This document shows positions 1 through 64,000 of a stretch of 64,000 nucleotides of DNA, in pieces. Where the stretch lies: positions 62,001 through 126,000 of the IMG/VR virus record IMGVR_UViG_3300043410_001892; one strand, given 5' to 3'. The number at the start of each line of letters is the position of its first letter. Position 1 is the first letter of the stretch. The notes under the pieces are model-generated. The model was not told where the DNA came from, ran no database searches, and saw only the letters and a list, made by a program, of their open reading frames with translations. Both the position numbers and the translations under genes were made by a program.

Positions 1-1003
1 CATCTTCTCTAATAATTGCAGAAAGTCCGGGATGTTTTCTTATTGCAAGATTTCTAAAATTAGGATAATCTTTAATAATATCTCCTGGAGCTCTTAAAAT
101 ATCAATTGGATACTTTTCAATTTGAGTTTCAATTAAAACAGGTTTCTGTTCTGCAACAGTTCGTAGGTCATTAGCAGATAAATCAAAAACAGAAAAGTCA
201 TTAGCAGGTTGGTAAGAATATCTACTACTAATGCCTGAGATTAAATCGCTCAGTATTAGTGCAAGTATATACGGATGGAATTTATTCCCAGGTTTAGCAT
301 TAAAAGGACCTTTTGATTGATAAAGCAATTTATCATCTCTATTCCATTCAAATGTCAATACAGGCCAAACTGGTTTTAAACTGCGAAGACTTAGTAGATA
401 ATTTTCAGATCTTGATGCATTACCGCAGTGTCCCATAGCTTTTGATTCTAGTGGGTGCGTTGAGTGCGGTAACACCCACCAGTTATATTTTCCAACTGGC
501 AAGATTATTGAGTCACCTTCGAGAAGTTCAATATCTGGACGATTATCTAATTCTTGTTGTTTTTTATTATCAGCAATTATCTTTTGTTCTGCTGCAGTTG
601 CATTTGCTATCAATGCGTTTACTGTAGTAGTAGCAGGGCGAATAGCTTTAAGTACATTAGACATGTGTTGATTATTGCCGTAATTGCCTGCAAAGAAATG
701 TGTTAAATCTGTTTGTAGTTTATCAAATCCTTGAAACTGATATTCACCCTCGCCCCACATTTTATTAAATTCTGTTTGAAATGCTGGGTCTTGTGTTTCA
801 TTAAATCTTACAAAATTATTGTACAACAATGTAAACCATTGCAATGCTTGTTCTTTAATAAGTGTAGTTTTAGCCCATGATACTCGTGTGTCAAGTTCTT
901 GTTCACCTGAAGTACCAGGTGCACAGCTAGGTAGGTCAAGTTTCATCTTCCTAACTGTACTAGCATGATTTTCTAATAGAATTTTAAATTCATTAAATCT
1001 CAT
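1..1003 (-). CDS. PcfJ-like domain protein, paralog of 1000..3711; runs off the left edge and is not in the ORF track
   Basis: Manual translation from ATG at 1003 (ATGA overlap with the upstream stop): MRFNEFKILLENHASTVRKMKLDLP...ELDTRVSWAK...LLEGDSIILPVGKYNWWVLPHSTHPLESKAMGHCGNASRSENYLLSLRSLKPVWPVLTFEWNRDDKLLYQSKGPFNAKPGNKFHPYILALILSD. Open to base 1 and colinear with the neighbouring 903-aa protein. Confidence 0.85.
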   Translation of the reverse strand, partial: MRFNEFKILLENHASTVRKMKLDLPSCAPGTSGEQELDTRVSWAKTTLIKEQALQWFTLLYNNFVRFNETQDPAFQTEFNKMWGEGEYQFQGFDKLQTDLTHFFAGNYGNNQHMSNVLKAIRPATTTVNALIANATAAEQKIIADNKKQQELDNRPDIELLEGDSIILPVGKYNWWVLPHSTHPLESKAMGHCGNASRSENYLLSLRSLKPVWPVLTFEWNRDDKLLYQSKGPFNAKPGNKFHPYILALILSDLISGISSRYSYQPANDFSVFDLSANDLRTVAEQKPVLIETQIEKYPIDILRAPGDIIKDYPNFRNLAIRKHPGLSAIIRED

Positions 1004-3711
1004 TGTTGTCCCTCAAACGGATCTGGCCGCCATTGCTGTTGTTCAATGCTTTCTTTCATTTCTCTGATATAATCTTGAAATGCTTCCTCTTCAGTTGGGT
1101 GGCCAGCTATATCACGTAATTCGTTTAATTCTTCCTCACTAAACTTATCCGAGGCTACAACACCATCTATCTGATACATATGAAGTCGCAACGCGGTTGC
1201 AGCTAATTCAAACGTTTGATATCTACTTGGAATTGCAGCAAACGCTCCCCCGTTTTCGCCATTATTGCTATGTTGTATTGTTTTTAAATGTAGCTCATCA
1301 ATTTCTTCGGGAGTAAGAATCTTTGTAAAAACGTTATAATTTAGCCTGTTAATAATACAATCATTGTCAACATCATCATCATGTTCTACACCGGTAAACA
1401 ATACATGTTTTATCAAGTTACGATCAAGTAAGTGATACGGTAGCCAATCAGAAGTTATTAGGTATAATGAATTATTCGCGTCGTCTTCGGCAACAAACTC
1501 TAATGCATCAGTCCAAACGTCTCGAATTTCTTCAGTAGTAAAACTTTCGGGCGGAGTTGGGTTTTCTTCTAACTCAAGGAATTTCCAAGTGTTTCTTGTC
1601 ATCATAAGATTTATACCCTGTAATCTAAGATCCCCGTCTATTAGTTCAGGGTCGGCATACTCTAGTTGGTCTGGGTCTTTTTCAATTGCGTCTTTAGTTA
1701 TTGATTTTAGAAGCTCTATGTTAAACAATCCTTTTGGGATTTCATTTAACTTAAATGGATTATACATTTTACTAGAAAATACTGCAATCCAAGCTTTTTT
1801 TAATATTGCTTTATTTTTAAGAAGATGTTCTGGAAATTCTCTTAAATTATCTGGTTTTGCATAGCATCCCCTGACCCAAAAGTCTGCTTGGGTTTCGTCA
1901 CCATATGAATCAATATACGGGGCAATATTTACGTATTCAGGATGGTTACGTAATGTTTCATTTACAAACTCGTGTTTAAGACTGTTAGATATTAAGGCAT
2001 CTGGTAAATACCTTATTAAATTTGGGAGGCGCCTAATTGCATGTAACCATAGTCTTTCTCTTTCATTTTCGTCTTCAACTAAATCGGGTCTAAATCTTTC
2101 AATATACTCGCCTTGATTGTTACGTACTGCTTTATTTCTTATTTTATCTTTTTCTTCTTCTGGTATTGTAGCATTGACAAACGATTTGTGAACTACTAAA
2201 TGATGATTTTGATCAACTGCTGCGTTCCATAATTCAACTAAATCAGCACCGTCAAACAATCCATTAGGTAGTTTAGTTATTATGCTGCCTTCATCCCGAA
2301 TTTGGCTTTTCCATATATCTTTTTCATCATCTTCTGTGAATAAGTGTACTGGCCAGTCGGGTGTATTCAGATAAAATTTTGCAGCTTTCAACCATGCGGC
2401 TTTAACTTCTTCTCTAGTCCAACCGTCAGTGTTCATTCCTTTAATCAATTGAGGTTGTCTTGATAATGCTAGGTGTGCTAATTCTTTATAATGAGGAGCT
2501 CTATATGGCACTAGTTCAATTGCTGCTGGATTAGCGTTTTCAATTACTGACTTCATTATGTTATAGTTAGCACGTATACGATTATCACAATAACCTAAAT
2601 CACGAGGGTGAGCTATCATATATCTAGTAACTCGTTTTTCCCAATCTTGAAGTGTATTTGGAGCGTAGATAATCATCAGTGGATGTGATTTAATCGATTG
2701 TTCCCAAGTAGCTTCGTCAGTAGAAACATTTCCACTAGTATCAACTAATAAATTAATCCCTGGTAATCTCGTAATAGCAACCTTTCTATAATCTGGATCA
2801 GATCTTACCGATATAGGTGATCGTAAAAAGTCAATTGGGAATTTGTTAATTTGATCTACTATAAGCTTTGGTTTTGCTTGACTAATTTGGTTTATCAAAT
2901 CTTCTTTCATATCAAATATAGAAAAGTCACTACTAGCTTGGTATGATGTTCCGTATATACCTTCAACTATATCACTTAGTAATAATGCTAAAATTGCATA
3001 ATGAAATTTATTTGCTGGTTTAGAATTAGATCTTCCCTTCATTTGATGAAGTTCTTTCCTTTCAGGATTATATTCCATCGTAACCCAAGGCACTGGGGTT
3101 TTATCACGTAAACTTAATAATACACTTGAGCTCTGTGCAGCAGTACCACAATGCCCCATAAACTTAGATTCTGGTTCATGTGATCTAGTAGGTAATAACC
3201 ACCAATCACCTTGCTTACCAAGTGGTAATACTACATGGTCGCCTTCTAATATATCAATTGGAGTTTTATTTTTTAATTCTTCTTCATCAGCTTTTTTAAT
3301 ATCCTCTTCTACTGCTATCAAGTTTTTAACCAATGAATCAACTGTAGTAGTTTGTGCATTGATTCTTGAAAGTAATTGTATAGCGCGATTATCTCTCATA
3401 AATCTTGGAGTACCTAACCAATGATTTAACTCACTTTCAAAAACAGCAAAGTCGTCGATAGGATTTGCACCACCAAGCATACGCTCGTATACTGCTTTAG
3501 CTTTTGGATCAGTATTTTGTTTTAGCCAAGCTTCGTATAATGAAATATACCAAAGCATTGATTGATTTCTATCATTAAATACTTGTTTAGCCCAATTTAC
3601 CCGAGCGTCAATGTCTGCTACGTGGTCTGGAAGTTCAGTTTTAAGTTTGTTTAGTTTGCCATTATAATTTTCAAATAACAATAAATTTTCATATAATTCT
3701 CTTAGGAACAT
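1000..3711 (-). CDS. PcfJ-like domain protein with C-terminal DUF4116-like helical repeats
   Basis: ESKFMGHCGTAA...LLSLRD...VTMEYNP...LHQMKGRSNSKP fits the PcfJ E-x3-M-x-HC...SLR...TxE...QxKGxxN pattern. The C-terminal half has repeated P-x-x-L/I-x-Y/F-x-P units (PNLIRYLPDAL, PDNLREFPEHL, PDQLEYADPEL). Confidence 0.7.
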   Translation of the reverse strand: MFLRELYENLLLFENYNGKLNKLKTELPDHVADIDARVNWAKQVFNDRNQSMLWYISLYEAWLKQNTDPKAKAVYERMLGGANPIDDFAVFESELNHWLGTPRFMRDNRAIQLLSRINAQTTTVDSLVKNLIAVEEDIKKADEEELKNKTPIDILEGDHVVLPLGKQGDWWLLPTRSHEPESKFMGHCGTAAQSSSVLLSLRDKTPVPWVTMEYNPERKELHQMKGRSNSKPANKFHYAILALLLSDIVEGIYGTSYQASSDFSIFDMKEDLINQISQAKPKLIVDQINKFPIDFLRSPISVRSDPDYRKVAITRLPGINLLVDTSGNVSTDEATWEQSIKSHPLMIIYAPNTLQDWEKRVTRYMIAHPRDLGYCDNRIRANYNIMKSVIENANPAAIELVPYRAPHYKELAHLALSRQPQLIKGMNTDGWTREEVKAAWLKAAKFYLNTPDWPVHLFTEDDEKDIWKSQIRDEGSIITKLPNGLFDGADLVELWNAAVDQNHHLVVHKSFVNATIPEEEKDKIRNKAVRNNQGEYIERFRPDLVEDENERERLWLHAIRRLPNLIRYLPDALISNSLKHEFVNETLRNHPEYVNIAPYIDSYGDETQADFWVRGCYAKPDNLREFPEHLLKNKAILKKAWIAVFSSKMYNPFKLNEIPKGLFNIELLKSITKDAIEKDPDQLEYADPELIDGDLRLQGINLMMTRNTWKFLELEENPTPPESFTTEEIRDVWTDALEFVAEDDANNSLYLITSDWLPYHLLDRNLIKHVLFTGVEHDDDVDNDCIINRLNYNVFTKILTPEEIDELHLKTIQHSNNGENGGAFAAIPSRYQTFELAATALRLHMYQIDGVVASDKFSEEELNELRDIAGHPTEEEAFQDYIREMKESIEQQQWRPDPFEGQQ

Positions 3712-3738
3712 TATAAATCCTTTAAATATAATTTATTA

Positions 3739-3746
3739 TATTTATT
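3739..3746 (-). promoter_or_regulatory. T4-late-like promoter motif (AATAAATA) upstream of the PcfJ-like gene
   Basis: ATAAATA core about 30 nt before the ATG, followed by AAGGA Shine-Dalgarno. Confidence 0.45.
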
Positions 3747-3750
3747 CCAT

Positions 3751-5145
3751 TTAGTAGTCGTCTACGTCTAAATTATTGATCAAATCTCGCAGTGCAGAGC
3801 TTTGTATACCGGGTTTAACTTTAGCAGTTTCTTCTACTGTAGTTCTGTTTTTAATTGAATTTAATAATGCATTACCTGCTGTTGGTGCAGATGCATTACC
3901 GTACCCTTGATCTTCTTCTATGTCAGTAATTCGTAAAGTATCAATATCATAACCAAGATCAATTTTCATACCAACACCTGAGCTGCTACGTGTTTTCATA
4001 AGTTGGATTTGATATCTACCACGTTCGCGCATTGCTCTACTTGTAAAAATACCAAACACGTTATCAGCAGTTTGAATTTTACTTAACCCACCTGAGATAT
4101 GACTATGGTCAAATTCAACTTCCTCTACCGCTCCTCTATTAAGCTGTGCCGCAGTAACAAATACACAGTTCTTTTCAACTGCTAGATTTCTTAATTCCTC
4201 ACTAACATATTTGTCTTTAATGAATAAGTCAGCTGGACTAATCTTTTTAGATATTGGCATTAGCAAATCTAAATAATCTACTAATAGTACGTCAACTTTA
4301 ATGCCTGATTTAATTTCGTATTCTTTTAAATAACTTCTAATATCGTTAGCTGTTTTGCCTGACGGCATATATTTAACTTGGAATGATCCGGATTTCTTAC
4401 TAATCATTCTAACTTTAAGTTCTACATCATCAATATTTTTAAATACTTCTCTAGTTGAAATACCTGTAAGCATACTATCAATACGCATTGAAACAAGTTC
4501 TTCACTAAGTTCTAATGTTAAGTAAACTACATTCATTCCTGCTAATGCCCAGTTTACACCTAAGTTAGCTAAGAATAATGATTTACCAGCGCCCGATCCA
4601 CCTGCAAAGATATTAAGTTCTCCTCTGTTCATACCGCCAAAGAGTCTATCATCCATGTTTTTCCAACCAGTAGATACTTGTCCGTTTTTATCTTTAATCT
4701 TCATTAGCCGTTCTCTTGGATTAGCAAAATAATCAGTACCAAGATCTTTTTGTAATCCTATTTGTACAGCCTTTTTAATTTTATCTTCAACTGGGCCATA
4801 TTCACCTTTTTCAAGTAAATCAGCTGATTCATTAATAGCTCGCTCGAGGCCTTTATGTCTAATAAATGTTTCAAAGTCTGAAAGTAACCAATCGTAATGC
4901 TCTTCTTTAAGGTTATCAATTTCTTTAAGATCACCTTTTGTTGCTGCATTGATAATATCAAATGTTGGCATTACATTATGTTCGTTTACGTAGTCGTTTA
5001 TAAATTCTGCAGGTTTTTGTAATTTGCGATCAAACAAGGAATGATCAAAAATTGATTGGCATCTAACAAACGTAGCTGCATCACTTATCATCATTTCTAA
5101 ATATAATTTTTGTATATCATAACCATAGTCTACGTTTTGTTTCAT
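3751..5145 (-). CDS. gp41: DnaB-like replicative helicase (T4 gp41-like)
   Basis: Walker A GGSGAGKS, LTLELSEE, VDYLDL, TAAQLNR, KIQTAD and QLMKTRS motifs. Confidence 0.95.
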   Translation of the reverse strand: MKQNVDYGYDIQKLYLEMMISDAATFVRCQSIFDHSLFDRKLQKPAEFINDYVNEHNVMPTFDIINAATKGDLKEIDNLKEEHYDWLLSDFETFIRHKGLERAINESADLLEKGEYGPVEDKIKKAVQIGLQKDLGTDYFANPRERLMKIKDKNGQVSTGWKNMDDRLFGGMNRGELNIFAGGSGAGKSLFLANLGVNWALAGMNVVYLTLELSEELVSMRIDSMLTGISTREVFKNIDDVELKVRMISKKSGSFQVKYMPSGKTANDIRSYLKEYEIKSGIKVDVLLVDYLDLLMPISKKISPADLFIKDKYVSEELRNLAVEKNCVFVTAAQLNRGAVEEVEFDHSHISGGLSKIQTADNVFGIFTSRAMRERGRYQIQLMKTRSSSGVGMKIDLGYDIDTLRITDIEEDQGYGNASAPTAGNALLNSIKNRTTVEETAKVKPGIQSSALRDLINNLDVDDY

Positions 5146-5166
5146 TTAATATCCTGTTGAAAGAGT

Positions 5167-5194
5167 AGTACGTTATGCACCTACATAACGTACT
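5167..5194. terminator. Inverted repeat between the DUF2490-like gene and the helicase
   Basis: AGTACGTTATG-cacctA-CATAACGTACT, 11-bp stem; no clear U-tract. Confidence 0.45.
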
Positions 5195-5204
5195 CGTACA
5201 TCAA

Positions 5205-5903
5205 TTACTTAAACACGTCGCCGTATAGTGATACACTTAAGATATGCGCCATTCGATCGTAATTATTTTCACGATTCATATATTGATTTAAATAACCAAT
5301 TTCAGTTCTGTAGTTATCGTTAAATTTATAACCAACTCCAACAAACCCTCTATTTTGATCAAAACCAGATACTGGACCCCAGTTAGTTTTATTAACATTA
5401 GCAAAGAATTCTTCTGATGCAATCAGTGACCATTTTTTGTTAAGGTTATGTGTTAGTTTAGCTTGTTCACGGAATCTAACACTAGTATCGTCACTAATAT
5501 CTACAGTACGTTCTTCTAAGCGTGATCTAAAGGTTAGCGTATCAGAGTTATCAAAGTTATATCTATATTCATGTTGTTGCCAAGCACGTTGTTCATCTAG
5601 TGGTTTTTTAGCGTATGGCGGTTCACCGTACTGATATGCATAACCAAAGATTACTTTATTGTTATCTGTAAGTTGATAGCCTAACCCAATCCGCCCAACT
5701 AAGCCGTGAATATCAAATCCAGGATCATGAATTGATTTAGGGTTATCTGTTGCACGAGCAGAACCTTCTGCATAATACAATGCTTTTGAATTAGCAATGT
5801 TACCAGAAAGTACAACTGTCCCCCATGTTCCAAATAATTCTTCAGTACTAGCAGTTGCTACTACTGGTAATAATAATGTCAATAATAATAAAAGTTTTTT
5901 CAT
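5205..5903 (-). CDS. DUF2490-like outer-membrane beta-barrel protein with signal peptide
   Basis: Signal peptide MKKLLLLLTLLLPVVATA. Amphipathic strands and DUF2490-typical motifs RIGLGYQL, EQRAWQQ, RSRLEER, RFREQAKL, SEEFF, FDQNRGFVGVGYKF, EIGYLNQY. Confidence 0.85.
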   Translation of the reverse strand: MKKLLLLLTLLLPVVATASTEELFGTWGTVVLSGNIANSKALYYAEGSARATDNPKSIHDPGFDIHGLVGRIGLGYQLTDNNKVIFGYAYQYGEPPYAKKPLDEQRAWQQHEYRYNFDNSDTLTFRSRLEERTVDISDDTSVRFREQAKLTHNLNKKWSLIASEEFFANVNKTNWGPVSGFDQNRGFVGVGYKFNDNYRTEIGYLNQYMNRENNYDRMAHILSVSLYGDVFK

Positions 5904-6883
5904 AAATCTACCTCTTTAAAAAAATTCTTAGCTCTTAATTGAATTTTAAGAGCATAGCTTTGCCGTGATTCAATGATTAGCCATAGTGTAGCCAATCGTC
6001 CAAGTTTAGTAACAGCATCGTTTACGTCTTTTATGCCTTCGGGCCATTCTGGCATACTTACTGACCATCCGTAATCGATTGCTTGTTCTACAGTTTTAAT
6101 GCCTTCGTGATCTCTATCCGGAACTAATATAATTTCTTTATAAAATCTTTTTAGTAACCAATTTTGTTTATCGTTTATTTCGCAACCTAATATTGCACAG
6201 CCATCAATGCTAATTGCATCAAGTGTACCTTCGCATACTATAATAAATTTTCGATCATGTGTTTGTCGATCAAGATTAAAAACAAACCCAGGTTGTTGTT
6301 CTGATAAGTATCGTGGTCCATGATTAGGGTCAACACTTCTTGCTGTGTACCCAACTAAACGATTTTCATAGTAATATGGTATAATCAATCTTTTATTATA
6401 TTTGACATGTGAACTCCAATGAAATGGATAATCATCCAAATATAAATTTCGACTGTTCATATATTCCAATACTGGAATAAGTTTATCTGGTATATTGTTT
6501 AAGTAAGTTGTAATAGGTTTTGCGTTGTATGGCAAAGTCTTTGTTTCAAAAGACGGAATTAACGTTTCTATTTGTAGAAGTTCTGAGGCTTCTACTCTAA
6601 ATGCTTCACGTGTTAGTTTAGAAATTTCACTATCGCTTATATTAAGAAAGCGCATAAAATCTTTTACTCTTTTGCTTATATGCCGACCTGGTTGCCAACT
6701 TGCTTTAAACCCACAATTAAAGCAATGGTAAGATAAACCTCCATCATTGTTAGTAATAAAGCCACCACGACTTCTTGTATCCTGGCAACAAGGTGCGTTG
6801 CCAGTGATCCATCCGCTTGGTGTTTTTTTAGTTCGCCTACCAGTTTGCCAGTATACAAGTAATGTATCTGTAATTAAGTTCAT
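5900..6883 (-). CDS. gp61: DNA primase (T4 gp61-like): Zn-binding domain plus TOPRIM
   Basis: N-terminal CCQD...HCFNCG; TOPRIM CEGTLDA and PDRDHEG; KDVND. Confidence 0.9.
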   Translation of the reverse strand: MNLITDTLLVYWQTGRRTKKTPSGWITGNAPCCQDTRSRGGFITNNDGGLSYHCFNCGFKASWQPGRHISKRVKDFMRFLNISDSEISKLTREAFRVEASELLQIETLIPSFETKTLPYNAKPITTYLNNIPDKLIPVLEYMNSRNLYLDDYPFHWSSHVKYNKRLIIPYYYENRLVGYTARSVDPNHGPRYLSEQQPGFVFNLDRQTHDRKFIIVCEGTLDAISIDGCAILGCEINDKQNWLLKRFYKEIILVPDRDHEGIKTVEQAIDYGWSVSMPEWPEGIKDVNDAVTKLGRLATLWLIIESRQSYALKIQLRAKNFFKEVDL

Positions 6884-6909
6884 ATGGTAGGTTGGTTGAT
6901 TAAAATACT

Positions 6910-6938
6910 ATTATACTATAACACAGTAACGCTGTCAA
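6910..6938 (-). promoter_or_regulatory. Consensus sigma70 promoter for the primase-porin-helicase genes
   Basis: Minus strand TTGACA-N17-TATAAT (plus 6933-6938 and 6910-6915), mostly embedded in the 3' end of the upstream gene. Confidence 0.85.
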
Positions 6939-7719
6939 CCGTTCCGGTAGGGTTGACAGGATTGTTACCTTGATATAGTACTCTAAAATATTTAAAATCT
7001 GCGATGTTAATGTCGTTGAATGTTACGATTACTGTAGTAGCTGTTGGTAAAATACGTTCAGCTAATTTTGTTGCATGTAAGAATGAATTCACACTAATAG
7101 TTGAATTAGTTGTAGCTTCAAGCCATATTTTTCCAATAAAGCCTGTAACTGCAATAGAAAAAGATAAGCGTGTAGTAGGGATTGCTTCATAATAGGTTGC
7201 AGGTATAGCACTTGTGTGATATACAACATTGCCCATAAAATCAATTTCACCTGTAAATGTTTTATAAATTTTTTCATCACGGAATGTTGGCATGGCACTA
7301 CCGATGAGATCCATAGTCCCTACTGCTCCAAATTTAGTGTCAGCATATAGCAACACATCTTTTCCATCTTTAATTGCTGAAACGCTAAACTTTAAAAATT
7401 GAGGAGTTAAATCAGTAAGATCTTCTTGTGGTATAGTTACTACTGCAATTCCTTTCTTTTCAGTTAGTTCGAGACGATATGGGCTATTAGGCAATGCGGT
7501 ACCTGATGCATCCATGATGTTTAATTCAATAAAGGTTAGTGTAGTCAAATCGATTCTTTTTTGATCTGCATTCTTAATTTCGAATTCAATGGTATTATCA
7601 ATACCATTATATAATTTTACGTTTCTTTGATACACTGATGAAAACTCCACTGTAAATCCGGCCAGATCGATTAGAAGTAAGACTCGGTTTGGGTATAAAT
7701 AACTTGATATTTTTTGCAT
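6916..7719 (-). CDS. Hypothetical beta-rich protein, possibly structural
   Basis: Intact ORF; likely ATG at 7719 after AAGGA and a late-like promoter; no family recognised with confidence. Confidence 0.6.
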   Translation of the reverse strand: MQKISSYLYPNRVLLLIDLAGFTVEFSSVYQRNVKLYNGIDNTIEFEIKNADQKRIDLTTLTFIELNIMDASGTALPNSPYRLELTEKKGIAVVTIPQEDLTDLTPQFLKFSVSAIKDGKDVLLYADTKFGAVGTMDLIGSAMPTFRDEKIYKTFTGEIDFMGNVVYHTSAIPATYYEAIPTTRLSFSIAVTGFIGKIWLEATTNSTISVNSFLHATKLAERILPTATTVIVTFNDINIADFKYFRVLYQGNNPVNPTGTVDSVTVL

Positions 7720-7745
7720 TGGCAATATCCTTTTATATATTTATG
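7694..7745. promoter_or_regulatory. Overlapping divergent late-like promoters
   Basis: TATAAATA on plus at 7694-7701, inside the minus gene. CATAAATA on minus at 7738-7745, overlapping the ATG of the plus gene. Confidence 0.5.
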
Positions 7746-8120
7746 ACAAACCTAAGAGATAACATAGAACAAAATTTACCCTTTATAAGTGTATTAAATT
7801 ATGGAAACGACGAGTATGTTGGTATAATCATTAACCAAGATCAGTATGTAACAAGTTTTTATGATTTAAATGCAATACAATCTGCCGAAGACAAAGCTAC
7901 ATTCTTAGAAGTTGGCGAAATTTGGTGGTGGGAATCAAATAGACAATTACCAATATCAATCTTTTGTAAAGATGATATACGACCGTTTAGTTATGCAATT
8001 AAAACTTTCAATAGTAAAGATACTAGAATTATTCTAGGCCCAGTAGTTAATTTAATGAATCTAACAATTAAACGAGTCAAACGTAAATCAGTTCAACTCG
8101 TCCGTCGTCCTACACGTTAA
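7743..8120 (+). CDS. Hypothetical protein (WWWESNR motif)
   Basis: Likely start MTNLRDNIEQ at 7743; natural composition; fills the gap between two minus-strand genes. Confidence 0.7.
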   Translation: MTNLRDNIEQNLPFISVLNYGNDEYVGIIINQDQYVTSFYDLNAIQSAEDKATFLEVGEIWWWESNRQLPISIFCKDDIRPFSYAIKTFNSKDTRIILGPVVNLMNLTIKRVKRKSVQLVRRPTR

Positions 8121-8677
8121 ATAAGTTGTTCTACTAATAAATTCATTTGTATAATGATTGCCATAGAATATGCAATGGCATGTGATTTTCGAAATGAATA
8201 ACCTGCGTCAGTATCTGTAGTGTCCCAAATTTCTTTCATCACTGTAGTCCAGTCTTTCCCAATCAGATAGCGTTTCGCGGGGCGTATCATCGCAAGGACT
8301 GCAGCTAATTGTTCCACCGAAATCGGCTGCATCTGTTTCAGAATATCTATATGCCCGCTTATATGAAATAGTAGATTCACAAAATCTTCTTGAAGTAAAA
8401 GTTCCCATATTGGCTCAGTTTCCATTAGTCTAATTAAATGATCATTGTCTTTAATGTCTCTATAAATATTAACATTTAAAAAATCAATTTTAAAATAACC
8501 CCTATCTTCAGCTTCTTTGTAGTCAAGTGTACTCACATTAGTTATTGGATTATGCGGTATTCTATGACAGTAGATGCCTGTGTTGTGCTTTTTATGAATA
8601 TTGATGGCTGCTGTGATATATTTGATTTTAGACAGAGCGTCATCTCTATTTGCAAAATCAATATCTATATCTGGCAT
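8117..8677 (-). CDS. dnaE: Miniature DNA polymerase III alpha (DnaE, C-family) catalytic-core-like protein
   Basis: MPDIDIDF, HNTGIY, FKIDFLNV and FRKSHAIAYS match DnaE palm and fingers motifs; GGAGG Shine-Dalgarno upstream. Confidence 0.85.
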   Translation of the reverse strand: MPDIDIDFANRDDALSKIKYITAAINIHKKHNTGIYCHRIPHNPITNVSTLDYKEAEDRGYFKIDFLNVNIYRDIKDNDHLIRLMETEPIWELLLQEDFVNLLFHISGHIDILKQMQPISVEQLAAVLAMIRPAKRYLIGKDWTTVMKEIWDTTDTDAGYSFRKSHAIAYSMAIIIQMNLLVEQLI

Positions 8678-8725
8678 TTGTAGTGAACCTCCAGTGTAAG
8701 TTTATTTCAATCTCAATATTTATGC

Positions 8726-9418
8726 TCATAGCGAACTCTCCTTAACCACAGTTTTTACAAGTTCTACATCGCTTGCATTCTTTTTAAACTTATCAAACCA
8801 AAATGGTAAATCTAATACAGCACTAACAGCTGCCAATTGTTCGTCATTAAATTTTTTAATCATTAGCTTACCTGAATTTGAGTTTAAAATAAGCCATGGG
8901 CTAATCTTACCATCTTTAATATCATACATTGTTCTATTTAAACTAGCATATAAGAAATAATGATTCCATTGTGAATCATGAGTATCGGCCCATGTTATCA
9001 TATGCGATATACTACGTTCTAATGCAGTATCAACACATTCAGTTTTAATTAGATTAACTACGTATTTGTCATACAAATCATCTTTACACCAGTGATCAAG
9101 TTTAGCTCCACTTGTTACTACATATTCTATAAACTTTTCAGGATATAATGGTTTTACGTTACTAATAAAACTACCAAACTTTACAAACGCATTATAGTAT
9201 GGACTTTTACAAAAATCCTCATATGTTTTTGAACCATTAAAGTTTTGAGTTTTTTGAAAAAATATGTTGTATGTTCGAAACCCTATCACAACGTGTTTAG
9301 CAGATTTTGCTAATGCTCTACGTTTTTGTTCGCAGACATGCACTGCAAGAGTAGATTCTTTTACGAATTTACTTTTACAGTACTGACATACAAATGGTTT
9401 AGATGCGTCAACTTTCAT
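8726..9418 (-). CDS. Hypothetical protein with N-terminal zinc finger
   Basis: FVCQYCKSKFVKESTLAVHVC (C-x2-C-x12-H-x-C). Confidence 0.65.
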   Translation of the reverse strand: MKVDASKPFVCQYCKSKFVKESTLAVHVCEQKRRALAKSAKHVVIGFRTYNIFFQKTQNFNGSKTYEDFCKSPYYNAFVKFGSFISNVKPLYPEKFIEYVVTSGAKLDHWCKDDLYDKYVVNLIKTECVDTALERSISHMITWADTHDSQWNHYFLYASLNRTMYDIKDGKISPWLILNSNSGKLMIKKFNDEQLAAVSAVLDLPFWFDKFKKNASDVELVKTVVKESSL

Positions 9419-9912
9419 TATTTTAAATTCTTTTTAATAGTACTGTCGTCAAACCCATGCTCTTTACCAATTGCCATTATATCTTTATCTGTGTATAACT
9501 TAGCCATCATTTCAATTTCATCTATTTTCATACTTGGATAAAGATCTGCTAAAAACTTTACTCTTTTATTTGTACTGCTTGCGCCATCTTTTTTCTTATT
9601 GCCAATCCATTCATGAAAGAATTTTTCACTACCATAGTTATAACTACACATACATAGCAGCATCCAAAGTAGTTTTGGATGATTCTTTTGTATAGCATAA
9701 AAGTTCTTATTAAAAACTTCATTAACACCTAATACAAAATGTTCTTGTATTTCTCTTGATTGCCCTTTTACATTACTAATATATCGATTTAAAATAAAAA
9801 AGTCTTTTTTAATATCATTTTGTGAGTCTTCAGAAAGCGTATCCCATAATTCTCTTGAGTTAAGATCAATTGCTAATAGTTTTTCTTTAAGGGTTAGTTT
9901 GTCATCAATCAT
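9418..9912 (-). CDS. Probable clamp-loader small subunit (T4 gp62-like)
   Basis: FILNRYIS...NEVFN...LWMLL...FFHEWIGNKKK...ADLYP pattern, size and context; weak similarity judged by eye. Confidence 0.45.
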   Translation of the reverse strand: MIDDKLTLKEKLLAIDLNSRELWDTLSEDSQNDIKKDFFILNRYISNVKGQSREIQEHFVLGVNEVFNKNFYAIQKNHPKLLWMLLCMCSYNYGSEKFFHEWIGNKKKDGASSTNKRVKFLADLYPSMKIDEIEMMAKLYTDKDIMAIGKEHGFDDSTIKKNLK

Positions 9913-10415
9913 AATAATTTGTCCAAATGTATTAATTCACTTTGTCTTGAGATTTCTTTTACAAAAAATACGCACTCGGGATTTGAACCACTACTTATAG
10001 GAGTAGTTAATAAATGTCCAGGTTTCATTTTTGGAAAATACCATTTAACATCATTATAGAAATTTATAATTTCAATCTTTTTAAATTCAATTCTAAAGTC
10101 AGATAATGGATTAAACACTAATGCATTAAACCCTCTATCATTTAAGCTTGTTAGCGGTAATATCTCAATGTGTGCAGAACTGCTACTATCGCCAACTGCA
10201 ATACACCAGTCAATTGGCATTGATACTTCGTTATCGCCTATCTTTAATACCATTGCTGGTGCATTAAACGATTCTAGATAGATTAGTTGCATAAAAAAGA
10301 AATCCGGATCGTTTGGATTGCTATTGTCTAAGATATTAAATCTCATGTTATCGTCAACTTCATCTGGCAAATTGTTTAACGAAAATGCAGTATTGTTAAG
10401 TGTTAAAATATTCAT
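9909..10415 (-). CDS. Hypothetical beta-rich protein coupled to uvsW
   Basis: Intact 168-aa ORF with ATGA-type overlaps on both sides. Confidence 0.7.
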   Translation of the reverse strand: MNILTLNNTAFSLNNLPDEVDDNMRFNILDNSNPNDPDFFFMQLIYLESFNAPAMVLKIGDNEVSMPIDWCIAVGDSSSSAHIEILPLTSLNDRGFNALVFNPLSDFRIEFKKIEIINFYNDVKWYFPKMKPGHLLTTPISSGSNPECVFFVKEISRQSELIHLDKLL

Positions 10416-11875
10416 TGCCAGTCTACCTTTTTAATTTCAAATTGATATTTTGCTTCTTTATAGAATTTCTTTCTATCAGCAAGATGTTTTTTTGCATATT
10501 TACAGGTACTAGTAATATCATAAATCTGCACAAAATCTTTATCATGTGCTTTTCTAATACCACGACCAATACTTTGAATTACTCGTGTAAAACTTTTACC
10601 TGGTTCAATTAGTACTAAATTAAAAATTCGTGGAATATTAATACCAACAGCAGCTACACCATATGTTGCTACGATAATTTTATTTGTTGATGTTTTAATT
10701 TCGTCATATTCTGTTTTTCTATTTTTTGTTTTAACATTACCAGACACAAATACTGCACCTTCAATTTCATCAGTTATAATTTTACCTGATTCAATTCTTC
10801 CAACTAATACTAATGTGTTGCCGCTTTCTGCTATGTCTTTAATAACACCACTAATGTATTTCATTCTATCTAAGTTAGTAACTTGATATGAGATTTCATC
10901 AGCATACGATTTAAATTCTTTTAAGTCAATTAGTTGCATTACTCTTACATGGCAGTCTGAAAGTACACCGATCTCTTGTAACTCGTGTGCTTTAATTCCG
11001 CCAATAACTGGTCCAATGCTTGCAAAGATTTGTTCATATTCAAATTTTTCTTTAGGTACAGTTCCTGTTAATCCCCATCGAATCGGTGCGTTACATAGGT
11101 TGTGTGTTAATAGATTTTTTAGAACTTCTGCTTTAGCCATGTGAACTTCGTCAACAATAACTGCACATACTCCATCGAGAAATTCTGCTAATGTTAAAAT
11201 TTCATGTTCTGAATTTTTACTTTTCTTATCTAAAATATTAAGACTTTGCCATGTGCATATAGTATGAGTTTTGTTTAGTTCTTTTCGATCGCCATAGTAC
11301 ATTCCAACATCTAAATCAACATTAACAAAATCTTCATAAGTTTGTTCTACTAAACTTTTATTTGGTACAATAACAATAGTACGTCCATACGGTTCGCATA
11401 CATGAGCAAGTGTTGCAGTAGTAATAGTTTTACCAGCACCAGTAGCAATTTCTTGTAATGCCTGTGTATTTGACAAAAACTTATTGATTGCGTCAACTTG
11501 ATAATCACGTAGCATAATAGGTTGGCCTTCTTGTGTATGTCCTTCTGGCCATACTTTACCTTGATCTGCCCAATATGTTTCTGTAACTTCTTTAAAATCT
11601 AATTTATGATGATGTCGTAAATCTGATACTTCATCTATGTCAATACCTAATGATGATAGTATACCAAGTATTTTTTCTAAATTGTTTATATACCCTGTGC
11701 CACCTAAGCCAAATAGACTAACAGTCCCGTCCCATCTTCCTAACTTAAAGGCAGGACGGTATCTCGCAGTCGGATCTTCAAATTTAAATGCGGCTACTAA
11801 TTTTTTTCTTGCGTCAAGTGGTAAGTTTTCAAATTTAATGTTAACTTCATCTTTTATAATTAGTTTAACTCCCAT
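10412..11875 (-). CDS. uvsW: SF2 DNA helicase UvsW
   Basis: LRDYQ, ATGAGKT, VDEVH, GLTGT, ATYGVAAVGINIP and QSIGRGIR motifs. Confidence 0.95.
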   Translation of the reverse strand: MGVKLIIKDEVNIKFENLPLDARKKLVAAFKFEDPTARYRPAFKLGRWDGTVSLFGLGGTGYINNLEKILGILSSLGIDIDEVSDLRHHHKLDFKEVTETYWADQGKVWPEGHTQEGQPIMLRDYQVDAINKFLSNTQALQEIATGAGKTITTATLAHVCEPYGRTIVIVPNKSLVEQTYEDFVNVDLDVGMYYGDRKELNKTHTICTWQSLNILDKKSKNSEHEILTLAEFLDGVCAVIVDEVHMAKAEVLKNLLTHNLCNAPIRWGLTGTVPKEKFEYEQIFASIGPVIGGIKAHELQEIGVLSDCHVRVMQLIDLKEFKSYADEISYQVTNLDRMKYISGVIKDIAESGNTLVLVGRIESGKIITDEIEGAVFVSGNVKTKNRKTEYDEIKTSTNKIIVATYGVAAVGINIPRIFNLVLIEPGKSFTRVIQSIGRGIRKAHDKDFVQIYDITSTCKYAKKHLADRKKFYKEAKYQFEIKKVDWQ

Positions 11876-13050
11876 GTATTCCTCGTTTCAATTAATGGTT
11901 CAGTTGCTGAATAAGTGATCACTAAATCACAGCATTTTGCATATATTGCAGTTTTACTTTGTCGTAATGTGTTGTTTATACTAATAATACTCATTGGTTT
12001 CCAAGTTTCTTTAAGAAAGAATTTAGGTAATTTTCCTGCTCGTACACACGCTACTTGGGTACTATCACTTAAATTACAATTATACTTTCTTTTTGCGATT
12101 ACGTCATTAAATATTTTCCCATCTGGAGTATTATCTAATCTAAAATATACACCTATATCATCAGTAATATTATTTGTAGTTAGCGCATGAGAAATCTCAT
12201 TAAATTGAACAATTGTATTGAAATCTGTGGTTTGATCAAATACAAATAGTATTGGAGTTCTTTTTAATTCAATTAACGATTGAACTAAATTAGATAATGG
12301 GTGTAACCGGCTATTAACCCATAATTTAGTAGTTGGTCGATTTGCAATTGTTTCAGTTAGAGTATTGCAGTTACCTACATAGTTGTCTGTGTATTGGTAT
12401 CGATGTCTTCTATCTATAAGTAATAACGGATTAGTATTATCAATATCTTTTGAAAATATTTTATTAAAGTTATCATTTAGATTAGCTGATAAAAATCGAT
12501 TTTTTATTTCTTTTTCATCCCAAGAACAAATAGTATCATAATATTGTTGTATTTTAGGGTCAACTTCAAATTTATATTCTTCAAGAGTTTTTAGTATGAG
12601 AAAAATATTCTTTTCAGTGTAATCTGCAATGTAAAGAGAACCTGATCGTACTTGGATTATATTAGAAGATAAATGTTGTAATTGTGTTCGGATAACACTT
12701 GAAAATGAAAATTCAATTACAATAACACCGTTTCCGTCAAATTTTGATGATCGAATTGGACTTGTAGGAGAAAAATAGATTTTGCGAACTTCTGGTATAA
12801 TTCTAAAAGGATGTTCCCAAACTGGGTTATCTAATATTTCAAGTTCTTCAGGGTTAAAGAATGCTCGAATATAATCCTGATTTAAGATTTGTAGACATAA
12901 ATTACCTTGTTTTTCAGTAATGTATGTAGGGCTTGATATTGTTTCGTATAAACTATTGATTGTTTTTGTATCGCGATTTGACAGTGTTATTTCGCGATAA
13001 AATGAAGCTTTGGATACAATATGAGTAACTAACTCGTCTACTGATTTCAT
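11860..13050 (-). CDS. Hypothetical protein
   Basis: 396-aa ORF overlapping the uvsW start; no motif recognised. Confidence 0.7.
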   Translation of the reverse strand: MKSVDELVTHIVSKASFYREITLSNRDTKTINSLYETISSPTYITEKQGNLCLQILNQDYIRAFFNPEELEILDNPVWEHPFRIIPEVRKIYFSPTSPIRSSKFDGNGVIVIEFSFSSVIRTQLQHLSSNIIQVRSGSLYIADYTEKNIFLILKTLEEYKFEVDPKIQQYYDTICSWDEKEIKNRFLSANLNDNFNKIFSKDIDNTNPLLLIDRRHRYQYTDNYVGNCNTLTETIANRPTTKLWVNSRLHPLSNLVQSLIELKRTPILFVFDQTTDFNTIVQFNEISHALTTNNITDDIGVYFRLDNTPDGKIFNDVIAKRKYNCNLSDSTQVACVRAGKLPKFFLKETWKPMSIISINNTLRQSKTAIYAKCCDLVITYSATEPLIETRNTWELN

Positions 13051-13072
13051 GTGTTATACACCTCGTAGTAGT

Positions 13073-13095
13073 GATAGGCTGAGTTACAGCCTATC
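13073..13095. terminator. Hairpin downstream of uvsY
   Basis: GATAGGCTG-agtta-CAGCCTATC. Confidence 0.55.
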
Positions 13096-13102
13096 GTTGT
13101 TG

Positions 13103-13558
13103 TTAAAGGGTTGCGTCTTCCATGCCTGCACATCTTAATCGTATAATGTTGCTCAATGCATACGATTTCTGATCTAAGGCTTTAGTAATACCTAACCATT
13201 GATTTCGTAGTAATGCAAATTCGTTAATGATAAGTTCATATTCAATTACATCATCTTCACCATCGACATACTTTTCACAATCACGACTACTCAATGCTCT
13301 TGCGTATGTTTCTAAGTATTTTTTAAAATGATAACTGCGTAATCGTTTAAGTTCTATATTAAGGAACTCTAAGACAGCTTCAATCTCTTGAAGCTGTCCA
13401 TATCTGTGTTCTACAATGCCCGGCATTGCTGCAGTTGCACGTTCTACATTACCTGTTATTTTACATTCTTCTTTAGCAGTTGTCAACTCAGATTGGTAAT
13501 ATACAATACCATCGGGCAATTTAGTTATATCTTTTGAGATTGTAGAATACCAACCCAT
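13103..13558 (-). CDS. uvsY: Recombination mediator UvsY
   Basis: Helical 151-aa protein with YARALSSRDCEKYVDGEDD and KALDQKSYALSNIIRLRCAG; lies in the uvsX operon. Confidence 0.85.
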   Translation of the reverse strand: MGWYSTISKDITKLPDGIVYYQSELTTAKEECKITGNVERATAAMPGIVEHRYGQLQEIEAVLEFLNIELKRLRSYHFKKYLETYARALSSRDCEKYVDGEDDVIEYELIINEFALLRNQWLGITKALDQKSYALSNIIRLRCAGMEDATL

Positions 13559-13800
13559 TAGACCTCCCAGTCTAAGTCGTCATCATAATCGTCATCGCCG
13601 TTATCTTCAAGATAATATCCAATTGCTTGATCTAATACTGGGTCAATGCCCACTGTATTTTTAAATGTACGATCAGTTGCACCCATGTCAGCGAGTAATT
13701 CAATATATCTTTCAGCAGCATTTTCTGCTTGTTTTTTATCAATATAATCTGCAAACATTAACCATACATCAGCAATTTGTGTTTCATTCAACATTGTCAT
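13558..13800 (-). CDS. Small acidic hypothetical protein
   Basis: Coupled between uvsX and uvsY; acidic C-terminus. Confidence 0.7.
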   Translation of the reverse strand: MTMLNETQIADVWLMFADYIDKKQAENAAERYIELLADMGATDRTFKNTVGIDPVLDQAIGYYLEDNGDDDYDDDLDWEV

Positions 13801-14857
13801 CCTCCATGCTATCGTTATCTATAATGTCTTCTACTTCAACTGGTTCATCTTTAAATTCAGACATAGCTTTATCTAGTGAATTGTTAAGGTTAGCTTCCCA
13901 TTCCTTACGATATAATTTAGTTTCAGAGCCATCAGTAGCCACATATTTAAGTCTATTTCCATCTTTTGTTAAGATGTTCTTTTTCTCAAATAAGTCAACT
14001 AGCCCGCTATATGGATTCATACCTGTAGTATATGGAATCTTAATTTGTAATGATTCAAACGGTTTTGCATAGCGTGTTTTCATAATTTTACAAGAAGCTC
14101 TAATACCATTGACTTCACTAACTTTGTTACCGTCTTCATCTTCTTTCAGTTTAAGTTTTTTCATTGCAACAACGATACTTGATGCATAGATAAACCCTTG
14201 ACCACCTGAAATCTTATCATCTGGGTCAAACATATCTTGTGATGCATAACTATGATTGGTACATACTAAACCTACATTGTGACTACCAAACATGTTGACA
14301 CAATTGCGAACTAATGCAGTTAAGGCTTTAGGTTTACGACCCATATCACCTTTTAAATCACCTGCTTCAAATTGATTGATATCAGTTGGGGTTAGTAACA
14401 TACCTAATGAATCTACTACAAAGAGAACTTTAGGTTTTTCTTCCATAGTTTTATATTCTTTCATAAACTCGCTAATAGTTTTAGCTACGTCATCGATCAT
14501 AGCCATATTAAGTTTAAGAAGTTGATCTTCGCTAGTTGATACACCCAATGCATGCAGCCATGATTCGTCTAATGCATTTTCACTATCAATTAGTACAACA
14601 TAAATGCCTTGTTCTTGTGCGTGTTTGATAATATTACCAGAACATATATAACTTTTGCCTGCACCTGATTCACCTGCAAATACAGTTACTTTACCTAATG
14701 GAATGCCTTTATTAAAGTCTGAACTAATAAGATAGTTTAATGCGTAATTACCTGTACTTACCCAGTCAGTTGGATCGTTAAAGCCTACACCAAGACCGTC
14801 AATACTTTTTGTTAGTGTTTTTCTAAATTTTGTTAAATCAAATGTTTTCATTGCCAT
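13784..14857 (-). CDS. uvsX: RecA-like recombinase UvsX
   Basis: GESGAGKS, LIDSENA, VVDSLGML, CTNHSY, GGQGFIYASS and KIMKTRYAKP; start moved to the ATG after AGGA. Confidence 0.95.
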   Translation of the reverse strand: MAMKTFDLTKFRKTLTKSIDGLGVGFNDPTDWVSTGNYALNYLISSDFNKGIPLGKVTVFAGESGAGKSYICSGNIIKHAQEQGIYVVLIDSENALDESWLHALGVSTSEDQLLKLNMAMIDDVAKTISEFMKEYKTMEEKPKVLFVVDSLGMLLTPTDINQFEAGDLKGDMGRKPKALTALVRNCVNMFGSHNVGLVCTNHSYASQDMFDPDDKISGGQGFIYASSIVVAMKKLKLKEDEDGNKVSEVNGIRASCKIMKTRYAKPFESLQIKIPYTTGMNPYSGLVDLFEKKNILTKDGNRLKYVATDGSETKLYRKEWEANLNNSLDKAMSEFKDEPVEVEDIIDNDSMEDDNVE

Positions 14858-14876
14858 AAAATAATCCTGCATGAAT

Positions 14877-14906
14877 TTAACGTGGCAAGACCCCTTACCA
14901 CGTTAA
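14877..14906. terminator. Hairpin between gp32 and uvsX
   Basis: TTAACGTGG...CCACGTTAA inverted repeat. Confidence 0.5.
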
Positions 14907-14917
14907 CCTTGTAACCC

Positions 14918-15931
14918 TTAACCGCGATTACGAATTCTTGCTAAAATATCGTTAGCTCTAGAATCACTAGATGTAGTTGTTTCTACAGCAGTTGGTGGAG
15001 TAAACGCAACGATCTCAGCTGGTTCATCCCAAGGCATAGCTTCATTTTCAGATACCTGCACAGTTTCTGTAGTATGAACTACTGGCTGTACTGATACTGT
15101 TGGTGTTGGTGTTGGTGCTGATACTGTAGGTGATTCTGAAATACCATATGGTCTAAAGTATTTGCCCCAACGTTCAATATCGTATGCTTCACCATTCACT
15201 GATGCTTCAAACATTTCCATCATAACTTTAAGTTCAACTTCACCTGGTTTTTTAGGTAAATGATCTGCTAAGTTTGGTAATTGATATTGTTCAAGTGCAG
15301 CGGTTTCATCGCTTGATAATGGACGTGTACGTCTGCTCCATACTGAAGTTGAATAATCAGCGTAACCGCCTTTGGTTCCAACTTTTAAACGGAAGTCAAT
15401 ACCATTTACATAATCAGTTGGTGAATCTTCTCCAAATTCAGGATCAAGAATTGCTGCATGAATTATTTTATAAATTTGTGGTCCAATAACGAATCTACGA
15501 ATTGGATTTTCTGGTTTTTCTTTTTCATCTAAACCGTCTTCAACAACAAAGCCTTGGAAAATATAAGATTTCTTTTTCCAGTATTTGCGACCCATATCTT
15601 CTAATGAAGGATCTTTAAACCAATTGCGTACTTCTGAAAGAATTGGACAAACTGAACCGTCGTCATACATTTCAACGCATGGTACATTTACTACTATTGG
15701 TTTATTGTCGTTACGACCTTTGATACCTGCGAAAGGTAATTTGATTACAGAACGTTCAACCCAAAATAATGTATTTTTTTGATTGCCGTCTGGTAGGAAT
15801 CTAAAAACTGCTTCACCGCCATTTTTAATAGTCCAAAAAGGATAAATTGCTTTATCACCGCCTGTATTGCTATCTGTTGTACGTGTTTCTGCCGCTTTTA
15901 ATTTTGCTCTAATTTCTGCTAAAGTTGCCAT
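14918..15931 (-). CDS. gp32: Single-stranded DNA-binding protein (T4 gp32-like)
   Basis: FRFLPDG, CVEMY...CPILSEV, FVIGPQIYK, GIDFRLK...GYADYSTS. Confidence 0.9.
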   Translation of the reverse strand: MATLAEIRAKLKAAETRTTDSNTGGDKAIYPFWTIKNGGEAVFRFLPDGNQKNTLFWVERSVIKLPFAGIKGRNDNKPIVVNVPCVEMYDDGSVCPILSEVRNWFKDPSLEDMGRKYWKKKSYIFQGFVVEDGLDEKEKPENPIRRFVIGPQIYKIIHAAILDPEFGEDSPTDYVNGIDFRLKVGTKGGYADYSTSVWSRRTRPLSSDETAALEQYQLPNLADHLPKKPGEVELKVMMEMFEASVNGEAYDIERWGKYFRPYGISESPTVSAPTPTPTVSVQPVVHTTETVQVSENEAMPWDEPAEIVAFTPPTAVETTTSSDSRANDILARIRNRG

Positions 15932-15958
15932 ATTTTAATTTCCTATTGTGTTTTGATG

Positions 15959-15984
15959 TAACACACAGGTTGCCCTGTGTGTTA
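15959..15984. promoter_or_regulatory. Perfect hairpin in the gp32 5' leader
   Basis: TAACACACAGG-ttgc-CCTGTGTGTTA, about 30 nt upstream of the ATG. Confidence 0.5.
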
Positions 15985-16079
15985 TATAGCCTATGTGTTT
16001 TATTACTAATATTTTTTTGTTTTTATACTTTAATATATAATGCCTTACTGTTAAAGTAAGCGTGTATTATATACTCTAT

Positions 16080-16087
16080 TATTTATA
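16080..16087 (-). promoter_or_regulatory. T4 late consensus TATAAATA upstream of gp32
   Basis: Exact TATAAATA followed shortly by TATAAT; AAGTGAAA/TTTCACTT hairpin at 16093-16110. Confidence 0.5.
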
Positions 16088-16123
16088 AGAGCAAGTGAAA
16101 TCTTTCACTTTTTTATAGTCATT

Positions 16124-17470
16124 TTACCATTTTACTAATTGTAAAATTCTTGCTAAACTATCTTCATTTCCAAATGATACATGATTGGTTGATTCGGATA
16201 CATGTCCAACGCCTGGCATTGTAGGTGGTGCAGCCGGAGGTGTAGGTTGTTGCATTTTTGAAATTTTCCACAAGCTATCACCTGGCTTAACTATGTATGT
16301 TGAACCATTTGGCATTTTTAATTGCTGTCCTGGATATATTTTATTTGGATTTTTACCAATTACTTGTTTGTTTAAATCGTAAATTTCTTTCCAGTTATGC
16401 GATGTTTTGTTAGCTGCAGGTACTGCTGCAGTTGGTGCAGGATGCGCTGCTAATACTCGTTTAACTACTTCATTAGGTGATGGATCAGCATTAGGATTAT
16501 CTAATTCCATTGATAATGCTGCGTATGCATCTTCGGAACTCATACCAGTACCTGTGATAATTTGTTGAATAGCATCGTTCCATATATTACTTGCATCAGT
16601 AGTAGGTTTAGCACCTGCACCAGTTTCGTCACTGCCATCAATTCCAATTACTGCACCTGATTGAGGTGGAGTTCCAGTTTGTACAGGTGTGCTAGGCGAA
16701 ACAATTGGAGCTGGTGTTTCTGGAGGAGTTACATACTTATCAGGTGTTACTGGTCCATTTTGCACAGGTGTACTAGGTGAAACGATTGGAGCTGGTGGTT
16801 CTGAAGGAGTTACATACTTATTAGATGCTTCTGGTTTGTCTGCTGGTAACACAAAGTTATCAGGAGCCCCGTACTCTTGTATTAGACTATTTAATGAATT
16901 GATTGATTCGAAAAGTGTTTGTTCATTATGTTTTTTCATTTTGTTTTCCTGTATATTTTCAGCAACTTTATCAAACGGTGAAAGCGTTATTTGCCGAGGA
17001 CCGTTAGGTGTTCGTATAATTTCTCTTGGCCAATCACGTCTTGGATTCATTACCTCAGCAGGAGACTTTGTTGCTGAATCCTGACTAAAATGTGGATTAT
17101 CAAAGTAATCATAAGAAAATGCATCACCTGGTTTTACTCTAATCTCGTTTTTATCTTTAGGAGGCGGAGTGTTAGGCGGGCGTGTCCATTCGTAGTTAGG
17201 TCGTGAAACATCTTTTGGAGAATTAGGATTTACTTGATTCCATAACTTATCTTGCTGTAATGCAGAACGTGGACCAATGCTGCCAGGTGGGACTGTAGAT
17301 CTATACGAATTAGGTGGTTGACTTTGAGGATTTGGTTTTCCTTGCATCTGTTGATCTAACTCGTCTTGAGTTCCATATCTAACCGGCTGAACATCAGCTT
17401 CAATTAGTTTAATCGTTTCTTTTAATGATTTAACGGAATCTTGAAGTGTTATTTTTGTAATTTCTTTCAT
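16124..17470 (-). CDS. Pro-rich protein with C-terminal circularly permuted LysM domain
   Basis: WKEIYDLNKQVIGKNPNKIYPGQQLKMP-NGS-TYIVKPGDSLWKISK. Confidence 0.75.
   Translation of the reverse strand: MKEITKITLQDSVKSLKETIKLIEADVQPVRYGTQDELDQQMQGKPNPQSQPPNSYRSTVPPGSIGPRSALQQDKLWNQVNPNSPKDVSRPNYEWTRPPNTPPPKDKNEIRVKPGDAFSYDYFDNPHFSQDSATKSPAEVMNPRRDWPREIIRTPNGPRQITLSPFDKVAENIQENKMKKHNEQTLFESINSLNSLIQEYGAPDNFVLPADKPEASNKYVTPSEPPAPIVSPSTPVQNGPVTPDKYVTPPETPAPIVSPSTPVQTGTPPQSGAVIGIDGSDETGAGAKPTTDASNIWNDAIQQIITGTGMSSEDAYAALSMELDNPNADPSPNEVVKRVLAAHPAPTAAVPAANKTSHNWKEIYDLNKQVIGKNPNKIYPGQQLKMPNGSTYIVKPGDSLWKISKMQQPTPPAAPPTMPGVGHVSESTNHVSFGNEDSLARILQLVKW
16677..16822 (-). repeat. Two copies of an 81-bp (27-aa) coding repeat
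   Basis: KYVTPSEPPAPIVSPSTPVQ / KYVTPPETPAPIVSPSTPVQ; anchors at 16698 and 16779. Confidence 0.85.
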
Positions 17471-19829
17471 AGTTGTTTCTCATAGTTCTACGAGCTTTGT
17501 GTTTATCAATACTACTTAATTTGTATCTTTTACCAAACCCGTACAATTCTTTCATCAATAACTCGATAGATTTTCCATCATCCATTTCGTCTGGATTATG
17601 TTCATCGGTATTACCAACACCTGCTAATCTCATTATATCTGAATGTTCGCTGTCAGCATCTTCACTCGGATCTAACTGACTAACTTTTTTCATTACATAT
17701 CTAACATCATCTTCTGATACACTGCTGTCGTATTCGTTATCATCAAAATTCTTTTTAATAATAGTTTTAACACGAGTTCCGCCAATTGTGAAATTCTTTT
17801 CTTCGTTATTCCAAAAACCTTCAATTGAATCTAAGATTTGTTGAATACCTGATTTTTCAGTTTCTTTAGAATCATCAATCTCTTCATATCCAACTTCATC
17901 CGGAGTCATACCTGATTCTCTAATAAGATCACGTATAGTCATACCTTCTGCAATTTTAGTATCAAGTTTTGCACCTGCAGCTTTAGCTTTAATGAATTTA
18001 GCTTTCATTTTATTTTTCTTATGCTGCATGCCTTCATTTACTTGTGTAGGTTGTTCATAAACTATTTTTGGTTCAATGTGTTCAACTTCAACTTGTTCAG
18101 ATTCAACTTCATCTTCGCCTAATAATCCAGCAAGTTTACGGTATCTTTTTAATTCTTCTTTTACTGGTTCAGCTGGAGCTTCTGCTGGAGCTTCAGGTGT
18201 TTCTGCTGCTGCCGGACCTGCTGGAGCTGCACCTGGCGCTGCGCCTGGGGGAGGTAATTCACCCTCTGCACCTGGTTCACCTTCTGGTGGTGTTTCGTCG
18301 CCGCCTAACGGTGGCATACCGCCGCCTCCGCCTAATGCAGGTAACCCGCCAGCACCTGCTGTTGAATCAGGTGGCATATCACTTGGCTCAGAAGAGTCTA
18401 ATGGTTCACCACTATTTGCATCTGGGGGTAAGTCTTGTCCACCAATTTCTTGAGGTGTTTCAATATATAGATTTGGTAATGCTTCAAGGTCTTTTGCATT
18501 ATGACCTTTGATATAATCAGCAATAATATCACGAACTGCTTTATCTTCTGCGTATGAGTCTTGATAATCAATATTTCGAATTAGTTCAACTATGTGTTTG
18601 TCGTCAATTAACCCTTTTAATGCTAATACTCCAGTTGTTCCACCGTTCATATTATTTTTAAGACGATCATTTAATCTTTCTAATGCTGGTCCTTTATTTG
18701 GACCTGTTATTTCATTTTTATCTTCTGAAACAATAGATTCAAGCATATCTTCAATTTCAAGTTCAGGGGCACGATATTTAATTGTCTTAGTTTCTGATGT
18801 AACAGTAGTATCAGTTTTAATTCTACCCATTAAATCTTTTGCAGATAATTTACGAACTGGTAAATCACTTTCGTGTACAATGTTGTACAAGAATGGAAAT
18901 ACTGCTTTCATATCTTCATTAAATGTACGAATTGTTAAACGATCAATCCAATCGTTCATAACTGTTTCTGGTACTTTAAGTTCTTCAGCTGCAATAAATG
19001 ATTCTGCAAATTGTTCATAATATGCAGGGCGTTGCAGATTTTGTATTTCTTTTTTAACTTCATCAATACGATCAATTACTTGATTAGTAATTGAACCCAT
19101 TGCTTCTGATATTTGTGTTTGTCTACCAACGTATCCTTTAAATTTACGAAGGCTATTTAATTCTTCACTTAACTTAGTAATGTATTTTCCAATCTCGTCA
19201 TATGGGTTGCCACCATGATTGACATGTTCAGCTAATGCACGAGCACCGGATAAATGTTTATAGGGATATTTAAATCTTTCACCGTCTGCATTTTCAATAT
19301 AAATGCTTGAAATATGCATGGTTCTCCCTGCAGCTAAGTCTGGATTGATAGGTTGGCTATGTTTAACAACTAAACGTGCTTCTCCTAAATTTTGGTAACT
19401 CAATCGTGAAGTACCAAACATTTTATTTTCCATAACTGGTTCCTTATGTTTTGACTGAAATTCGTAGTCGCGTTTGTCTAAGTTGCTCTTTCCAATATTT
19501 TGCACATCAAAATTTAACAATCTACTTTTAGCAAACTGTCTAAATGAACGTATAAACTTATACGCTTTTTTGTGAGAGGCTTTGTGATCATCGTCAACGA
19601 TATCTCCGCTAACTTGAACTACAACACCATCGTCTTGGTCTAATGTAATAGTAATAGTTCCAATTGGTTCACCGTCCTCGGTGTAGTCAAATTCAAAGAA
19701 TCTGGCCTTTGGAATATCAACTTTTTTAGTTAAGACATCTGCGTTTTCGTCACCGATATTTATGTCAGTGAATCGTGTTTGTATTTTGCCATAAAGGTCT
19801 GAAGCGATTTTATCTAAATTATTGTCCAT
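17430..19829 (-). CDS. Large acidic protein, putative prohead core/internal protein
   Basis: Follows the terminase gene; GATAAATA at 19835-19842; acidic, with a P/G/A-rich linker and many L/I-x-E sites; function inferred from context. Confidence 0.55.
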   Translation of the reverse strand: MDNNLDKIASDLYGKIQTRFTDINIGDENADVLTKKVDIPKARFFEFDYTEDGEPIGTITITLDQDDGVVVQVSGDIVDDDHKASHKKAYKFIRSFRQFAKSRLLNFDVQNIGKSNLDKRDYEFQSKHKEPVMENKMFGTSRLSYQNLGEARLVVKHSQPINPDLAAGRTMHISSIYIENADGERFKYPYKHLSGARALAEHVNHGGNPYDEIGKYITKLSEELNSLRKFKGYVGRQTQISEAMGSITNQVIDRIDEVKKEIQNLQRPAYYEQFAESFIAAEELKVPETVMNDWIDRLTIRTFNEDMKAVFPFLYNIVHESDLPVRKLSAKDLMGRIKTDTTVTSETKTIKYRAPELEIEDMLESIVSEDKNEITGPNKGPALERLNDRLKNNMNGGTTGVLALKGLIDDKHIVELIRNIDYQDSYAEDKAVRDIIADYIKGHNAKDLEALPNLYIETPQEIGGQDLPPDANSGEPLDSSEPSDMPPDSTAGAGGLPALGGGGGMPPLGGDETPPEGEPGAEGELPPPGAAPGAAPAGPAAAETPEAPAEAPAEPVKEELKRYRKLAGLLGEDEVESEQVEVEHIEPKIVYEQPTQVNEGMQHKKNKMKAKFIKAKAAGAKLDTKIAEGMTIRDLIRESGMTPDEVGYEEIDDSKETEKSGIQQILDSIEGFWNNEEKNFTIGGTRVKTIIKKNFDDNEYDSSVSEDDVRYVMKKVSQLDPSEDADSEHSDIMRLAGVGNTDEHNPDEMDDGKSIELLMKELYGFGKRYKLSSIDKHKARRTMRNNYERNYKNNTSRFR

Positions 19830-19840
19830 GTTTATATTTA

Positions 19841-21433
19841 TCACATATTAGAGGAAACAAATATTGGTAGAGGTGCTTCCCAGTCCTCTAAACGTTCTTC
19901 AATTCGCATTCTTTCAAATACCATAGGATCCCATTCTGCTAATACATCCGTCATACGTACAATAAGTAGTAATGCTGAAACTAAATCATCATGTTGTCCT
20001 GGTTTACCTTTAAAACTAATTCCATGTGCGATAAATGTTTTTAATTCACTTATAAGAGGTTTACTATAAATTTGCATTTTATCTTCTTCAATAAAATACT
20101 TTAACCTTGCACATGCCGCTAATTTAGAATTAAATGTAGTATTAAATCCTTTACGAAATTTACGAACATGCCCTTTTTTGCCCGGTTCACTTACGAAATA
20201 TCCCGGAAATGTATCTTCTCCTAAATTCTCAACAACTACTAAAGCACTTTCGCCTACAGTATTATTTTCAATTGACCAATATATTGAATTATATTGTTCA
20301 TATCCTAATTCATCTTGTATATATTTTAATACATCTCTTAACAATTTAACTTGACCTTGAATGGTAGTAATGTTATGATGCCATTCGCCAATTTGTTTTT
20401 GCGATGGTAATTCAAATATTGTAATAGCAGAATAGTCGCCGCCTGTACCTAAACTTGGATCTAATGCAACCAAATATAAATTACCAGGTTTAGGATGATT
20501 ATACCATCTAACTTGGCCTAATTTTGTTAATGGTTCTTTACCTACTATCTCTGCTAGTTTCATACTGCTAATAAGCGTTTCGTCATAGATTAAGAATTCA
20601 CAACCGTATTCACGTCTAAACATCTCTTCGCCAATACGACCTAACTCAGCTTTCTTCCATTCTTCATCGCGATCCGGGTGATCCCACCAATTAGAACGAA
20701 AACCAGAAAAGCCATTAATCCCAATCTTATCTGCTTTTTCATTACCAAATTCATCAAAAAATTGTTGGCTTTCTTTCCAGATAGTTGCAAATTGGTCTTC
20801 GTCACTGTTTGGTGTTGAAGTAATAATACAACGTCCACCAGTTGCTAATGTAGGGGAAATTGAAGTCCAAAACTCTTCAGCAATGTTAGGTTGTAAGAAT
20901 GCAAATTCGTCACAGTATAATAACGAAATAGCCATACCCCGTCCAGTTGTACCTGTAGTAGTTTGACTTACAATACGTGACCCATTATCAAATTCCATTG
21001 AACCCTTGTTATAACTGATTACACCTGCACGTAAAAAATCTGGACATAGTTCGTATCCATATCTAATACGTTGCATAATCTCCTGGGCACCTGTATATTT
21101 GTGTGCTGCAATTAGCACAGTTTGATCTGGGTGAAACATTGCATACCATAGTAAATATGACGATGCACAAGTTGTTTTACCAGATTGTCTTGGTAACATA
21201 TTGATATTAAATCGATATGAATTATAACAATTTAGTAAATCAACTTGGTAATCAAAAGGTTCAAATAATAATTTACCCTTTACTGCGTGTTGTATGTGAA
21301 AGAACTTTTTTGAAAAATGTAAATAACCAATGTCAGGGTCAGAACATAGTTGTAAATCAAGAATCTGTTCTTCACTAAATTTTTCAGTCTTGTGTGCTTT
21401 TTTAGTTAGAACACCTTCTAAACTTTTAGCCAT
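19841..21433 (-). CDS. gp17: Terminase large subunit
   Basis: LPRQSGKTT, LLYCDEFAF, ITSTPN, ALDPSLGTGGDYS and HDDLVSA. Confidence 0.97.
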   Translation of the reverse strand: MAKSLEGVLTKKAHKTEKFSEEQILDLQLCSDPDIGYLHFSKKFFHIQHAVKGKLLFEPFDYQVDLLNCYNSYRFNINMLPRQSGKTTCASSYLLWYAMFHPDQTVLIAAHKYTGAQEIMQRIRYGYELCPDFLRAGVISYNKGSMEFDNGSRIVSQTTTGTTGRGMAISLLYCDEFAFLQPNIAEEFWTSISPTLATGGRCIITSTPNSDEDQFATIWKESQQFFDEFGNEKADKIGINGFSGFRSNWWDHPDRDEEWKKAELGRIGEEMFRREYGCEFLIYDETLISSMKLAEIVGKEPLTKLGQVRWYNHPKPGNLYLVALDPSLGTGGDYSAITIFELPSQKQIGEWHHNITTIQGQVKLLRDVLKYIQDELGYEQYNSIYWSIENNTVGESALVVVENLGEDTFPGYFVSEPGKKGHVRKFRKGFNTTFNSKLAACARLKYFIEEDKMQIYSKPLISELKTFIAHGISFKGKPGQHDDLVSALLLIVRMTDVLAEWDPMVFERMRIEERLEDWEAPLPIFVSSNM

Positions 21434-21458
21434 AAATTCTCCTTTATTGTTTATTTAC

Positions 21459-21486
21459 AAAAAAAAGCGGACATATTGTCCGCTTT
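21459..21486 (-). terminator. Rho-independent terminator
   Basis: AAAGCGGACA-ata-TGTCCGCTTT on the minus strand, continuing into a T-run. Confidence 0.8.
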
Positions 21487-21490
21487 ATGA

Positions 21491-21793
21491 TTATACTGTA
21501 GGATCTTTAAATGTATCTCTAATTTCGTAATTTTTATTAGCCTGATCTGCATAATAGTTTGCTTTATGCCGAGCTTTATGATGTGCAGCTTTGTGTTCTG
21601 CAGTTCCTTTTACACCGCCAGCAAACACCATAAATGGAACATCAGTTCCTGGATTAAATAACCCAACATTTACAGTCTTACCTAAGTCACGTATTGCAGG
21701 ATGGACTTTATTTGCATCATCATAAGAAAAACCGCCACGTCCGCCGTAGACATGATCATGTTCTTCAGGACCGTGTATACGATTCTCTTTTAT
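21491..21793 (-). CDS. Unannotated 100-codon frame lacking ATG/GTG/TTG at its start; -1 extension of 21790..22284 or ATA-initiated gene
   Basis: IKENRIHGPEEHDHVYGGRGGFSYDD...EIRDTFKDPTV* fills the gap to the terminator; an in-frame TAA lies a few codons upstream of the A9 run. Confidence 0.6.
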   Translation of the reverse strand: MKENRIHGPEEHDHVYGGRGGFSYDDANKVHPAIRDLGKTVNVGLFNPGTDVPFMVFAGGVKGTAEHKAAHHKARHKANYYADQANKNYEIRDTFKDPTV

Positions 21794-22284
21794 CTTTTTT
21801 TTTGAGGACGAGCTTTAATATCTTCGTATAAAGAAGAAAGCTGATTTACTAACGATTCATGTTGTAATTTAAATGGATTTTCTCCACCGTTAGCTTTTAC
21901 TGCGCCACGGCCTTTACTTGCTAAATCGTCGCCTGTAAAAATAACAGAATCTAAACCATGAACTTTTGGTCCTTTATCGTTATGTTTTGCGTTTTTAAAA
22001 TCGTCGCCAATGACAATTTCATGTTCTTCGTCATCTGATGCCATTTCAGAATCGCTACCACTGATACCTTTTAAAATATCCATTAAATCGCGTATTCCGT
22101 CAACACCTTTACTACTGATTGAAATATTCATTTGTGTATCGCTAGATGAATTGTCACCTTGTATAACCATAGGTTCCATATCACCACCGCATTCTTCAAC
22201 ATCCATTTCAGCAGCTGATTCGATATCTAAATCACCGCCATCTTGAATCTCTTTTAATTTTCTTGCAAGTTCTGTAAAATTCAT
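21790..22284 (-). CDS. Acidic protein, putative prohead core component
   Basis: D/E-rich 164 aa in the head-gene cluster. Confidence 0.6.
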   Translation of the reverse strand: MNFTELARKLKEIQDGGDLDIESAAEMDVEECGGDMEPMVIQGDNSSSDTQMNISISSKGVDGIRDLMDILKGISGSDSEMASDDEEHEIVIGDDFKNAKHNDKGPKVHGLDSVIFTGDDLASKGRGAVKANGGENPFKLQHESLVNQLSSLYEDIKARPQKKR

Positions 22285-22901
22285 TATAATTTTCCTAAGT
22301 TAGCAGTTGGCAATTTAACTTGGCGAGATCCAATTGGACTTGTTGTTCCAACATTTGTACATACTGATGCCGGTTTTTCCGATGGTGATTTTTTAGCTAA
22401 TAATGAATCATTAACACCTGTATATTGATCGCCTTGAGTTTTAACTTTACCTAACTCTTTTAGCAATGACATAGTGTGAGCATCGCCTACTATTTTTTGG
22501 TTGTTTTCGTTTTCATAATCTTTTGTAAGTAATGATTCACCAGATGCAGTATTAAATTTGTTATTAAGATCAATTTCTTGTTCTTCTAACATACTACGAA
22601 CTTTGATGCAGCATTCTGACAAGCCCATAGTTTCGGCTGCCATTTGATGTATTTGAAAACTAGTTGCCGGATATCCTAAGACTACATCATAAACTGTAGC
22701 TGCAACATTTTTATGTGAAGGAAAATCAACTTGAGTTTCCTGTATTGGTGTACGTGTGCCTGAAGAAAATGATTCAACAGAGAACCTCGCTAATGCACCT
22801 TTAAGTTTATCGAGTTGGCAAGTAGTAAGTTCATCTATTACTTTAATTTTAAACTCGTACACTTGTTTTGATTCTAATAAGTATTGTTTAAATGATTTCA
22901 T
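22284..22901 (-). CDS. Putative internal head protein with capsid-targeting-like N-terminus
   Basis: MKSFKQYLLES resembles the T4 IPII/IPIII targeting peptide MKTYQEFIAE; AATAAATA at 22920-22927. Confidence 0.55.
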   Translation of the reverse strand: MKSFKQYLLESKQVYEFKIKVIDELTTCQLDKLKGALARFSVESFSSGTRTPIQETQVDFPSHKNVAATVYDVVLGYPATSFQIHQMAAETMGLSECCIKVRSMLEEQEIDLNNKFNTASGESLLTKDYENENNQKIVGDAHTMSLLKELGKVKTQGDQYTGVNDSLLAKKSPSEKPASVCTNVGTTSPIGSRQVKLPTANLGKL

Positions 22902-22922
22902 ATTATATCCTTGATAATATAT

Positions 22923-23402
22923 TTATTTCATATTCTTTAATTTTTCAATCAGACTATTTCGATCAGAAACAATAAATCCTTCACCAGAAATATTGATCCC
23001 AGGGTCTTCTGGATGGGCATCGTAATCTAGTTTTTGTTTCTTAAGTTGCAAATCGATCATTTTAAGTTTTTTATCTATTTTTGCAGCTTTTGCATCGATT
23101 GCATTTTTTAACATGCTTGATGCAACTTCAAAAATTCTGCCACTATATCTTGCTTCTACGTTCATACCTAAGTCCATTAGATCGTCGTAAGCATCAGTTG
23201 CGCGTTGTGCTAGTGCGTCAAATTCTGTATCGCTTACGTCACCTAAGCCTTTTACTTGCGGCAATGCTGCTGATATTTTATCAAATTCGGCCATATCACG
23301 AAATAACGGTACTGGATCAGTAGGTACAGTAGCAGGTTCTGCTTCTGATATTATTTTTTTATTTTCTGGTAAATTTAGAAGTTCTTCTAATTTGCGAGTC
23401 AT
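22923..23402 (-). CDS. Probable terminase small subunit (gp16-like)
   Basis: Helical core DLMDLGMNVEARYSGRIFEVASSMLKNA, coiled coil, and short C-terminal strand/helix FIVSDRNSLIEKL. Confidence 0.55.
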   Translation of the reverse strand: MTRKLEELLNLPENKKIISEAEPATVPTDPVPLFRDMAEFDKISAALPQVKGLGDVSDTEFDALAQRATDAYDDLMDLGMNVEARYSGRIFEVASSMLKNAIDAKAAKIDKKLKMIDLQLKKQKLDYDAHPEDPGINISGEGFIVSDRNSLIEKLKNMK

Positions 23403-23438
23403 GATGTATCCTTTTATAGTATAAGTGTACTATTTAAG

Positions 23439-23879
23439 TTATTTGGAACCATTATGAAAAATATCATTTTCATTAATGACTCTAAATACAAGACCATTTT
23501 GTTTACAATATGCAGAAGCAGCAGCCCATTTGGCTTGATTTTTAATAAATTGTGCTTGATTGTATTTGTTTTTTCCTACACGTTCTAATATTTGCTGACT
23601 TGCAGGTTTTATTTCAATCAATTCATTATGTATGTGATTATTTTTATCTACGTATTGAATAAAAAAATCAGGTAGATAAATGGTGTTACGATTAGTCAAT
23701 GGATCTCTATATGGAATAGTTACTGCTTCACTTGCCCATTTTTGTACTGCAGGGTTAGTATCGCACATGTGCATAAATGTCATTTCCCATGAACTTCTGT
23801 AATATGGTATTTTGGTTCCTATGTATTTGTCAGGGTGTTTAAATTTAAAAGACCCCTTGGCAAATTTTCTACTACTCAT
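23439..23879 (-). CDS. gp4: Head completion nuclease (T4 gp4-like, TnsA-type PD-(D/E)xK)
   Basis: KHPDKYIG, YRSSWE, WASE, YLPDF, IEIKP, NQAKWAAA. Confidence 0.9.
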   Translation of the reverse strand: MSSRKFAKGSFKFKHPDKYIGTKIPYYRSSWEMTFMHMCDTNPAVQKWASEAVTIPYRDPLTNRNTIYLPDFFIQYVDKNNHIHNELIEIKPASQQILERVGKNKYNQAQFIKNQAKWAAASAYCKQNGLVFRVINENDIFHNGSK

Positions 23880-24247
23880 ATTACTACATTCCTTAATTCG
23901 TATGCGTTATTTTCTACAGAAGTTCTATATCCAAGTAAACTTGTTTTTTCTCTATATGCATTTAATATTTGAGTTACTACACGAGATAGTTGAATAGCTG
24001 GTACTAATGTTAATGTATCTAATAATTCAAATACATTTACATTTTCATTTCTAGCTTGATTTAATAACATAATTGTAAGTGATCTTGCACTTTCTAAATC
24101 AAAATCTCTACGCTGAAAGAACCCAACCACTGCGTCAATTTCGTTACTTGGAAATGTAACATCTTCAATATAAAATTTATCAAAGAATTGTTTTATTTCT
24201 TGATAACTTGTTTCTGGAGTAAGTGGTAAATTTGCAGTAATTGTCAT
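23876..24247 (-). CDS. Hypothetical protein in the tail/head cluster
   Basis: Coupled 123-aa ORF. Confidence 0.7.
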   Translation of the reverse strand: MTITANLPLTPETSYQEIKQFFDKFYIEDVTFPSNEIDAVVGFFQRRDFDLESARSLTIMLLNQARNENVNVFELLDTLTLVPAIQLSRVVTQILNAYREKTSLLGYRTSVENNAYELRNVVI

Positions 24248-24253
24248 AATAAT

Positions 24254-25291
24254 TTATATTTTGTTTGTATAACTGGGAGATGTCCCTGTTGTAGCTGTAG
24301 TAGTTGGTGTATTACCGGTTGTAACTTGTGTAGCTGTTATTGTATTTGTAGAACTACTTGCTTGCGGAACTGATATTCCATTTAATCCTGATGTTGTGTT
24401 AGTTTGCCCATATACTAATGTCGATGCAGTTGTTCCTGCTGTCTTAGTAACGGCTGTTGTACTAACGGTAGTAGTTGCTGCGGGATCTCGTTTCCCGCCA
24501 AACGCAGTATTAGCAAATGATGGATACGGTGCAGTATCTTGAGGCCAACTACTTGTTAATGGTGACGGTGTGAAGTCATAATGTAATGATCCAAACCCTT
24601 CCATATCTCCTGAACTAACAAAACCAACATCATAATAAACTGATTCATATGCTATTTTAAAATCAAAATGATGAGAATTACCGTCAGCGTATGCAAGTTT
24701 ATTTCCATTCCATTGTGTTATAACAGGATTCATTAATTTGTAACTAACATATTCATGTCTTGACATTTGATATATCGTAATATAATTAAAAAATGCAGGT
24801 ATGTGGCCAACATAACCATATGGTGATTTAATTGCTGACGATGCTAAAGTTGCATTTTTCTTATACGCACCTTTTACATTTGATGCCACAGGATCAGCAT
24901 AATAATATTTGTAATATGTTTGCCATAATTTATTTATTAACCCCATATTATCATCATGAAATGACATGTTTATTTCATTATATTTGTGCTGATATTGTGC
25001 TATTCGTTTTCTATTATATTGATTTAGCACATCGTGGCTTACTGTATACGAAGGTAAATCAGTAGACTTAACAAGAAGGTTTATTTCATCTTTCAATGTT
25101 AAAATCATTTGCGTATCGATGTTTTTAATATTCAGCGCAGGCCAATTGATATTAAATGCAACATGATACAAGAATTTTGTTTTTGGTAATAATCTGAAAC
25201 TATCGTCAACAAAAGTTCTCGCAGCGTGTTGTTGGCAGCGAAAATGTTCTACAGGATCAGCTTTTAAATATTGATTAGGACTAAATGACAT
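24254..25291 (-). CDS. Tail-tube-fold protein (tube initiator/cap-like gp19 paralog) with Thr-rich tail
   Basis: LLVKSTDLPSYTV...NQYNRKR...YNEINMSFHDD parallels gp19 VSKASRPNVKF...WDPISVTIRDD. Confidence 0.7.
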   Translation of the reverse strand: MSFSPNQYLKADPVEHFRCQQHAARTFVDDSFRLLPKTKFLYHVAFNINWPALNIKNIDTQMILTLKDEINLLVKSTDLPSYTVSHDVLNQYNRKRIAQYQHKYNEINMSFHDDNMGLINKLWQTYYKYYYADPVASNVKGAYKKNATLASSAIKSPYGYVGHIPAFFNYITIYQMSRHEYVSYKLMNPVITQWNGNKLAYADGNSHHFDFKIAYESVYYDVGFVSSGDMEGFGSLHYDFTPSPLTSSWPQDTAPYPSFANTAFGGKRDPAATTTVSTTAVTKTAGTTASTLVYGQTNTTSGLNGISVPQASSSTNTITATQVTTGNTPTTTATTGTSPSYTNKI

Positions 25292-25335
25292 ATATATATT
25301 TATCCATTTAATAAGGTGTGTGGTTAAATGATCAT

Positions 25336-25362
25336 AAAAAAAGCCCGGAATACGGGCTTTTT
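25336..25362. terminator. Bidirectional Rho-independent terminator after the tail tube gene
   Basis: AAAAAAAGCCCG-gaata-CGGGCTTTTT. Confidence 0.85.
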
Positions 25363-25375
25363 ATAAGTTGAGTTA

Positions 25376-26014
25376 TTAGCCCAACGGACCGCCACCCATA
25401 ATTTGTGGGGACGAAGTAACTGCTGGACGTTGTGTATCTTGAGCACCAATTGCACCACCTGCTGTTTGAATACAGTTGTCAGGTTGGATTGACATTTGGA
25501 TTTCCATTGGACTTGCGTCTGAATACACTAATTCGCCAAATGATGATGAAACAATGTAACAACCATAGCATTCCCAAGTTTCTAAAATGTTAGCTTCAGA
25601 ATAGTTGTTATTGTTAGCACCGTCTAGAACGTAAATAGTCATTCTAAATTTGTAATCACCTGCAGCAGCAGCAGAACTTTGTTCAAAGAAATCAAATTGT
25701 TTCTGATTTTGTTGACCAACAATTCTATTAACTGTACCGCCGGCATCGTCACGAATAGTAACAGAAATTGGATCCCATGTTGGTTTCCCAGCATAGTTAA
25801 TTTTACTGTTGTAAACGTCAATTACTTTAGCTTCAAACTTCACATTAGGACGTGAAGCTTTAGAAACCTGTTTAGTTAATTCTGTTGTATCAGTTTCAGC
25901 ACCTAAACCATCGAAGATAATTTTAAAACGGTACTTTAACTTAGGCATTAACAGGCCTGTATTATCACTTCCGTTAATAGGAACTGAAAAGTTTGATAAT
26001 GATGATATTGACAT
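25376..26014 (-). CDS. gp19: Tail tube protein
   Basis: PKLKYRFKIIF, YAGKPTWDPISVTIRDD, ETWECYGC; directly follows the sheath gene. Confidence 0.9.
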   Translation of the reverse strand: MSISSLSNFSVPINGSDNTGLLMPKLKYRFKIIFDGLGAETDTTELTKQVSKASRPNVKFEAKVIDVYNSKINYAGKPTWDPISVTIRDDAGGTVNRIVGQQNQKQFDFFEQSSAAAAGDYKFRMTIYVLDGANNNNYSEANILETWECYGCYIVSSSFGELVYSDASPMEIQMSIQPDNCIQTAGGAIGAQDTQRPAVTSSPQIMGGGPLG

Positions 26015-26028
26015 ATATTATTCTCCGA

Positions 26029-29000
26029 TTATTTACCAATAGTTTTAACTTCACCGGTGTTCGCTAAACGTAATGGAATATAAATGAATTCCACAGCTTT
26101 TGTCGGTTCGATTGCAATGTCAAGATATAATTCGCTTCTGTCTACTCTTGCTGGTGTGTTATTAGAAGTATCACATTGAACAACAAAGTCGTAAATTGCA
26201 CGTTGTCCTTGCAATTCGAGTAATAAACTTTCAGCAGCATGTTTGATTTGTTTGCGTGTTGCATCATCATTTGGTTGGAACAAATACGCTTTTGACATCA
26301 ATGATAATCTACGACGTAAACTTACTACCAATCTTGCAACATTAATACGATCTAAAGAAGTAGTTTCTGGAGAACGAGTATATTGGGCCATGTTAACTAA
26401 GCCTGATCCAGCGATAAATGTAATTGGATTAACTTTAATGCCAGCTAACGTATCACGTTGTCCAGTGTTTAAAGCAACTGTTTGCCATTCACCATTTTGA
26501 TCAATGTATCCAACTGATGTTGCATTTGAAATAGTACCACGTTGTGTACCTGCAGGTGCATACCATGGGAAGCTTGCAGCATCACTCAATGCAATTGTAC
26601 GTAACATCATGTGGCTTGGAGGAACAACTATGTTACGACCTAAGTTGTCACTTGTGTAACCCCATGGATAAAAGAATGCCAAGTATGGATCAGCTGAAAC
26701 TAAACCATTATCGTCATCTTCTGAAGTTCCGTTAACATTATTTCCCCAGTTTAACAATGTAGTTGCATCTGGTTTCAATCTTGATGGAGTATCACCGATA
26801 ACAAATGCTGTAAGACCACGTGAAGTATTCAAGTCTTTCATTTCGCCAACAAGTTCTGGATATCCAGGTGCTGCAATCAAGTTAAATACGCGATATTCTT
26901 CTTCACGAATTTCTACATTGCTGTTAACTAATGCTTGTAATGATTGAACAACTACTTTACGTTGTGCTTTACGACCAAATGATCCTGATCCATTTTCGTT
27001 ATTACCTGATTCAGTTACCCATCTGTCTGGGAAATAATTAATCATTGATTCATTGTTATAACGTGTGTTGTGATCTAAGATGTTAACGTAGTTTTTACGA
27101 TATTTTTTAACATTGTAACCACTTCTACGTAAATTCCACAATAAACAACCTTCTGGATATAATGCAGGGTTTGGTGCATCAAAGTCAACAAAGTTAGCAG
27201 CTTCAATTGCATCAAGTGATAATTCAGATGGAGGACCACCTAACAAATCAACAATTGCCGAAGGACTTGAAGAAATACCATCAATGTTCCAACGTGCATC
27301 AGCAAAAACTATACCATCTTCTGTTGTTTGATCAGTTGTATCAATTTTAACCCATTTTTTAGTAAAGTTGATATATCTGTAAATTTGTGGATAGTTTTCT
27401 AAATCTGATGTATCAATCCATAAATCACCTTCAACTAACAATGATTTATCAGCGTCAGTTTGTGTAGTTGGTTTAGTTGGGCTTAAGATTGGACCAGTTT
27501 TGTTAGTAGCACCAAGACCTTGTCCATGATCGACACTACGATATGCCATCCATTTATGACCATGGTTGATCATAATGTCAACATCTTCAATGTTGCTATC
27601 ATACCATAATAAGCCATCAGATGCATTACCAATTGGTGTTGAATCACTTGGTTGAATGAACGATTTTGTTCTGTCAGCGCCGTATTCAGACCAAAGACTT
27701 GCAAGGTAATGGTTACTAATACCATTTGGGTGATGGAAGAAGTTAGTTGTTTTGTTAGCATCGAACAATTTTGCAATTGGTTCGTTTGTACCATCAACTA
27801 ATCTAATTTCACCGCCAGTTACATGGGTAATAACAATTTTGTTACCATCTAATTGCGATGCATGTACGTTAGTATCACCTGAACTTGAGTTAATTTTTGA
27901 TTCAATTTCATCTAACATTGCTTGAATAACAACTGCATCTGAATCAGATTCACTTGGTTCGTCAATGTTAAATTGAACTAATCGTGTAGCCAACAGTGTA
28001 CTACCAATAACACTTTCACCAATTGCAAAATTGTATGTTCCTGATTGGAATGACGATCTTGTGAATTTTTTAGAAATGATTTTAGTAGTAGATGATGCAG
28101 TACGACGATATATTTTAAAGTTTGCAAACAATGTTGGGCTTTCAGATGTATTGTATTTCACATACACTGTGTTTCCAGCAAGATTTAACCCACCATTAGT
28201 AGGATCTAATGCCGCAATTGCTGCTTCGTTATTTTGGAATATAGGAGCAGAAATAGTTACCCATGATTTAATGCTTGCATCATAGCGTTTAACATTCCAA
28301 TCAGCACCTTTATTAACAACTGTTGTTTTGATCCATAATGAACCAGTTGGACGACCGTTAACAGTAGTTGGTAAATCTTTACGTTTGTATGTTGGGATAG
28401 TAACATGATTTGAAATTGTCAAAGCAGGTGCTTTGTAAATACCAATTTCAATACCAATTTTAAGAGCAGTATCAACATCAGTACCATTTATATCAATATC
28501 AACTCCTGTTGAATACAAATATAATCTGTGATTTGAAACAACGGCAAAAATACCATCATCGATTGCATCAGTATTAATCAGTAACGCTAATTCGTCTAAT
28601 GTTGAAAAACCAATAAATGGGTTATAACCATTAATTACAAATACATCAACATCAGGATCTAATGGGCTTGCAAATGCAAGTTCCGAATTTACACCTTGTG
28701 CAGTTGGAATACTTGAAACCCAAGCTTCACTACCAATCTCAACCCAAGATGATGTTCTTTTTGATTTATACCAAAATGATACAAGACTTGACGTTGCAAC
28801 TACTGCATATGAACCAGTAGCACCAATACTTGCTTTTGGTGCACCTGTAAGGTCATCAACTTTAGAAATTTCAGTAATTACAGTTGGTGTGACATTTGTA
28901 AATGTTTGTCCGTTTGCTGTAGTAGCAGCGGCAGAGTCCCATGAAAATAAACCCCAATGCGAACTTGCAGTGTCAAACCAGAATGTGTTATCATCTGGTG

Positions 29001-29397
29001 TACCAGTTGGGATCGAAGTAGAAGCCTGAATTGCATCTAAATCAATATCTGCACGTACTACAAATGCACGGTTACTAACATTCAAATAACTATAAGCAGC
29101 TTGTAATCCATATTCATTTTGTTCATGACCATGGATAGGTTTGTTGTTTGAGTCGGTTTTAAAAACCGGTGTACCGAATGTATCGGTTAATTCTTTTGGA
29201 CTAGTAAGTAATCTTACTTTTCCATAATCTTTATCTGTTTTTAATGTGCCTGGGGCAATTCCAGTCCCAGAACCGTTTAGTTTGTTTGCTGCAGTGGCAA
29301 CAAAGATCAACGGAATTGTTCCAGCGCCAGCTGATGTATACATGCTATCATCAGTAACAGATATACTTACGCCTGGTGAACTAAGTGTTTGAGCCAT
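26029..29397 (-). CDS. gp18: Tail sheath protein with large inserted domains
   Basis: SPGVSISVTD N-terminus; FPWYAPAGTQRG, KVNPI, LDRINVARL, LFQPND, PTKAVEFIYI C-terminus. Confidence 0.97.
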   Translation of the reverse strand: MAQTLSSPGVSISVTDDSMYTSAGAGTIPLIFVATAANKLNGSGTGIAPGTLKTDKDYGKVRLLTSPKELTDTFGTPVFKTDSNNKPIHGHEQNEYGLQAAYSYLNVSNRAFVVRADIDLDAIQASTSIPTGTPDDNTFWFDTASSHWGLFSWDSAAATTANGQTFTNVTPTVITEISKVDDLTGAPKASIGATGSYAVVATSSLVSFWYKSKRTSSWVEIGSEAWVSSIPTAQGVNSELAFASPLDPDVDVFVINGYNPFIGFSTLDELALLINTDAIDDGIFAVVSNHRLYLYSTGVDIDINGTDVDTALKIGIEIGIYKAPALTISNHVTIPTYKRKDLPTTVNGRPTGSLWIKTTVVNKGADWNVKRYDASIKSWVTISAPIFQNNEAAIAALDPTNGGLNLAGNTVYVKYNTSESPTLFANFKIYRRTASSTTKIISKKFTRSSFQSGTYNFAIGESVIGSTLLATRLVQFNIDEPSESDSDAVVIQAMLDEIESKINSSSGDTNVHASQLDGNKIVITHVTGGEIRLVDGTNEPIAKLFDANKTTNFFHHPNGISNHYLASLWSEYGADRTKSFIQPSDSTPIGNASDGLLWYDSNIEDVDIMINHGHKWMAYRSVDHGQGLGATNKTGPILSPTKPTTQTDADKSLLVEGDLWIDTSDLENYPQIYRYINFTKKWVKIDTTDQTTEDGIVFADARWNIDGISSSPSAIVDLLGGPPSELSLDAIEAANFVDFDAPNPALYPEGCLLWNLRRSGYNVKKYRKNYVNILDHNTRYNNESMINYFPDRWVTESGNNENGSGSFGRKAQRKVVVQSLQALVNSNVEIREEEYRVFNLIAAPGYPELVGEMKDLNTSRGLTAFVIGDTPSRLKPDATTLLNWGNNVNGTSEDDDNGLVSADPYLAFFYPWGYTSDNLGRNIVVPPSHMMLRTIALSDAASFPWYAPAGTQRGTISNATSVGYIDQNGEWQTVALNTGQRDTLAGIKVNPITFIAGSGLVNMAQYTRSPETTSLDRINVARLVVSLRRRLSLMSKAYLFQPNDDATRKQIKHAAESLLLELQGQRAIYDFVVQCDTSNNTPARVDRSELYLDIAIEPTKAVEFIYIPLRLANTGEVKTIGK

Positions 29398-29429
29398 ATT
29401 ATAATCTCCATATATACAAGTTCTAACTG

Positions 29430-29437
29430 TATTTATA
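29430..29437 (-). promoter_or_regulatory. T4 late consensus TATAAATA upstream of the sheath gene
   Basis: Exact match, followed by GGAG and the ATG at 29397. Confidence 0.7.
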
Positions 29438-29458
29438 GGAAAATGGCATTTTATGGCA

Positions 29459-30076
29459 CTATAACTTAACTATAGCTGTAACTTTATCATATAACTCTTC
29501 AAGTGTTCCGTTGTTATCAATTACATGATCTACATGTAATCCATACCATGCCCACTCACTTTCATGAATTTTATATTCTTTTAATATTGCAATTGATTCT
29601 AAATCACCAGTCAACGCTAATTCAACAAATTGATGCCATTCTGGTTCTGGTCCTCGTTTTACACGAACAATAATTCCTCCTGCATTTCTAATAGCAGAAA
29701 ATTCATTTGGAAATCTACAATCGCTGATTACGACATTACCGTTAGATTGTCTTAATCTATTTTCTAAACTTGCAATCCAAATATCATCATGGAAACTTCT
29801 TCTAGCTACTTCTGTACCCCATAATTGTAACACTAATCGTGGTGTTAAATCTGGCATATTTAAACGGTGTGCCCACCACGGATCGACTTGTTCTCTCCAT
29901 GCTCTTGATTCTGCAGTTTGACCTTCTAATAGAGTTCGATCCCATCCAAAAACTGATGACACTGCGTCTTTTAATGAATTTGCAAAACTTTCTCTTGCAA
30001 AATTATAATTACTAACTAAGTATTCAGCAACTGTATCCTTACCTTCACCTATATTTCCAACAATTCCTATAATCAT
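29459..30076 (-). CDS. gp1: Deoxynucleoside monophosphate kinase
   Basis: IIGIVGNIGEGKDT, FANSLKD, PRLVLQLWGTEVAR, ISDCRFPNE. Confidence 0.93.
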   Translation of the reverse strand: MIIGIVGNIGEGKDTVAEYLVSNYNFARESFANSLKDAVSSVFGWDRTLLEGQTAESRAWREQVDPWWAHRLNMPDLTPRLVLQLWGTEVARRSFHDDIWIASLENRLRQSNGNVVISDCRFPNEFSAIRNAGGIIVRVKRGPEPEWHQFVELALTGDLESIAILKEYKIHESEWAWYGLHVDHVIDNNGTLEELYDKVTAIVKL

Positions 30077-30095
30077 ATTATTCTCCTAAAAAAGC

Positions 30096-30124
30096 ATTAT
30101 ATGATCATTTTATCAAAAAGTCAA
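30096..30124 (-). promoter_or_regulatory. Sigma70-type promoter for dNMP kinase
   Basis: TTGACT-N17-TATAAT, then AGGAG and the ATG. Confidence 0.8.
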
Positions 30125-30125
30125 G

Positions 30126-30896
30126 TTATCCTATTATAAATGCATACCCTGTTCCACCAGAAATAAGTGTTTCAAGTTCTTTATCAAGTTTTTCAATTTC
30201 TTCTTTGCCAGCTGTTTTTAAATCATTGCCATTCATTGTAATGCCACCGCCCGGTCCTGCAATACTTGAAAATAAACTACGAGCTTCACCTAACATAATT
30301 TTACAAGTAGCAAGCGTGTAATCACGTAACCATTGTTTAGCATATATGTCAGTTAGTAAGACAAAGTCAGGGCGATAGTTATGTGATTTAATTAGAATCT
30401 GTTCACCTTGCGCAAACGGACGTTGTAAAATTGTTAAAATATGACTTTGTGGTTTCCATTTAAATTCAATATAACTACCAAACATTCTACCAACTAATTT
30501 TTGGTATCCTGAAAATAGTTCATAAGTTGCAAGTCCGCCCATCATACTACCACTCATTAGATATGTGTTAGTATATGCTAAGTTAAATGGTTCAAATAAT
30601 GTACCACCTGCACCAATACCTGACCGTGAGCCAATTGCTCTTCTAAATACACTTTGTACTTCAATAATTTCGTCAGGTAATCTATATTCGTTTTGATCTT
30701 GTATTAATTCTAAAAAGCTGTAACTTTCTTCTACTGCATTTGGACTGCGTTGTCTAAAGCGTGTTAACGCTCTGTCTAATGCGGTTTCGTAATGAATTGG
30801 ATCTAAGTCTATGTCAATGAGGCCATCTCCCAACATTACTCGTACATAATCAAATACTTTATTTCGTTCTATTAATGAGGTTGTTTCATCAGACAT
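30126..30896 (-). CDS. gp13: Neck protein (T4 gp13-like)
   Basis: RVMLGDGLIDIDLDPIHYETALDRAL, WLRDYTLA, GPGGGITMNG; start MSDETT after GGAG. Confidence 0.85.
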   Translation of the reverse strand: MSDETTSLIERNKVFDYVRVMLGDGLIDIDLDPIHYETALDRALTRFRQRSPNAVEESYSFLELIQDQNEYRLPDEIIEVQSVFRRAIGSRSGIGAGGTLFEPFNLAYTNTYLMSGSMMGGLATYELFSGYQKLVGRMFGSYIEFKWKPQSHILTILQRPFAQGEQILIKSHNYRPDFVLLTDIYAKQWLRDYTLATCKIMLGEARSLFSSIAGPGGGITMNGNDLKTAGKEEIEKLDKELETLISGGTGYAFIIG

Positions 30897-30920
30897 ATAT
30901 TGCTCCATGTTAATCGTTGT

Positions 30921-30989
30921 GATAAATAAAAATGTAGCTCGCGGAACGGCAATTCCCAACTACCTTAATGCCTCAGGAGGACATCAACA
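30921..30989 (+). promoter_or_regulatory. Late-like promoter plus two-hairpin leader of the endonuclease gene
   Basis: GATAAATA at 30921; stem GTAG..GGAA-cggcaa-TTCC..CTAC at 30934-30963; stem ATGCCT-cagg-AGG(a)CAT covering the GGAGG Shine-Dalgarno. Confidence 0.55.
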
Positions 30990-31631
30990 ATGATATTTAT
31001 CAATAATAAATATACCAACATCTATTTTAATATAATCAGATCTGCACAAATACGAGAGTCATTAACTGGATATACTGAAAAACACCATATCATACCAAGG
31101 AGCTTATGCGGCTCAAATAAAAAAGATAACTTAGTTATTTTAACTGCTAGAGAACATTTTATCTGTCACTGGTTACTTACTAAAATGGTAGCAGGCGATA
31201 ATCTAAGAAAAATGAAACACGGGTTATGGAGAATGTTAGTTCAAGGTGCAACTTTTCAAATAAGATATAAACCAAATTCTCGTACATATGAAACACTAAG
31301 ATACAAATACGGATCATTACGAAAAGGAATAAAAACTTCAGATGAGGTTAAAGCAAAAATCTCAAAAGCAAATAAAGGTAGATTAAAAGGTGAAAATAAC
31401 CCAATGTACGGAAATACTCATACTGCAGAATCTAGAAAGAAGATATCAGAAAAAGCACAAGGTAGAACGCCATGGAACTTAGGTGTCACACATACTTATG
31501 AAGTAAAACAGAAAATGTCAATATTAGCATTACAAAGAACAAAATATAAATGTGAACATTGCGGTGTAGAATGTGTTAAATGTAATTATAATAGATGGCA
31601 TGGAGCAAACTGTAAATCTATCGTAAGATAA
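30990..31631 (+). mobile_element. Free-standing HNH homing endonuclease with NUMOD3 motifs
   Basis: EKHHIIPRSLCGSNKKDNLVILTAREHFICHWLL; HTAESRKKISE and NPMYG NUMOD3-type motifs; C-terminal CEHC..C..H..C. Confidence 0.9.
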
Positions 31632-31657
31632 ATATCATAATACCAAGGAGAAGTACT

Positions 31658-33073
31658 ATGCCGAGACTTAGTCTTTATAAGCCGGAGAAAGGAAATAATT
31701 ACAGATTTATTGATCGACAAATATCAAGAATGTTTCAAATTGGCGGAACTGACGTTCATTTTCACAAATATTTAGGTCCAAAAAACCAAACAGAAGGAAC
31801 AGCAGATCAACCAGTTTACGATGTAATAAAAGAAACTAACATTCAAGATTTGTTGTTTTTAGAAAATAGAGATCGAAAATACGAAGAAGAAATATATTTG
31901 CTTAGAGGGCATTATCAAGTTCAAAACATTGATTTTAGTTTAAGTCAATTTGGGTTGTTCATTGATAACGACACAGTGTTTATGACTGTGCATATCAACG
32001 ATTTTATTACATCAATTGGTCGTAAACCACTTACAGGTGATGTTATAGAATTACCACATTTACGAGATGATTTTGCTTTAAATGAATTAGATTTAAGTGT
32101 TCCAAGATTCTTTGTAATAGAAGATGTTGGTAGAGCAAGTGAAGGATATAGTGCAACATGGTATCCACATTTATATAGATTAAAGTTGAAAAAAATTACA
32201 GACAGTCAACAATATTCTGACATCCTTGATCAACCTGCGGGCGAAGATGCACCGTATGCATTACGTGAATTATTAAGCACTCGTAATAAAGAGTTAGAAA
32301 TAAATGATGCTATTTTACGTCAAGCAGAAGCTGATTCTCCAATGAGTGGATTTGAAACTCGTCAATTTTATACAATAGCAGTTGATCCTATAACAGGTGA
32401 AACATTATTATCTACGGTTGACAATGCAGATTTATATGCAAGTTCAAATGGCGCTTCAATAAATTCAAGCAGTGTAAATGCAATACCATTAAGATCAGGA
32501 TATACTGGTTACTTATTTGGTGACGGATATCCGCCAAATGGTTATCCATTTGGACAAGGTATACATTTTCCAGAAAATCCAGCAAAAGATGATTATTATT
32601 TACGATTAGATTTCGTACCAAACAGATTATTTGTATTCAATGGTCAAAGATGGCTTAAAGTTGAGGATAACTTAAGAATGACAATGACTAATACTGATAC
32701 AAGACGAACACCAAAAACTAGCTTTATTAACAATAGCAATTATACATATAATGACGAAGTTGCAACTGATTACGTTAGACTTATTTCTGGTGTTACTACA
32801 TTTACTACTAAAATTGATTACACTACAGAAGCGTTATATTTGGTTCTAAAATTAGAAATTACTCGTTTAGAATTTGTTATAGCAGACACTGATAATTTAA
32901 TTGAATCGTACAGTCTTAATGGAGTTGATAAAATAAAAATCAACTTACCAGTAGTAAAAGATACACAACTTACTATACCATATGATGGAGCATGGAGAGT
33001 TAGTTTATATACCTATAGAGAAGCAGAGCGTCAAAGTCTTTCTAAAGCTCTTAGACCAAAAGCAGACTTGTAG
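31658..33073 (+). CDS. gp14: Neck protein (T4 gp14-like) with C-terminal extension
   Basis: LSQFGLFIDND, PLTGDVIELPHL, FFVIEDV; GATAAATA at 31627-31634; lies between gp13 and gp15. Confidence 0.8.
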   Translation: MPRLSLYKPEKGNNYRFIDRQISRMFQIGGTDVHFHKYLGPKNQTEGTADQPVYDVIKETNIQDLLFLENRDRKYEEEIYLLRGHYQVQNIDFSLSQFGLFIDNDTVFMTVHINDFITSIGRKPLTGDVIELPHLRDDFALNELDLSVPRFFVIEDVGRASEGYSATWYPHLYRLKLKKITDSQQYSDILDQPAGEDAPYALRELLSTRNKELEINDAILRQAEADSPMSGFETRQFYTIAVDPITGETLLSTVDNADLYASSNGASINSSSVNAIPLRSGYTGYLFGDGYPPNGYPFGQGIHFPENPAKDDYYLRLDFVPNRLFVFNGQRWLKVEDNLRMTMTNTDTRRTPKTSFINNSNYTYNDEVATDYVRLISGVTTFTTKIDYTTEALYLVLKLEITRLEFVIADTDNLIESYSLNGVDKIKINLPVVKDTQLTIPYDGAWRVSLYTYREAERQSLSKALRPKADL

Positions 33074-33109
33074 AACTGCAATATGTTTAAATAAAAGAAG
33101 GAGAACGCA

Positions 33110-34594
33110 ATGCAACATTTTTATGACGGTGCCATAAGACGGTACCTTACTCAAACAATTCGAGTTTTTAGTGAATTTACAGTACGATACGGTGACGGAA
33201 CGCTGCATCGTGTACCTGTCGGTTACGGTGACGGTGATCGGCAAACTACTAGTGTTATTAGACAAAATTCAGAAAACACTCTAAATTCAATACCACGTAT
33301 CAGTATATACATATATGGTCTTGATTTAGACCGAGATCGTCTTGCAGATTCAACATTTGTTAGTAAAAAAAGTATAAGAGAACGAGATATCAACGGAAAC
33401 GCTTACACTAATAATCGAGGTAGAAATTACACAATCGAACGCGTAATGCCAACCCCATTTAAATTAACTATGAAAGTTGATATTTGGTCTGCAAATACTG
33501 ATCAAAAATTACAAATTTTAGAACAAATTTTAGTGTTATTCAATCCAAGTTTAGAAATTCAGTCGACTGATAATTATATTGATTGGACGAGTATTTCTGT
33601 GTTAAATTTAGATAGTGTTGCTTGGACAAGTAGATCAGTTCCTGTAGGAAATGATAGTCCTATTGATATTGCTACATTAACAGTAGACTCACCAATATGG
33701 ATTAGTCCTCCTGTTAAAGTTAAACAACTTGGTGTTATTACTAAAGTTATTACTGGAATTACTGATGCAAATGCAGCAGGATCAACTGGATTTGGTACAG
33801 ACTATGTAGTACCTGATTATATTCAATCTGCACTGTTAACTGAAGTTATTTCGTGTGTAGAAAATTACACAATTGAAGTATTAGGAACACAAATCACATT
33901 ATACAGTTCACATGAATCAGATTTAGCAAATTACGTTTCATTTGATATGCCATCTCATAGCGAATATCCACGTAAATGGGAAGAAATATTTGAAAAATAT
34001 CCTAAAAAATTTATACCAGGAGTTACTCGTGTTTTCCTAATGCAACGCAATGGTACAGAAATTAATGGTACTGTATCACTTCATCCAACAGATGACGGTA
34101 TTTTACTAGTTGATTGGGATTATGATACATTAAATCCTAATACTGGTATTAACAGTCAAGGTTATTTAGATACCGATGATACAAGTTTGTATAATCAATC
34201 TCCGCAATATAGACCAAATAGCCCTGGAACATTTGATGCAATTATAGATCCGTTATCATATGATCCACATAGACCATTAAAAGAAAGCACAGATCAGCCT
34301 ATTCCAGTTGGTTTAAGATATTTAATAATTGAAGATATTGGTAGTGATATAAATGCCGACGGAGCAAGTGCTTGGAAATCTAATAACGGAAGTGATTTAG
34401 TTGCTCATGCTAATGATATTATTGAATGGACAGGCAGTCAATGGAATGTTGTTTTTGATTCGATACATGAAACAGATACTATGATTTGGCAAACTAATAC
34501 ATATACAGGTATACAATATCTATGGAATGGTATTTCATGGGTTAAAAGTTTTGAAGGAATTTATCCGGTGGGAAAATGGCGATTAGAACTGTAA
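33110..34594 (+). CDS. gp15: Tail terminator / sheath stabiliser (T4 gp15-like) with C-terminal extension
   Basis: FYDGAIRRYL, RVPVGYG, PRISIYIYGLDLDRDR, MPTPFKLTMKVDIWS, QILEQILVLFNP. Confidence 0.88.
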   Translation: MQHFYDGAIRRYLTQTIRVFSEFTVRYGDGTLHRVPVGYGDGDRQTTSVIRQNSENTLNSIPRISIYIYGLDLDRDRLADSTFVSKKSIRERDINGNAYTNNRGRNYTIERVMPTPFKLTMKVDIWSANTDQKLQILEQILVLFNPSLEIQSTDNYIDWTSISVLNLDSVAWTSRSVPVGNDSPIDIATLTVDSPIWISPPVKVKQLGVITKVITGITDANAAGSTGFGTDYVVPDYIQSALLTEVISCVENYTIEVLGTQITLYSSHESDLANYVSFDMPSHSEYPRKWEEIFEKYPKKFIPGVTRVFLMQRNGTEINGTVSLHPTDDGILLVDWDYDTLNPNTGINSQGYLDTDDTSLYNQSPQYRPNSPGTFDAIIDPLSYDPHRPLKESTDQPIPVGLRYLIIEDIGSDINADGASAWKSNNGSDLVAHANDIIEWTGSQWNVVFDSIHETDTMIWQTNTYTGIQYLWNGISWVKSFEGIYPVGKWRLEL

Positions 34595-35025
34595 CAGACA
34601 GTATTGTATGTAGTGGATCGTTGATTTATTCAAGATCTACTCATAGATTTTTACTCATTCAAAAGTCTTCAGGCAAACATCAAGGAACTTGGGGATTAGT
34701 AGGAGGCACAAATTTAGCCAACGAAAATCCCTGGCAGGGTCTTACCCGTGAAATTGAAGAAGAAATAGGCTTTTTACCAGACATTAAAAAAACTCTACCA
34801 TTAGAAAAATTTGTATCAAATGATAGTATTTTTAATTTTCATACATATTTTTGTTTAGTTGATAACGAATTTGTTCCAATTCTAAGTGATGAACATATTG
34901 CTTGGGGTTGGTTCAGTATGTCTGCATTACCAAAGCCAATACATCGAGGGTTAAATCTTAGTTTGCGTAATAAAATTATTCAAACTAAGATTCAAACTGT
35001 AATTGACATTATTGATAGTTTATAA
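34576..35025 (+). CDS. NUDIX hydrolase
   Basis: WGLVGG-x5-E-x7-REIEEEIG Nudix box. Confidence 0.9.
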   Translation: MAIRTVTDSIVCSGSLIYSRSTHRFLLIQKSSGKHQGTWGLVGGTNLANENPWQGLTREIEEEIGFLPDIKKTLPLEKFVSNDSIFNFHTYFCLVDNEFVPILSDEHIAWGWFSMSALPKPIHRGLNLSLRNKIIQTKIQTVIDIIDSL

Positions 35026-35943
35026 TTTTGCTTTAATATCAGCTAACATATTGTCAATTAGTCGTTTTGTTTCGTCTTCGTTAAAATCCATTGCAGTATC
35101 GTTTAGCTGATCAGCTTCAAACGACGAAAACATGTTAATTCTAATTGGACTATATCGTTTATTAAATCCTTCTTTTTCAATGATATTAAAATGATTTGGA
35201 TAAGTTACATTTTCAGCAAATGTACTTCCTAAAATTACAGTTCCCGGTGTATTAACTGCGTAAGCTAAATGTTGTCCTACACTATCACACCCTATAAAAT
35301 AATCAGCATGTTGAATAATTGAACCCCAAGTACGCAACGGAACATTTTCTGGGTGTCTTGTATATTCATTATTTGGTATTTGAAATTCTGACATACTGAT
35401 AATATTATAATACTTGCTTAATTCTTTTGCAATTGATATAAATGTAGATAAATTTAAACTTCTACTCATTGGGTCAATTACTGTATTAAGATCAGTGCAT
35501 TCTTCAGAACTGCGACCAAATGGTTGAATTACAATAGTTTTTTCTTTGTTAAACTGTTCTTTTGCTCTTAAACATGCTACTTTCCCAGTAATATCGTCTT
35601 GTTTGTTAAACATAATATTAGGTCGGTAATCAAAATCTTCTCTAATACTACCATTTATTAATTTATCAAATGCCTGTGAGATATTAATTTTTTGATTATA
35701 GTATTCATAATCAGCATACGGTTCTGGTATAATTAATTCACTACCTTTAATAATATTTTCAAATATGCCTTTAGTTGATGATTCGTACATCCTATCTTGT
35801 AATAACGGATTGCCTAATAAAAATTCAGACCCGCCATCAAGAATAATATACGAATCTGGGTTTTCAATAATAAACCGCTCTAACGCCGGAATAGCGCATA
35901 TTACTCTCCCCATACCACCGTTGATTAAAATTGTCTTTTTCAT
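35020..35943 (-). CDS. Glycosyltransferase family 9-like (heptosyltransferase fold)
   Basis: GGMGRVICAIP N-terminus, IVIQPFG, and ADYFIGCDSVGQHLAYAVNTPGTVILG C-terminal motif. Confidence 0.8.
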   Translation of the reverse strand: MKKTILINGGMGRVICAIPALERFIIENPDSYIILDGGSEFLLGNPLLQDRMYESSTKGIFENIIKGSELIIPEPYADYEYYNQKINISQAFDKLINGSIREDFDYRPNIMFNKQDDITGKVACLRAKEQFNKEKTIVIQPFGRSSEECTDLNTVIDPMSRSLNLSTFISIAKELSKYYNIISMSEFQIPNNEYTRHPENVPLRTWGSIIQHADYFIGCDSVGQHLAYAVNTPGTVILGSTFAENVTYPNHFNIIEKEGFNKRYSPIRINMFSSFEADQLNDTAMDFNEDETKRLIDNMLADIKAKL

Positions 35944-36379
35944 AAATCCTCAATTTGTTTTCATTATTTACACAGTATGATAGCAAGATATCTCTAATAT
36001 GGTTTGACCAAAATTCTGCATCTTGTGTGCTAACTCTAACATTGTAAGTTATTGGCGGTTGAAATATTTGATTAGTATTTTGGTATTTACAAAATAAACA
36101 TGTATCAACAAATACTGTAAAATCTGCATTAAATAAGTTTCTTATTTTAGCAGTAGGCGCAATAAAATCACAAATAACATATTTTGATTTAGATTCATCT
36201 GCTAATGATTTCATTCTAATGCCTTGTCGTAACCGACCTTCATCACTAAAATCCCAATCATTATAAAGTGATCGAATAGTATCACCGTTATAATATGTTG
36301 AATTTGGTAATTTTTCTATTAATTTACGAGCTAATGTAGTTTTACCGGCCCCTGATAATCCCATAATTAAAATTTTCAT
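35864..36379 (-). CDS. cysC: Adenylylsulfate (APS) kinase-like protein
   Basis: GLSGAGKTT, NGDTIR, DFSDEGRLRQ and DFIAPT mirror CysC motifs. Confidence 0.8.
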   Translation of the reverse strand: MKILIMGLSGAGKTTLARKLIEKLPNSTYYNGDTIRSLYNDWDFSDEGRLRQGIRMKSLADESKSKYVICDFIAPTAKIRNLFNADFTVFVDTCLFCKYQNTNQIFQPPITYNVRVSTQDAEFWSNHIRDILLSYCVNNENKLRIYEKDNFNQRWYGESNMRYSGVRAVYY

Positions 36380-36897
36380 ATATTAAAAAAGTCAGTAGCA
36401 CTGTTTCTAATGTTTTCGCATTTATCGTATAATGCAACATAGTCGTATCCTAACTCTTCAAATGCTTCGTGTCTAATAGCATTTTCAAAATCAGTTTTAG
36501 CCTCAACGGTATAACCCCATCGTCTATAAGCTTCTTGTCGTATTTCTAACGATTGATCATTTACTGCTTCTGGCGGATATCCAAATGTTCGATACGCAAG
36601 TCTACGAATAAAGAAAAACGGACTTTCGCAAGCTTCTAGTTTAATACCAGTAAATGCCCAATATCGCATATTATAACTTAAATCTGGATCAGGTAATGTA
36701 AATGTGTTTAAAGCCATACTTGCTTCCCATCGAATATCCGGATCTGGATCAGTTAGTGCCGCTTCTGTAAATCCGTTTGTTCGATATGCATATTCACGAA
36801 TTTGGTAATCTGGGTCGTCGTATGCTTCATCTGTTATTCCGTTTTCCTTGTAGTATTGTAGTCGTTGTTTTGTTGTTAACTCACTCATTTCTGTCAT
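36376..36897 (-). CDS. HEAT-like helical repeat protein
   Basis: About six 21-22-aa units D-x-x-x-x-I-R-x-x-A (DPDYQIREYA, DPDPDIRWEA, DQSLEIRQEA, DFENAIRHEA). Confidence 0.7.
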   Translation of the reverse strand: MTEMSELTTKQRLQYYKENGITDEAYDDPDYQIREYAYRTNGFTEAALTDPDPDIRWEASMALNTFTLPDPDLSYNMRYWAFTGIKLEACESPFFFIRRLAYRTFGYPPEAVNDQSLEIRQEAYRRWGYTVEAKTDFENAIRHEAFEELGYDYVALYDKCENIRNSATDFFNI

Positions 36898-37678
36898 AAA
36901 ATTTTCTCCAGTATTCTAAATCTGAGTATCGTTCTATAATATCATCAGGCAAAAGCATATGATTATTTATTTTGTTAACACTTGGTCGAACATCATGTAA
37001 TCCTGGTAGATTAACTTCGGCATCGCAACCGTTATCGTTAACTGTTGGAAGATTTGTAAAATCGTGTTTAAAATTTTCTATTTCTAAAAACTGATATAAT
37101 GCATTAATCTCAAATTCTGTATTTGAAACTAACGATTCATATTCTATCAAATATATAGAATGCGAATATTTTGAATGTATTGCTTGTTTTAACGCATTTA
37201 AACTATATCCAACTACACCATTCCAATCCATTAAGCATTCAGCTCTTGAATATACATTTACATATTGTGAACCATATACTTGTGAATATATTGAATACGG
37301 ATTTTTTCTGTATATAGTTTCAAACGAATTTAATATATCACATATTGAGCGTACACAGCAAATAATTTTTACATTAGGCATTGCGTTGTATAATATATCA
37401 ATGTGTCCAGCCCACATACGATTTGTATCAAAAATTATTTCATTTGGTATAGATTCATAGACTGTATCAAACACTAATTTTATAAGTTTTTGTGTATGTT
37501 CAGTAGTAACTATATGATTTGTTCCTGAATAATCAGGTTTAAGAAGTGAATCAACTAATGGCCCTACTCCTGATGTAATATTTGCATAGCATTTTGGATT
37601 CTGTGATAAGATTGACGATAATAATGTTGACCCAGATCTTGGTAATCCAGATATAAAAAAATATTGTTTGTTAGACAA
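36881..37678 (-). CDS. PAPS-dependent sulfotransferase
   Basis: 5'-PSB motif SGLPRSGSTLL, 3'-PB motif CCVRSICDILNS, IEYESL; TTG start overlapping the fibre stop. Confidence 0.9.
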   Translation of the reverse strand: MSNKQYFFISGLPRSGSTLLSSILSQNPKCYANITSGVGPLVDSLLKPDYSGTNHIVTTEHTQKLIKLVFDTVYESIPNEIIFDTNRMWAGHIDILYNAMPNVKIICCVRSICDILNSFETIYRKNPYSIYSQVYGSQYVNVYSRAECLMDWNGVVGYSLNALKQAIHSKYSHSIYLIEYESLVSNTEFEINALYQFLEIENFKHDFTNLPTVNDNGCDAEVNLPGLHDVRPSVNKINNHMLLPDDIIERYSDLEYWRKFYDRNE

Positions 37679-40241
37679 GTGCTCCTCCTCGATAGCCTTT
37701 TGTTACCCATGTTACATTGCTGTTTCCGCATACTGCTGCTCCTCCGGTACCGCCCGGTCTTCCTCCACCATAATACACAGTTGTATTTTGAGCAGTACTT
37801 TGTCCGCCACCCTGGCCACCAGAACCGCCATATGTGCCTCCACCGCCACCACCTCCACCGCCGAGTCCGCCAGTAGAACAAAACCCACCAGATGATCCAC
37901 CAGAACCGCCAGTTTGCGTACAGCATATAGTATCAGTAGCATTAGTAGTACATGCTTTCCACCCTCTGCAGCCTCTTCCTCCTGGATTACATGATGATCC
38001 AATGCCTCGTCCAAATCCACCATTACCGCCATTGCCAGCGTAGTAATACGAATATGATGAGCACCAACCAGCTGCGGTACCGGCAGTACCTGCTGTTGAA
38101 CCAGCATAGTTACCGGATGTTTTATATGCTGCTCCATATGTTCCACCTGCTCCTCCTGGTATACCACCACCGCCTCCACCGCCACCACCGTGCCACGCGT
38201 CGCCACCACCACCACCGCCACCACCACCGCCAATTGTGCAGTTGTTTATTATACGCAATGGGATATTAGTCCATATTGCTGGGCCACCATTAAAACCAGC
38301 AACACCTGTGCTTGTTCCTTTACACCCTCTTCCGCCAGCACCGCCGCATCCCATTACTGTTCCATAATTAATAAATGTAAGTGATTTACGAGCAGGCATT
38401 GTGATTCCACAGAAACAGAACATAGGATTAATGTTTGATGAGCATAGTCTGCTACCAGAACCTATACAAACATTAACTGCTTTTATCCCGTCCCATCCAT
38501 AATTAGATAATGTAGAACTATTAAAGAGTATGTTACCTGAACATGAATAGTATGTTATGTTTAAAACAGTTGGTACTCCGGCAATTGTTGGTCCAGTTTC
38601 GTATGTTTGAAATGAAGAACCAGTAGCTGTACATGCAGTTAACGTGTAATAGTAGGTATTTCCGTTAGTTAATGGGCCCACACATACTGGAGATACTGTA
38701 GTAACTGTATTTTTAACAGTGTCTAAATATGTTCCACCGTTAGCTATATTTGCATTTGATTGCGAAGTATATGCACGAAGTGTATATGAGTTAATAACGC
38801 TATATGGGTCATATGGTACATTAAATAACAAGTATGTACATTGATTATTAGGTTCTACTATAATCGATGACGGTGCAGACGGGGCTGCACGAACAGTTAC
38901 CGCAGACGATGTTGCAGTACCTCCGGGGTTTGATGCTTTTAAATAAACAGTATTATCAAGTGCCGGTGTTAATCCGCTAATTGTAAAATTTGTAGACGAA
39001 AGCTGTGTACTAATATAGAAAAATACTAATGAACCAATAGATCCACTTGCAGTAGTCGTAATTGGAGGGCCGTTAAATGTTGCAGATAACTGAAATTGAT
39101 TAGAATATACTGATGTATTAACAATATAATATGTAGTTGGGTTAACATATCCAGTTATTGTTCCTGGACTCGTACCAGAAACCATTATAGTAGCACCTCG
39201 TTCATAAGAAACTGTAGTAGTTGTAGTAGTAAACCAACCATTTGTTACTGCGTTAATTGATACACTAGATAATATAGTCGCGTCATGACAATATGTAAAA
39301 GTATATCCACTTGTAGATCCACCATTTGTAGTAGTGATTGCTGCTCCGCCTTGTGTTGCTGATAATTGAAATGTAGTAGGATTAGAAGATCCTATTACAT
39401 AGTAAGTTTTAGGATTTGAGTATCCAGTAATAACTGCTGCACCGGTACCACTTATTATTACTCTACAACCAACTGAGATATTTGGATAATAAATATCGCC
39501 AGTACCGCCGCATGCAAAATTCCCAGTTGTGCTTGTAATAGTTACACTTGATAATGGAAAAATACCAATATTAATAGGTACAAGTGTGCTTCCAACCCAT
39601 GCAGTATAATACCCACCGGATCCTGTAAAATTAAGATATGCAGAATTTGATCGTATATTACCGGTTGAACTATATACTGGTGCATTAGGTATTGTCCATG
39701 CAATTAAAACATCTGATGATGTTGATCCAGACGAATTAGTTGCATATACATACATATTATATGAAGTATTTGCAACAGGTGATAGATTAGTTGAACTATT
39801 AATAGTAGTTCCAGTGTATGCTGGTGTAACACCGGTTATTAGCGTAGAATTATTATAAATTGAATAAGTTAATCCTGAAACATTTGTCCATGATATTATA
39901 AATGATGTTTGCGTTGAACTAGAATATGCCAATCCTGTTGGTGCAACAGGTGCAGTTAATACTGTATAGTTTGCCGAATCAGTATATGCTGTTCCTAAAA
40001 ATGCTCTAACTCTCATTACATATGATGTATTTCCAGTAAGTCCACTAATTGATGAACCGGTATTGCTAGTAGCTCCTACAACTTCAACACCTGCTTTATA
40101 AACCTTATAAGTTATGCCCGGAATTGATGCAGCATCCCATGTAAGAATAAATCCTGTACTTGTAATCGACGATGCAGCTATATTTGTCGGTGGAGGTGGT
40201 CCGCCGGCACTACCTACTAATATTAAGTTATTTCCACTCAT
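37671..40241 (-). CDS. Distal tail fibre / receptor-binding-like protein with FN3-like domains and Gly/Cys-rich C-terminus
   Basis: FN3-like units (PPTNIAAS..FILTWD..YKVY; APVAPTGL..FIISWT); two YY(V/I)...FQLSAT modules; poly-Gly end; start MSGNNL. Confidence 0.7.
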   Translation of the reverse strand: MSGNNLILVGSAGGPPPPTNIAASSITSTGFILTWDAASIPGITYKVYKAGVEVVGATSNTGSSISGLTGNTSYVMRVRAFLGTAYTDSANYTVLTAPVAPTGLAYSSSTQTSFIISWTNVSGLTYSIYNNSTLITGVTPAYTGTTINSSTNLSPVANTSYNMYVYATNSSGSTSSDVLIAWTIPNAPVYSSTGNIRSNSAYLNFTGSGGYYTAWVGSTLVPINIGIFPLSSVTITSTTGNFACGGTGDIYYPNISVGCRVIISGTGAAVITGYSNPKTYYVIGSSNPTTFQLSATQGGAAITTTNGGSTSGYTFTYCHDATILSSVSINAVTNGWFTTTTTTVSYERGATIMVSGTSPGTITGYVNPTTYYIVNTSVYSNQFQLSATFNGPPITTTASGSIGSLVFFYISTQLSSTNFTISGLTPALDNTVYLKASNPGGTATSSAVTVRAAPSAPSSIIVEPNNQCTYLLFNVPYDPYSVINSYTLRAYTSQSNANIANGGTYLDTVKNTVTTVSPVCVGPLTNGNTYYYTLTACTATGSSFQTYETGPTIAGVPTVLNITYYSCSGNILFNSSTLSNYGWDGIKAVNVCIGSGSRLCSSNINPMFCFCGITMPARKSLTFINYGTVMGCGGAGGRGCKGTSTGVAGFNGGPAIWTNIPLRIINNCTIGGGGGGGGGGDAWHGGGGGGGGGIPGGAGGTYGAAYKTSGNYAGSTAGTAGTAAGWCSSYSYYYAGNGGNGGFGRGIGSSCNPGGRGCRGWKACTTNATDTICCTQTGGSGGSSGGFCSTGGLGGGGGGGGGTYGGSGGQGGGQSTAQNTTVYYGGGRPGGTGGAAVCGNSNVTWVTKGYRGGALV

Positions 40242-40258
40242 ATTTTTAATTACCTTTT

Positions 40259-43200
40259 TTATGAAATTCCGGATCCGGAAATGACCCAAGAAGTAGAACC
40301 TATCTTAAGTAAAGTAGCAAGTCCGGATGCTCCTAATGTTCTTGTTTTTGTAGTATCTGAAGTTCCTGCCCAAAATAAATTATCAGTTGTTGTAATAGAT
40401 AATGCAGCTGATGTTACATCATTAACAATCGTAATTGCAGTTCCTATTGGAAATGCAACTGACGAGTTTGCAGGTATTGTATAAGTATGCCCAGTTGTTG
40501 CACTACTATGGAAAACATGTTTTCCAGAATCAGTTAATGCAAAACTGTATGATCCTACTTGTGCATTTTGAGGTACTTCTAAATAACCAACAGTAAATGT
40601 TCCAGCCGGTAATGTAGCATTTGTAGTAGCCGTTGATGTTAATGTTATCGAATTTGCACCAGCTGTTATTAATGAAGAACCATTTGCAATTGTTAGTGTA
40701 GTAGTTCCAGATGCTCCAGGATCTGTAATCACTAAGTTATTTACTTTAGTAAATGTACCAGTGCTTGCAGTAGTTGAACCAATTGGTGTATTTTGAATAC
40801 TTAAAGCTTCAAATCCAACATTACTAACCCATCTTCCTGATGTAGATGACCAAGTTAATGTTTTATCAGTAGCACCTTTTAATGTAATACCGCCACCATT
40901 TGCCGTTGCATCAGACGGAGTAGTAACTACACCTAATTCTATATTTTTATCATTAACTTGAATTGTAGTAGAACTAATAGTAGTTGTTGTTCCGGATACG
41001 GTTAAATTACCATTAATAGTTGTTGTTCCTGATGACGAACCAATTGATATAGTTGTCGCAGCACCAAATGCATTTATAGTTGTTGCTGTAGTATTAAACA
41101 CTGAAAATACAGTTGAATCTGTAACAACTGATGTTGTAAATGTTGGGCTTGTTGAAAGTACATTATTAGTTGAACCGGTTGATGTAGTAACACCTGTACC
41201 TCCATTAGCAACTGCTAATGTTCCAGTAACGCCAGTTGTTAATGGTAACCCGGTACAGCTTGTTAATGTACCTGATGTTGGTGTTCCTAATGCAGGTGTT
41301 ACTAATGTTGGACTTGTATTGAACACTAATAAACCAGAGCCAGTTTCATCTGAAATAACACCAGCTAATTCAGATGAAGTTGTTGCAGCAAATACTGATA
41401 ATTTGTTTGTTGTGTAAGTAACGGTACCACCGCCACCTAATGAAATTGTTGCTGAATCAGTTCCACTAAATGTAAGAGTATTGTTTATACCAAGTGTTTT
41501 TCCATCTACAATAGTAATTGTAGATCCTGTAGCTACTGCAGTAAATGCAATCTTATTAATTGAAGTTGCAGTTGCAGCACCAAGTACTGGAGTTGTTAGT
41601 GTAGGACTTGTTGATAACACGTTGTTACCAGAACCAGTTGATGTAGTAACACCTGTACCGCCATTAGCAACTGCTAATGTTCCGGTAACACCAGTTGTTA
41701 ATGGTAATCCAGTACAGCTTGTTAATGTACCTGATGTCGGTGTTCCTATTGCTGGTGTTACTAATGTAGGACTATTACTAAACACTAATGATCCAGTACC
41801 AGTTTCATCTGAAATAACACCAGCTAATTCAGATGAGCTTGTTGCAGCAAATACTGATAATTTGTTTGTTGTGTAAGTAACGGTTCCACCAAGTCCAAAT
41901 GACACTGCTGCAGCACCGGTAGCATCGTTTGAAGTTAATGTTATTGAATTACTAACTAACAGTGTTTTACCGTCTGCAATAGTTAATGTTGATCCAGTAG
42001 CCGGAGCAGTTATTGTAACTTTGTTAATTGCACCTGATGTTAATGAACCGTAAATTGTCGCTGACGTAGTGCTTGCAGTTCCAATAACTGTAGTGTTTGG
42101 TCCTGCTCCAATTGCATTTGCACCAATAACAATTGTATTACTGTCTGCCGGAGCAGCACTAGTTGTATTATAACCTATAAATGTGTTATTATTACCGCTA
42201 GTTACTGAATTTGATCCATTTGCATACCCTGCATACCATCCTACTGCAACGTTGCCGGCACCGTTTAATACATCGTGTAGTGCATAATGGCCTACTGCAG
42301 TATTGTTGCTAGAAGTTGATGTTTTAAGAGCATAATAACCAATTGCAATAGAACTTGATCCAATTAAGTTAGCCGATAATGCACTACTACCAATAGAAAT
42401 ATTATTACTTCCAGTAGTATTTGCAAGTAATGATTGATGACCAAATGCAACGTTATCTGAACCAGTTGTTGCTGCTTTAAGAGTCTGATATCCAGATGCG
42501 GTATTTCTTGCACCACTTGAAACTGCAGCAATTGACGATAAACTTTGATATCCAAATGCAGTATTTGTTGCTACTGAGTTAGCACCTAACCCAACTGTGA
42601 GTGTATGCAGAGATGCATCTGTTGTTGTTGTAATTGTGCTTGACCAAGTACCTGTTGTAATTGTACCAACTGAAACTAATGATGATAATGTTGTTACATC
42701 AGTATTAACTAATGTACCAGTAGTAGGCAATGTAACAGTAGTTGCACCAGTAGAAGTTAGTGTAATTGAATTTGCACCAGATGTTGCTAATGTTGATCCT
42801 TGTGCTAATGTTAATGTTGCACTTGTTGTTGGTTCAGTGATTGTAACTTTGTTTACTGATGTTGCAATTAATCCACCAATTTTTAAACTATCATATGTAG
42901 CTGAAGTAAAATCAACTACATTTGATGCAGGAGCAGTAGGTACTCCGCTGAATATTTTCCACACAGAATCACTTGCGTCTCTAATAACCCCTGTATAATA
43001 CTGTGTTGAATTTTGTCTATAAGTTGAAACGATACCAATATCAACTAGATCTTGTAAATTAGTGTAACCGGAAAATACGTACGAATTAGAAATTCCTTTA
43101 TTTAATGTTACAGTATTTTTAATTGTAGTTGCACCGGTGCTTGCACCAATATTAACTACAGTACCTGCACCTGCAAAGTTTACAGTAGTGGCAGTTGTAT

Positions 43201-43954
43201 TAAGTAAATCAAAACTAGTAGATGCAGTAGTTACTGAAATTGCTATATTTGGACTTGTTGTAGTTAGTGTATTAGCAACAGTTGTGGTACCAGTGCTTGC
43301 ACCAATACTAACCAAAGTACCTGCACCTGCAAAGTTTACAGTAGTGGCAGTTGTATTAAGTAAGTTAAAACTGGTAGATCCAGTAGTTATTGAAGTTGCT
43401 ATATTTGGACTTGTTGTAGTTAGTGTATTAGCAACAGTTGTGGTACCAGTGCTTGCACCAATACTAACCAAAGTACCTGCACCTGCAAAGTTTACAGTAG
43501 TGGCAGTTGTATTAAGTAAATCAAAACTAGTAGATGCAGTAGTTATTGAAGTTGAAATACTTGGGCTAATACTGAATACAGCTTTTGCACCAGTAGAATA
43601 ACCAGTTTCGTCTGTTAAGTTACCAGCTAAATCTGCAGAACTGCTTGATGATAATGCAGTTAAATTATCGGATCTATAAACACCATTTGTAACAGTTGCG
43701 GCATTTCCGCCAATATTTAAATTAGCAACAGCAGTAGTTGATAAAACAGTGAACGGTGCTGTGCCGGTTGCAACAGTTGAAACAAATTGTGTTCCTGTAA
43801 CTGTGCTACTTGAATATATTTTTTTACTAACACCGATACCACCAGTAACTATTAAAGCTCCAGTAGAAGACGATGTTGAGTCGGTTGATAACTTCAAACT
43901 TACAAGTTCGTTAACTGTTAAACCGTTTTGTACAATAAAATCGACTGCTGCCAT
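40259..43954 (-). CDS. Thr/Ser/Gly-rich long tail fibre protein
   Basis: Internal repeats, 14-residue N-x-A-x-G-Y-x-A-L head repeats, and C-terminal VPQN..SY.FALTDSGKH..YTIPANSSVAFPIGTAITIVN domain. Confidence 0.8.
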   Translation of the reverse strand: MAAVDFIVQNGLTVNELVSLKLSTDSTSSSTGALIVTGGIGVSKKIYSSSTVTGTQFVSTVATGTAPFTVLSTTAVANLNIGGNAATVTNGVYRSDNLTALSSSSSADLAGNLTDETGYSTGAKAVFSISPSISTSITTASTSFDLLNTTATTVNFAGAGTLVSIGASTGTTTVANTLTTTSPNIATSITTGSTSFNLLNTTATTVNFAGAGTLVSIGASTGTTTVANTLTTTSPNIAISVTTASTSFDLLNTTATTVNFAGAGTVVNIGASTGATTIKNTVTLNKGISNSYVFSGYTNLQDLVDIGIVSTYRQNSTQYYTGVIRDASDSVWKIFSGVPTAPASNVVDFTSATYDSLKIGGLIATSVNKVTITEPTTSATLTLAQGSTLATSGANSITLTSTGATTVTLPTTGTLVNTDVTTLSSLVSVGTITTGTWSSTITTTTDASLHTLTVGLGANSVATNTAFGYQSLSSIAAVSSGARNTASGYQTLKAATTGSDNVAFGHQSLLANTTGSNNISIGSSALSANLIGSSSIAIGYYALKTSTSSNNTAVGHYALHDVLNGAGNVAVGWYAGYANGSNSVTSGNNNTFIGYNTTSAAPADSNTIVIGANAIGAGPNTTVIGTASTTSATIYGSLTSGAINKVTITAPATGSTLTIADGKTLLVSNSITLTSNDATGAAAVSFGLGGTVTYTTNKLSVFAATSSSELAGVISDETGTGSLVFSNSPTLVTPAIGTPTSGTLTSCTGLPLTTGVTGTLAVANGGTGVTTSTGSGNNVLSTSPTLTTPVLGAATATSINKIAFTAVATGSTITIVDGKTLGINNTLTFSGTDSATISLGGGGTVTYTTNKLSVFAATTSSELAGVISDETGSGLLVFNTSPTLVTPALGTPTSGTLTSCTGLPLTTGVTGTLAVANGGTGVTTSTGSTNNVLSTSPTFTTSVVTDSTVFSVFNTTATTINAFGAATTISIGSSSGTTTINGNLTVSGTTTTISSTTIQVNDKNIELGVVTTPSDATANGGGITLKGATDKTLTWSSTSGRWVSNVGFEALSIQNTPIGSTTASTGTFTKVNNLVITDPGASGTTTLTIANGSSLITAGANSITLTSTATTNATLPAGTFTVGYLEVPQNAQVGSYSFALTDSGKHVFHSSATTGHTYTIPANSSVAFPIGTAITIVNDVTSAALSITTTDNLFWAGTSDTTKTRTLGASGLATLLKIGSTSWVISGSGIS
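41178..41890 (-). repeat. Two copies of an about 250-bp fibre module, 459 bp apart
   Basis: TYTTNKLSVFAATxSSELAGVISDETG...GTPTSGTLTSCTGLPLTTGVTGTLAVANGGTGVTTSTGS occurs twice. Confidence 0.85.
43135..43570 (-). repeat. About three tandem 156-bp (52-aa) coding repeats
   Basis: Anchor GTACCTGCACCTGCAAAG at 43161, 43317 and 43473. Confidence 0.9.
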
Positions 43955-43967
43955 TCTAAATTTCCTT

Positions 43968-46900
43968 TTATATAATTGTTAAACTACTTATTACGCGAAC
44001 TGAAATTGTATCAGTAGCTGCTGCAGCTTGGGCAAGAATTCTTACATTTCCGCTATTAATATCACAGGTAAATGTTGCTAACATAGCACCACCTGATACT
44101 GTTGATATATCACCATATTCTACCATATATGCATTTGTTCCATTATGCAATACAAGTATTTCTGCAACTTGATATGTATTCAAATTTGATCCAGAACTTG
44201 CTGTACAATTAGCTTGTACTATGAACTTAGCACTTCTATATGTTGTCGCTGAAAATGATTTAATAGTAGTAGGAGTAGTTGTAATTCCAGTTACAACTGT
44301 ACCTTGTACTTCCAGATCAGTTTTAATTACTACTGAATTTACAAAAGTAGCAAGGCCATTCCCGTCAATTGTTAATCTTGTAGTAGCACTTTGTGTAATA
44401 TCACCTGATGTTCCAGGAGCTCCTGTTTTAATTATAAAGTTACCAGTGGTACCTGTTCCTGTTGCTAAACCTGGAGTAATTGTAAAATCACTTGCGGAAA
44501 TATTAGTTCCAACTGCATTTTCACCTTTAAGGGTTGCAGCAACTGGTGTTGCACTTGCTTCGCTACTACCTAATGTAACCGTTTTATTTCTTAATAATAA
44601 TGTATTGATTTTTTCAATAGTTCCAACACGCGGTGACGATGACAATGTAATTATTGTTGCTATTTTAACAGTAAATGACGATGATGAACTACCTGCACTT
44701 GTCACAGGCCATGTTCCGTCTAAGTTAGCAATGCCTGATGAAGCTATTGTTACTTGATCACCTGCTTTAATACCTAAACTTGTATTGGTATGTGCAAAAA
44801 CAACGGTTGTTAATGAAGTAAGATCAGTTGAAATTGCGTTGCTAAGATACACCGATGTTGCATCAATACCTGTTACAAGTGTATTTGATGGTATACCTGC
44901 TGCAGATTGAACTAATTGTCCAATTACAATTCCAGTTGTACCTGAAAATGTTAATTTTGTACTTGAGCTTGTGGCTGCTGTGAATAGAGCAAATCCAGTT
45001 CCGCCTGTATATACAGTACCAACACCTGCGACCGTGCTTAATGTAGTACCAGTATTTGCATACGTAAATGTTGTTGTATTAACTACCGTTACTACTGATA
45101 AATTTAATCCATTAAATGTTGTATTGTTACATACAATCGTAACAGTATCACCAGAAGTTAATCCATGTGCAGTTGAAGTAACAATAGTTGCAATATTGCT
45201 GCCATTTCTTGCAACAGTTGAAATTACTAATGCTGATGATATAACTGCACTAATTGAAGTTGTAGCACTACCTGATGTGGTATAATTCTTAACGATTGTA
45301 GTAAATGATCTAGTATTTGAACTTGCACCAATTACTACACTGCTTGCAGATCCACCTACATTTATTGATAATGCATTAGTGTTGAATACATTTGCAGTAC
45401 CTGTGGAAACAGTTTGTATTTCTCCAGAATTAGTTTTAACTATAGTTGCTAATGTTAATGAATCTGCCCAGTATGGCAATGAACCATTACTGCTTAAAAT
45501 TGTATTTGCTGGGCCAATTGCTAATTTACTAAGTGAAGATGCATTATTAGCATAGAGTAAATCGCCTGCTGTATAACCAGTTAAACCAGTACCACCTTTA
45601 TCTACTGGTATTGAACCAGTAAAGTTAGCTGGATCTAAGAAGTATGATGAATCATAAGTATCAAGTGTACCTGCATCAACAACACCGGCTTTAATAAACA
45701 CACGCCCAGCGGTATTTCCAGTACCAACATCAAATTGCAAGACGTTAAATTGTGCTACACCCATAGTTGAATAATCACTATTATCAGTTGGGAAAGTTGC
45801 TTTTGCAATATCCATTGTAACTGCACCGTAGTACGGTGATACACCAGTTCCGCCAAGTGTTATTATAGATGTGTTAGATTTTAAACTGGCAACAGCAGTT
45901 GCCCAAGATGAATCACCTCGTAAATATGTACTTGAATTTGCAGTTCCAGAACTTGCTAATCGACTAGTTGAAATTGTTCCAGAAACGATGTTACTTGCAT
46001 CAACACCTGATGTAGTTAAAAGTCCCCAGTTTGATAAATTTTTACCACTAGTATTTGAGAACCCAATTATTTGTACTTGATCATGAATTAACCAATAAGT
46101 GTTTGAACCGGTTGAACTAAAATCAACTGCTGCAATAGTAGAACCTGATACACTTACTAACGAATCTGCTCTATAAAAATGTAAAGTAAATGAATTAGTA
46201 GTAACTGATCCAATAAAGAATGTTTGTCTATCAGTTATTTGTATAATAGATCCAGATAACAAATAAGACGGTAACGTTGATCCTGTAATCGTTACAGCAT
46301 CACCTGTTGCTAATCCATGACTTGCAACATATATTCTGTTGTTAGTGGTATTAACTGTACTAATTGTTAAAGTGTGGCTACCTGTTGAACTTGTACCTAA
46401 TGTTACATACGTAGCACCATTGTATTCAGTTGATAATCTAAATGTATTAGCCGATAGCACTATAATATAATACGGTGTAACAATAGATAAATTACCAATT
46501 GCAGGATTTACACCTGGGCTATATATAACTGGGTCACCATTTGATAATCCATGTGAGTTAATTGTGATTATATTATTAACATAATCAACTGCTGATGCAG
46601 CATTAAATGTTTTTGTTATAGTAGTACTAACAGTTATTGGTAACCAAGAACTATTGTTATCAGTAACAAAATCTGGTGAATTTGAAGATCCAGTAAACTG
46701 CCCACCTGTCATATTATTGATATACAGTCTAGTTTCAACTGTTGATACTGTTATACTAAATCCAGAACCAACCGGTAATGATGCTGATAATGTATTGCCA
46801 ATTCCGTAACCTGTACCTGCATATACTAAATCAACTGCGGTAACTGCTCCACCTGTTACTGTAATATTTGCTAATGCGCCAGACCCTGCACCGCCTGTAA

Positions 46901-49900
46901 GTGCAACACGAGAGTAAGATCCATTAGTGTATAATGATCCACCTGATATTGTTAGATTGTTTACAACAACTACCATTCCTCTGCGCACTTCATATACTTC
47001 GCCTTGTGCTTGAGAACTTGCTGCAGTGATTACAGAATTTACAGTTCCAGTTTCAGATACTGGGGTAATAAATGTTAATGCTGCCGTGCTTGTTGATGTC
47101 ACTGACGATGTTGTTGGAAAAGTAACAGTAAAGGTACGTGGACTTGCAGACATGTTAACTGCAGAAATAATAGATCCAAGAGGTAACCCGCCACCAAACA
47201 CATAATCATTTACATTTATAGTTCCGGATAATGCAGCACTTGCTACTGTTCCAGTTGTAGTTGATGCATTTGATGCTGCATTGATAGTTGCTGTAGCAGT
47301 AGTAGTTGCTGATGCAGTAGTTGCAGTATCAGTATTTGGATAACTAAACTTCGTTGTTGTTAAAACAGTAACATACGGTGAAGTGTTATACGATGTCAAC
47401 GTGGTTGCAGTAACCTTAACTTGATTATTTGTAACTAAATTATGAGCTGCAGTTGTGATCACATAAGCAATATTGTTATATCGTATTACTGAGCTGATAG
47501 TTGCATTTGTATAGGTGTACGTACCGTTGTATGGAATTACTAAGTATTGATTAGTTGATGAATCTCTTAATACGTTTGTATCATTTGCTTCAACTGCGGC
47601 GCTAACTGCAGAACAATAAACTGAAGTATTTGTTGTGCTTGGTGTTGCATCTCCGCCAATTGTTAGTATATGTGCGCTGTTAGTATCAAATGATACGCTA
47701 AAAGTTTCATATTGACTTGCAATTACTACAGTTGTACTGTTCGTAACATCACCTTTAATGTAACCAGTTGCTCCACTTGTATCTTGTGTAACTAATGCAA
47801 AATCTAAAGCAGTAATTGGTAGGCTTAACGTAATAGTAACTGTTTGGAATTTTTCAGTACAAGTGTCGCCTGCTATAAAACTAACAGACGGAACATCTTC
47901 GTATGCAGTTAACCGTGAATGATAACCTAATCTAATAAGTGCAGTTGGTGCTCGTTGTGCCGGAATCAAATCATTATTAATTTGTCCAGCCGAGTTAAGT
48001 TGAACAACTGCACCTGGTACTGCGTTTGTGCTAACTGATTTATCAATAAATGATCCTAATCGAGTTTTAAGATAAGTCCACATAGCAAGCTGTGTGCTTA
48101 ATTTATTATTAGCTGGTCCACTGATTTCGTTTTCACCTAATCCAATATCGCTGCTAATTGCATCAATTGAAATATCACTTAATGCTAATTTTAATACATT
48201 TAACTGGCTAACTGTAACTGTATTTTTAAATACGATATTACCTGTTCTGTTGTAAGCAGTAATAAAGTTACCAACTTGGAAGTCACCTAATTCGTTAGTT
48301 CCTGATGAGTAAACTCGTCCTGCGTTCTCTTCAAATTGTTGGAAAGCAGGGTAACCTTGTCCACCGTTAACTGGTAATGCATTATAGTCAATACCAGAAC
48401 CTGCATATTCCCATGTATGACCTGATGAGTTAACAATACTTGGTCTATGGAAATAAACTTTCTTACCTGGTAATGAGTTAATATTGTTTAATGATCCATC
48501 TAACAATGATGGCATTACTGTAAATGTTGCACCATATAAGTCACTTCTTAATGTTACAGAAGTAACACTAATTGCTGGACTAAACACATCTGAACCAGCT
48601 TTAGTTATAGTTGATCCAGCTGCAAATAATTTTCTAATTGGATTGTTATAAATGGTAACAACATTGATTGCAACTACTAATGTATTTTCTCCATCAAAGC
48701 TATAAACGTTTGCACTATTTGGTTGTCCAGTTGTTACACCTTCAAGTTTTTGTCCAGGAACAAATGTATAGGTATTGTTATTAAGAACAATAGTTTGGAA
48801 TACATGATGTGTTTCTATTACATCATCAACAAATAATTCGTAGTCGTTTTTAACGATTGAATGTAAACCGGTACTAGTGCGTGTAACATTAAGTAATAAT
48901 GATAAACTATTATCATGTGCCAATTTAAATTGTGTAGTGTTCAAAAATACTACATAGTATTGGCTACCTGTAAACATACCACCAAGCGGTACTTGATTAT
49001 TTGTATTGTAAACAACCGCATCACCATTTACAAATCCATGTGGACTGCTTGTTGTGAAGATATCATTTACTATATCAATTTCAGTTGCAGCATTAAATGT
49101 CACTTCTAAGTAACTTGGTGATCTTGTTTTATAATTTGAAGTAAGATCAAGTGGTCCAAATTGTGTAGAAATATAATCAGTTACAAATGTTTTGATTGCA
49201 TCTTTATTAGTTTGTAAAATTGTACTTTGAACTACTAAATTCGTATCTTCAACCCAACCTACACCTGGTTCAAATACTGATGGTTCAGTCCCAGTGCTAA
49301 CCATTATGCGTAACTCTTCAAGTCTTGCAACAACAAATGCAGTTGCATCTACTGACCCTGGATTACCACTAATGTATTGCCCATTACCAGCTCCGTATCT
49401 TAGTGCAACATAGTTAGATATTTCAGTTTGACTTGCACCTTTATTAGAAACTAAGTTGCTGTTTTGAGTAGTTAAGTTTGAACTAACCCATGATGTACTT
49501 GGAGAAATAACAGTTGGTTCAACACCTGTACTAACCATTACACGCAATTCTTCTAAACGAGCAACTGCAAACGTAACTGCATCTGATGAAGCAGCAGTTC
49601 CACTAATTACTTGTGTTGCACTACCAGTAACTGAAGTTATATAAGTTGTAACTGCAGTTTGACTTGTTGATTTATTTGTAACTAGTGTACTATTTTGAGT
49701 AGTTAAGTTTGAACTAACCCAAGTAGTGCTAGGCGAAATAACACTTGGTTCAGTTCCGGCACTAACCATTACACGTAATTCTTCTAAACGAGCTACTGTA
49801 AAAGTAACTGCATCAGTAGAACCTGCATTTCCGCTTACTACTTGAGTTGTTACATTTCCAGTTGATTTAGTCCAAGATGTATTATTAGTTAGAATGCTTC

Positions 49901-52900
49901 CAATGATTGCTTTTAGTCTTACATAAACTGCAGTCAATGCAGTTTGTTGATCACCTACTTCAACTAGTGTGCCTGTTTGTTGATTTTTATATAATCTAGC
50001 ACATACTGCAGTTTCTAAGTTGCCACCATATACTAAATCATAACGTATGGCATCAACAATATAACCTATATCACGAGTACATAATGATTTTTGAGTTTGT
50101 GTAAACCCAGACCAAAGTGTGTTATAATTTGTGTTTAAGTACGCAGTTACTTCGTCTTGAATAAATGCTTTATTTGCATAAAGTAATCGGGCTGCATCTG
50201 AAAAACCAGTTAAAATGTTAGATGGTTCAGGCAAAACTACCGCAGGAACTACACTTAAACCATTGTTGATTATATTGATAATTGTGTTTAAACTGTTAGT
50301 AACTGATGTTGCAGCAGGTGCATATCCGCTAACTTGTGTAGCTAAGTAATCTCTCAAATAAGTAAATGCATCAACTGTGATTGCTTTTTCAGTACTTAAT
50401 AAGTTAGCTGATTGAGCAGTATAATAGCTCATACCAGCTTTAATAGATCTAAAGTTAGATCCAAACATCATATCATATCGCAACGCATCGATAACAAATC
50501 CAACATCTCGCTGACATAAAGATGAGTCATAAACAAATGCACTTGTTGTCCAAGATGTATTATTGGTTAAAATATTGCCAATAATTGCTTTTAATCTTGC
50601 GTATACCGCAGTAACAGCAGTTAGTTGGAGTGCAGGTTCAACTAATACACCAGTTTTTTGATTTTTATATAATCTAGCACATACTGAAGTTTCTAAGTTA
50701 CCGCCGTAAATTAAGTCATAACGTATGGCATCAACAATATAACCCATATCGCGCTTACATAATAATTTTTGAGCAGGTGTTAAACCTAACCAAGTTGACG
50801 TGTAGTTAGCCAGTAAATACCCACTTACTTCGTCTTGTATAAATGCCTTGTTAGCATTGATTATACGAGCTGCGTTTGAGAAACTTGCAACGATGTTAGA
50901 TGGTTCAGGTAATGTAATAGTAGGAACAGCACTTAAACCAGTATTGATAATACTAATAATAGTGTTCATATTATCAGTTACTGATGTTGCTGCAGCTGAG
51001 TAACCACTAACTTGTGCAGCAATATAATCTCTTAAGTGTGTAAATGCATCAATTGACGCAGCTTTTTCATCACCGACTACTGCAGATGCTTGGGCAGTAT
51101 AATAGCTCATACCTGCTTTAATAGATCTAAAGTTAGATCCAAACATCATATCATAACGAACTGCATCAATAATAAAACCAACATCTCGTTGACACAGTGT
51201 TGGATCATATGCAACTGATGATTTAGTCCAAGATGTATTATTAGTTAGAATATTTCCAATAATTGCTTTTAATCTTGCGTATACCGCAGTTACTGCCGCT
51301 TGTTCTGATGAATCTTCAACTAACACTCCAGTTAACTGATTTTTATATAACCGTGCTGCTACCGCAGTTTCTAAGTTGCCACCGTATATTAAGTCATACC
51401 GTATTGCATCAACAACATAGCCCATATCACGTTTACATAATGTGCGTTGATTATCAGTTAAACTAGTCCATAATGATTGGTAATTTGCATATAAGTAAGC
51501 AGTTACTTCGTCTTGAATGAACGATTTATTAGCATAAAGTAGTCGAGCTGCATCTGAAAAACCTGATAATAACGTAGGTGGTTCTGGAAGTACAGCAGTA
51601 GGAACAGCACTTAACCCATTAGTAATAATATTGATAATGGTATTCATGTTATTGACTACAGAAGTACCAGCAAGTGGGTCACCATTTACTGCGTTTGCTA
51701 TATAATCTCTTAAGAATACATACGCTGCAATGGTTGCATCTTTTTCAGATCCAATTACATTTGATGATTGTGCAGTGTAGTAACTCATACCTGCTTTAAT
51801 AGATCTAAAGTTAGATCCAAACATCATATCATATCGAATTGCATCAATAATAAAACCAACATCTCGTTGGCAGATATCAACATCATAAGTAAAGTTAGCT
51901 GTATTGCTGTATACTCGAATAATATATTGTTGTACAGGACCATCTGGTCTAGTAAAACCAATAACGGTTAACGTTTGGTTAACTCCTGAGTAACCAACTT
52001 CAGTAACAATACCTCTATCAAATGTAAATGAAGTAGGTGAAAACCCTGACGATCTAAGAGCATATATACCAAAGTTAGTAGCAGAATTAGTAATAGACGC
52101 ATAACCGCCGCTTTGTGTATACACACCATTTAATGCAAACAGTTGGAAACATGATACTAATTGAACGTAAGCTTCGTTAACAACACGCCATGCAGTACCA
52201 CCAAATAAGATCATTGTAAACGCTGCAGCAACCATTGACTTACATTGTACTGGAACAGCACCGGTTGGATTAACTTCAACCTCTAATAAGCTAACTGGAA
52301 CGTTAGGGTTAGCAATCTTTCCACCATCAATGTATGCTCCGTTACCACCTAAGAAGCTAAGAGCTGTACAGTTTTGAATATACGGTGATAATGTCATTAA
52401 TGGTTTAGTTGTAGGTAAGTTAATATACCCACTACGATCGGTGTTTGTATCAAAAACATCGTCAAATGCAACAGCATAGTCCCATGTGTATGATGCAATC
52501 CCATTTGCATCAACACCATCTCTAAATGTAAATTCAGAAAAGTAACAACCATTTCTAACTCTAAATAAGTCTTTATTTGCGTTTAATGGTCGGAAGATAC
52601 ATGAACGCAATGCTGCACCAATAACACTTACGTTATCTGGTATAATAATTGGGTTATCTTCAATATATTCACCAGCAGCTACGTTGACTACTACTCTTGT
52701 ACCGTTTGGTGCTTTTACTGAGTTGTAAACAAGTCCTGATGCAATTTGCAAACCTCGTTTAAGTGTTCTTACTGGAGAAGTAATACCGTCATTAGTATCA
52801 CTACCTTTAGTGGCTGAAACGTAAATGCAGTTACCTCCAAAGGTATCAGAGTCAGTAAATGCTAAATTTCCATTACCATCAGTTGATATTATTTGTCCTG

Positions 52901-53483
52901 CTAACCCTGTACTTGAAGGAAGTGTTAATGTATAATCAGCAGCTAAGTTAGCTGGTGATCTAAGTCCAATAAAGTTTACACCGTTAATAGTTGATTCAAA
53001 GAATTTAACTGACCCACGGTTTGTAACTGACACAGATGAAGCTGATGCATCACCTATTGTTGGTGAAATCAGTACAGGATTGTTAGAAAATACAACTTTA
53101 CCTGTGCCTGTTTCATCGGTAAGAATGCTTGCAAGTTCTTCAGATGAAGTTGCAGTAAATGCTGATAACTTATCTTCTAAGTAAGCAGCAGTGCCGCCTG
53201 TTCTAAACGTAACAGTTGAACTATCAGTACCAGAAAATGTTAAAGTATTGGTTACAGATAGAGTTTTACCACCAGTTAATGTCAAAGTTGCATCTGATGT
53301 AGGCATAGTGAATGCAATCTTATTAATAGTTGTTGCAGTTGCAATTCCTAAGTCTGGAGTAATCAATGCTGGATTAGTTGATAGAACTACCGCACCAGTA
53401 CCTGTTGAAATAGTTACACCAGTACCTCCGTGGATAACCGGAAGTGTTCCTCCTTTTAGAATGCTTGAAAGAGTTTTTGACAT
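43968..53483 (-). CDS. Giant multidomain tail fibre/spike protein (beta-helix, phycobiliprotein-like repeats, small beta modules)
   Basis: IYVSATKGSDTNDG...VAAGEYIED pectin-lyase-like start; six CxRD repeats; YY(V/I)..F(K/R)L modules; C-terminal YRSAKFIVQ..EILVLHNG..EYG domain. Confidence 0.8.
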   Translation of the reverse strand: MSKTLSSILKGGTLPVIHGGTGVTISTGTGAVVLSTNPALITPDLGIATATTINKIAFTMPTSDATLTLTGGKTLSVTNTLTFSGTDSSTVTFRTGGTAAYLEDKLSAFTATSSEELASILTDETGTGKVVFSNNPVLISPTIGDASASSVSVTNRGSVKFFESTINGVNFIGLRSPANLAADYTLTLPSSTGLAGQIISTDGNGNLAFTDSDTFGGNCIYVSATKGSDTNDGITSPVRTLKRGLQIASGLVYNSVKAPNGTRVVVNVAAGEYIEDNPIIIPDNVSVIGAALRSCIFRPLNANKDLFRVRNGCYFSEFTFRDGVDANGIASYTWDYAVAFDDVFDTNTDRSGYINLPTTKPLMTLSPYIQNCTALSFLGGNGAYIDGGKIANPNVPVSLLEVEVNPTGAVPVQCKSMVAAAFTMILFGGTAWRVVNEAYVQLVSCFQLFALNGVYTQSGGYASITNSATNFGIYALRSSGFSPTSFTFDRGIVTEVGYSGVNQTLTVIGFTRPDGPVQQYIIRVYSNTANFTYDVDICQRDVGFIIDAIRYDMMFGSNFRSIKAGMSYYTAQSSNVIGSEKDATIAAYVFLRDYIANAVNGDPLAGTSVVNNMNTIINIITNGLSAVPTAVLPEPPTLLSGFSDAARLLYANKSFIQDEVTAYLYANYQSLWTSLTDNQRTLCKRDMGYVVDAIRYDLIYGGNLETAVAARLYKNQLTGVLVEDSSEQAAVTAVYARLKAIIGNILTNNTSWTKSSVAYDPTLCQRDVGFIIDAVRYDMMFGSNFRSIKAGMSYYTAQASAVVGDEKAASIDAFTHLRDYIAAQVSGYSAAATSVTDNMNTIISIINTGLSAVPTITLPEPSNIVASFSNAARIINANKAFIQDEVSGYLLANYTSTWLGLTPAQKLLCKRDMGYIVDAIRYDLIYGGNLETSVCARLYKNQKTGVLVEPALQLTAVTAVYARLKAIIGNILTNNTSWTTSAFVYDSSLCQRDVGFVIDALRYDMMFGSNFRSIKAGMSYYTAQSANLLSTEKAITVDAFTYLRDYLATQVSGYAPAATSVTNSLNTIINIINNGLSVVPAVVLPEPSNILTGFSDAARLLYANKAFIQDEVTAYLNTNYNTLWSGFTQTQKSLCTRDIGYIVDAIRYDLVYGGNLETAVCARLYKNQQTGTLVEVGDQQTALTAVYVRLKAIIGSILTNNTSWTKSTGNVTTQVVSGNAGSTDAVTFTVARLEELRVMVSAGTEPSVISPSTTWVSSNLTTQNSTLVTNKSTSQTAVTTYITSVTGSATQVISGTAASSDAVTFAVARLEELRVMVSTGVEPTVISPSTSWVSSNLTTQNSNLVSNKGASQTEISNYVALRYGAGNGQYISGNPGSVDATAFVVARLEELRIMVSTGTEPSVFEPGVGWVEDTNLVVQSTILQTNKDAIKTFVTDYISTQFGPLDLTSNYKTRSPSYLEVTFNAATEIDIVNDIFTTSSPHGFVNGDAVVYNTNNQVPLGGMFTGSQYYVVFLNTTQFKLAHDNSLSLLLNVTRTSTGLHSIVKNDYELFVDDVIETHHVFQTIVLNNNTYTFVPGQKLEGVTTGQPNSANVYSFDGENTLVVAINVVTIYNNPIRKLFAAGSTITKAGSDVFSPAISVTSVTLRSDLYGATFTVMPSLLDGSLNNINSLPGKKVYFHRPSIVNSSGHTWEYAGSGIDYNALPVNGGQGYPAFQQFEENAGRVYSSGTNELGDFQVGNFITAYNRTGNIVFKNTVTVSQLNVLKLALSDISIDAISSDIGLGENEISGPANNKLSTQLAMWTYLKTRLGSFIDKSVSTNAVPGAVVQLNSAGQINNDLIPAQRAPTALIRLGYHSRLTAYEDVPSVSFIAGDTCTEKFQTVTITLSLPITALDFALVTQDTSGATGYIKGDVTNSTTVVIASQYETFSVSFDTNSAHILTIGGDATPSTTNTSVYCSAVSAAVEANDTNVLRDSSTNQYLVIPYNGTYTYTNATISSVIRYNNIAYVITTAAHNLVTNNQVKVTATTLTSYNTSPYVTVLTTTKFSYPNTDTATTASATTTATATINAASNASTTTGTVASAALSGTINVNDYVFGGGLPLGSIISAVNMSASPRTFTVTFPTTSSVTSTSTAALTFITPVSETGTVNSVITAASSQAQGEVYEVRRGMVVVVNNLTISGGSLYTNGSYSRVALTGGAGSGALANITVTGGAVTAVDLVYAGTGYGIGNTLSASLPVGSGFSITVSTVETRLYINNMTGGQFTGSSNSPDFVTDNNSSWLPITVSTTITKTFNAASAVDYVNNIITINSHGLSNGDPVIYSPGVNPAIGNLSIVTPYYIIVLSANTFRLSTEYNGATYVTLGTSSTGSHTLTISTVNTTNNRIYVASHGLATGDAVTITGSTLPSYLLSGSIIQITDRQTFFIGSVTTNSFTLHFYRADSLVSVSGSTIAAVDFSSTGSNTYWLIHDQVQIIGFSNTSGKNLSNWGLLTTSGVDASNIVSGTISTSRLASSGTANSSTYLRGDSSWATAVASLKSNTSIITLGGTGVSPYYGAVTMDIAKATFPTDNSDYSTMGVAQFNVLQFDVGTGNTAGRVFIKAGVVDAGTLDTYDSSYFLDPANFTGSIPVDKGGTGLTGYTAGDLLYANNASSLSKLAIGPANTILSSNGSLPYWADSLTLATIVKTNSGEIQTVSTGTANVFNTNALSINVGGSASSVVIGASSNTRSFTTIVKNYTTSGSATTSISAVISSALVISTVARNGSNIATIVTSTAHGLTSGDTVTIVCNNTTFNGLNLSVVTVVNTTTFTYANTGTTLSTVAGVGTVYTGGTGFALFTAATSSSTKLTFSGTTGIVIGQLVQSAAGIPSNTLVTGIDATSVYLSNAISTDLTSLTTVVFAHTNTSLGIKAGDQVTIASSGIANLDGTWPVTSAGSSSSSFTVKIATIITLSSSPRVGTIEKINTLLLRNKTVTLGSSEASATPVAATLKGENAVGTNISASDFTITPGLATGTGTTGNFIIKTGAPGTSGDITQSATTRLTIDGNGLATFVNSVVIKTDLEVQGTVVTGITTTPTTIKSFSATTYRSAKFIVQANCTASSGSNLNTYQVAEILVLHNGTNAYMVEYGDISTVSGGAMLATFTCDINSGNVRILAQAAAATDTISVRVISSLTII
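49140..51890 (-). repeat. Three 678-bp (226-aa) A+B repeats followed by three 77-78-aa repeats
   Basis: CxRD anchors at 51861/51183/50505 (A) and 51426/50748/50070 (B); ARLEELR anchors at 49777/49546/49312. Confidence 0.92.
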
Positions 53484-53504
53484 TTAAAATTCCTTATTAT
53501 ATTT

Positions 53505-55139
53505 TTATCCAGTAACTTCAACATAGTTGCAGATAGCTACCCATTTAATTGTTTTGTTTGTTTCGCCTACTACTGTTATAGATAACCCGCCATTAGTAGT
53601 ATCAATTGAAATATTGCAGTCCCAACCAGTTGTATCTTTGCCTAAAACGGTTTTTACGGGTGTTCCTACAAATGCAGTTGATGCAGCATTAGCATTTCGA
53701 TCTATTACCCCTTCAAACTTAAATCCTGCTGATTCATCGTCAGCATCAGTGCGTCTAGCTGATACTAATATTGAAAATGTTTGAGTGCTATCATTTCTTA
53801 AAATTAATTGATTTGTTGCGGTTGCAGCACCAGAATCAGTCGTTAAAACTGCTGGAGTACTGCTAGTTGTAGTGTTACGAGTTATAATTCTTCCATTAAT
53901 ACTTGTTAAACCGTTGCTGCCACTTACTGGTCCTAATGGTGTTTCTTGTAGTTTCCAATTACTAATTGCACTAACATATACAACAGTTGAAAAAGCACCA
54001 TCTAAGTCTAAAATTAATGAAGTATCGCTCTCAATTGTGGTGCCTGAATTAGGAACAAGCGTTACTGGGTTTGTATTAAATGTATTTGCGATATCAATTA
54101 CACCAACAACATCACCGTCGTTTGGACTGTCTGGTAAAAAGATTGAGAATGCACCAGCAGTTGAGTCTGCTCTAACTAAATTATTTGCTAAAGCGTTGTA
54201 ATTTTCAGTTGCAATGCCTAAACTTGATTGCAATCCGCCGCCAACTAATCCCCATAAAGTTCCATTATACCCTTCAAATGATCTTAATTGTGTGTTGTAA
54301 CGAATGTTACCTGCGGTTGCATCACCGGGTCTTGCACCGGTATTGCCAACCGGCACAGTCATTGAAGTAGTTGTGGTTAATTTAGTGAATTTACCAGTAC
54401 TTGGCGTAGTTGTACCAATTGCTAAATTATCAATTGACCCAGTAGTACCTGATGTAATAGTAATAGTTCCTGCACCGGTAGTTGAGAATGATTGATTATT
54501 AGTAGTGGTGTTAAATGCAATAGTACCTGATGCTGTAATGCCTTGTGTTGAAATACCTGAAGTTACGTATGTAGTGACGTATTTTTTAGTAGTAAGGTCA
54601 TTATCTGTTATTCTACTTTCGTATGGAACTGAGTTGTAAGTAGAGTTAGCAATCGATATAGTTGCTTGAGAATTCTTTAGATTAAAAACGATGCCATCGG
54701 TGTTAGCTGTATTACATGCAATACCAGTTACTTCAAGTGAGCCAAGTTGCAAACTGGCTAAAATTGTTGAAGATCCTCTGGTAGTTTGTGCTACAAAGGT
54801 ACCGTTTATATCCATATTAGTTGATGGATCAAAATGACTTACTGATTCGTTAAAGACAAGTCTCGCTGATAATGGAATGCTTACATCTTTACCTCGATCT
54901 ATTTCAATACCAGATGTACGAAGAGAATTACGAGCAGTAATACCATTACCAAGTTCACCCTTGTTTAAAATAATAATGTTATCTTTAACAGTTGTATCAG
55001 TTGTTGTGATATAAGTTGCAGCACCTAATATATTAAGATCTCCAGAAACAACAACTGCGCCTGCTTCAAAGATAATAGAATTTGAGGTCGATGCTTGAAC
55101 CTTATAATCACCTTGGCTAATTTTTAATATTCTTGTCAT
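53505..55139 (-). CDS. Tail fibre / baseplate-associated structural protein
   Basis: DNIIILNKGE, GNIRYNTQLRSFEGYNG, ADSTAGAFSIFLPDSPNDGDVVGVID fibre-type motifs. Confidence 0.7.
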   Translation of the reverse strand: MTRILKISQGDYKVQASTSNSIIFEAGAVVVSGDLNILGAATYITTTDTTVKDNIIILNKGELGNGITARNSLRTSGIEIDRGKDVSIPLSARLVFNESVSHFDPSTNMDINGTFVAQTTRGSSTILASLQLGSLEVTGIACNTANTDGIVFNLKNSQATISIANSTYNSVPYESRITDNDLTTKKYVTTYVTSGISTQGITASGTIAFNTTTNNQSFSTTGAGTITITSGTTGSIDNLAIGTTTPSTGKFTKLTTTTSMTVPVGNTGARPGDATAGNIRYNTQLRSFEGYNGTLWGLVGGGLQSSLGIATENYNALANNLVRADSTAGAFSIFLPDSPNDGDVVGVIDIANTFNTNPVTLVPNSGTTIESDTSLILDLDGAFSTVVYVSAISNWKLQETPLGPVSGSNGLTSINGRIITRNTTTSSTPAVLTTDSGAATATNQLILRNDSTQTFSILVSARRTDADDESAGFKFEGVIDRNANAASTAFVGTPVKTVLGKDTTGWDCNISIDTTNGGLSITVVGETNKTIKWVAICNYVEVTG

Positions 55140-55154
55140 TTATGATCCTAAAAT

Positions 55155-55176
55155 TAGAGGGTCTTACGACCCTCTA
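55155..55176. terminator. Hairpin terminator candidate
   Basis: TAGAGGGTC-ttac-GACCCTCTA. Confidence 0.65.
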
Positions 55177-55188
55177 TAACAGTTGTTA

Positions 55189-56205
55189 TTAACCGTTTGC
55201 AATCTTTACTACGCCAGTTACAGCAGTAGCAAATGACCATGGAGCTTGTTGTGCAACACCGTCTGCAAGCAGTGGAAATTCGTGTCCATTTGTTCCGTAA
55301 GGAACAATCATTGCTTTACGAGCAGTTAATTTTTGAACATAATAAGTTTTACCTAAACTGTCAGTTGCAGTAATAGTCATTTCATCAGACGCACTTGCAG
55401 CTGCTGATGTTTTCAACTTAGCAATAAAGAATGTAGAACCATTAGTTGTTACTTTATAACGGTCTTTTGCTACTTGTTTAGCAATATCAGCCAATGCATT
55501 AGTTGCACCAGCATACGCAATAATTGCAGGTTCAGAACCAGTTGTTGAAGAAGCAATAACTGAAGTTGCAGTTAATACTGGAGTCAATGTTGTAGTACCT
55601 TGTGTACCAGTATTTAATGTAATAGTTGGTGCAGCAGTATAACCAGAACCTTGATCTGTAATTGTAATGCTTTTGATTGCGCCAGTTGCAGTAACAAAAG
55701 TTGCAACAGTTAAAGTTAAATCGTTAGTAACGTCGGCTCCTCCTAATGCACTACCAAGAATTTTGATTGTGTTAGTTAATGCATAGCCAGCACCTGGATC
55801 TACAACAGTTACAGTGATTGTTGAGCTATATGCTGTACCGGAAGTTTTTGTTACAATAAATGTAGCACCTGTTCCAGATTGTGCCGAAGTTGATGCTAAA
55901 GGTGCTGATGCAGAACCATATGTTGCTGCAGCAGTAACACCAGTACCGCTTGCAGTAAAAGTAGTTTTATCAGTTAATGCACCTACTGAATGCGTTACGA
56001 TTGTACCAGTGGCAGTAACACCGCCTGGTGTAGTTGGTGCAGAAAATACTGCTTGTGTTGTTGAACCGTTAGTGTAACCAGATGAGTTGTTAACTGCAAT
56101 AGTAACACTTGCTACACCTTTACCGCCAATTCCGTCGTCAGCAGTTGTTGAACTTGTACCAACGTTACGGTTACCAAAGTATTTTTTATTTAAGGGACGT
56201 CCCAT
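55189..56205 (-). CDS. Virion structural protein (possible head decoration/fibre)
   Basis: Start MGRPLNKKYFG after AGGAG; ITDQGSGYTAAP and VDPGAGY structural repeats; GATAAATA at 56288-56295. Confidence 0.65.
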   Translation of the reverse strand: MGRPLNKKYFGNRNVGTSSTTADDGIGGKGVASVTIAVNNSSGYTNGSTTQAVFSAPTTPGGVTATGTIVTHSVGALTDKTTFTASGTGVTAAATYGSASAPLASTSAQSGTGATFIVTKTSGTAYSSTITVTVVDPGAGYALTNTIKILGSALGGADVTNDLTLTVATFVTATGAIKSITITDQGSGYTAAPTITLNTGTQGTTTLTPVLTATSVIASSTTGSEPAIIAYAGATNALADIAKQVAKDRYKVTTNGSTFFIAKLKTSAAASASDEMTITATDSLGKTYYVQKLTARKAMIVPYGTNGHEFPLLADGVAQQAPWSFATAVTGVVKIANG

Positions 56206-56290
56206 TTTATTTCTCCTATGACGTTCTATGTCATTACGCATTAGACTATGCATAAGTCTGCAAGATACAGCACTTAAAATGACTAAGTAT

Positions 56291-56875
56291 TTATCCGTAG
56301 GTAATACCTATTCCTACTCGATTTATAACTGGAATATCTCGATGTGGGTAAACTTTATTGCTTACAAACCCAATGACAATACCAAAAGATGAATTAGAAA
56401 CATCTGCATTTGTTAATCCATTAGCACCCCAAAGATTATCAGGCCCACCGTATATATTGTAGTCTTCCACTATTGGTGCTACTAAATTGTTATCGCCGGT
56501 ATACATATTAGCTTGAACTGGGTACACTGGATCTGCAAAATTATCTCCAATTAGTTCATCATTTAATGTTAATTGAATTGTTAAGTCTTCAATTCTTGAC
56601 TTTCTGTCAATATCTAATAAGAATTCTATACCTGCAATAGGTCGAGTATCTAATGGAATGTTAAGATTAGTACACCAAAGTTGATTAGTTTTACTAAGAA
56701 ATTTTTCCATCCATAGACCACTTATAGTGTATAATGGTTTTGATGTATATGCTTTGCTGTTTTCGTTAATGCTATTATTATTAATTACCCACTCAACTGA
56801 ATCAGAAATGCTTTCAACTGAATCAGGTATTGGGCGTTGTATAATATTTGTAGGAGTATAAAATATTGTGTTCAT
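56291..56875 (-). CDS. Hypothetical beta-rich protein
   Basis: GATAAATA at 56880-56887 immediately upstream; follows the capsid terminator. Confidence 0.65.
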   Translation of the reverse strand: MNTIFYTPTNIIQRPIPDSVESISDSVEWVINNNSINENSKAYTSKPLYTISGLWMEKFLSKTNQLWCTNLNIPLDTRPIAGIEFLLDIDRKSRIEDLTIQLTLNDELIGDNFADPVYPVQANMYTGDNNLVAPIVEDYNIYGGPDNLWGANGLTNADVSNSSFGIVIGFVSNKVYPHRDIPVINRVGIGITYG

Positions 56876-56889
56876 ATTATATTTATCAT

Positions 56890-56916
56890 AAAAAAAGGGC
56901 TCAATGAGCCCTTTTT
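56890..56916. terminator. Rho-independent terminator after the major capsid gene
   Basis: AAAAAAGGGCTCA-a-TGAGCCCTTTTT. Confidence 0.85.
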
Positions 56917-56941
56917 AAATATAGTTATAACTAAAAAAATC

Positions 56942-58117
56942 TTAGCTAAATTTAACACTTGTATGTGTGATACCAACACGACCTAAGTAGTCAGCAGCGT
57001 TACCCAAAGATGACGCAGTGTTAGAAAGTTCAACATAACCATAACGTGTCATGAACGATACAACTGGTTCAAATGTTGATGGATCAAGTACAACACCTGA
57101 TGACATCAATGGAATATATGGACAGTAGAATGCAGGTGCATCTGATTCTGAACCACCTTTGTAACCAATTAAGATTGAAGTATTGTCTGTAGCATAGCTG
57201 TTTACATATACTTTTAATGAGTTGTTTAAAGTACCAACGAATTTTGTATTAGTTGGAGCTTCAAATGTACCTTCAGTTGTACGAGCAAATGCTGAAGTTG
57301 TAGCAGATTGCAAAATAGTTAATGCAAATGGAGATACAACAGCATAGTTACCAGCACCACGACGTGTACGTTGTGCAATCAAGTTGCTTACACGGTTGAT
57401 TTGAACAGCTAATGCAGCGTGTTCGTCACCTACGAATGTAGCAGTACCTGATACTGCAGATTGATTGTATGTTTCAACATCTGATCCAGCCAATGTTAAT
57501 AATGAAGCGATAATTTCTTGATCGATCTCAGCGGTAATTTCTTGAGCCAAAGCAGCCATAATTTCTGCTTCAACGTCAATACCTTGTTGTGCTTGCGCAT
57601 CTTGAGCAGATTCAAATGTCCAGCGAGCTGACAACTTACGTGTTTTAGCTTCAACTGTTTGTTTCAAGATTTGAATGCTCATTTTTTTACCAGCTTGTCC
57701 TTCTAAAGTTGCAGTTGACGTAGCTTTTGCTGCGTTTGCATTTTCATTACCTGAATATGCTTCTGCAATTTTGAATGGGCTTAACGCTTCTTCGCCTGCT
57801 AATACACCTGCTCCAGTGCTTGTGTCTGCATAACGAACGCGCAATGTGTGGATTTGACCAACAGGACCAGTCATCGGTTGTACCCCAACCAATTCGTTAG
57901 CGATAACGGTTGGCATAACACGACGGATTACTGGTAAAATCACGCGGTTTAAAGTTGCAACGTTGCCAGCAGATGTAGCACCAGCAGTTGGACTTTCCAT
58001 CAAATACTTACGTGTATTTTCAAGTGTTACGCCCATTACTGATTTTTTTGTACCTTGCAAGCCTTCTAAAAGAGCTTGTTTTGTTTCTGCCCAACGGCCA
58101 TTAAGTAGTTCTGACAT
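56942..58117 (-). CDS. gp23: Major capsid protein
   Basis: VIRRVMPTVIANELVGVQPMTGPVGQIHTLR, VEAKTRKLSARWT, AFYCPYIPL, FMTRYG. Confidence 0.98.
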   Translation of the reverse strand: MSELLNGRWAETKQALLEGLQGTKKSVMGVTLENTRKYLMESPTAGATSAGNVATLNRVILPVIRRVMPTVIANELVGVQPMTGPVGQIHTLRVRYADTSTGAGVLAGEEALSPFKIAEAYSGNENANAAKATSTATLEGQAGKKMSIQILKQTVEAKTRKLSARWTFESAQDAQAQQGIDVEAEIMAALAQEITAEIDQEIIASLLTLAGSDVETYNQSAVSGTATFVGDEHAALAVQINRVSNLIAQRTRRGAGNYAVVSPFALTILQSATTSAFARTTEGTFEAPTNTKFVGTLNNSLKVYVNSYATDNTSILIGYKGGSESDAPAFYCPYIPLMSSGVVLDPSTFEPVVSFMTRYGYVELSNTASSLGNAADYLGRVGITHTSVKFS

Positions 58118-58135
58118 TTAAATTCTCCTAAATTT

Positions 58136-59227
58136 TTATAGTCCAGCGAGGCGGCGGATATCAATAATGTTTGATTCATCTTCGCTGCTACGGTTGGTGT
58201 TGGAAATTTTATTTCCGGTTATTTCTTTAGCTTCTACAAGAGCTTGTCTTTTTTGTGGTGCTTGTTTACCAGAAATTACTGCTGGTAAATATTTTTCAAA
58301 GCTTTCATTAAGTTTTGAAGTTTTCACACTCGTCATCAATTCGCTCATGATATCACGTTGCTCTACGCTAAGAGGAGCTAATAACTCACTCATGATATCT
58401 TTTCTTTCTTGCGTTTCTTTCAACGCACGGATTTCTGCTTGTTTGCTTTCTAATATTTTTTCAGCTTTGATAACTGCTTTAGCAGCTTCATTGATGGCCA
58501 AATCTTTCATGTCTATGACTTTGAGCAATTTTGCAGTTTCCGATTTATCATTCAAGTAACTTGCTTGATATTCAGAAGCAAATGCTTCAAATAACTTACG
58601 ACCAAAATCACTACGGCGAGCTGATTCAATGTCTTCTTTTAATGAAGTAATTTCAGCGTTTAAGGTTTGACCTACAACACTTTCAACCATTGTAGCTGCA
58701 CGTTGTACAAATTGTTGTTTTACTCGTTTGATTTCTTGACGACCTTCACGAATTAGACGAACTTTTGATTCGGCTAAATCCTGTTTGTCTTTATAAAATT
58801 CTGTAATTTCTTGAGCCAAAGCTTCTACTACAAAATGTTCCAATGTGCTAAATTTATTTGCCATTGACATTTGATCTTCGTGCAATTCTTTAACTTCTTG
58901 TGCTAATTGACGTGTAACGAATTTGTTAACCGTGTTTGCACTTTCAGTCATTTTCTTAGCAAATTTAACTTTCATTTCTGCTAATTGCATACGATCTGCA
59001 ACGAATTCGCTAAGTTCATCAGATAGTTGTTCAGAGATCATACGATCAACTGCTTCAACCATGATGTTTTTGTCATGCTCATACTTTTGAGCGAATTCTT
59101 CGCGTAGTTGTTGAGCAACAATTTCACGGTTTTCAACGATACGTTGTTCCCATGCTTGCTCAATAGACTCTTTGATCTCTTGCGAAACCACATTGTTTTC
59201 AAATAATGTTTTTAATGCATCCAACAT
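58136..59227 (-). CDS. gp22: Prohead scaffold/core protein
   Basis: Coiled-coil, E/K-rich protein between protease and capsid genes. Confidence 0.85.
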   Translation of the reverse strand: MLDALKTLFENNVVSQEIKESIEQAWEQRIVENREIVAQQLREEFAQKYEHDKNIMVEAVDRMISEQLSDELSEFVADRMQLAEMKVKFAKKMTESANTVNKFVTRQLAQEVKELHEDQMSMANKFSTLEHFVVEALAQEITEFYKDKQDLAESKVRLIREGRQEIKRVKQQFVQRAATMVESVVGQTLNAEITSLKEDIESARRSDFGRKLFEAFASEYQASYLNDKSETAKLLKVIDMKDLAINEAAKAVIKAEKILESKQAEIRALKETQERKDIMSELLAPLSVEQRDIMSELMTSVKTSKLNESFEKYLPAVISGKQAPQKRQALVEAKEITGNKISNTNRSSEDESNIIDIRRLAGL

Positions 59228-59241
59228 GTGATTCTCCTTTA

Positions 59242-59868
59242 CTATTGGAGTCCGTTTATTATATTTAATAAACTTTCTTTAAGGTATTTTTGCGCCTTTG
59301 GATCACCTCTTACCTCTTCCGCTAAACGAATTGAATTAAGACCACCTTTACTATTCATTAAGTGTTCGTAGATTGGGGTAGGATAAGCTCCTGGTGCACT
59401 TGGTTGAGCTACCATATCAACTGTGATAATCTCAAAATCTGATACTTCACCGGATCCGGAATCACTAACATTGCCAGATCCGCGTGAGCTAACGCCAAGT
59501 TTCACACCACTTTCTAACATGGTTTTAATTAGTTGACCCATTGGTGTTGGTAAAATTTTAAGTTTACCATAACCATTTGGACCTTCCATCCACATGTTAG
59601 TTATCATATGTGAAACTCGGTCTAAATTAATTTTTAGATCATCTGGGTGATCTACTTCTCCTAGTACAGAATAACCATTTTGAATTTGATCGTTGAGGGT
59701 CTTAACAGCCTTGCTAATCTCACTCACAGGGTACACACGTTGATTTGCGTTTCGGATGCCACCTTGTATACAGATACCGCTCATATACAAGTTTTTTCCT
59801 TCCTTATCGTCAGATTCAACGATCATTTGCGCTTCGTTGAAGCTAAGGTTTTCTCGGAGATGTAACAT
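59242..59868 (-). CDS. gp21: Prohead protease
   Basis: NANQRVYP, LGEVDHP, KLGVSSRGSG, DMVAQPSAPGA. Confidence 0.96.
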   Translation of the reverse strand: MLHLRENLSFNEAQMIVESDDKEGKNLYMSGICIQGGIRNANQRVYPVSEISKAVKTLNDQIQNGYSVLGEVDHPDDLKINLDRVSHMITNMWMEGPNGYGKLKILPTPMGQLIKTMLESGVKLGVSSRGSGNVSDSGSGEVSDFEIITVDMVAQPSAPGAYPTPIYEHLMNSKGGLNSIRLAEEVRGDPKAQKYLKESLLNIINGLQ

Positions 59869-59871
59869 AAA

Positions 59872-60753
59872 TTACTTGCTGCCTCTTCCGCGGAATACAC
59901 TTGTAGTGTTTTGTCCGTTGTCAGGACTTTTTCCTTTTGTTTCAGGACCATGACCTGGTTCTCTTTTCTTAAATGCGGTTTTTCCAGCTTTGCTGTCTGG
60001 ACGATTTTGGATTGTGCCTAAGCCTGAAGTTAAATCGCCTGCTTTAGGGCTTAACAATCCACCTTGGGTGCCTTCACCTTTAGATTCACCTGCAAATTTA
60101 GGTGCTACGCCGCCCATGTCGTTATATTTTGCTTTGTTAAAAATACTTTTGTTATTAACACCGTTGTCACCGTGTTTAGGTAATGCAACTTTGTTTACGT
60201 ATTCAAACATGCTTTGGAATTCATTTTCTTCTTCACCGGCTCCAAATTCGTCGCCGCCCATGCCCATGTCGTCATCGCCCATGCCCATTTCGTCGCCGCC
60301 AAACATGTCGTCGTGTTCTGGTTCATCTTCTTCACCAGCTAATAATTGTTCAAATTCTGATTTTAATTCGTCTAATGCATCTTCAAGATCTAATACACGA
60401 TTTTCTAAATCGCCATCTTCTTCATCACCAAATTCGTCATCACCGAATTCATCACCTTCTTCATCACCGAATTCATCGCCTTCTTTATCGCCAAATTCAT
60501 CGTCTTCGCCTTCTTCGTCATCACCAAAGGTGTCGCCGCCAAAGTCATCATCGCCTTCATCTTCGTCATCACCAAAGCTATCGGTGTCGTCTTCTTCAGA
60601 CTCTTCTTCTTCTTCAAATTCTTCTGCTAATAATTTTTCGTAAATCTCACGTGATTTACCTACTACGATATTGTGAAAAATATCTTTTGCTGCTTCATGA
60701 TCTTCATTGATCAAAGCCTCAAGCATGGCTTCAAATTTGGTACGGTCAGTCAT
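59872..60753 (-). CDS. Highly acidic prohead core protein (gp67/gp68 position)
   Basis: Start MTDRTKFE after AGGAG; D/E/G/F low-complexity tract of imperfect DEFGDEEG repeats. Confidence 0.65.
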   Translation of the reverse strand: MTDRTKFEAMLEALINEDHEAAKDIFHNIVVGKSREIYEKLLAEEFEEEEESEEDDTDSFGDDEDEGDDDFGGDTFGDDEEGEDDEFGDKEGDEFGDEEGDEFGDDEFGDEEDGDLENRVLDLEDALDELKSEFEQLLAGEEDEPEHDDMFGGDEMGMGDDDMGMGGDEFGAGEEENEFQSMFEYVNKVALPKHGDNGVNNKSIFNKAKYNDMGGVAPKFAGESKGEGTQGGLLSPKAGDLTSGLGTIQNRPDSKAGKTAFKKREPGHGPETKGKSPDNGQNTTSVFRGRGSK

Positions 60754-60863
60754 GTTTCTCTCCTGTGATATCATTTTCTACAAGGCTGTCTTATATTTAC
60801 ACTACTTATAAAAAATATTGCAAATATGGCGCCAAAGCGATGGTTTTTGGCATGTTCTTTAGA

Positions 60864-61103
60864 CTATATACCAGTTGGCGCAGGTGTTGAATACATTGTA
60901 TGAATAAAATTTAATTCAACTTCTTGTTCTAAGATATGAGCTTCACTACTCTTCCGAAGTTCATTAATCTGTCTAAGCGATAATCTTGTTTTTCTCGTAT
61001 CAGAACGATGAACTAACGATTTATCGTTATCAGAATTATACCTCATATCACTGGCAACATGCTTTGAGTTTGGGTCGTTATAAAAAAGTTCTCTAAGTAT
61101 CAT
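60864..61103 (-). CDS. Small head-module protein
   Basis: MILRELF...DTRKTRLSLRQINELRK; GATAAATA at 61109-61116. Confidence 0.7.
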   Translation of the reverse strand: MILRELFYNDPNSKHVASDMRYNSDNDKSLVHRSDTRKTRLSLRQINELRKSSEAHILEQEVELNFIHTMYSTPAPTGI

Positions 61104-61114
61104 AGTATTATTTA

Positions 61115-62860
61115 TCACATTGGAGGCGGTGCCATACCCGGTGCAGCAGGTGGCGGCATAGCTCCTGGCATACCGCCAGTCATTGGATCAGGTGGCATAA
61201 CCCCTGGAGGTGCTGCTAAGTTACTTGCAGAGTTCATATCTTGTTCCATACCAGCAGCTGATAGCCCAGCTCCGCGTAATTCTCCTGCTGCATCTGTGTG
61301 AGTTGGCTGGCCTTTACCTTGTTCTTCACCCCATAGACGTTCATTTTCTGCCATTTCGTCTTCAGTTAATCCTAAAAATCTTTTTAATGCAAAGCGTTTA
61401 CTCATATAAGGCACTGCTTGAATAGTATTAAAGGTATTAATTCTTTCGGAATCTAAACTTGCTTGACGTGCGCTTGCGAAGTTCATTGGTGGGTTAAATT
61501 GTAATTCAAATAAATTTGAATCAATATTTGCACCGCGCGAGTACATGTACATTTTAAATTCATTTGTAAATACATCTGTGATTAAACTTTGCAATCTTTC
61601 GCAGTATTTGTTAAATCTTAACTCTTGAATATACGCTGTACCAACACGCCCGTCTTGAAAACTTGATTGACTATCGTCTGCACCAGTTGGTAAGTAGCTA
61701 CTTGGAATACGTAAGCCACGGAATAACTTGTTTGTAAAGAATTTTAAGTCATCAATTTCACCTAAATTAGTTCCGCCCGGTAATGTTTCTACTTTAGAAC
61801 CGCGTCCTTCTGCAGTTTGTGGGAAGAAATAGTCTTCATTTATACTTAAAGGATTGTAAGCACTGTCAATAACGTTCTGTCCACCGCCACTTTGGCTTGG
61901 AATTCTACGTTGATGTATTTCATTTTTAACTCTTTCTACAAAGGCCATAGCTAAATGGCTTGGCATATTACCAACATCGATATGAAATACGCGTCTTTCT
62001 GGAGCTCTTTGTATACGATATATTAAAATAGCATCTTCTAATAGTTCTTTTTGCTTATAAACTTTAAAAATATTCTCTAATAAGCTGTTACCAAACGGAT
62101 AATTGTTATCTAACCCTTCAGAAAGTGATAAATGAACAACATGTTCTGCATCAACTGCGTGTTCTGTATCGCCTAAACCAAATCTTGAACCTGCTCCTGT
62201 ATTAGGATATGGACCAGATGCACCATATTGAGCACCAGATGTTCCCATATAACCTGCACCTGATGTCATTCCACCGCCGGATTGTTTTGGATTTATGTTA
62301 GGTGTAATGCGTGTTGCTACGAGATTTTCAAAGTTAGGAGCTAAATCTTTAATGATATACTGTACAGGCTTCTTTCCTTCGCTTTCATTTACGATTACAG
62401 TTTCAATTTTACTAGGATCAATCCAGTTCCATTTTTGATTTTCAGGATCTCTAATGAAAAAAGCATCACCGTATTTGAATACATTTCGAACAATCCTAAA
62501 GATTTTAGTATCAAAATTCTGTAATTTGTTCCATTGTTGTAGATATTCACCTAAAATTCTAATTTCTGAATTAGTTCCTCGATTATTCCAACGAACTGTA
62601 AATGGACTTTTACCATCTTTTAACTTTTGTGTACAAAATTCAGCGAGAATATCAAGTGCTGCGTTGATTTCAGGATCACTATCCATTACTTCGTACTGTT
62701 GATAACGATCAACACGATTAGGGCTTCCGGTATAAACATCTGGCAAGTAACTTGAATAATTTTTTCTTGCAGGTCCTGCTTTTGATGTTAAACCTAGTGT
62801 AGGAGTAGTATTAAGTTGTGTTGTACTGGATATTTCAGTGAAATGTTTACGCCAGGCCAT
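61115..62860 (-). CDS. gp20: Portal protein
   Basis: YRIQRAPERRVFHIDVGNMP, EDYFFP, TLPGGTNLGEIDDLKFF, IQELRFNKY. Confidence 0.97.
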   Translation of the reverse strand: MAWRKHFTEISSTTQLNTTPTLGLTSKAGPARKNYSSYLPDVYTGSPNRVDRYQQYEVMDSDPEINAALDILAEFCTQKLKDGKSPFTVRWNNRGTNSEIRILGEYLQQWNKLQNFDTKIFRIVRNVFKYGDAFFIRDPENQKWNWIDPSKIETVIVNESEGKKPVQYIIKDLAPNFENLVATRITPNINPKQSGGGMTSGAGYMGTSGAQYGASGPYPNTGAGSRFGLGDTEHAVDAEHVVHLSLSEGLDNNYPFGNSLLENIFKVYKQKELLEDAILIYRIQRAPERRVFHIDVGNMPSHLAMAFVERVKNEIHQRRIPSQSGGGQNVIDSAYNPLSINEDYFFPQTAEGRGSKVETLPGGTNLGEIDDLKFFTNKLFRGLRIPSSYLPTGADDSQSSFQDGRVGTAYIQELRFNKYCERLQSLITDVFTNEFKMYMYSRGANIDSNLFELQFNPPMNFASARQASLDSERINTFNTIQAVPYMSKRFALKRFLGLTEDEMAENERLWGEEQGKGQPTHTDAAGELRGAGLSAAGMEQDMNSASNLAAPPGVMPPDPMTGGMPGAMPPPAAPGMAPPPM

Positions 62861-62910
62861 ATATTTCTCCTAATGTTTGTTCTTTTTGTTGTATATTCAT
62901 TTTTTCATCC

Positions 62911-64000
62911 TTAATAGAACCTATTAGACATATTATTCGTAGCTTTCACTTGTTTTTGACTGCTTGAACTAATAGATTCAGTATGTGAAGCCATTTGTGA
63001 CATTGTTTTATTTAACTGTATCACTGCATCGTATATCTCTTTTAGGCTAACTGTATGAGATGTTTGTGATGATGCAGGTTTTGCATTTGATTGTTGCTCT
63101 GTATGCATTGGCTCCGGTGCATGTACCGGTGCAGGTTTGGTTGTTAGTTCATGTGTTGACGGTGCAACTTGATTTTGTGTCACATCTTTAATCTGAGCAT
63201 GTGAACTTTTAACACTTTCAGCATCTTTTCTTGCATTAAACTCTTGCCAAGACTCTAAACCACCAATATGATGTGGTGCAGGTTTAGCAACACCTGCAGG
63301 TTCTGCCGATTTTGCTGATTGTCCTTTAGCTTTATCTTCATTAACTATAGATTTCCAAAGATCGTCATGTTTATACAAACCAGAATTTTTTATTTGTTCT
63401 CTATATATGTTTGCCGGATCATTTGGGTCTGCTTTTCTTGCTGCAATAGCCTCTGGTGTATTCTCTGCGGCAAGTTTTGCTGCATTTTCTTCCGGAGTTT
63501 CTTGTTTAACATTTTCATACCGTACATTTCCGCGTGTAAACAATGGACTATTGTCAGGTTTGAACATATCTCCTATTTTATCAAAGAATCCTTTTGATTC
63601 TGTTGGCTGATTTGCTTCAAGTTTTTGTTCATTTTCAACTGGAACTGGAGTTTCTTGATTAGGAGCTAATGTTTCTGATACTTTTGCAGATTCATCTTGT
63701 AATTTTGCTGCAGTAACATCTTTATTAGTTGCACTTTCAGCAAATTTATCACCAAGACTGTTAAATGACGCAGAATAGTCTGGAGATTTAAATGTTTCCA
63801 TTGCATTTGTTAGCTTTTCAGTATTATCCTCTGGTTTAACAACATTAGTAGAAACAGATTCTGTAAGTTTATCACTTAAATTGTTAAATGACTTATCTAA
63901 AGATGATTCTTTTTTCTCTTCTGGTTTTTCTGTGCTAATTTCTTTAAAGTCTAAACCGGTTGACAGTACATCTTTCTCTGCAGTTTTAATTTGAGCTTTT
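62911..64000 (-). CDS. C-terminal part of a long protein, probably tape-measure-like; starts beyond the window
   Basis: The frame of 62911..63801 stays open to base 64000; low-complexity helical end LNKTMSQMASHTESISSSSQKQVKAT. Confidence 0.5.
   Translation of the reverse strand, partial: KAQIKTAEKDVLSTGLDFKEISTEKPEEKKESSLDKSFNNLSDKLTESVSTNVVKPEDNTEKLTNAMETFKSPDYSASFNSLGDKFAESATNKDVTAAKLQDESAKVSETLAPNQETPVPVENEQKLEANQPTESKGFFDKIGDMFKPDNSPLFTRGNVRYENVKQETPEENAAKLAAENTPEAIAARKADPNDPANIYREQIKNSGLYKHDDLWKSIVNEDKAKGQSAKSAEPAGVAKPAPHHIGGLESWQEFNARKDAESVKSSHAQIKDVTQNQVAPSTHELTTKPAPVHAPEPMHTEQQSNAKPASSQTSHTVSLKEIYDAVIQLNKTMSQMASHTESISSSSQKQVKATNNMSNRFY

Follow-up and report, generated by a model that had tools for sequence, protein, structure and literature searches.

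Fibre-linked genes for predicted sulfation and glycosylation in a freshwater jumbo phage

Described systems of sulfation and adhesin glycosylation

In Xanthomonas, the RaxST/RaxPQ/RaxX-RaxAB system carries out tyrosine sulfation of a type-I-secreted peptide (PMC4892823), with a cytoplasmic TPST-like sulfotransferase (ST) that works with a dedicated PAPS supply and acts on a protein that is later exported. Animal tyrosylprotein sulfotransferases TPST1 and TPST2 are membrane-anchored enzymes, and in rhizobia NodP/NodQ/NodH combine PAPS synthesis with Nod-factor sulfation, next to carbamoylation by NolO/NodU. TibC/TibA and Aah/AIDA-I are pairs in which an O-heptosyltransferase modifies a Ser-rich repetitive autotransporter adhesin in the cytoplasm. 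Among phages, P-SSM2 and S-CAM1 carry a cluster regarded as an 'LPS' or cell-wall-modification cluster, and mycobacteriophage transferases encoded next to structural genes modify virion proteins (Freeman et al. 2023, as cited in PMC12619734 and PMC12801897).

We analysed a 64,000-nt window (positions 62,001 to 126,000 of IMG/VR record IMGVR_UViG_3300043410_001892) from a 372-kb T4-related jumbo phage, in which a sulfotransferase, a HEAT/LRV-type repeat protein, an APS-kinase-like protein and a GT9-like glycosyltransferase (GT) follow a tail-fibre gene. In the Rax system the substrate is a short peptide; at this locus it would be a phage fibre (or, in bacteria, a giant adhesin), there is no sulfurylase, the kinase is a lid-less mini form and an extra HEAT/LRV protein is present. 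Relatedness to RaxST at the sequence level was not examined. TPST1 and TPST2 are the closest solved structures to the ST model, although identity is only 15-20% and the phage enzyme is soluble and has no membrane anchor. The rhizobial system shares the pairing of a dedicated APS kinase with a sulfotransferase, and sister phage cassettes carry Nod-like carbamoyltransferases, but NodH and NoeE are structurally more distant and the acceptor here is probably not a lipo-chitooligosaccharide. TibC shares the GT9-type GT-B fold with the phage GT at about 12% identity, the phage protein lacking the first ~96 residues of TibC. The cyanophage cluster contains the same GT family (39% identity) flanked by tail-fibre genes, but there the GT is paired with a carbamoyltransferase and heptose-nucleotide synthesis genes, without ST, kinase or HEAT protein. 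In the mycobacteriophages the GT families and the targets (capsid and tail tube) differ, and no sulfation is involved.

Gene organization at the end of the tail-fibre operon

An earlier note, made from the sequence alone, had described these four genes as a cassette that follows the fibre gene with overlapping stops and starts, with the TTG start of the ST using a Shine-Dalgarno sequence from the last Gly-Gly codons of the fibre, and without ATP sulfurylase in the window. Our analysis confirmed this observation, and all four genes were located where the note had placed them (Table 1).

Table 1. Features of the fibre-linked gene string and its flank
Position	Strand	Feature	Remarks
43968..53483	-	3171-aa giant structural protein	Heads the tightly packed string (gaps from 53505 downstream are 21 nt or less); no Pfam family; relatives carry equivalent giants
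40259..43954	-	1231-aa Thr/Ser-rich repeat fibre protein	Directly upstream of and overlapping the 872-aa gene, in the same gap-free string; PHROG virion structural protein 6e-119
37671..40289	-	872-aa distal fibre/adhesin, proposed substrate	N-terminal FN3 domains (Pfam fn3 1.7e-10), Gly/Cys-rich gp38-like tip (GP38 6e-5), PHROG tail fibre; Tyr 6.3%, D+E 1.8%
37682..37688	-	GGAGGAG Shine-Dalgarno	Within the terminal Arg-Gly-Gly-Ala codons of the fibre
36881..37678	-	PAPS-dependent sulfotransferase, 265 aa	Predicted TPST-like fold; TTG start at 37676-37678
36376..36897	-	HEAT/LRV-type helical-repeat protein, 173 aa	Proposed adaptor, function unknown; always between ST and kinase in this lineage
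35864..36379	-	APS-kinase-like P-loop kinase, whole gene
35954..36379	-	Conserved kinase core (residues 1-142)	Lid-less; proposed to convert host APS to PAPS
35864..35953	-	Non-conserved 29-aa kinase tail with its stop codon	Runs into the GT gene
35020..35943	-	GT9-fold (GT-B) glycosyltransferase, 307 aa	Fold from AF2 model
34576..35025	+	Convergent NUDIX hydrolase	Pfam NUDIX 1e-14; backbone gene paired with gp15

The fibre gene ends CGA GGA GGA GCA CTT GTC TAA, with 3 nt separating GGAGGAG from the TTG, and its stop codon (37671-37673) gives an 8-nt overlap with ST. ST and HEAT overlap by 17 nt, and HEAT and kinase share ATGA (4 nt). The kinase and GT overlap by 80 nt, which is large only because this phage has lost the kinase stop codon that relatives keep. 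The TTG start with the Shine-Dalgarno inside the Gly codons recurs in relatives L006 (82% ST identity) and L008 (61%), and is thus more than chance. Simple scans found no terminator-like site on the strand of the cassette between the fibre gene and the GT, and no excess of promoter-like sites. Late expression, as proposed in the note, was not tested and is inferred from gene position only. The only RNA-type library holds a single 208-nt contig over the HEAT-like gene, which could be DNA. No ATP sulfurylase was found by Pfam or PHROG scans of the ORFs of the window, and tblastn with CysD, CysN and a Sat-CysC fusion also found nothing.

Synteny with fibre genes across related phages had been proposed in advance as a check on the cassette, and it held: the order fibre, ST, HEAT, kinase (with or without GT), convergent NUDIX/gp15 was kept in relatives with 82, 61, 57 and 51% ST identity. 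All four genes are co-linear and overlapping in the related loci L006-L009 as they are here, whereas ST-HEAT-kinase is complete without any GT in L010-L012 and L025. Conversely, the GT occurs without ST in other lineages, usually with a carbamoyltransferase, another sugar-decorating enzyme. The two sets of genes are therefore separable modules. The slot is visibly variable.

Sequence and predicted structure of the enzymes

The ST scored above the Pfam gathering thresholds for Sulfotransfer_3 (7e-18, 66.1 bits against 27) and Sulfotransfer_1 (1e-11, 45.2 bits against 22). It has no signal peptide, because the PAPS-binding loop starts at residue 11. The 5'-phosphosulfate-binding (5'-PSB) residues P13, R14, G16, S17 and T18 and the 3'-phosphate-binding (3'-PB) residues R110 and S118 were invariant in 31 homologues, and they align to the TPST1 PRSGTT and VRD...S motifs. 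In structural comparison (VIA) the AF2 model (pLDDT 92) was closest to TPST1, TPST2 and tick TPST (Z 19.6-20.6, with 20.6 for TPST1; 234 aligned residues, rmsd 3.0), compared to 16.6 for CurM ST, 13.7 for heparan-sulfate STs and about 11 for cytosolic SULTs. In Swiss-Prot AFDB the top 13 hits were all TPSTs, with NoeE and NodH at ranks 15-16, and the family profile hit TPST1 at 3.6e-10. However, the TPST catalytic Glu is not conserved in the profile alignment, where TPST1 CGEET (G-E-E-T) lies opposite the family's ITSP, and Tyr specificity is therefore unproven. This rests on sequence alignment only, without structural superposition of side chains. Transfer to peptidyl-tyrosine was not assayed, and the only support for it is context, in the form of coupling to the fibre gene and, in bacteria, to giant adhesin genes. 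The TPST-like fold nevertheless speaks for a protein rather than a carbohydrate acceptor.

The repeat protein matched Pfam HEAT with 23.2 bits, just below the cut-off of 23.5, while relatives score above it and its ESM Atlas neighbours are HEAT/LRV clusters at 0.93, so that the profile match alone does not settle its membership of this class. The family is rare, with 203 representatives among 1.84 billion proteins, only 4 of them at E<=1e-30.

The kinase exceeded the Pfam cut-off for APS_kinase (PF01583, 38.6 bits against 21.1), but only residues 3-95 match, and all NCBIfam APS-kinase models score far below their cut-offs, so the profile thresholds point both ways. tblastn with CysC gave 31% identity (4e-7). 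Alignment with E. coli CysC showed that the P-loop, the D-x-x-R and the Phe/Arg residues of the APS pocket are retained, with G35, G38, G40, K41, T43, R68, F77, S78, R82, R88, F107 and P110 (CysC numbering) invariant, although the first Asp of DGD is Asn throughout the subfamily. The mobile lid segment (CysC ...RDPKGLYKKARAGELRN...), about 16-19 residues, is deleted in all mini-kinases by a 16-residue gap plus a 3-residue gap. The 'APS kinase' of the earlier note is thus a lid-less mini form.

The GT fell below the Pfam GT9 cut-off (PF01075, 16.1 bits against 22) and the NCBIfam cut-offs (RfaQ/heptosyltransferase III 5.5e-7, 28.7 bits against 467; TIGR04414 18 bits against 200). Its AF2 model (pLDDT 91) nevertheless has a clear GT9 fold, with Z 21.9, 20.1, 18.9 and 18.1 to Veillonella GT9 (3tov), TibC, WaaF and WaaC, against 12 or less for other GT-B enzymes. 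TibC, a protein O-heptosyltransferase, was the top Foldseek hit (6e-10; the match covers TibC 97-391), but the GT matches the LPS enzymes as well as it matches TibC. The C-terminal donor-binding motif D(T/S)G..H is kept, with invariant D220 and H225 aligning with WaaC, WaaF and WaaU. In contrast, the N-terminal Asp of these enzymes (WaaC D13, the proposed catalytic base) is replaced by an invariant Arg13 in all 32 phage-family sequences. Use of ADP-heptose was not measured, and the indirect support is that homologues in P-SSM2 and S-CAM1 sit next to GmhA- and HldE-like genes.

Genomic context and possible targets

In order to look for the target of the ST, we examined 79 species with the closest bacterial ST homologues (34-41% identity). 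Of 71 loci with enough sequence, 47 had a co-oriented ORF of 600 to more than 3300 aa starting within 800 nt downstream, and 34 of these carry DUF4347, compared to a rate of 8.3% for control genes. Seventeen loci have canonical CysC, ten of them within 200 nt of ST (eight directly upstream and two directly downstream), and an eleventh, L232, has a Sat-CysC fusion 37 nt upstream. These loci are not phylogenetically independent, but the cysC-ST-giant RTX/DUF4347 adhesin operons follow the same logic as the Rax system. The bacterial ST operons contain no GT9.

Among 80 viral kinase loci, 22 have an ST within 10 kb, often adjacent. Fibre-like ORFs, a compositional proxy, lie near 17 of 20 viral ST+kinase loci, compared to 18 of 54 kinase-only loci. 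In L028 and L105, two of the viral loci, the enzymes lie between fibre genes. The kinase is also next to an ST in another jumbo phage and in an independent bacterial O-antigen-type cluster, where the neighbour is a Sulfotransfer_1 gene.

Taken together, we believe that the most likely reading, with a probability of about 0.5, is that two separable modules inserted in a variable slot of the fibre operon modify the phage's own fibre/adhesin proteins in the cytoplasm of the infected cell before assembly, a virion modification of which we found no report. In this view, the mini-kinase converts host-made APS into PAPS, which the ST uses to sulfate the fibre, the favoured possibility being direct O-sulfation of protein side chains, possibly Tyr, in the Tyr-rich, acid-poor 872-aa adhesin. 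The repeat protein may act as an adaptor or scaffold, and the GT would transfer a sugar, probably heptose from ADP-heptose, to the fibre in the way TibC/Aah heptosylate adhesins. The analysis itself demonstrates the gene identities, folds, motifs, overlaps, conserved synteny and the recurrent ST-kinase and ST-giant-adhesin linkage, whereas co-translation with the fibres, PAPS formation, the identity of the acceptor and the biological effect (altered charge, receptor binding or shielding of the fibre) are inferences, made without chemical or expression evidence.

The interpretation in the earlier note, a late-expressed pathway building a sulfated glycan on the Ser/Thr-rich fibres or on host LPS, was partly supported. 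The family-level gene identities, the tight arrangement behind the fibre gene, the absence of a sulfurylase in the window and the logic that APS kinase feeds the ST were supported, the last because kinase and ST are neighbours again and again in unrelated phage and bacterial loci. Of its two targets, the fibres gained comparative and structural support. A single pathway, in which the GT puts a heptose or other sugar on Ser/Thr of the fibre and the ST then sulfates that sugar, is not required and appears unlikely, given the separable modules, the lack of GT9 in the bacterial ST-adhesin operons and an ST structurally nearer to TPSTs than to NodH/NoeE or heparan-sulfate STs. In its favour are the co-linear, overlapping genes and the loci L028 and L078, which combine ST, GT9, carbamoyltransferase and kinase in one block between fibre genes.

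Host-surface remodelling is not excluded but is also doubtful. Here the GT and ST would act on host LPS core, O-antigen or another envelope glycan and mask receptors, causing superinfection exclusion or preventing progeny from being trapped on debris, and the position next to the fibre genes would reflect only a recombination-tolerant slot. GT9 is canonically an LPS-core heptosyltransferase family, the cyanophage homologues sit beside heptose-nucleotide genes in clusters that the literature reads as host cell-wall modification genes (PMC12801897), and the O-antigen-type cluster with a mini-kinase and the variability of the slot also fit. On the other hand, the closest structures of the ST are protein sulfotransferases, its closest bacterial homologues are coupled to giant adhesin genes and not polysaccharide clusters, the GT lacks the Asp that LPS heptosyltransferases use, and receptor masking would be expected early, not at the tail of the late fibre operon.

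The least likely reading is that the genes are unrelated to the fibres and act on sulfur/nucleotide metabolism or a small molecule, with a kinase that is not an APS kinase. The closest phage homologues of the kinase are mostly fused to an NMNAT-like nucleotidyltransferase domain and lie in DNA-metabolism regions of Xylella phage Salvo and Stenotrophomonas phage DLP6, the lid is missing, and 58 of the 80 viral kinase loci show no ST within reach. This is opposed by the strong recurrent ST-kinase adjacency, also in several bacterial operons with true CysC, by the conserved position inside fibre modules and by the retained APS-contacting residues.

The note had also suggested that the convergent NUDIX enzyme could process nucleotide by-products, which was not supported. 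NUDIX follows gp15 in 73 of 78 related loci that show sequence past the gene (80 were fetched), whether or not a cassette is present, and thus belongs to the conserved gp15 backbone. Its stop codon and that of the GT share the palindrome TTATAA.

Gene arrangement and junctions of the cassette

The 64-kb window corresponds to the structural module of a T4-related jumbo myovirus, encoding portal, prohead protease, major capsid protein, tail sheath, tail tube, gp15 and terminase. The sulfotransferase (ST) gene occurs with 100% identity on a 372-kb IMG/VR contig (IMGVR_UViG_3300043410_001892), and the DNA is present in freshwater metagenome runs. Megablast of the region against 50,697 phage records returned no match, and no phage in GenBank is close at the DNA level. 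The major capsid protein is about 70% identical to those of the PA5oct, Serratia BF and Yersinia fHe-Yen9-04 jumbo group, and no host is known for the phage.

A gap-free string of minus-strand genes encodes, in order, a 544-aa protein, a 3171-aa giant protein, a 1231-aa Thr/Ser-rich fibre, an 872-aa FN3 and gp38-like Gly/Cys-rich fibre, and the four cassette genes for ST, a HEAT-like protein, a kinase and a glycosyltransferase (GT). The arrangement described in the earlier note, in which the cassette genes follow the fibre gene with overlapping stops and starts and the ST uses a Shine-Dalgarno sequence within the last Gly-Gly codons of the fibre, was confirmed. The fibre gene ends with CGA GGA GGA GCA CTT GTC TAA, the GGAGGAG element is located 3 nt before the TTG start of the ST, and that start overlaps the fibre stop by 8 nt. 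ST and HEAT-like genes overlap by 17 nt, HEAT-like and kinase genes share ATGA, and kinase and GT genes overlap by 80 nt. The same TTG-after-Gly-codon arrangement is present in relatives with 82% and 61% ST identity, so it is conserved rather than accidental. In comparison, the 80-nt overlap is a local peculiarity. Relatives end the kinase at about residue 142 with a stop just before the GT ribosome-binding site, whereas this phage has lost that stop and reads on for 29 non-conserved codons; a shorter version of the same read-on was found in the relative L008. No ATP sulfurylase was detectable in the window, as the earlier note had stated; the rest of the 372-kb contig was not annotated for sulfurylase or heptose-nucleotide genes.

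The convergent GT and NUDIX genes end on one palindrome that holds both stop codons, leaving no room for a terminator between them. Scans for sigma-70 promoters and terminators were uninformative. The T4 late-promoter motif TATAAATA is not enriched but depleted (4 copies against 12.5 expected), and none of the copies lies in the operon, although one is positioned about 33 nt upstream of the tail-sheath start codon, as a T4-type late promoter would be. With regard to transcription, one RNA-type library, a metagenomic RNA-Seq library, holds a single 208-nt contig identical to part of the HEAT-like gene, which is not enough to show transcription or co-transcription of the cassette, and no other transcript evidence was obtained. 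Contigs of DNA runs also show joints that skip about 300 nt inside the poly-Gly/Cys tip of the 872-aa fibre. These may be length variants of the receptor-binding tip or assembly collapse at Gly-codon repeats, the flanking matches being short at 21-24 nt.

Coordinates of features in the window and of example loci elsewhere
Location	Strand	Feature
55139 to 35020	-	Gap-free gene string from the 544-aa protein to the GT
43968-53483	-	3171-aa protein upstream of the fibres
37859-38169		Skipped stretch in the tip of the 872-aa fibre
37682-37688	-	GGAGGAG
37678	-	TTG start of the ST
36422-36629		Match of the 208-nt RNA-Seq contig (library X8)
35864-35953	-	29-aa tail of the kinase, absent from relatives
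35020-35025		Palindrome TTATAA
30990-31631	+	Homing-endonuclease gene (PHROG 655, 2e-49) between the neck gene (head-tail adaptor Ad2 by PHROG; relatives' equivalent carries Pfam Phage_T4_gp13) and the next structural gene
29430-29437	-	TATAAATA copy upstream of the tail sheath
5205-5903 and 23439-23879	-	DUF2490 protein (1e-43), unexpected in a phage, and TnsA-like endonuclease domain protein (3e-21)
L039:1677-2483		Kinase-nucleotidyltransferase fusion, viral locus
L013:4992-5738		Same type of fusion, Xylella phage Salvo gp32
L014:4001-4732		Same type of fusion, Stenotrophomonas phage DLP6
L190:9438-16581		cysC-ST-giant adhesin operon, bacterial genome locus

Sequence features and predicted folds of the four proteins

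The ST is clearly assigned by Pfam, and both PAPS-binding motifs are invariant across 31 homologues. It belongs to a very large family of roughly 260-aa enzymes, with 5296 proteins at E<=0.001 among the candidates scored. Its AF2 model (pLDDT 92) is closest to tyrosylprotein sulfotransferases (TPSTs), which score Z 19.6-20.6 over 234 residues, followed by CurM ST at 16.6, heparan-sulfate STs at 13.7 and cytosolic SULTs at about 11. Among Swiss-Prot models the first 13 hits are all TPSTs, while the Nod-factor enzymes NoeE and NodH rank 15-16. However, the TPST catalytic Glu does not align with a conserved acid, and the model was not superposed on TPST-peptide complexes at residue level. We therefore do not classify the protein as a TPST, and state only that this is its nearest fold. 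RaxST was not included in the comparison.

The kinase passes the Pfam APS_kinase threshold, but only over residues 3-95. Aligned with E. coli CysC, it keeps the P-loop, the D-x-x-R, the Phe/Arg pocket residues, the F-I-x-P motif and the final E-x-P, and it lacks the CysC N-terminal extension and the mobile lid. It belongs to a family of 130-155-aa mini-kinases with at least 1200 clusters. The HEAT-like protein is a borderline HEAT/LRV repeat protein from a very small family, with 203 representatives among 1.84 billion proteins and only four at E<=1e-30. The 148-aa gene found before the kinase in another jumbo phage (L015) was considered as a counterpart and rejected, since it is not a homologue of the HEAT-like protein.

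Sequence and profile searches of the GT against the PDB gave nothing useful, and hhalign against single WaaC and WaaF sequences aligned only the C-terminal motif, so that structure prediction was needed. The AF2 model (pLDDT 91) is an unambiguous GT9-type GT-B fold, scoring Z 21.9 to a Veillonella GT9, 20.1 to TibC, 18.9 to WaaF and 18.1 to WaaC, whereas any other GT-B enzyme scores 12 or less. The donor-side motif (D220, H225) is kept, while the Asp of the N-terminal G-D motif, present in WaaC, WaaF and WaaU, is an invariant Arg in this phage family. TibC, which heptosylates Ser residues of a repetitive adhesin in the cytoplasm, is the top Foldseek hit and gives a mechanistic precedent, but the LPS heptosyltransferases are equally close. 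Remodelling of host LPS or another part of the envelope remains possible, although we consider it doubtful as an explanation of the cassette.

Conserved synteny and the link between kinase and sulfotransferase

Synteny of the cassette with fibre genes in related phages had been proposed in the earlier note as a way to examine its hypothesis, and we carried out this comparison. The order fibre, ST, HEAT-like, kinase, GT, and convergent NUDIX/gp15/gp13/sheath is kept in contigs with 82%, 61% and 57% ST identity, and at 51% identity (freshwater contigs L010-L012) it is kept without the GT. We then anchored on gp15 and fetched 80 related viral loci. NUDIX follows gp15 in 73 of the 78 loci that show sequence past the gene, whether or not any cassette is present. 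NUDIX is therefore a backbone gene, and the suggestion that it serves as a partner of the cassette was rejected.

The space between NUDIX and the fibre genes, together with positions between fibre genes, forms a variable slot. Many phages have nothing there, and others have GT9, carbamoyltransferase and 2OG oxygenase. In the viral loci L028 and L105, the order is ST, 214 aa, GT9, carbamoyltransferase, 103 aa and kinase, followed by two fibre genes. Another arrangement has ST with methyltransferases and a 934-aa multi-GT protein ending in the kinase. In another 372-kb jumbo phage (L015, L016 and L112), this larger block comprises ST, an RfbT-like methyltransferase, a TPR protein, a TylF methyltransferase, a 934-aa GT1/GT2/methyltransferase fusion, a small ORF and the mini-kinase, and lies next to a 1208-aa protein and Laminin_G_3 proteins. 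In cyanophages P-SSM2 and S-CAM1, the same GT family lies between tail-fibre genes, next to a carbamoyltransferase and heptose-nucleotide genes. Thus, the ST trio and the GT are separable modules, and both recur inside fibre modules. The interpretation in the earlier note was supported only in part, since its single pathway building a sulfated glycan on the fibres is weakened by this modularity and now appears improbable.

Among the 80 best viral matches to the mini-kinase (L025-L104), 22 have this ST family within 10 kb, often immediately upstream and overlapping. In addition, a bacterial O-antigen-type cluster has a Sulfotransfer_1 gene directly before a mini-kinase. This repeated, independent linkage is the main reason to accept PAPS supply as the role of the kinase, despite the missing lid. 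However, 57 of the 80 are ~265-aa fusions to a C-terminal HIGH-motif nucleotidyltransferase (GRWQPWHxGH...ISATKIR) that is most similar to NadM-type NMNAT, and 13 of these fusions lie next to or near a sulfotransferase. The fusion could be a minimal PAPS synthase or an NAD-related enzyme. In Xylella phage Salvo and Stenotrophomonas phage DLP6 it sits among DNA-metabolism genes, and the subfamily may therefore have more than one role. A metabolic role of the cassette unrelated to the fibres is unlikely.

Candidate acceptors and proposed mechanism

The most informative result on the acceptor came from bacteria. A scan of one genome per species with the ST profile returned 79 loci at 34-41% identity (L187-L265). 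In 47 of the 71 loci with enough downstream sequence, the next co-oriented gene starts within 800 nt, often overlapping, and encodes a protein of 600 to more than 3300 aa, while only 8.3% of other genes in the same loci have such a neighbour. Of these 47, 34 begin with DUF4347, which was confirmed by Pfam in two cases that also carry Big_12, Big_13, Calx-beta, cadherin and RTX repeats. Seventeen loci also carry a canonical, lid-bearing CysC, ten of them within 200 nt of the ST (eight directly upstream and two directly downstream), and an eleventh locus, L232, has a Sat-CysC fusion 37 nt upstream. The closest cellular relatives of the phage ST are therefore organised as cysC-ST-giant adhesin operons, with no GT9 present, and these occur in many Proteobacteria and Cyanobacteria (for example L190, L198, L202, L227 and L248). 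Culturable bacteria that carry the operon include Undibacterium, Chitinilyticum litopenaei and an environmental Pseudomonas (loci L190, L198 and L262). In the viral set, 17 of 20 ST and kinase loci have Gly/Ser/Thr/Ala/Asn-rich ORFs of at least 250 aa nearby, against 18 of 54 kinase-only loci, a measure that is a compositional proxy for fibres. The bacterial and viral counts include related genomes and are not independent samples, and no phylogeny of the ST family labelled by neighbour type was built. No domain is shared between the phage fibres and the bacterial DUF4347 giants.

The TPST-like fold, the lack of a signal peptide, the translational coupling to the fibre gene and the unusual composition of the 872-aa fibre (6.3% Tyr, 1.8% Asp+Glu) point the same way, and together they make direct sulfation of the fibre protein the best-supported reading. 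Our analysis demonstrates the identity and fold of the enzymes, the conserved PAPS and nucleotide-sugar motifs, the overlaps and conserved synteny, the modularity, and the linkages of ST with kinase and with giant proteins. The function itself is inferred from sequence, predicted structure and gene neighbourhood, without chemical evidence. In the proposed mechanism, the genes would be translated with the fibres late in infection, although the timing of transcription was not examined, and the mini-kinase would turn host APS into PAPS, which would be useful in hosts that reduce APS directly and make little PAPS. The ST would sulfate fibre residues, with the repeat protein helping to recruit the substrate or the kinase; complexes of ST, HEAT-like protein and kinase, or of ST and fibre tip, were not modelled. 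The GT would add a sugar independently, and the added negative charge or glycan would change receptor binding or protect the fibre.

A broader reading, which we hold tentatively with a probability of roughly one in three, is that a widespread TPST-like sulfotransferase family, supplied by a dedicated APS kinase (full-length CysC in bacteria, a lid-less mini-kinase in phages), O-sulfates large extracellular binding proteins directly. The targets would be giant DUF4347/RTX adhesins in many Proteobacteria and Cyanobacteria, and receptor-binding tail fibres in freshwater jumbo phages. Sulfation would then be a previously unrecognised post-translational modification of phage virions and bacterial adhesins that tunes attachment, and, as a corollary, the common phage fusion of the mini-kinase to an NMNAT-like nucleotidyltransferase could be a minimal PAPS synthase.

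Phage host range is set by tail fibres, and covalent modification of fibres by phage-encoded enzymes is barely explored. Literature searches found no report of phage fibre sulfation, of phage cassettes of ST and APS kinase, or of DUF4347 adhesins linked to sulfotransferases, although absence from the literature searched is no proof of novelty. If the cassette sulfates and glycosylates the fibre, fibre chemistry cannot be read from the fibre gene alone, which would affect receptor prediction and the engineering of phage host range in environmental systems. The same analysis exposes a large set of bacterial cysC-sulfotransferase-giant adhesin operons, for which the searches turned up no published description, and a very common lid-less APS-kinase subfamily in phages. 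Both make prokaryotic protein sulfation, so far essentially limited to RaxST, directly testable. As for the other large gene product of the fibre string, the 3171-aa protein has no Pfam family at all, and related phages carry equivalent proteins of 2500-3500 aa, some with faint CBM_5_12 hits.

Follow-up and report, generated by a model that had tools for sequence, protein, structure and literature searches.

Why would the tail fibre of a phage carry tandem copies of a helical module, the larger half of which looks like a trimmed version of the light-harvesting phycobiliproteins (PBPs) of cyanobacteria and keeps their pigment-attachment Cys-x-Arg-Asp motif? The question arises from a stretch of 64,000 nucleotides (hereafter the window; positions 62,001 to 126,000 of IMG/VR record IMGVR_UViG_3300043410_001892) of an uncultured jumbo myovirus, in which a single ORF at 43968-53483 (-) encodes a protein of 3171 aa. 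The protein matches the PHROG families phrog_5342 (tail fiber, E 3.9e-199) and phrog_4527 (short tail fiber, E 1.3e-51) and lies in a myovirus structural gene cluster among portal, major head, sheath, fibre and other structural genes, which identifies it as a giant virion protein of the fibre type. The DNA shows no similarity to cultured phages by blastn, and Pfam, NCBIfam and PDB sequence searches with the N-terminal 535 aa and the C-terminal 1955 aa of the protein returned nothing usable.

A preliminary description based on the letters alone had reported six PBP-like domains arranged as three alternating A/B pairs, and as an observation this is confirmed. The pattern C.RD.G[FY]..DA.RYD...G.N matches the translation exactly six times, with type A at residues 538, 764 and 990 and type B at residues 683, 909 and 1135, both series with an exact period of 226 aa or 678 bp. 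On the DNA level three copies are spaced 678 and 678 bp start to start with 76-86% identity, while the three modules are about 71% identical as proteins. The spacing from A to B is 145 aa and from B to A 81 aa, so that the length of about 158 aa initially given for the second unit is wrong. The gapless match to phycocyanin alpha around Cys84 is also real, as HMMER aligns kCaRDigyylrmityclvaGGt with lCkRDmGyivDAirYDliyGGn.

The array of three modules extends over 49851-51899 (-), residues about 529-1211. The A units are located at 51600-51899 (-), 50922-51221 (-) and 50244-50543 (-), with the codons of Cys538, Cys764 and Cys990 at 51870-51872, 51192-51194 and 50514-50516, respectively. The B units are located at 51207-51599 (-), 50529-50921 (-) and 49851-50243 (-), with the codons of Cys683, Cys909 and Cys1135 at 51435-51437, 50757-50759 and 50079-50081. 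An AlphaFold model of one module is all-helical (pLDDT 90.2, pTM 0.84), with a four-helix A domain of roughly 95 aa, a Pro-rich linker and a six-helix B domain of roughly 110 aa. Directly after the array, at 49134-49849 (-), follows a second repeat of about 77 aa in two clear copies plus a diverged third read from the translation; TRF reports a period of 231 at 49424-49849 with 81% matches, and the repeat was also recovered by a separate repeat search.

Are these units indeed related to PBPs? For the B units several approaches agree. While a single-sequence phmmer search against PDB returned only C-phycocyanin alpha (E 0.13), a profile of 47 modules improved this about 100-fold (E 0.0014), with nearly all of its 72 hits being PBPs of several subfamilies, although a spurious coiled-coil hit, a spike S2 fragment, scored E 0.004 in the same search. 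Alignment of B units with a PBP alignment by hhalign gave 91.6% probability (P 8.3e-7) over 57 columns equal to PBP positions 39-104. Reciprocally, a PBP profile scored 82 units at 10 bits or more in 150 related giant proteins, the best reaching 23.5 bits (29.6 bits when the unit is excised) and spanning PBP positions 43-163, whereas reversed decoys reached at most 1.4 bits and shuffled decoys at most 3.9 bits. In the window protein this profile picked exactly the six motif sites as its six best domains, with residues 644-702 of the first B unit at 11.7 bits, the second B unit at 9.6 bits and residues 1113-1154 of the third at 14.0 bits, though in these copies the sequence match covers only the helix B and E equivalents. 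The second B unit modelled alone gave a confident AlphaFold prediction of six helices (pLDDT 93.0, pTM 0.85), and the top 50 Foldseek hits in PDB are all PBPs or the PBP-derived smURFP (TMq 0.5-0.66, probability 0.95-1.0), with no ordinary globins or other bundles among them; the Foldseek E-values are, however, only 0.06-0.27.

The units are nevertheless not canonical PBPs. Neither the whole protein nor any of the six units hits Pfam PF00502, even at E <= 10, and there is no NCBIfam hit either. The N-terminal X-Y hairpin is missing, as PBP positions 1-38 are never aligned, and the Arg93 position holds Asp in 78-85% of units. Asp13 and Arg93, invariant in the PBP alignment, pair the alpha with the beta subunit and do not contact the pigment. 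Nor are the six domains equivalent. The A units are truncated paralogues of B which share a 74-aa three-helix core with them (hhalign 99.8%) and match PBPs only over the 23-residue motif (68.9%).

The interpretation in the preliminary description is thus partly supported. Of the conditions named beforehand as counting against it, a predicted fold that is not globin-like, the absence of a PBP profile hit and poor conservation of the Cys, none clearly applies, the Cys being conserved in 93-94% of about 1580 units of relatives. The suggested resemblance to an (alpha-beta)3 arrangement, on the other hand, fails, as the X-Y hairpin and the Asp13/Arg93 pair that build alpha-beta monomers are missing, units are fused in tandem arrays of 2-34 and B units in relatives mostly occur without an A partner (691 B-only against 287 A+B). 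A protein search with the B-unit profile, which at that database size cannot reach PBPs, found only five small stand-alone proteins. Binding of haem, also considered initially, is unlikely, as no column has a conserved His (not more than 17% in the module alignment and not more than 11% in the survey of about 1580 units).

Among described systems, the PBP alpha and beta subunits (C-phycocyanin alpha, e.g. PDB 1i7y_A and 4f0t_A) share with the B unit the all-helical globin-like core, in our case predicted, and the Cys-x-Arg-Asp on helix E together with Tyr(+13) and Gly(+18). They differ in that identity is about 15-20%, the C-terminal half is shorter in the window's copies and the phage units are embedded as tandem repeats in virion proteins of 1-6 thousand aa rather than being 160-180-aa antenna subunits. 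The best size-normalized structural match is smURFP (PDB 7uqa, 6fzn; TMt 0.54-0.58, rmsd 3.7-4.8 A), similarly compact with about 131 aa, which is an engineered dimeric fluorescent allophycocyanin alpha and not a natural repeat domain; smURFP attaches biliverdin to its Cys without a lyase, which is a precedent for autocatalytic loading. The bilin biosynthesis-associated globins (BBAGs) of heterotrophic bacteria are distant PBP paralogues outside cyanobacterial antennae that self-assemble with bilins; they are stand-alone proteins encoded next to pre-PcyA and haem oxygenase genes (PMC10151467). The same repeat module in the same kind of protein, next to baseplate genes, is found in the giant fibre and baseplate proteins of T4-like cyanophages, such as Syn9 gp101 ('putative fiber', 6076 aa), P-HM2 PHM2_086 and PHM2_096 and S-PM2 Q5GQW5 (PHROG 4527 and 5342). 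These are annotated only as tail, fibre or structural proteins, and we found no annotation or paper which calls the repeat PBP-like.

What, then, is the module for? Our analyses establish that three tandem 226-aa modules, all-helical in the predicted structure and each with two paralogous domains, are encoded within the fibre protein; that the B domain is, by sequence profile and predicted fold, a trimmed PBP-type globin domain with the equivalents of helices A/B, E, F and G, which keeps on helix E the Cys84-x-Arg86-Asp87 chromophore triad plus Tyr97 and Gly102; that the A domain appears to keep only the E-F-G-like core and to add one more helix; and that the module is the signature repeat of a large family of giant virion proteins in T4-like cyanophages and many uncultured aquatic phages. 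Any binding of a pigment, on the other hand, is inferred. In the mechanism we tentatively favour, although we hold it to be no more than a possibility, the domains would form an exposed beads-on-a-string section of the fibre, each keeping the ancestral ligand pocket and binding a linear tetrapyrrole through the conserved Cys. The bilin would be made in the infected cell by host or phage haem oxygenase and bilin reductase and be attached autocatalytically, as in BBAGs and smURFP, or with the aid of a phage CpeT-type lyase, so that the fibre would be pigment-bearing and possibly light-responsive.

In favour of this view, Arg(+2) is conserved in 94% and Asp(+3) in 98% of the about 1580 units, with the full triad intact in 1432 units and present in all six units of the window, while the PBP residues lost are those of subunit assembly. 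Where Cys is replaced, the commonest substitute is Phe, and Tyr is frequent, which hints at free space next to the Cys, and as B units mostly occur alone an A-B disulfide cannot explain the conserved Cys. All 159 cultured-phage records with the module are cyanophages, and only cyanomyoviruses carry ho, pcyA, pebS and cpeT (PMC10452541). On the other hand, the most conserved residues of the family, Asp(+14) at 99% and Tyr(+30) at 97%, together with Asp(+9) in place of Arg93, are not PBP features; they make helix E acidic, which fits a structural or cation-binding role as well as a pigment role. A tblastn search with the P-HM2 FDBR and CpeT and an Acaryochloris lyase and HO fragment gave only noise and no haem oxygenase, bilin reductase or lyase relative in the 64-kb window, which leaves out roughly 300 kb of the source contig. 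A weak HEAT-repeat hit at 36376-36897 (23.2 bits against a cutoff of 23.5; HEAT_2 E 0.005), considered as a possible E/F-type lyase, was rejected as too weak. None of 120 viral loci with a haem-oxygenase motif, a partial sample in which absence of the window's contig is uninformative, has a module within the flanks retrieved. The window's capsid protein is closest to jumbo phages of heterotrophs, and a degenerate DNA pattern search of genome contigs gave 19 loci, about the number expected by chance, of which eleven (in 9 contigs) hold real modules, all in MAG contigs and none in cyanobacteria. Bilin supply is therefore uncertain, and we found no report of pigmented virions.

Almost equally possible, and equally tentative, is that the domain is PBP-homologous but chromophore-free, the array being a rigid helical spacer or a weak adhesion section of the fibre in which Cys-Arg-Asp together with the family-specific Asp(+9), Asp(+14), Asn(+20) and Tyr(+30) would form a buried polar network needed only for folding. 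Besides the strong conservation of Asp(+14) and Tyr(+30) (97-98%), which are not PBP pocket residues, this would agree with the small residues at +10 (Ala, Ser or Gly, about 94%) and Gly at +18 on the same helix face as Cys and Asp, a pattern typical of tight helix packing, and with units that lose the Cys usually keeping Arg and Asp (SRD, TRD, ARD). Arrays of 2-34 units look like shaft repeats, there is no linkage to bilin genes in the loci searched and some hosts are possibly non-cyanobacterial. However, 93-94% conservation of a lone Cys in an extracellular protein at about 30% overall identity is unusual for a purely structural residue, the residues retained from PBPs are the pigment-contacting ones, and bulky Phe and Tyr are tolerated at the Cys position.

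Less likely, the Cys and the acidic helix would serve other chemistry, with or without PBP ancestry, such as inter-chain disulfides that lock a multimeric fibre or binding of metal or Ca2+ by the Asp-rich face. Asp at +3, +9 and +14 and Asn at +20 are 78-99% conserved, and virion fibres are often stabilized by ions or disulfides. But only one Cys is conserved per unit and B units often stand alone, so that intramodule pairing cannot be the general rule; there is no His or second Cys to complete a typical metal site, and no reason is given why exactly the C-x-R-D spacing of PBPs would be kept. That a generic helical bundle without common ancestry happens to carry a short motif resembling helix E of phycocyanin is the least likely alternative, as, despite the lack of hits to curated models, Foldseek E-values above 0.05 and only about 57 aligned columns in the window's copies, sequence profile, profile-profile comparison, reciprocal profile with decoys and predicted fold all single out PBPs from whole-PDB backgrounds and some family members align across helices B to H.

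A more far-reaching reading, which we consider unlikely although it is not excluded, is that virion fibres of cyanomyoviruses and related aquatic jumbo phages carry covalently bound bilins on arrays of PBP-derived domains, the fibre then being a phage-borne pigment protein or photoreceptor. This would give a molecular basis for the unexplained light-dependent adsorption of phages such as S-PM2 and P-HM2, both of which carry the module (PMC6628666), and would provide an acceptor for the 'enigmatic' haem oxygenase, bilin reductase and CpeT genes of phages, including phages of non-photosynthetic hosts (PMC11480375).

PBPs are known as antenna subunits of cyanobacteria and algae, and only recently were the BBAGs found as distant bilin-binding relatives in heterotrophs. 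A third branch, fused in long arrays into phage virion fibres and keeping the pigment-attachment triad, of which we found no prior description, would widen the evolutionary picture of this fold; the branch is large, with 905 representative proteins at E <= 1e-3, each with up to 29 matched stretches. It makes directly testable why adsorption of some cyanomyoviruses is light-dependent yet independent of host photosynthesis, and what phage-encoded bilin synthesis and lyase genes serve. Even if the domains turn out to be chromophore-free, the result gives a structural annotation to the commonest repeat of the largest and least understood cyanophage structural proteins.

The three-module array (window 49851-51899) lies inside a single ORF at window 43968-53483 on the minus strand, which encodes a protein of 3171 aa. 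A regular-expression scan of its translation finds the motif C.RD.G[FY]..DA.RYD...G.N exactly six times, with type A (CQRDVGF...MMFGSN) at residues 538, 764 and 990 and type B (C[KT]RD[MI]GY...[IV]YGGN) at residues 683, 909 and 1135, so that both series follow a period of 226 aa or 678 bp. A repeat search at the DNA level confirms three copies spaced 678 and 678 nt apart with 76-86% identity. The observation in the preliminary description is thereby confirmed, with the exception of the length of about 158 aa given for the second unit, which is an error, as the A-to-B distance is 145 aa and the B-to-A distance is 81 aa. Directly following the array at window 49134-49849 (-), residues about 1217-1450, a second tandem repeat of about 77 aa (231 bp; core ...ARLEELRVMVS.G.EP...) is found in two clear copies and a diverged third. 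As module alignments of relatives often end in a similar '...T..GN' lead-in, the two repeats may travel together.

The protein matches the PHROG tail-fibre families phrog_5342 (E 3.9e-199) and phrog_4527 (E 1.3e-51) and is located between other fibre and structural genes and the head genes of a myovirus, namely portal, major head and sheath. The window is part of the 372-kb IMG/VR contig IMGVR_UViG_3300043410_001892 (100% identity). The major capsid protein (window 56942-58117, -) is 66-70% identical to those of jumbo phages of heterotrophs (Sinorhizobium Phosso, Vibrio 2.275.O, Pseudomonas PA5oct), and the source is therefore an uncultured jumbo myovirus of unknown host with about 35% G+C. 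Within the structural gene cluster, a NUMOD3-motif protein (E 4.9e-19), probably a homing endonuclease, is encoded on the opposite strand (window 30990-31631, +) next to a T4 gp15-like tail sheath stabiliser (33110-34594) and a NUDIX hydrolase (34576-35025). Just downstream of the fibre genes, at window 35864-37678 (-) and 35020-35943 (-), a sulfotransferase (Sulfotransfer_3, E 7e-18), an APS-kinase-like P-loop protein (E 1.4e-9) and a weak glycosyltransferase-9-like ORF could together form a sulfation cassette acting on a glycan or on a virion or host surface component.

The repeat is widespread. A HMMER scan of 1.84 billion representative proteins with one A/B module found 905 proteins at E <= 1e-3 and 310 at E <= 1e-30, most of which are 1-6 thousand aa long with up to 29 matched stretches. 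Among 50,697 cultured-phage records, tblastn hits 159 records, all of them cyanophages (Synechococcus 138, Cyanophage 16, Prochlorococcus 4, Marine 1), which are annotated as short tail fibre, tail protein or structural protein. Examples are Syn9 gp101, a 6076-aa 'putative fiber' next to the gp10-like baseplate gene, and P-HM2 PHM2_086 and PHM2_096. This distribution contrasts with the affiliation of the major capsid protein in the window, a mismatch relevant to guessing the host. A degenerate DNA pattern scan of 185,579 reference genomes found real modules only on MAG contigs binned as Rhodobacteraceae, Yoonia, Crocinitomicaceae, Chitinophagales, Acidimicrobiaceae and Gammaproteobacteria, while none was in cyanobacterial genomes. 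These contigs, with module-rich giant ORFs at loci L099 (Rhodobacteraceae bin), L087/L090/L101 (Crocinitomicaceae MAG), L091/L096 (Chitinophagales MAG), L097 (Acidimicrobiaceae MAG), L089 and L103, are either mis-binned phage contigs, which is probable, or a hint that the family also occurs in phages of heterotrophs. The family is thus phage-borne and may extend beyond cyanophages.

To resolve the anatomy of the module, 47 non-redundant modules from the window and from 79 viral loci were aligned. AlphaFold on this alignment gives a confident all-helical model (pLDDT 90.2, pTM 0.84) with helices at 7-27, which carries the A motif, 31-41, 53-70 and 75-94, a Pro-rich linker at 95-111, and helices at 112-123, 125-139, 141-145, 149-172, which carries the B motif, 176-183 and 197-218. 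A comparison of the A-unit with the B-unit alignment by hhalign gives 99.8% probability over 74 columns, with A 1-74 matching B 43-116. A and B are therefore paralogues sharing a three-helix core, to which B adds two N-terminal helices and A one C-terminal helix. In 150 related proteins, B-only matches (691) outnumber A+B (287) and A-only (163) matches, and the proteins carry 2-34 units with a median of 9, so that the A/B pair is one arrangement among several and not an obligatory heterodimer analogue.

With respect to the relationship to phycobiliproteins (PBPs), the curated models do not recognize the domain, as there is no PF00502 or any other meaningful Pfam hit for the protein or for single units at E <= 10 and no NCBIfam hit. 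Four other tests, however, all point to PBPs. First, phmmer of the 687-aa array against all PDB sequences returns only C-phycocyanin alpha chains (E 0.13-0.25), aligned at Cys84. A profile of the 47 modules improves this to E 0.0014 and returns 72 hits at E <= 10, nearly all of which are PBPs of several subfamilies (phycocyanin alpha and beta, phycoerythrin alpha, phycoerythrocyanin beta and allophycocyanin-type subunits), with profile positions 115-172 aligned to PBP residues 36-104. As one unrelated coiled-coil fragment (spike S2) scores E 0.004 in the same list, this test alone is not decisive. Second, a PBP reference alignment was built from cpcA/B and cpeA/B genes on four cyanobacterial plasmids, against which hhalign gives a probability of 91.6% (P 8.3e-7, 57 columns aligned) for the B units, 85.7% (P 5.5e-6, 51 columns) for the whole module and 68.9% (P 4.5e-5, 23 columns) for the A units.

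Third, the PBP profile searched reciprocally against the 150 giant proteins gives 82 domains at 10 bits or more with a best of 23.5 bits, while reversed copies reach at most 1.4 bits and window-shuffled copies at most 3.9 bits. Excised best units score 24-30 bits and align across PBP positions 43-163, that is helices B to H. Some family members (P0104 residues 1474-1593, P0144 723-846 and P0001 4661-4781), which align over nearly the whole globin domain including a C-terminal ...Y.D..I... helix, may be closer to the ancestral, complete form of the domain than the copies in the window. In the window protein, the six best domains of the profile are exactly the six motif sites, with 9.6-14.0 bits for B units and -2.6 to 1.3 bits for A units. 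Fourth, an AlphaFold model of one B unit (pLDDT 93.0, pTM 0.85) searched with Foldseek against 350,542 PDB chains returns PBPs, or the PBP-derived smURFP, in all 50 top places with TMq 0.5-0.66 and probability 0.95-1.0, although the E-values are only 0.06-0.27. The two-domain model gave the same family at the top with lower TM, and no ordinary globins or other bundles intrude. Cumulatively, it is concluded with good confidence that the B unit is a divergent, trimmed homologue of the phycobiliprotein globin domain, and the A unit a further-reduced paralogue.

Conservation was assessed over about 1580 units from 150 representative proteins. Relative to the motif Cys, which is itself conserved in 93-94%, Tyr at -5 is conserved in 80-87%, Arg at +2 in 94%, Asp at +3 in 98%, Gly at +5 in 77%, Asp at +9 in 78%, Asp at +14 in 99%, Gly at +18 in 73%, Asn at +20 in 80-81% and Tyr at +30 in 97-98% of units, and the C-R-D triad is intact in 1432 units. 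The invariant helix-E residues in the PBP alignment are Cys84, Arg86, Asp87, Arg93, Tyr97 and Gly102, of which the phage family keeps five and replaces Arg93 with Asp. In PBPs, Cys84 carries the bilin and Arg86 and Asp87 contact its propionate and pyrrole nitrogens, while Arg93 pairs with Asp13 of the X-Y hairpin of the partner subunit, a hairpin that the phage domain lacks. What was kept is therefore the pigment-contacting set, and what was lost is the assembly set. Several points cut the other way, as the most conserved residues of the family itself, Asp(+14) and Tyr(+30), have no PBP counterpart, the helix face carrying Cys and Asp also carries small residues, which is typical of tight packing, and loss of Cys is not coupled to loss of Arg or Asp. 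No column has a conserved His, so that a haem-type globin site is unlikely.

The interpretation in the preliminary description is partly supported. The predicted PBP-like fold and the conserved Cys hold for the B units, while the proposals of six equal domains, of 158-aa units, of an analogy to an (alpha-beta)3 arrangement and of haem binding do not hold. The domain is not a member of the canonical PBP family, from which it departs in the absence of a Pfam match, of the X-Y hairpin and of the subunit architecture, and it is best described as a new, phage-borne version of that fold.

While the array and the conservation of its residues are directly shown by the sequences, the presence of a chromophore is solely inferred. 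In the tentatively favoured mechanism, each domain would keep a ligand pocket and bind a bilin through the Cys. This view rests on the conservation pattern, on the precedent of self-attaching PBP relatives and on the context. Among those relatives are the BBAGs (PMC10151467); smURFP provides a further precedent. As to the context, the module occurs among cultured phages only in cyanophages, with the named examples checked being myoviruses, and only cyanomyoviruses carry ho, pcyA, pebS and cpeT (PMC10452541). Against this mechanism, no bilin or lyase gene was found in the 64-kb window, no module lies within the flanks of the 120 viral loci examined that carry a haem-oxygenase motif, and the host may be non-cyanobacterial. 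A 173-aa ORF at window 36376-36897 (-) shows a borderline HEAT-repeat hit (23.2 bits against a cutoff of 23.5; HEAT_2 E 0.005), but although E/F-type phycobiliprotein lyases are HEAT-repeat proteins, this single 20-residue repeat is too weak to interpret. In Prochlorococcus phage P-HM2 (19862-28591), cpeT, coding for a T-type bilin lyase homologue, is located immediately upstream of a YadA-domain protein and two tail fibre genes, yet these particular fibre genes carry no PBP-like module; the modules are in PHM2_086 and PHM2_096 farther along the genome. Literature searches found no report of pigmented virions or of this domain assignment. The main rival, a chromophore-free structural or adhesive bead in which the triad was co-opted for folding, is considered almost as likely, while disulfide or metal chemistry and pure convergence are less likely.

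Two open questions are touched by these findings. Adsorption of S-PM2, P-HM1 and P-HM2 needs light, but does not depend on host photosynthesis. S-PM2 has a structurally matching protein (Q5GQW5) and P-HM2 has units in two giant baseplate or fibre proteins, whereby presence of the module in these phages is a fulfilled prerequisite and not a test of the hypothesis. Separately, the purpose of hemO plus bilin-reductase cassettes in phages of non-photosynthetic hosts is 'still enigmatic' (PMC11480375). A fibre-borne bilin acceptor, which is a hypothesis only, would address both questions.

Follow-up and report, generated by a model that had tools for sequence, protein, structure and literature searches.

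Results

Here, a giant tail-fibre protein of a 372-kb freshwater phage is found to carry three copies of a two-domain unit that appear to be inserted one inside the other like Russian dolls, and the domains are predicted relatives of the pigment-binding phycobiliproteins. The window analysed is a 64,000-nucleotide stretch of IMG/VR record IMGVR_UViG_3300043410_001892 (positions 62,001 to 126,000), and the array lies inside one minus-strand ORF encoding 3171 aa (P0001), in which residue i is the codon at 53484-3i to 53486-3i. The protein matches PHROG 5342 'tail fiber protein' (E 3.9e-199) and PHROG 4527 (1.3e-51), and it sits in a structural-gene block that includes a tail-fibre-like protein, a virion structural protein, sheath, major head and portal genes. 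Self-comparison and reading of the translation divide the region into modules A and B, of which the truncated B modules (Bn) retain only the N-half, and C units, as follows:

43968..53483 (-), whole gene, 3171 aa, giant tail-fibre protein
52026..52268 (-), residues 406-486 of the domain in front of the array
51444..51878 (-), A1 (536-680), complete module: CQRD N-half (globin helices E-F-G) plus C-half (helix H and the A/B helices used by B1)
51201..51443 (-), B1n (681-761), truncated module, CKRD N-half only, ending NNTSWTKSS and running into A2
50766..51200 (-), A2 (762-906), complete module, first inserted level
50523..50765 (-), B2n (907-987), truncated module
50088..50522 (-), A3 (988-1132), complete module, innermost level
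49848..50087 (-), B3n (1133-1212), the only B N-half that continues directly into a C unit
49617..49847 (-), C1 (1213-1289), helix H that completes B3 in the model, then A/B helices inferred to pack on A3
49383..49616 (-), C2 (1290-1367), helix H that completes B2 in the model, then A/B helices
49146..49382 (-), C3 (1368-1446), inferred to complete B1 (helix H) and perhaps A1 (A/B helices)

Repeat structure of the array

The units together span 49146-51878, confirming the initial annotation, which had placed the repeats at 49140-51890 with continuations spaced 231 and 234 bp. The three A+Bn units are 226 aa (678 bp) apart and are 71-72% identical in protein and 73-76% in DNA, while the C units are 77 and 78 codons apart; C1 and C2 are 68% identical, and C3 is 47-55% identical to them. 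Tandem Repeats Finder detects the C1/C2 pair (49424-49849, period 231, 81% matches), and BLAST E-values between units run from 1e-20 to 1e-45, far beyond chance. B1n and B2n end NNTSWTKSS and NNTSWTTSA and run into VAYDPTLCQRD and FVYDSSLCQRD, the start of the next A, whereas only B3n continues ...NNTSWTKSTGNVTTQVVSG... into C1.

An assembly artefact of a repetitive metagenomic region is very unlikely to explain the repeat order or copy number. Short contigs do break at repeat boundaries and none spans the whole region; however, the units differ by 24-27% in DNA and are easy to tell apart, and the listed short contigs of two runs from the likely source sample, at depths of roughly 70-450, tile nearly all of 48900-52100 with no differences and no conflicting joints. 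Furthermore, a contig from an unrelated sample in another study crosses the C2/C1 and C1/B3n junctions, and the same layout occurs in unrelated assemblies (the relatives P0034, P0425 and P0396, below).

Each truncated B is probably completed by a later C unit

The initial annotation had proposed the order A1-B1n-[A2-B2n-[A3-B3n-C1]-C2]-C3, with each unit inserted into the same loop of the previous B domain, and this reading is supported as the best and likely one, although the outermost pair (B1n-C3) was not modelled and rests on induction, orthology and mirrored trees. Alignment of A against Bn+C with hhalign gives a probability of 98.2% (E 3.6e-14) across both halves, indicating that Bn+C is a full module. 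In all 17 one-unit orthologs (P0122-P0138), Bn is joined directly to C through ...NNTSWTxSSGNxxTQ.... When each N-half is written as an opening bracket and each C-half as a closing bracket, HMMs of the two halves read P0001 as ()(()(()())); these orthologs are ()(), the two-unit P0034 is ()(()()), and the three-unit P0425 and four-unit P0396, which belong to a different subfamily, are ()(()(()())) and ()(()(()(()()))). The number of C units thus equals the number of truncated B units for 1, 2, 3, 3 and 4 units in two subfamilies, the outcome that the initial annotation had put forward as a check, although detection in distant relatives is noisier. Some relatives end with an unpaired N-half, so unpaired halves can exist, and a close relative in another run (X5) lacks exactly one C unit, its A+Bn count being unknown.

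Trees of the two kinds of unit mirror each other as the nest predicts. The A+Bn units, labelled X1 to X3, give (X1,(X2,X3)) with support 95/95 and 100/97, while the C units give (C1,C2) at 95/89, with C3 grouping with the C units of the one-unit orthologs P0122/P0123 (96/91). The three window units form one group apart from those of P0034, so the two expansions are independent. X2-X3 and C1-C2 have similar DNA identity (76% and 73%), but C3 is much more diverged from C1/C2 than X1 is from X2/X3, which does not fit a simple clock for whole-unit copying. Many relatives also carry a 410-460-aa foreign domain, or 2-6 modules, at the same point between the N and C halves; residues 406-486 of P0001, in front of the array, are homologous to this inserted domain (BLASTP against the insert of the relative P0036, 43% identity over 81 aa, E 7e-14).

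Direct-coupling analysis of 3408 contiguous modules, computed without shared residues, shows that the halves touch: 28 of the top 70 couplings link N and C halves, with an antiparallel ladder N60-C18, N56-C22, N53-C25, N49-C29. B-type N-halves prefer C units and A-type N-halves prefer A C-halves. Meanwhile, a coupling-energy partner test gave little support. With training on proteins without nests, the bracket-matched C half was top-ranked in only 11 of 131 nests (mean fractional rank 0.41, against 0.11 for contiguous pairs), and the nested pairing ranked 1 of 6, 1 of 2, 3 of 6 and 8 of 24 in the four stacked proteins. A complex prediction of A1-B1n-A2 against C2-h5+C3, folded without alignments, gave no verdict (score 0.27, mark 0.34) and is evidence neither way.

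Predicted structure of the nested domains

Two AlphaFold models were obtained, one of residues 905-1370 (model 1, pLDDT 87, pTM 0.73) and one of residues 757-1370, covering A2-B2n-A3-B3n-C1-C2 (model 2, pLDDT 89.8, pTM 0.66). Both are predictions whose alignments held only 9-13 rows with the same nested layout, and contacts are inferred from structural alignment ranges and pLDDT. A2 has pLDDT 71-95 (mostly above 80) in model 2 and A3 mostly 94-98. The contiguous domain A3-h5 + B3n + C1-h4 matches allophycocyanin (8or7_A, Z 14.8, rmsd 2.3 A over 124 residues); other matches include 5aqd_M (Z 14.3) and ApcE (4xxi_A, Z 12.6), and Foldseek gives probability 1.00 to many phycoerythrin beta chains. 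In model 2, single solved globin domains align to model residues 102-566 (8j2w_B, Z 12.4, rmsd 2.8 A, 120 aligned), 100-557, 108-570, 106-568 and 105-568, with 112-129 residues aligned at rmsd 2.8-4.0 A (8j2y_B, Z 10.2; 1x3k_A, Z 7.3). These ranges are A2-h5 + B2n + C2-h4, skipping about 325 inserted residues, so the C units are not independent domains there. The last-helix pLDDT of C2 falls from 62 to 37 in the model without A2 and is 88-94 with A2.

The fold unit is predicted to be a phycobiliprotein-like globin with shifted boundaries, a refinement of the initial annotation: each C unit gives its first helix (H) to a B domain and, by inference, its last helices (A/B) to an A domain, so that the returning chain probably completes B and A domains in turn. 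The crossed pairing (B1n-C1, B2n-C2, B3n-C3) was rejected, as B3n-C1 is contiguous and forms a domain and C2 completes B2 in the model.

It is unlikely that the region is instead two independent tandem arrays, with C units folding as free helical hairpins or a separate small domain array, B1n and B2n simply incomplete and the equal copy numbers a coincidence. At the DNA level the region is exactly two tandem arrays, with periods of 678 bp and 231-234 bp, each of which slippage or unequal crossing-over could make on its own, the coupling-energy test did not single out nested partners, and the X5 relative differs by exactly one C period. Nevertheless, the balanced counts across five architectures with independent expansions, the contiguity of Bn and C in one-unit orthologs, the position of the first C2 helix in the B2 globin domain in the model and the confidence of the last C2 helix only when A2 is present all argue against it, and the 226-aa unit ends in half a module of which the 77-aa unit is the other half.

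Completion between chains is also unlikely but cannot be excluded. Phage fibres are typically trimers, and domain swapping, in which each truncated B is completed by a C unit of a neighbouring chain to form an interlocked shaft, would equally need balanced numbers of halves. However, although no multimer model was obtained, the single-chain models close the B2 domain within one chain with high confidence (pLDDT 85-94, pTM 0.66-0.73), linkers at the junctions are short and regular, and one-unit orthologs have contiguous domains that need no swap.

Relationship to phycobiliproteins

All six modules of P0001 carry the CxRD motif (CQRD three times, CKRD twice, CTRD once), which is present in 4528 of 4714 N-halves (96%) from 428 giant phage proteins. 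The family profile hits 33 phycobiliprotein sequences out of 34 matches in the PDB (best E 1.2e-3), and the alignment places CxRD on the KCARDIGYY bilin site of phycocyanin alpha; the role of the motif is described in PMC10151467. Of 94 family segments, 30 hit Pfam PF00502 (best E 1.5e-8), but the window's own segment does not reach the threshold, Pfam on the whole protein gave nothing significant, and phmmer against the PDB gave only weak phycocyanin hits. A DNA search of the region against cultured phages found no match, a search for related loci with a single protein found only the source record and two one-unit relatives, and the protein atlas gave no usable hit.

Unexpectedly, the same genome encodes adjacent heme oxygenase and PcyA/PcyX-like bilin reductase genes, resembling known phage hemO-pcyX/pcyA cassettes (PMC11480375). 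The cassette lies about 170 kb from the fibre gene and no link between the two has been shown. Searches of the genome for the CpeT and CpeS lyase families found nothing. The nearest cultured relative of the reductase is in Pelagibacter phage Mosig (42% identity), which has the cassette but no such modules, while the positive control in this genome worked; the idea that every phage with a bilin cassette has such modules was therefore rejected.

Discussion

The data are best explained by six phycobiliprotein-like globin domains, predicted to be arranged as a three-level nest. The ancestral state, still seen in one-unit orthologs, is a pair of modules, A then B; a copy of the whole pair was probably inserted into the loop between helices G and H of B, and the same then probably happened again inside the inserted copy. 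An equivalent route is matched tandem expansion of the [A+Bn] and [C] pieces, kept only when balanced. The chain would run outward through A1, B1n, A2, B2n, A3 and B3n and return through C1, C2 and C3, with helix H of each C unit completing B3 and B2, as in the model, and by inference B1, and with the A/B helices inferred to pack on A3, A2 and perhaps A1. Entry and exit of the array would lie side by side, so the nest would be a projecting, dead-end branch of 2n domains that does not lengthen the through-path of the fibre, in contrast to the extensible stalk suggested in the initial annotation. What the branch does is not shown, but host-surface contact or spacing, or carrying a ligand, are the likely roles.

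Recursive insertion at a fixed point is unusual but has a precedent in the SI3 region of cyanobacterial RNA polymerase beta', until now the textbook case, where a six-level recursive insertion of sandwich-barrel hybrid motif domains is described in Prochlorococcus rpoC2 (PMC13114784). There, and by inference here, copies of one domain family are inserted into one another repeatedly, host domains are discontinuous in sequence and the chain runs out and back. Here, however, the predicted fold is an all-alpha globin rather than a beta-rich hybrid motif, the protein is a phage fibre, the inserted unit is a pair of domains, the returning segment seems to serve two domains in turn and depth varies from 1 to 4 among close relatives. 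The nest has arisen at least twice, making it a good system for studying how split domains stay foldable and how repeat proteins branch rather than only lengthen.

Phycobiliproteins and bilin biosynthesis-associated globins (BBAGs; PMC10151467) share the globin-like fold and the CxRD motif, but the phage modules are not free 160-aa subunits, with up to about 34 domains in one chain of a virion fibre protein, and no X-Y hairpin or alpha-beta assembly is evident. It is possible, though speculative and on present evidence doubtful, that the modules are working bilin-binding globins that, like BBAGs, attach a bilin to the conserved Cys by themselves, the bilin coming from the phage's own heme oxygenase and reductase. 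No bilin binding has been shown. The virion would then carry pigmented fibres, with six chromophore sites in this protein and more in a second, 4043-aa protein, nesting would pack more chromophore domains into a compact branch, and the unexplained bilin genes of phages that may infect non-photosynthetic hosts would have a target. A virion protein full of candidate bilin sites makes directly testable the question of why phages outside the classical cyanophages carry such cassettes (PMC11480375), and bears on the origin of phycobiliproteins from non-photosynthetic globins (PMC10151467).

The same module, with CxRDxGY, is found in giant tail-fibre proteins of relatives (PHROG 5342 and 4527), including the 'short tail fiber' of Synechococcus phages such as ACG-2014j, S-CAM4, S-RSM4 and S-PM2, at 22-28% identity in most of the cultured cyanophage matches (up to about 45% over short stretches). 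Most relatives string contiguous modules head to tail, ()()()..., with up to about 34 N-halves in one protein, whereas P0001, P0034, P0425 and P0396 stack them as nests.

Organisation of the repeat array

The repeats lie within a single minus-strand ORF whose 3171-aa product (P0001) matches phage tail-fibre families (PHROG 5342, E 3.9e-199) and which sits in a block of virion genes that includes sheath, major head protein and portal. The ORF belongs to a 372,173-bp virus record with direct terminal repeats, and run metadata point to a freshwater metagenome. The relevant parts of the gene are as follows:

43968-53483, minus strand: the complete tail-fibre-like ORF
53325-53417 and 53031-53123: internal repeat, residues 23-53 resembling residues 121-151 (52% identity)
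52026-52268: residues 406-486, part of the domain in front of the array
49146-51878: the array, comprising all six modules
48855-49100 and 46368-46610: internal repeat, residues 1462-1543 resembling residues 2292-2372 (27-39% identity)

Self-comparison and inspection of the translation confirmed the initial annotation, which had described truncated B units running straight into the next A unit and a continuation that appears three times in a row. Three 226-aa units follow one another, each consisting of a complete module A (about 145 aa, starting CQRDVGF) and a truncated module Bn (about 80 aa, starting C(K/T)RD(M/I)GY), and these are followed by three C units of 77-79 aa. B1n and B2n stop at NNTSWT(K/T)S and run directly into the next A, and only B3n continues into C1. 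The C units are 231 and 234 bp apart, and protein identity is 71-72% among the A+Bn units and 47-68% among the C units. Short contigs of the probable source runs tile nearly all of 48900-52100 without a single difference, and a contig from another study crosses the C2/C1/B3n junctions.

A profile of the three A modules aligns along its whole length to Bn+C (hhalign probability 98.2%, E 3.6e-14), indicating that Bn plus C is one module. HMMs built for the N-half and the C-half, and refined on 121 homologues, read P0001 as N C N N C N N C N C C C, or ()(()(()())) in bracket form. Furthermore, direct-coupling analysis of 3408 contiguous modules (effective number 2509) shows that the two halves touch, as 28 of the top 70 couplings link N and C, including an antiparallel helix ladder (N60-C18, N56-C22, N53-C25, N49-C29). 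Coupling energies also separate the two module types: A-type N-halves prefer A-type C-halves (250-290 against about 100-118), whereas B-type N-halves prefer the C units (290-351 against 107-133). However, a cleaner coupling test, trained only on proteins without nests, gave weak results. The matched C was top-ranked in only 11 of 131 nests (mean fractional rank 0.41, against 0.11 for contiguous controls) and the nested pairing ranked 1 of 6, 1 of 2, 3 of 6 and 8 of 24, therefore sequence couplings do not tell which C belongs to which Bn.

Conservation and independent expansion of the array

The initial annotation proposed checking whether homologues always have equal numbers of N-halves and C-halves. 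Orthologues that share the downstream part of the protein include 17 with one unit, ()(), in which Bn is joined directly to C, while P0034 (59% identity) has two units and two C units, ()(()()). A search of 1.84 billion representatives added a different subfamily with the same design, in which P0425 has three truncated modules and three C units and P0396 has four of each, ()(()(()(()()))). The counts therefore match for 1, 2, 3, 3 and 4 units. A relative at about 90-95% DNA identity, from an aquatic metagenome (run X5), has a contig that skips exactly 231 bp (49572 to 49804), i.e. one C unit, although that run has no coverage over 50184-51467 and its A+Bn count is unknown.

Phylogenetic trees place the three A+Bn units of P0001 in one group next to those of the one-unit orthologues P0122/P0123 and apart from the units of P0034, thus the expansions are independent. 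With the successive A+Bn units designated X1 to X3, their tree is (X1,(X2,X3)), with support of 95/95 and 100/97, whereas the C tree pairs C1 with C2 (95/89) and puts C3 with the single C unit of the orthologues (96/91), which is the mirror image that nesting predicts. X2-X3 and C1-C2 are about equally diverged in DNA (76% and 73%), but C3 is far more diverged from C1/C2 than X1 is from X2/X3, so the units have not evolved at one rate.

The junction between the halves is an insertion hot spot. Most relatives are plain head-to-tail arrays with up to about 34 N-halves, but many carry something between an N-half and its C-half: an unrelated domain of 410-460 aa, that domain plus two to six modules, or two or four modules alone, such as (()()). 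Part of the inserted domain (P0036 residues about 1228-1306) is homologous to the domain that precedes the array in P0001 (43% identity over 81 aa, E 7e-14); the same two parts occur in different topologies. Detection in distant relatives is noisy, and one group (P0037, P0045, P0046, P0050, P0057 and relatives) has runs of partial C-half hits in this position that are about 50-aa sub-repeats rather than full halves, each comprising the first helix of the C-half plus a ...IKVT strand, which is another way of elaborating the same loop.

Predicted fold and path of the chain

Structures were predicted for sub-nests for which alignment rows of the same layout exist. Model 1 covers residues 905-1370 (B2n-A3-B3n-C1-C2), was based on an alignment with 13 rows of the (()()) layout and 77 rows covering only the inner pair, and gave pLDDT 87.0 and pTM 0.73. 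Model 2 covers residues 757-1370, adding A2, and gave pLDDT 89.8 and pTM 0.66. The best solved matches to the predicted fold are phycobiliproteins, namely allophycocyanin 8or7_A (Z 14.8, rmsd 2.3 A over 124 residues), phycoerythrin 5aqd_M (Z 14.3) and the ApcE bilin domain (Z 12.6), followed by sensor globins at Z 11-12, and Foldseek gives probability 1.00 to many phycoerythrin beta chains. The matched stretch is not N-half plus C-half, but the last helices of the previous C-half (globin A/B), then the N-half (E, F, G), then the first helix of the next C-half (H). A C unit is therefore helix H of one domain followed by helices A/B of another.

In model 2, several single-domain structures align to a discontinuous range: 8j2w_B (Z 12.4, rmsd 2.8 A, 120 residues aligned over model residues 102-566), 8j2y_B (Z 10.2, 112 aligned over 100-557), a haemoglobin (129 aligned over 108-570) and two colicin domains (121 and 119 aligned over 106-568 and 105-568). 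These ranges are A2-h5 + B2n + C2-h4, with about 325 residues (A3, B3n, C1) skipped, and the score is close to that of the contiguous B3 domain. Meanwhile, the pLDDT of the last helix of C2 falls from 62 to 37 in model 1, where A2 is absent, but is 88-94 in model 2, where A2 is present more than 430 residues upstream.

These data suggest a path in which the chain runs out through the E-F-G cores and, on the way back, supplies A/B helices to A3, helix H to B2, A/B helices to A2, helix H to B1 and perhaps A/B helices to A1, thereby completing all six domains. Contacts are inferred from alignment ranges and model confidence, and the path through the outermost level, which lies outside both models, rests on induction, orthology and the mirrored trees. 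The A+B pair would then itself be an out-and-back unit with adjacent ends, which is what an insertable unit needs. The initial annotation viewed recursive insertion as a way to lengthen a fibre, but on this inference the array is a branch and not an in-line extension.

Domain insertion is common and recursive nesting is documented; the SI3 region of cyanobacterial RNA polymerase beta' has up to six levels (PMC13114784). The present case differs from SI3 in fold, in protein, in the insertion of a domain pair, in the inferred alternating completion on the return path and in its variable depth among close relatives.

Relationship to phycobiliproteins, and bilin-synthesis genes in the genome

The modules appear to belong to the phycobiliprotein family by sequence as well as by predicted fold. 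The family profile hits 34 PDB sequences, of which 33 are phycobiliproteins (best E 1.2e-3), and the alignment places the KCxRDxGY of the module on KCARDIGYY of phycocyanin alpha, the Cys84 bilin site. In addition, 30 of 94 family segments hit PF00502 (best E 1.5e-8). CxRD, the bilin-binding motif of phycobiliproteins and of some self-attaching BBAGs (PMC10151467), is kept in all six modules of the array and is present in 4528 of 4714 N-halves (96%) from 428 proteins.

The same genome encodes a bilin cassette and a second giant ORF, outside the window, in genome coordinates (G000:C1):

284890-285549: PcyA/PcyX-like ferredoxin-dependent bilin reductase
285659-286105: heme oxygenase, adjacent to the reductase
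about 224300-229400, plus strand: ORF of 4043 aa with the same CxRD globin modules

This is the kind of phage cassette whose purpose is unknown (PMC11480375). It is possible, albeit unlikely on present evidence, that the modules bind bilin. Against a simple link, no CpeT or CpeS lyase was found in the genome, and Pelagibacter phage Mosig (MT647606.1, 39650-40886), a phage of a heterotroph that carries the nearest cultured relative of the reductase (42% identity), also next to a heme oxygenase, has no such modules. The cassette (284890-286105) is flanked on one side by a RimK-like ATP-grasp gene and on the other by a small heat-shock protein gene and a DnaK C-terminal-like ORF.
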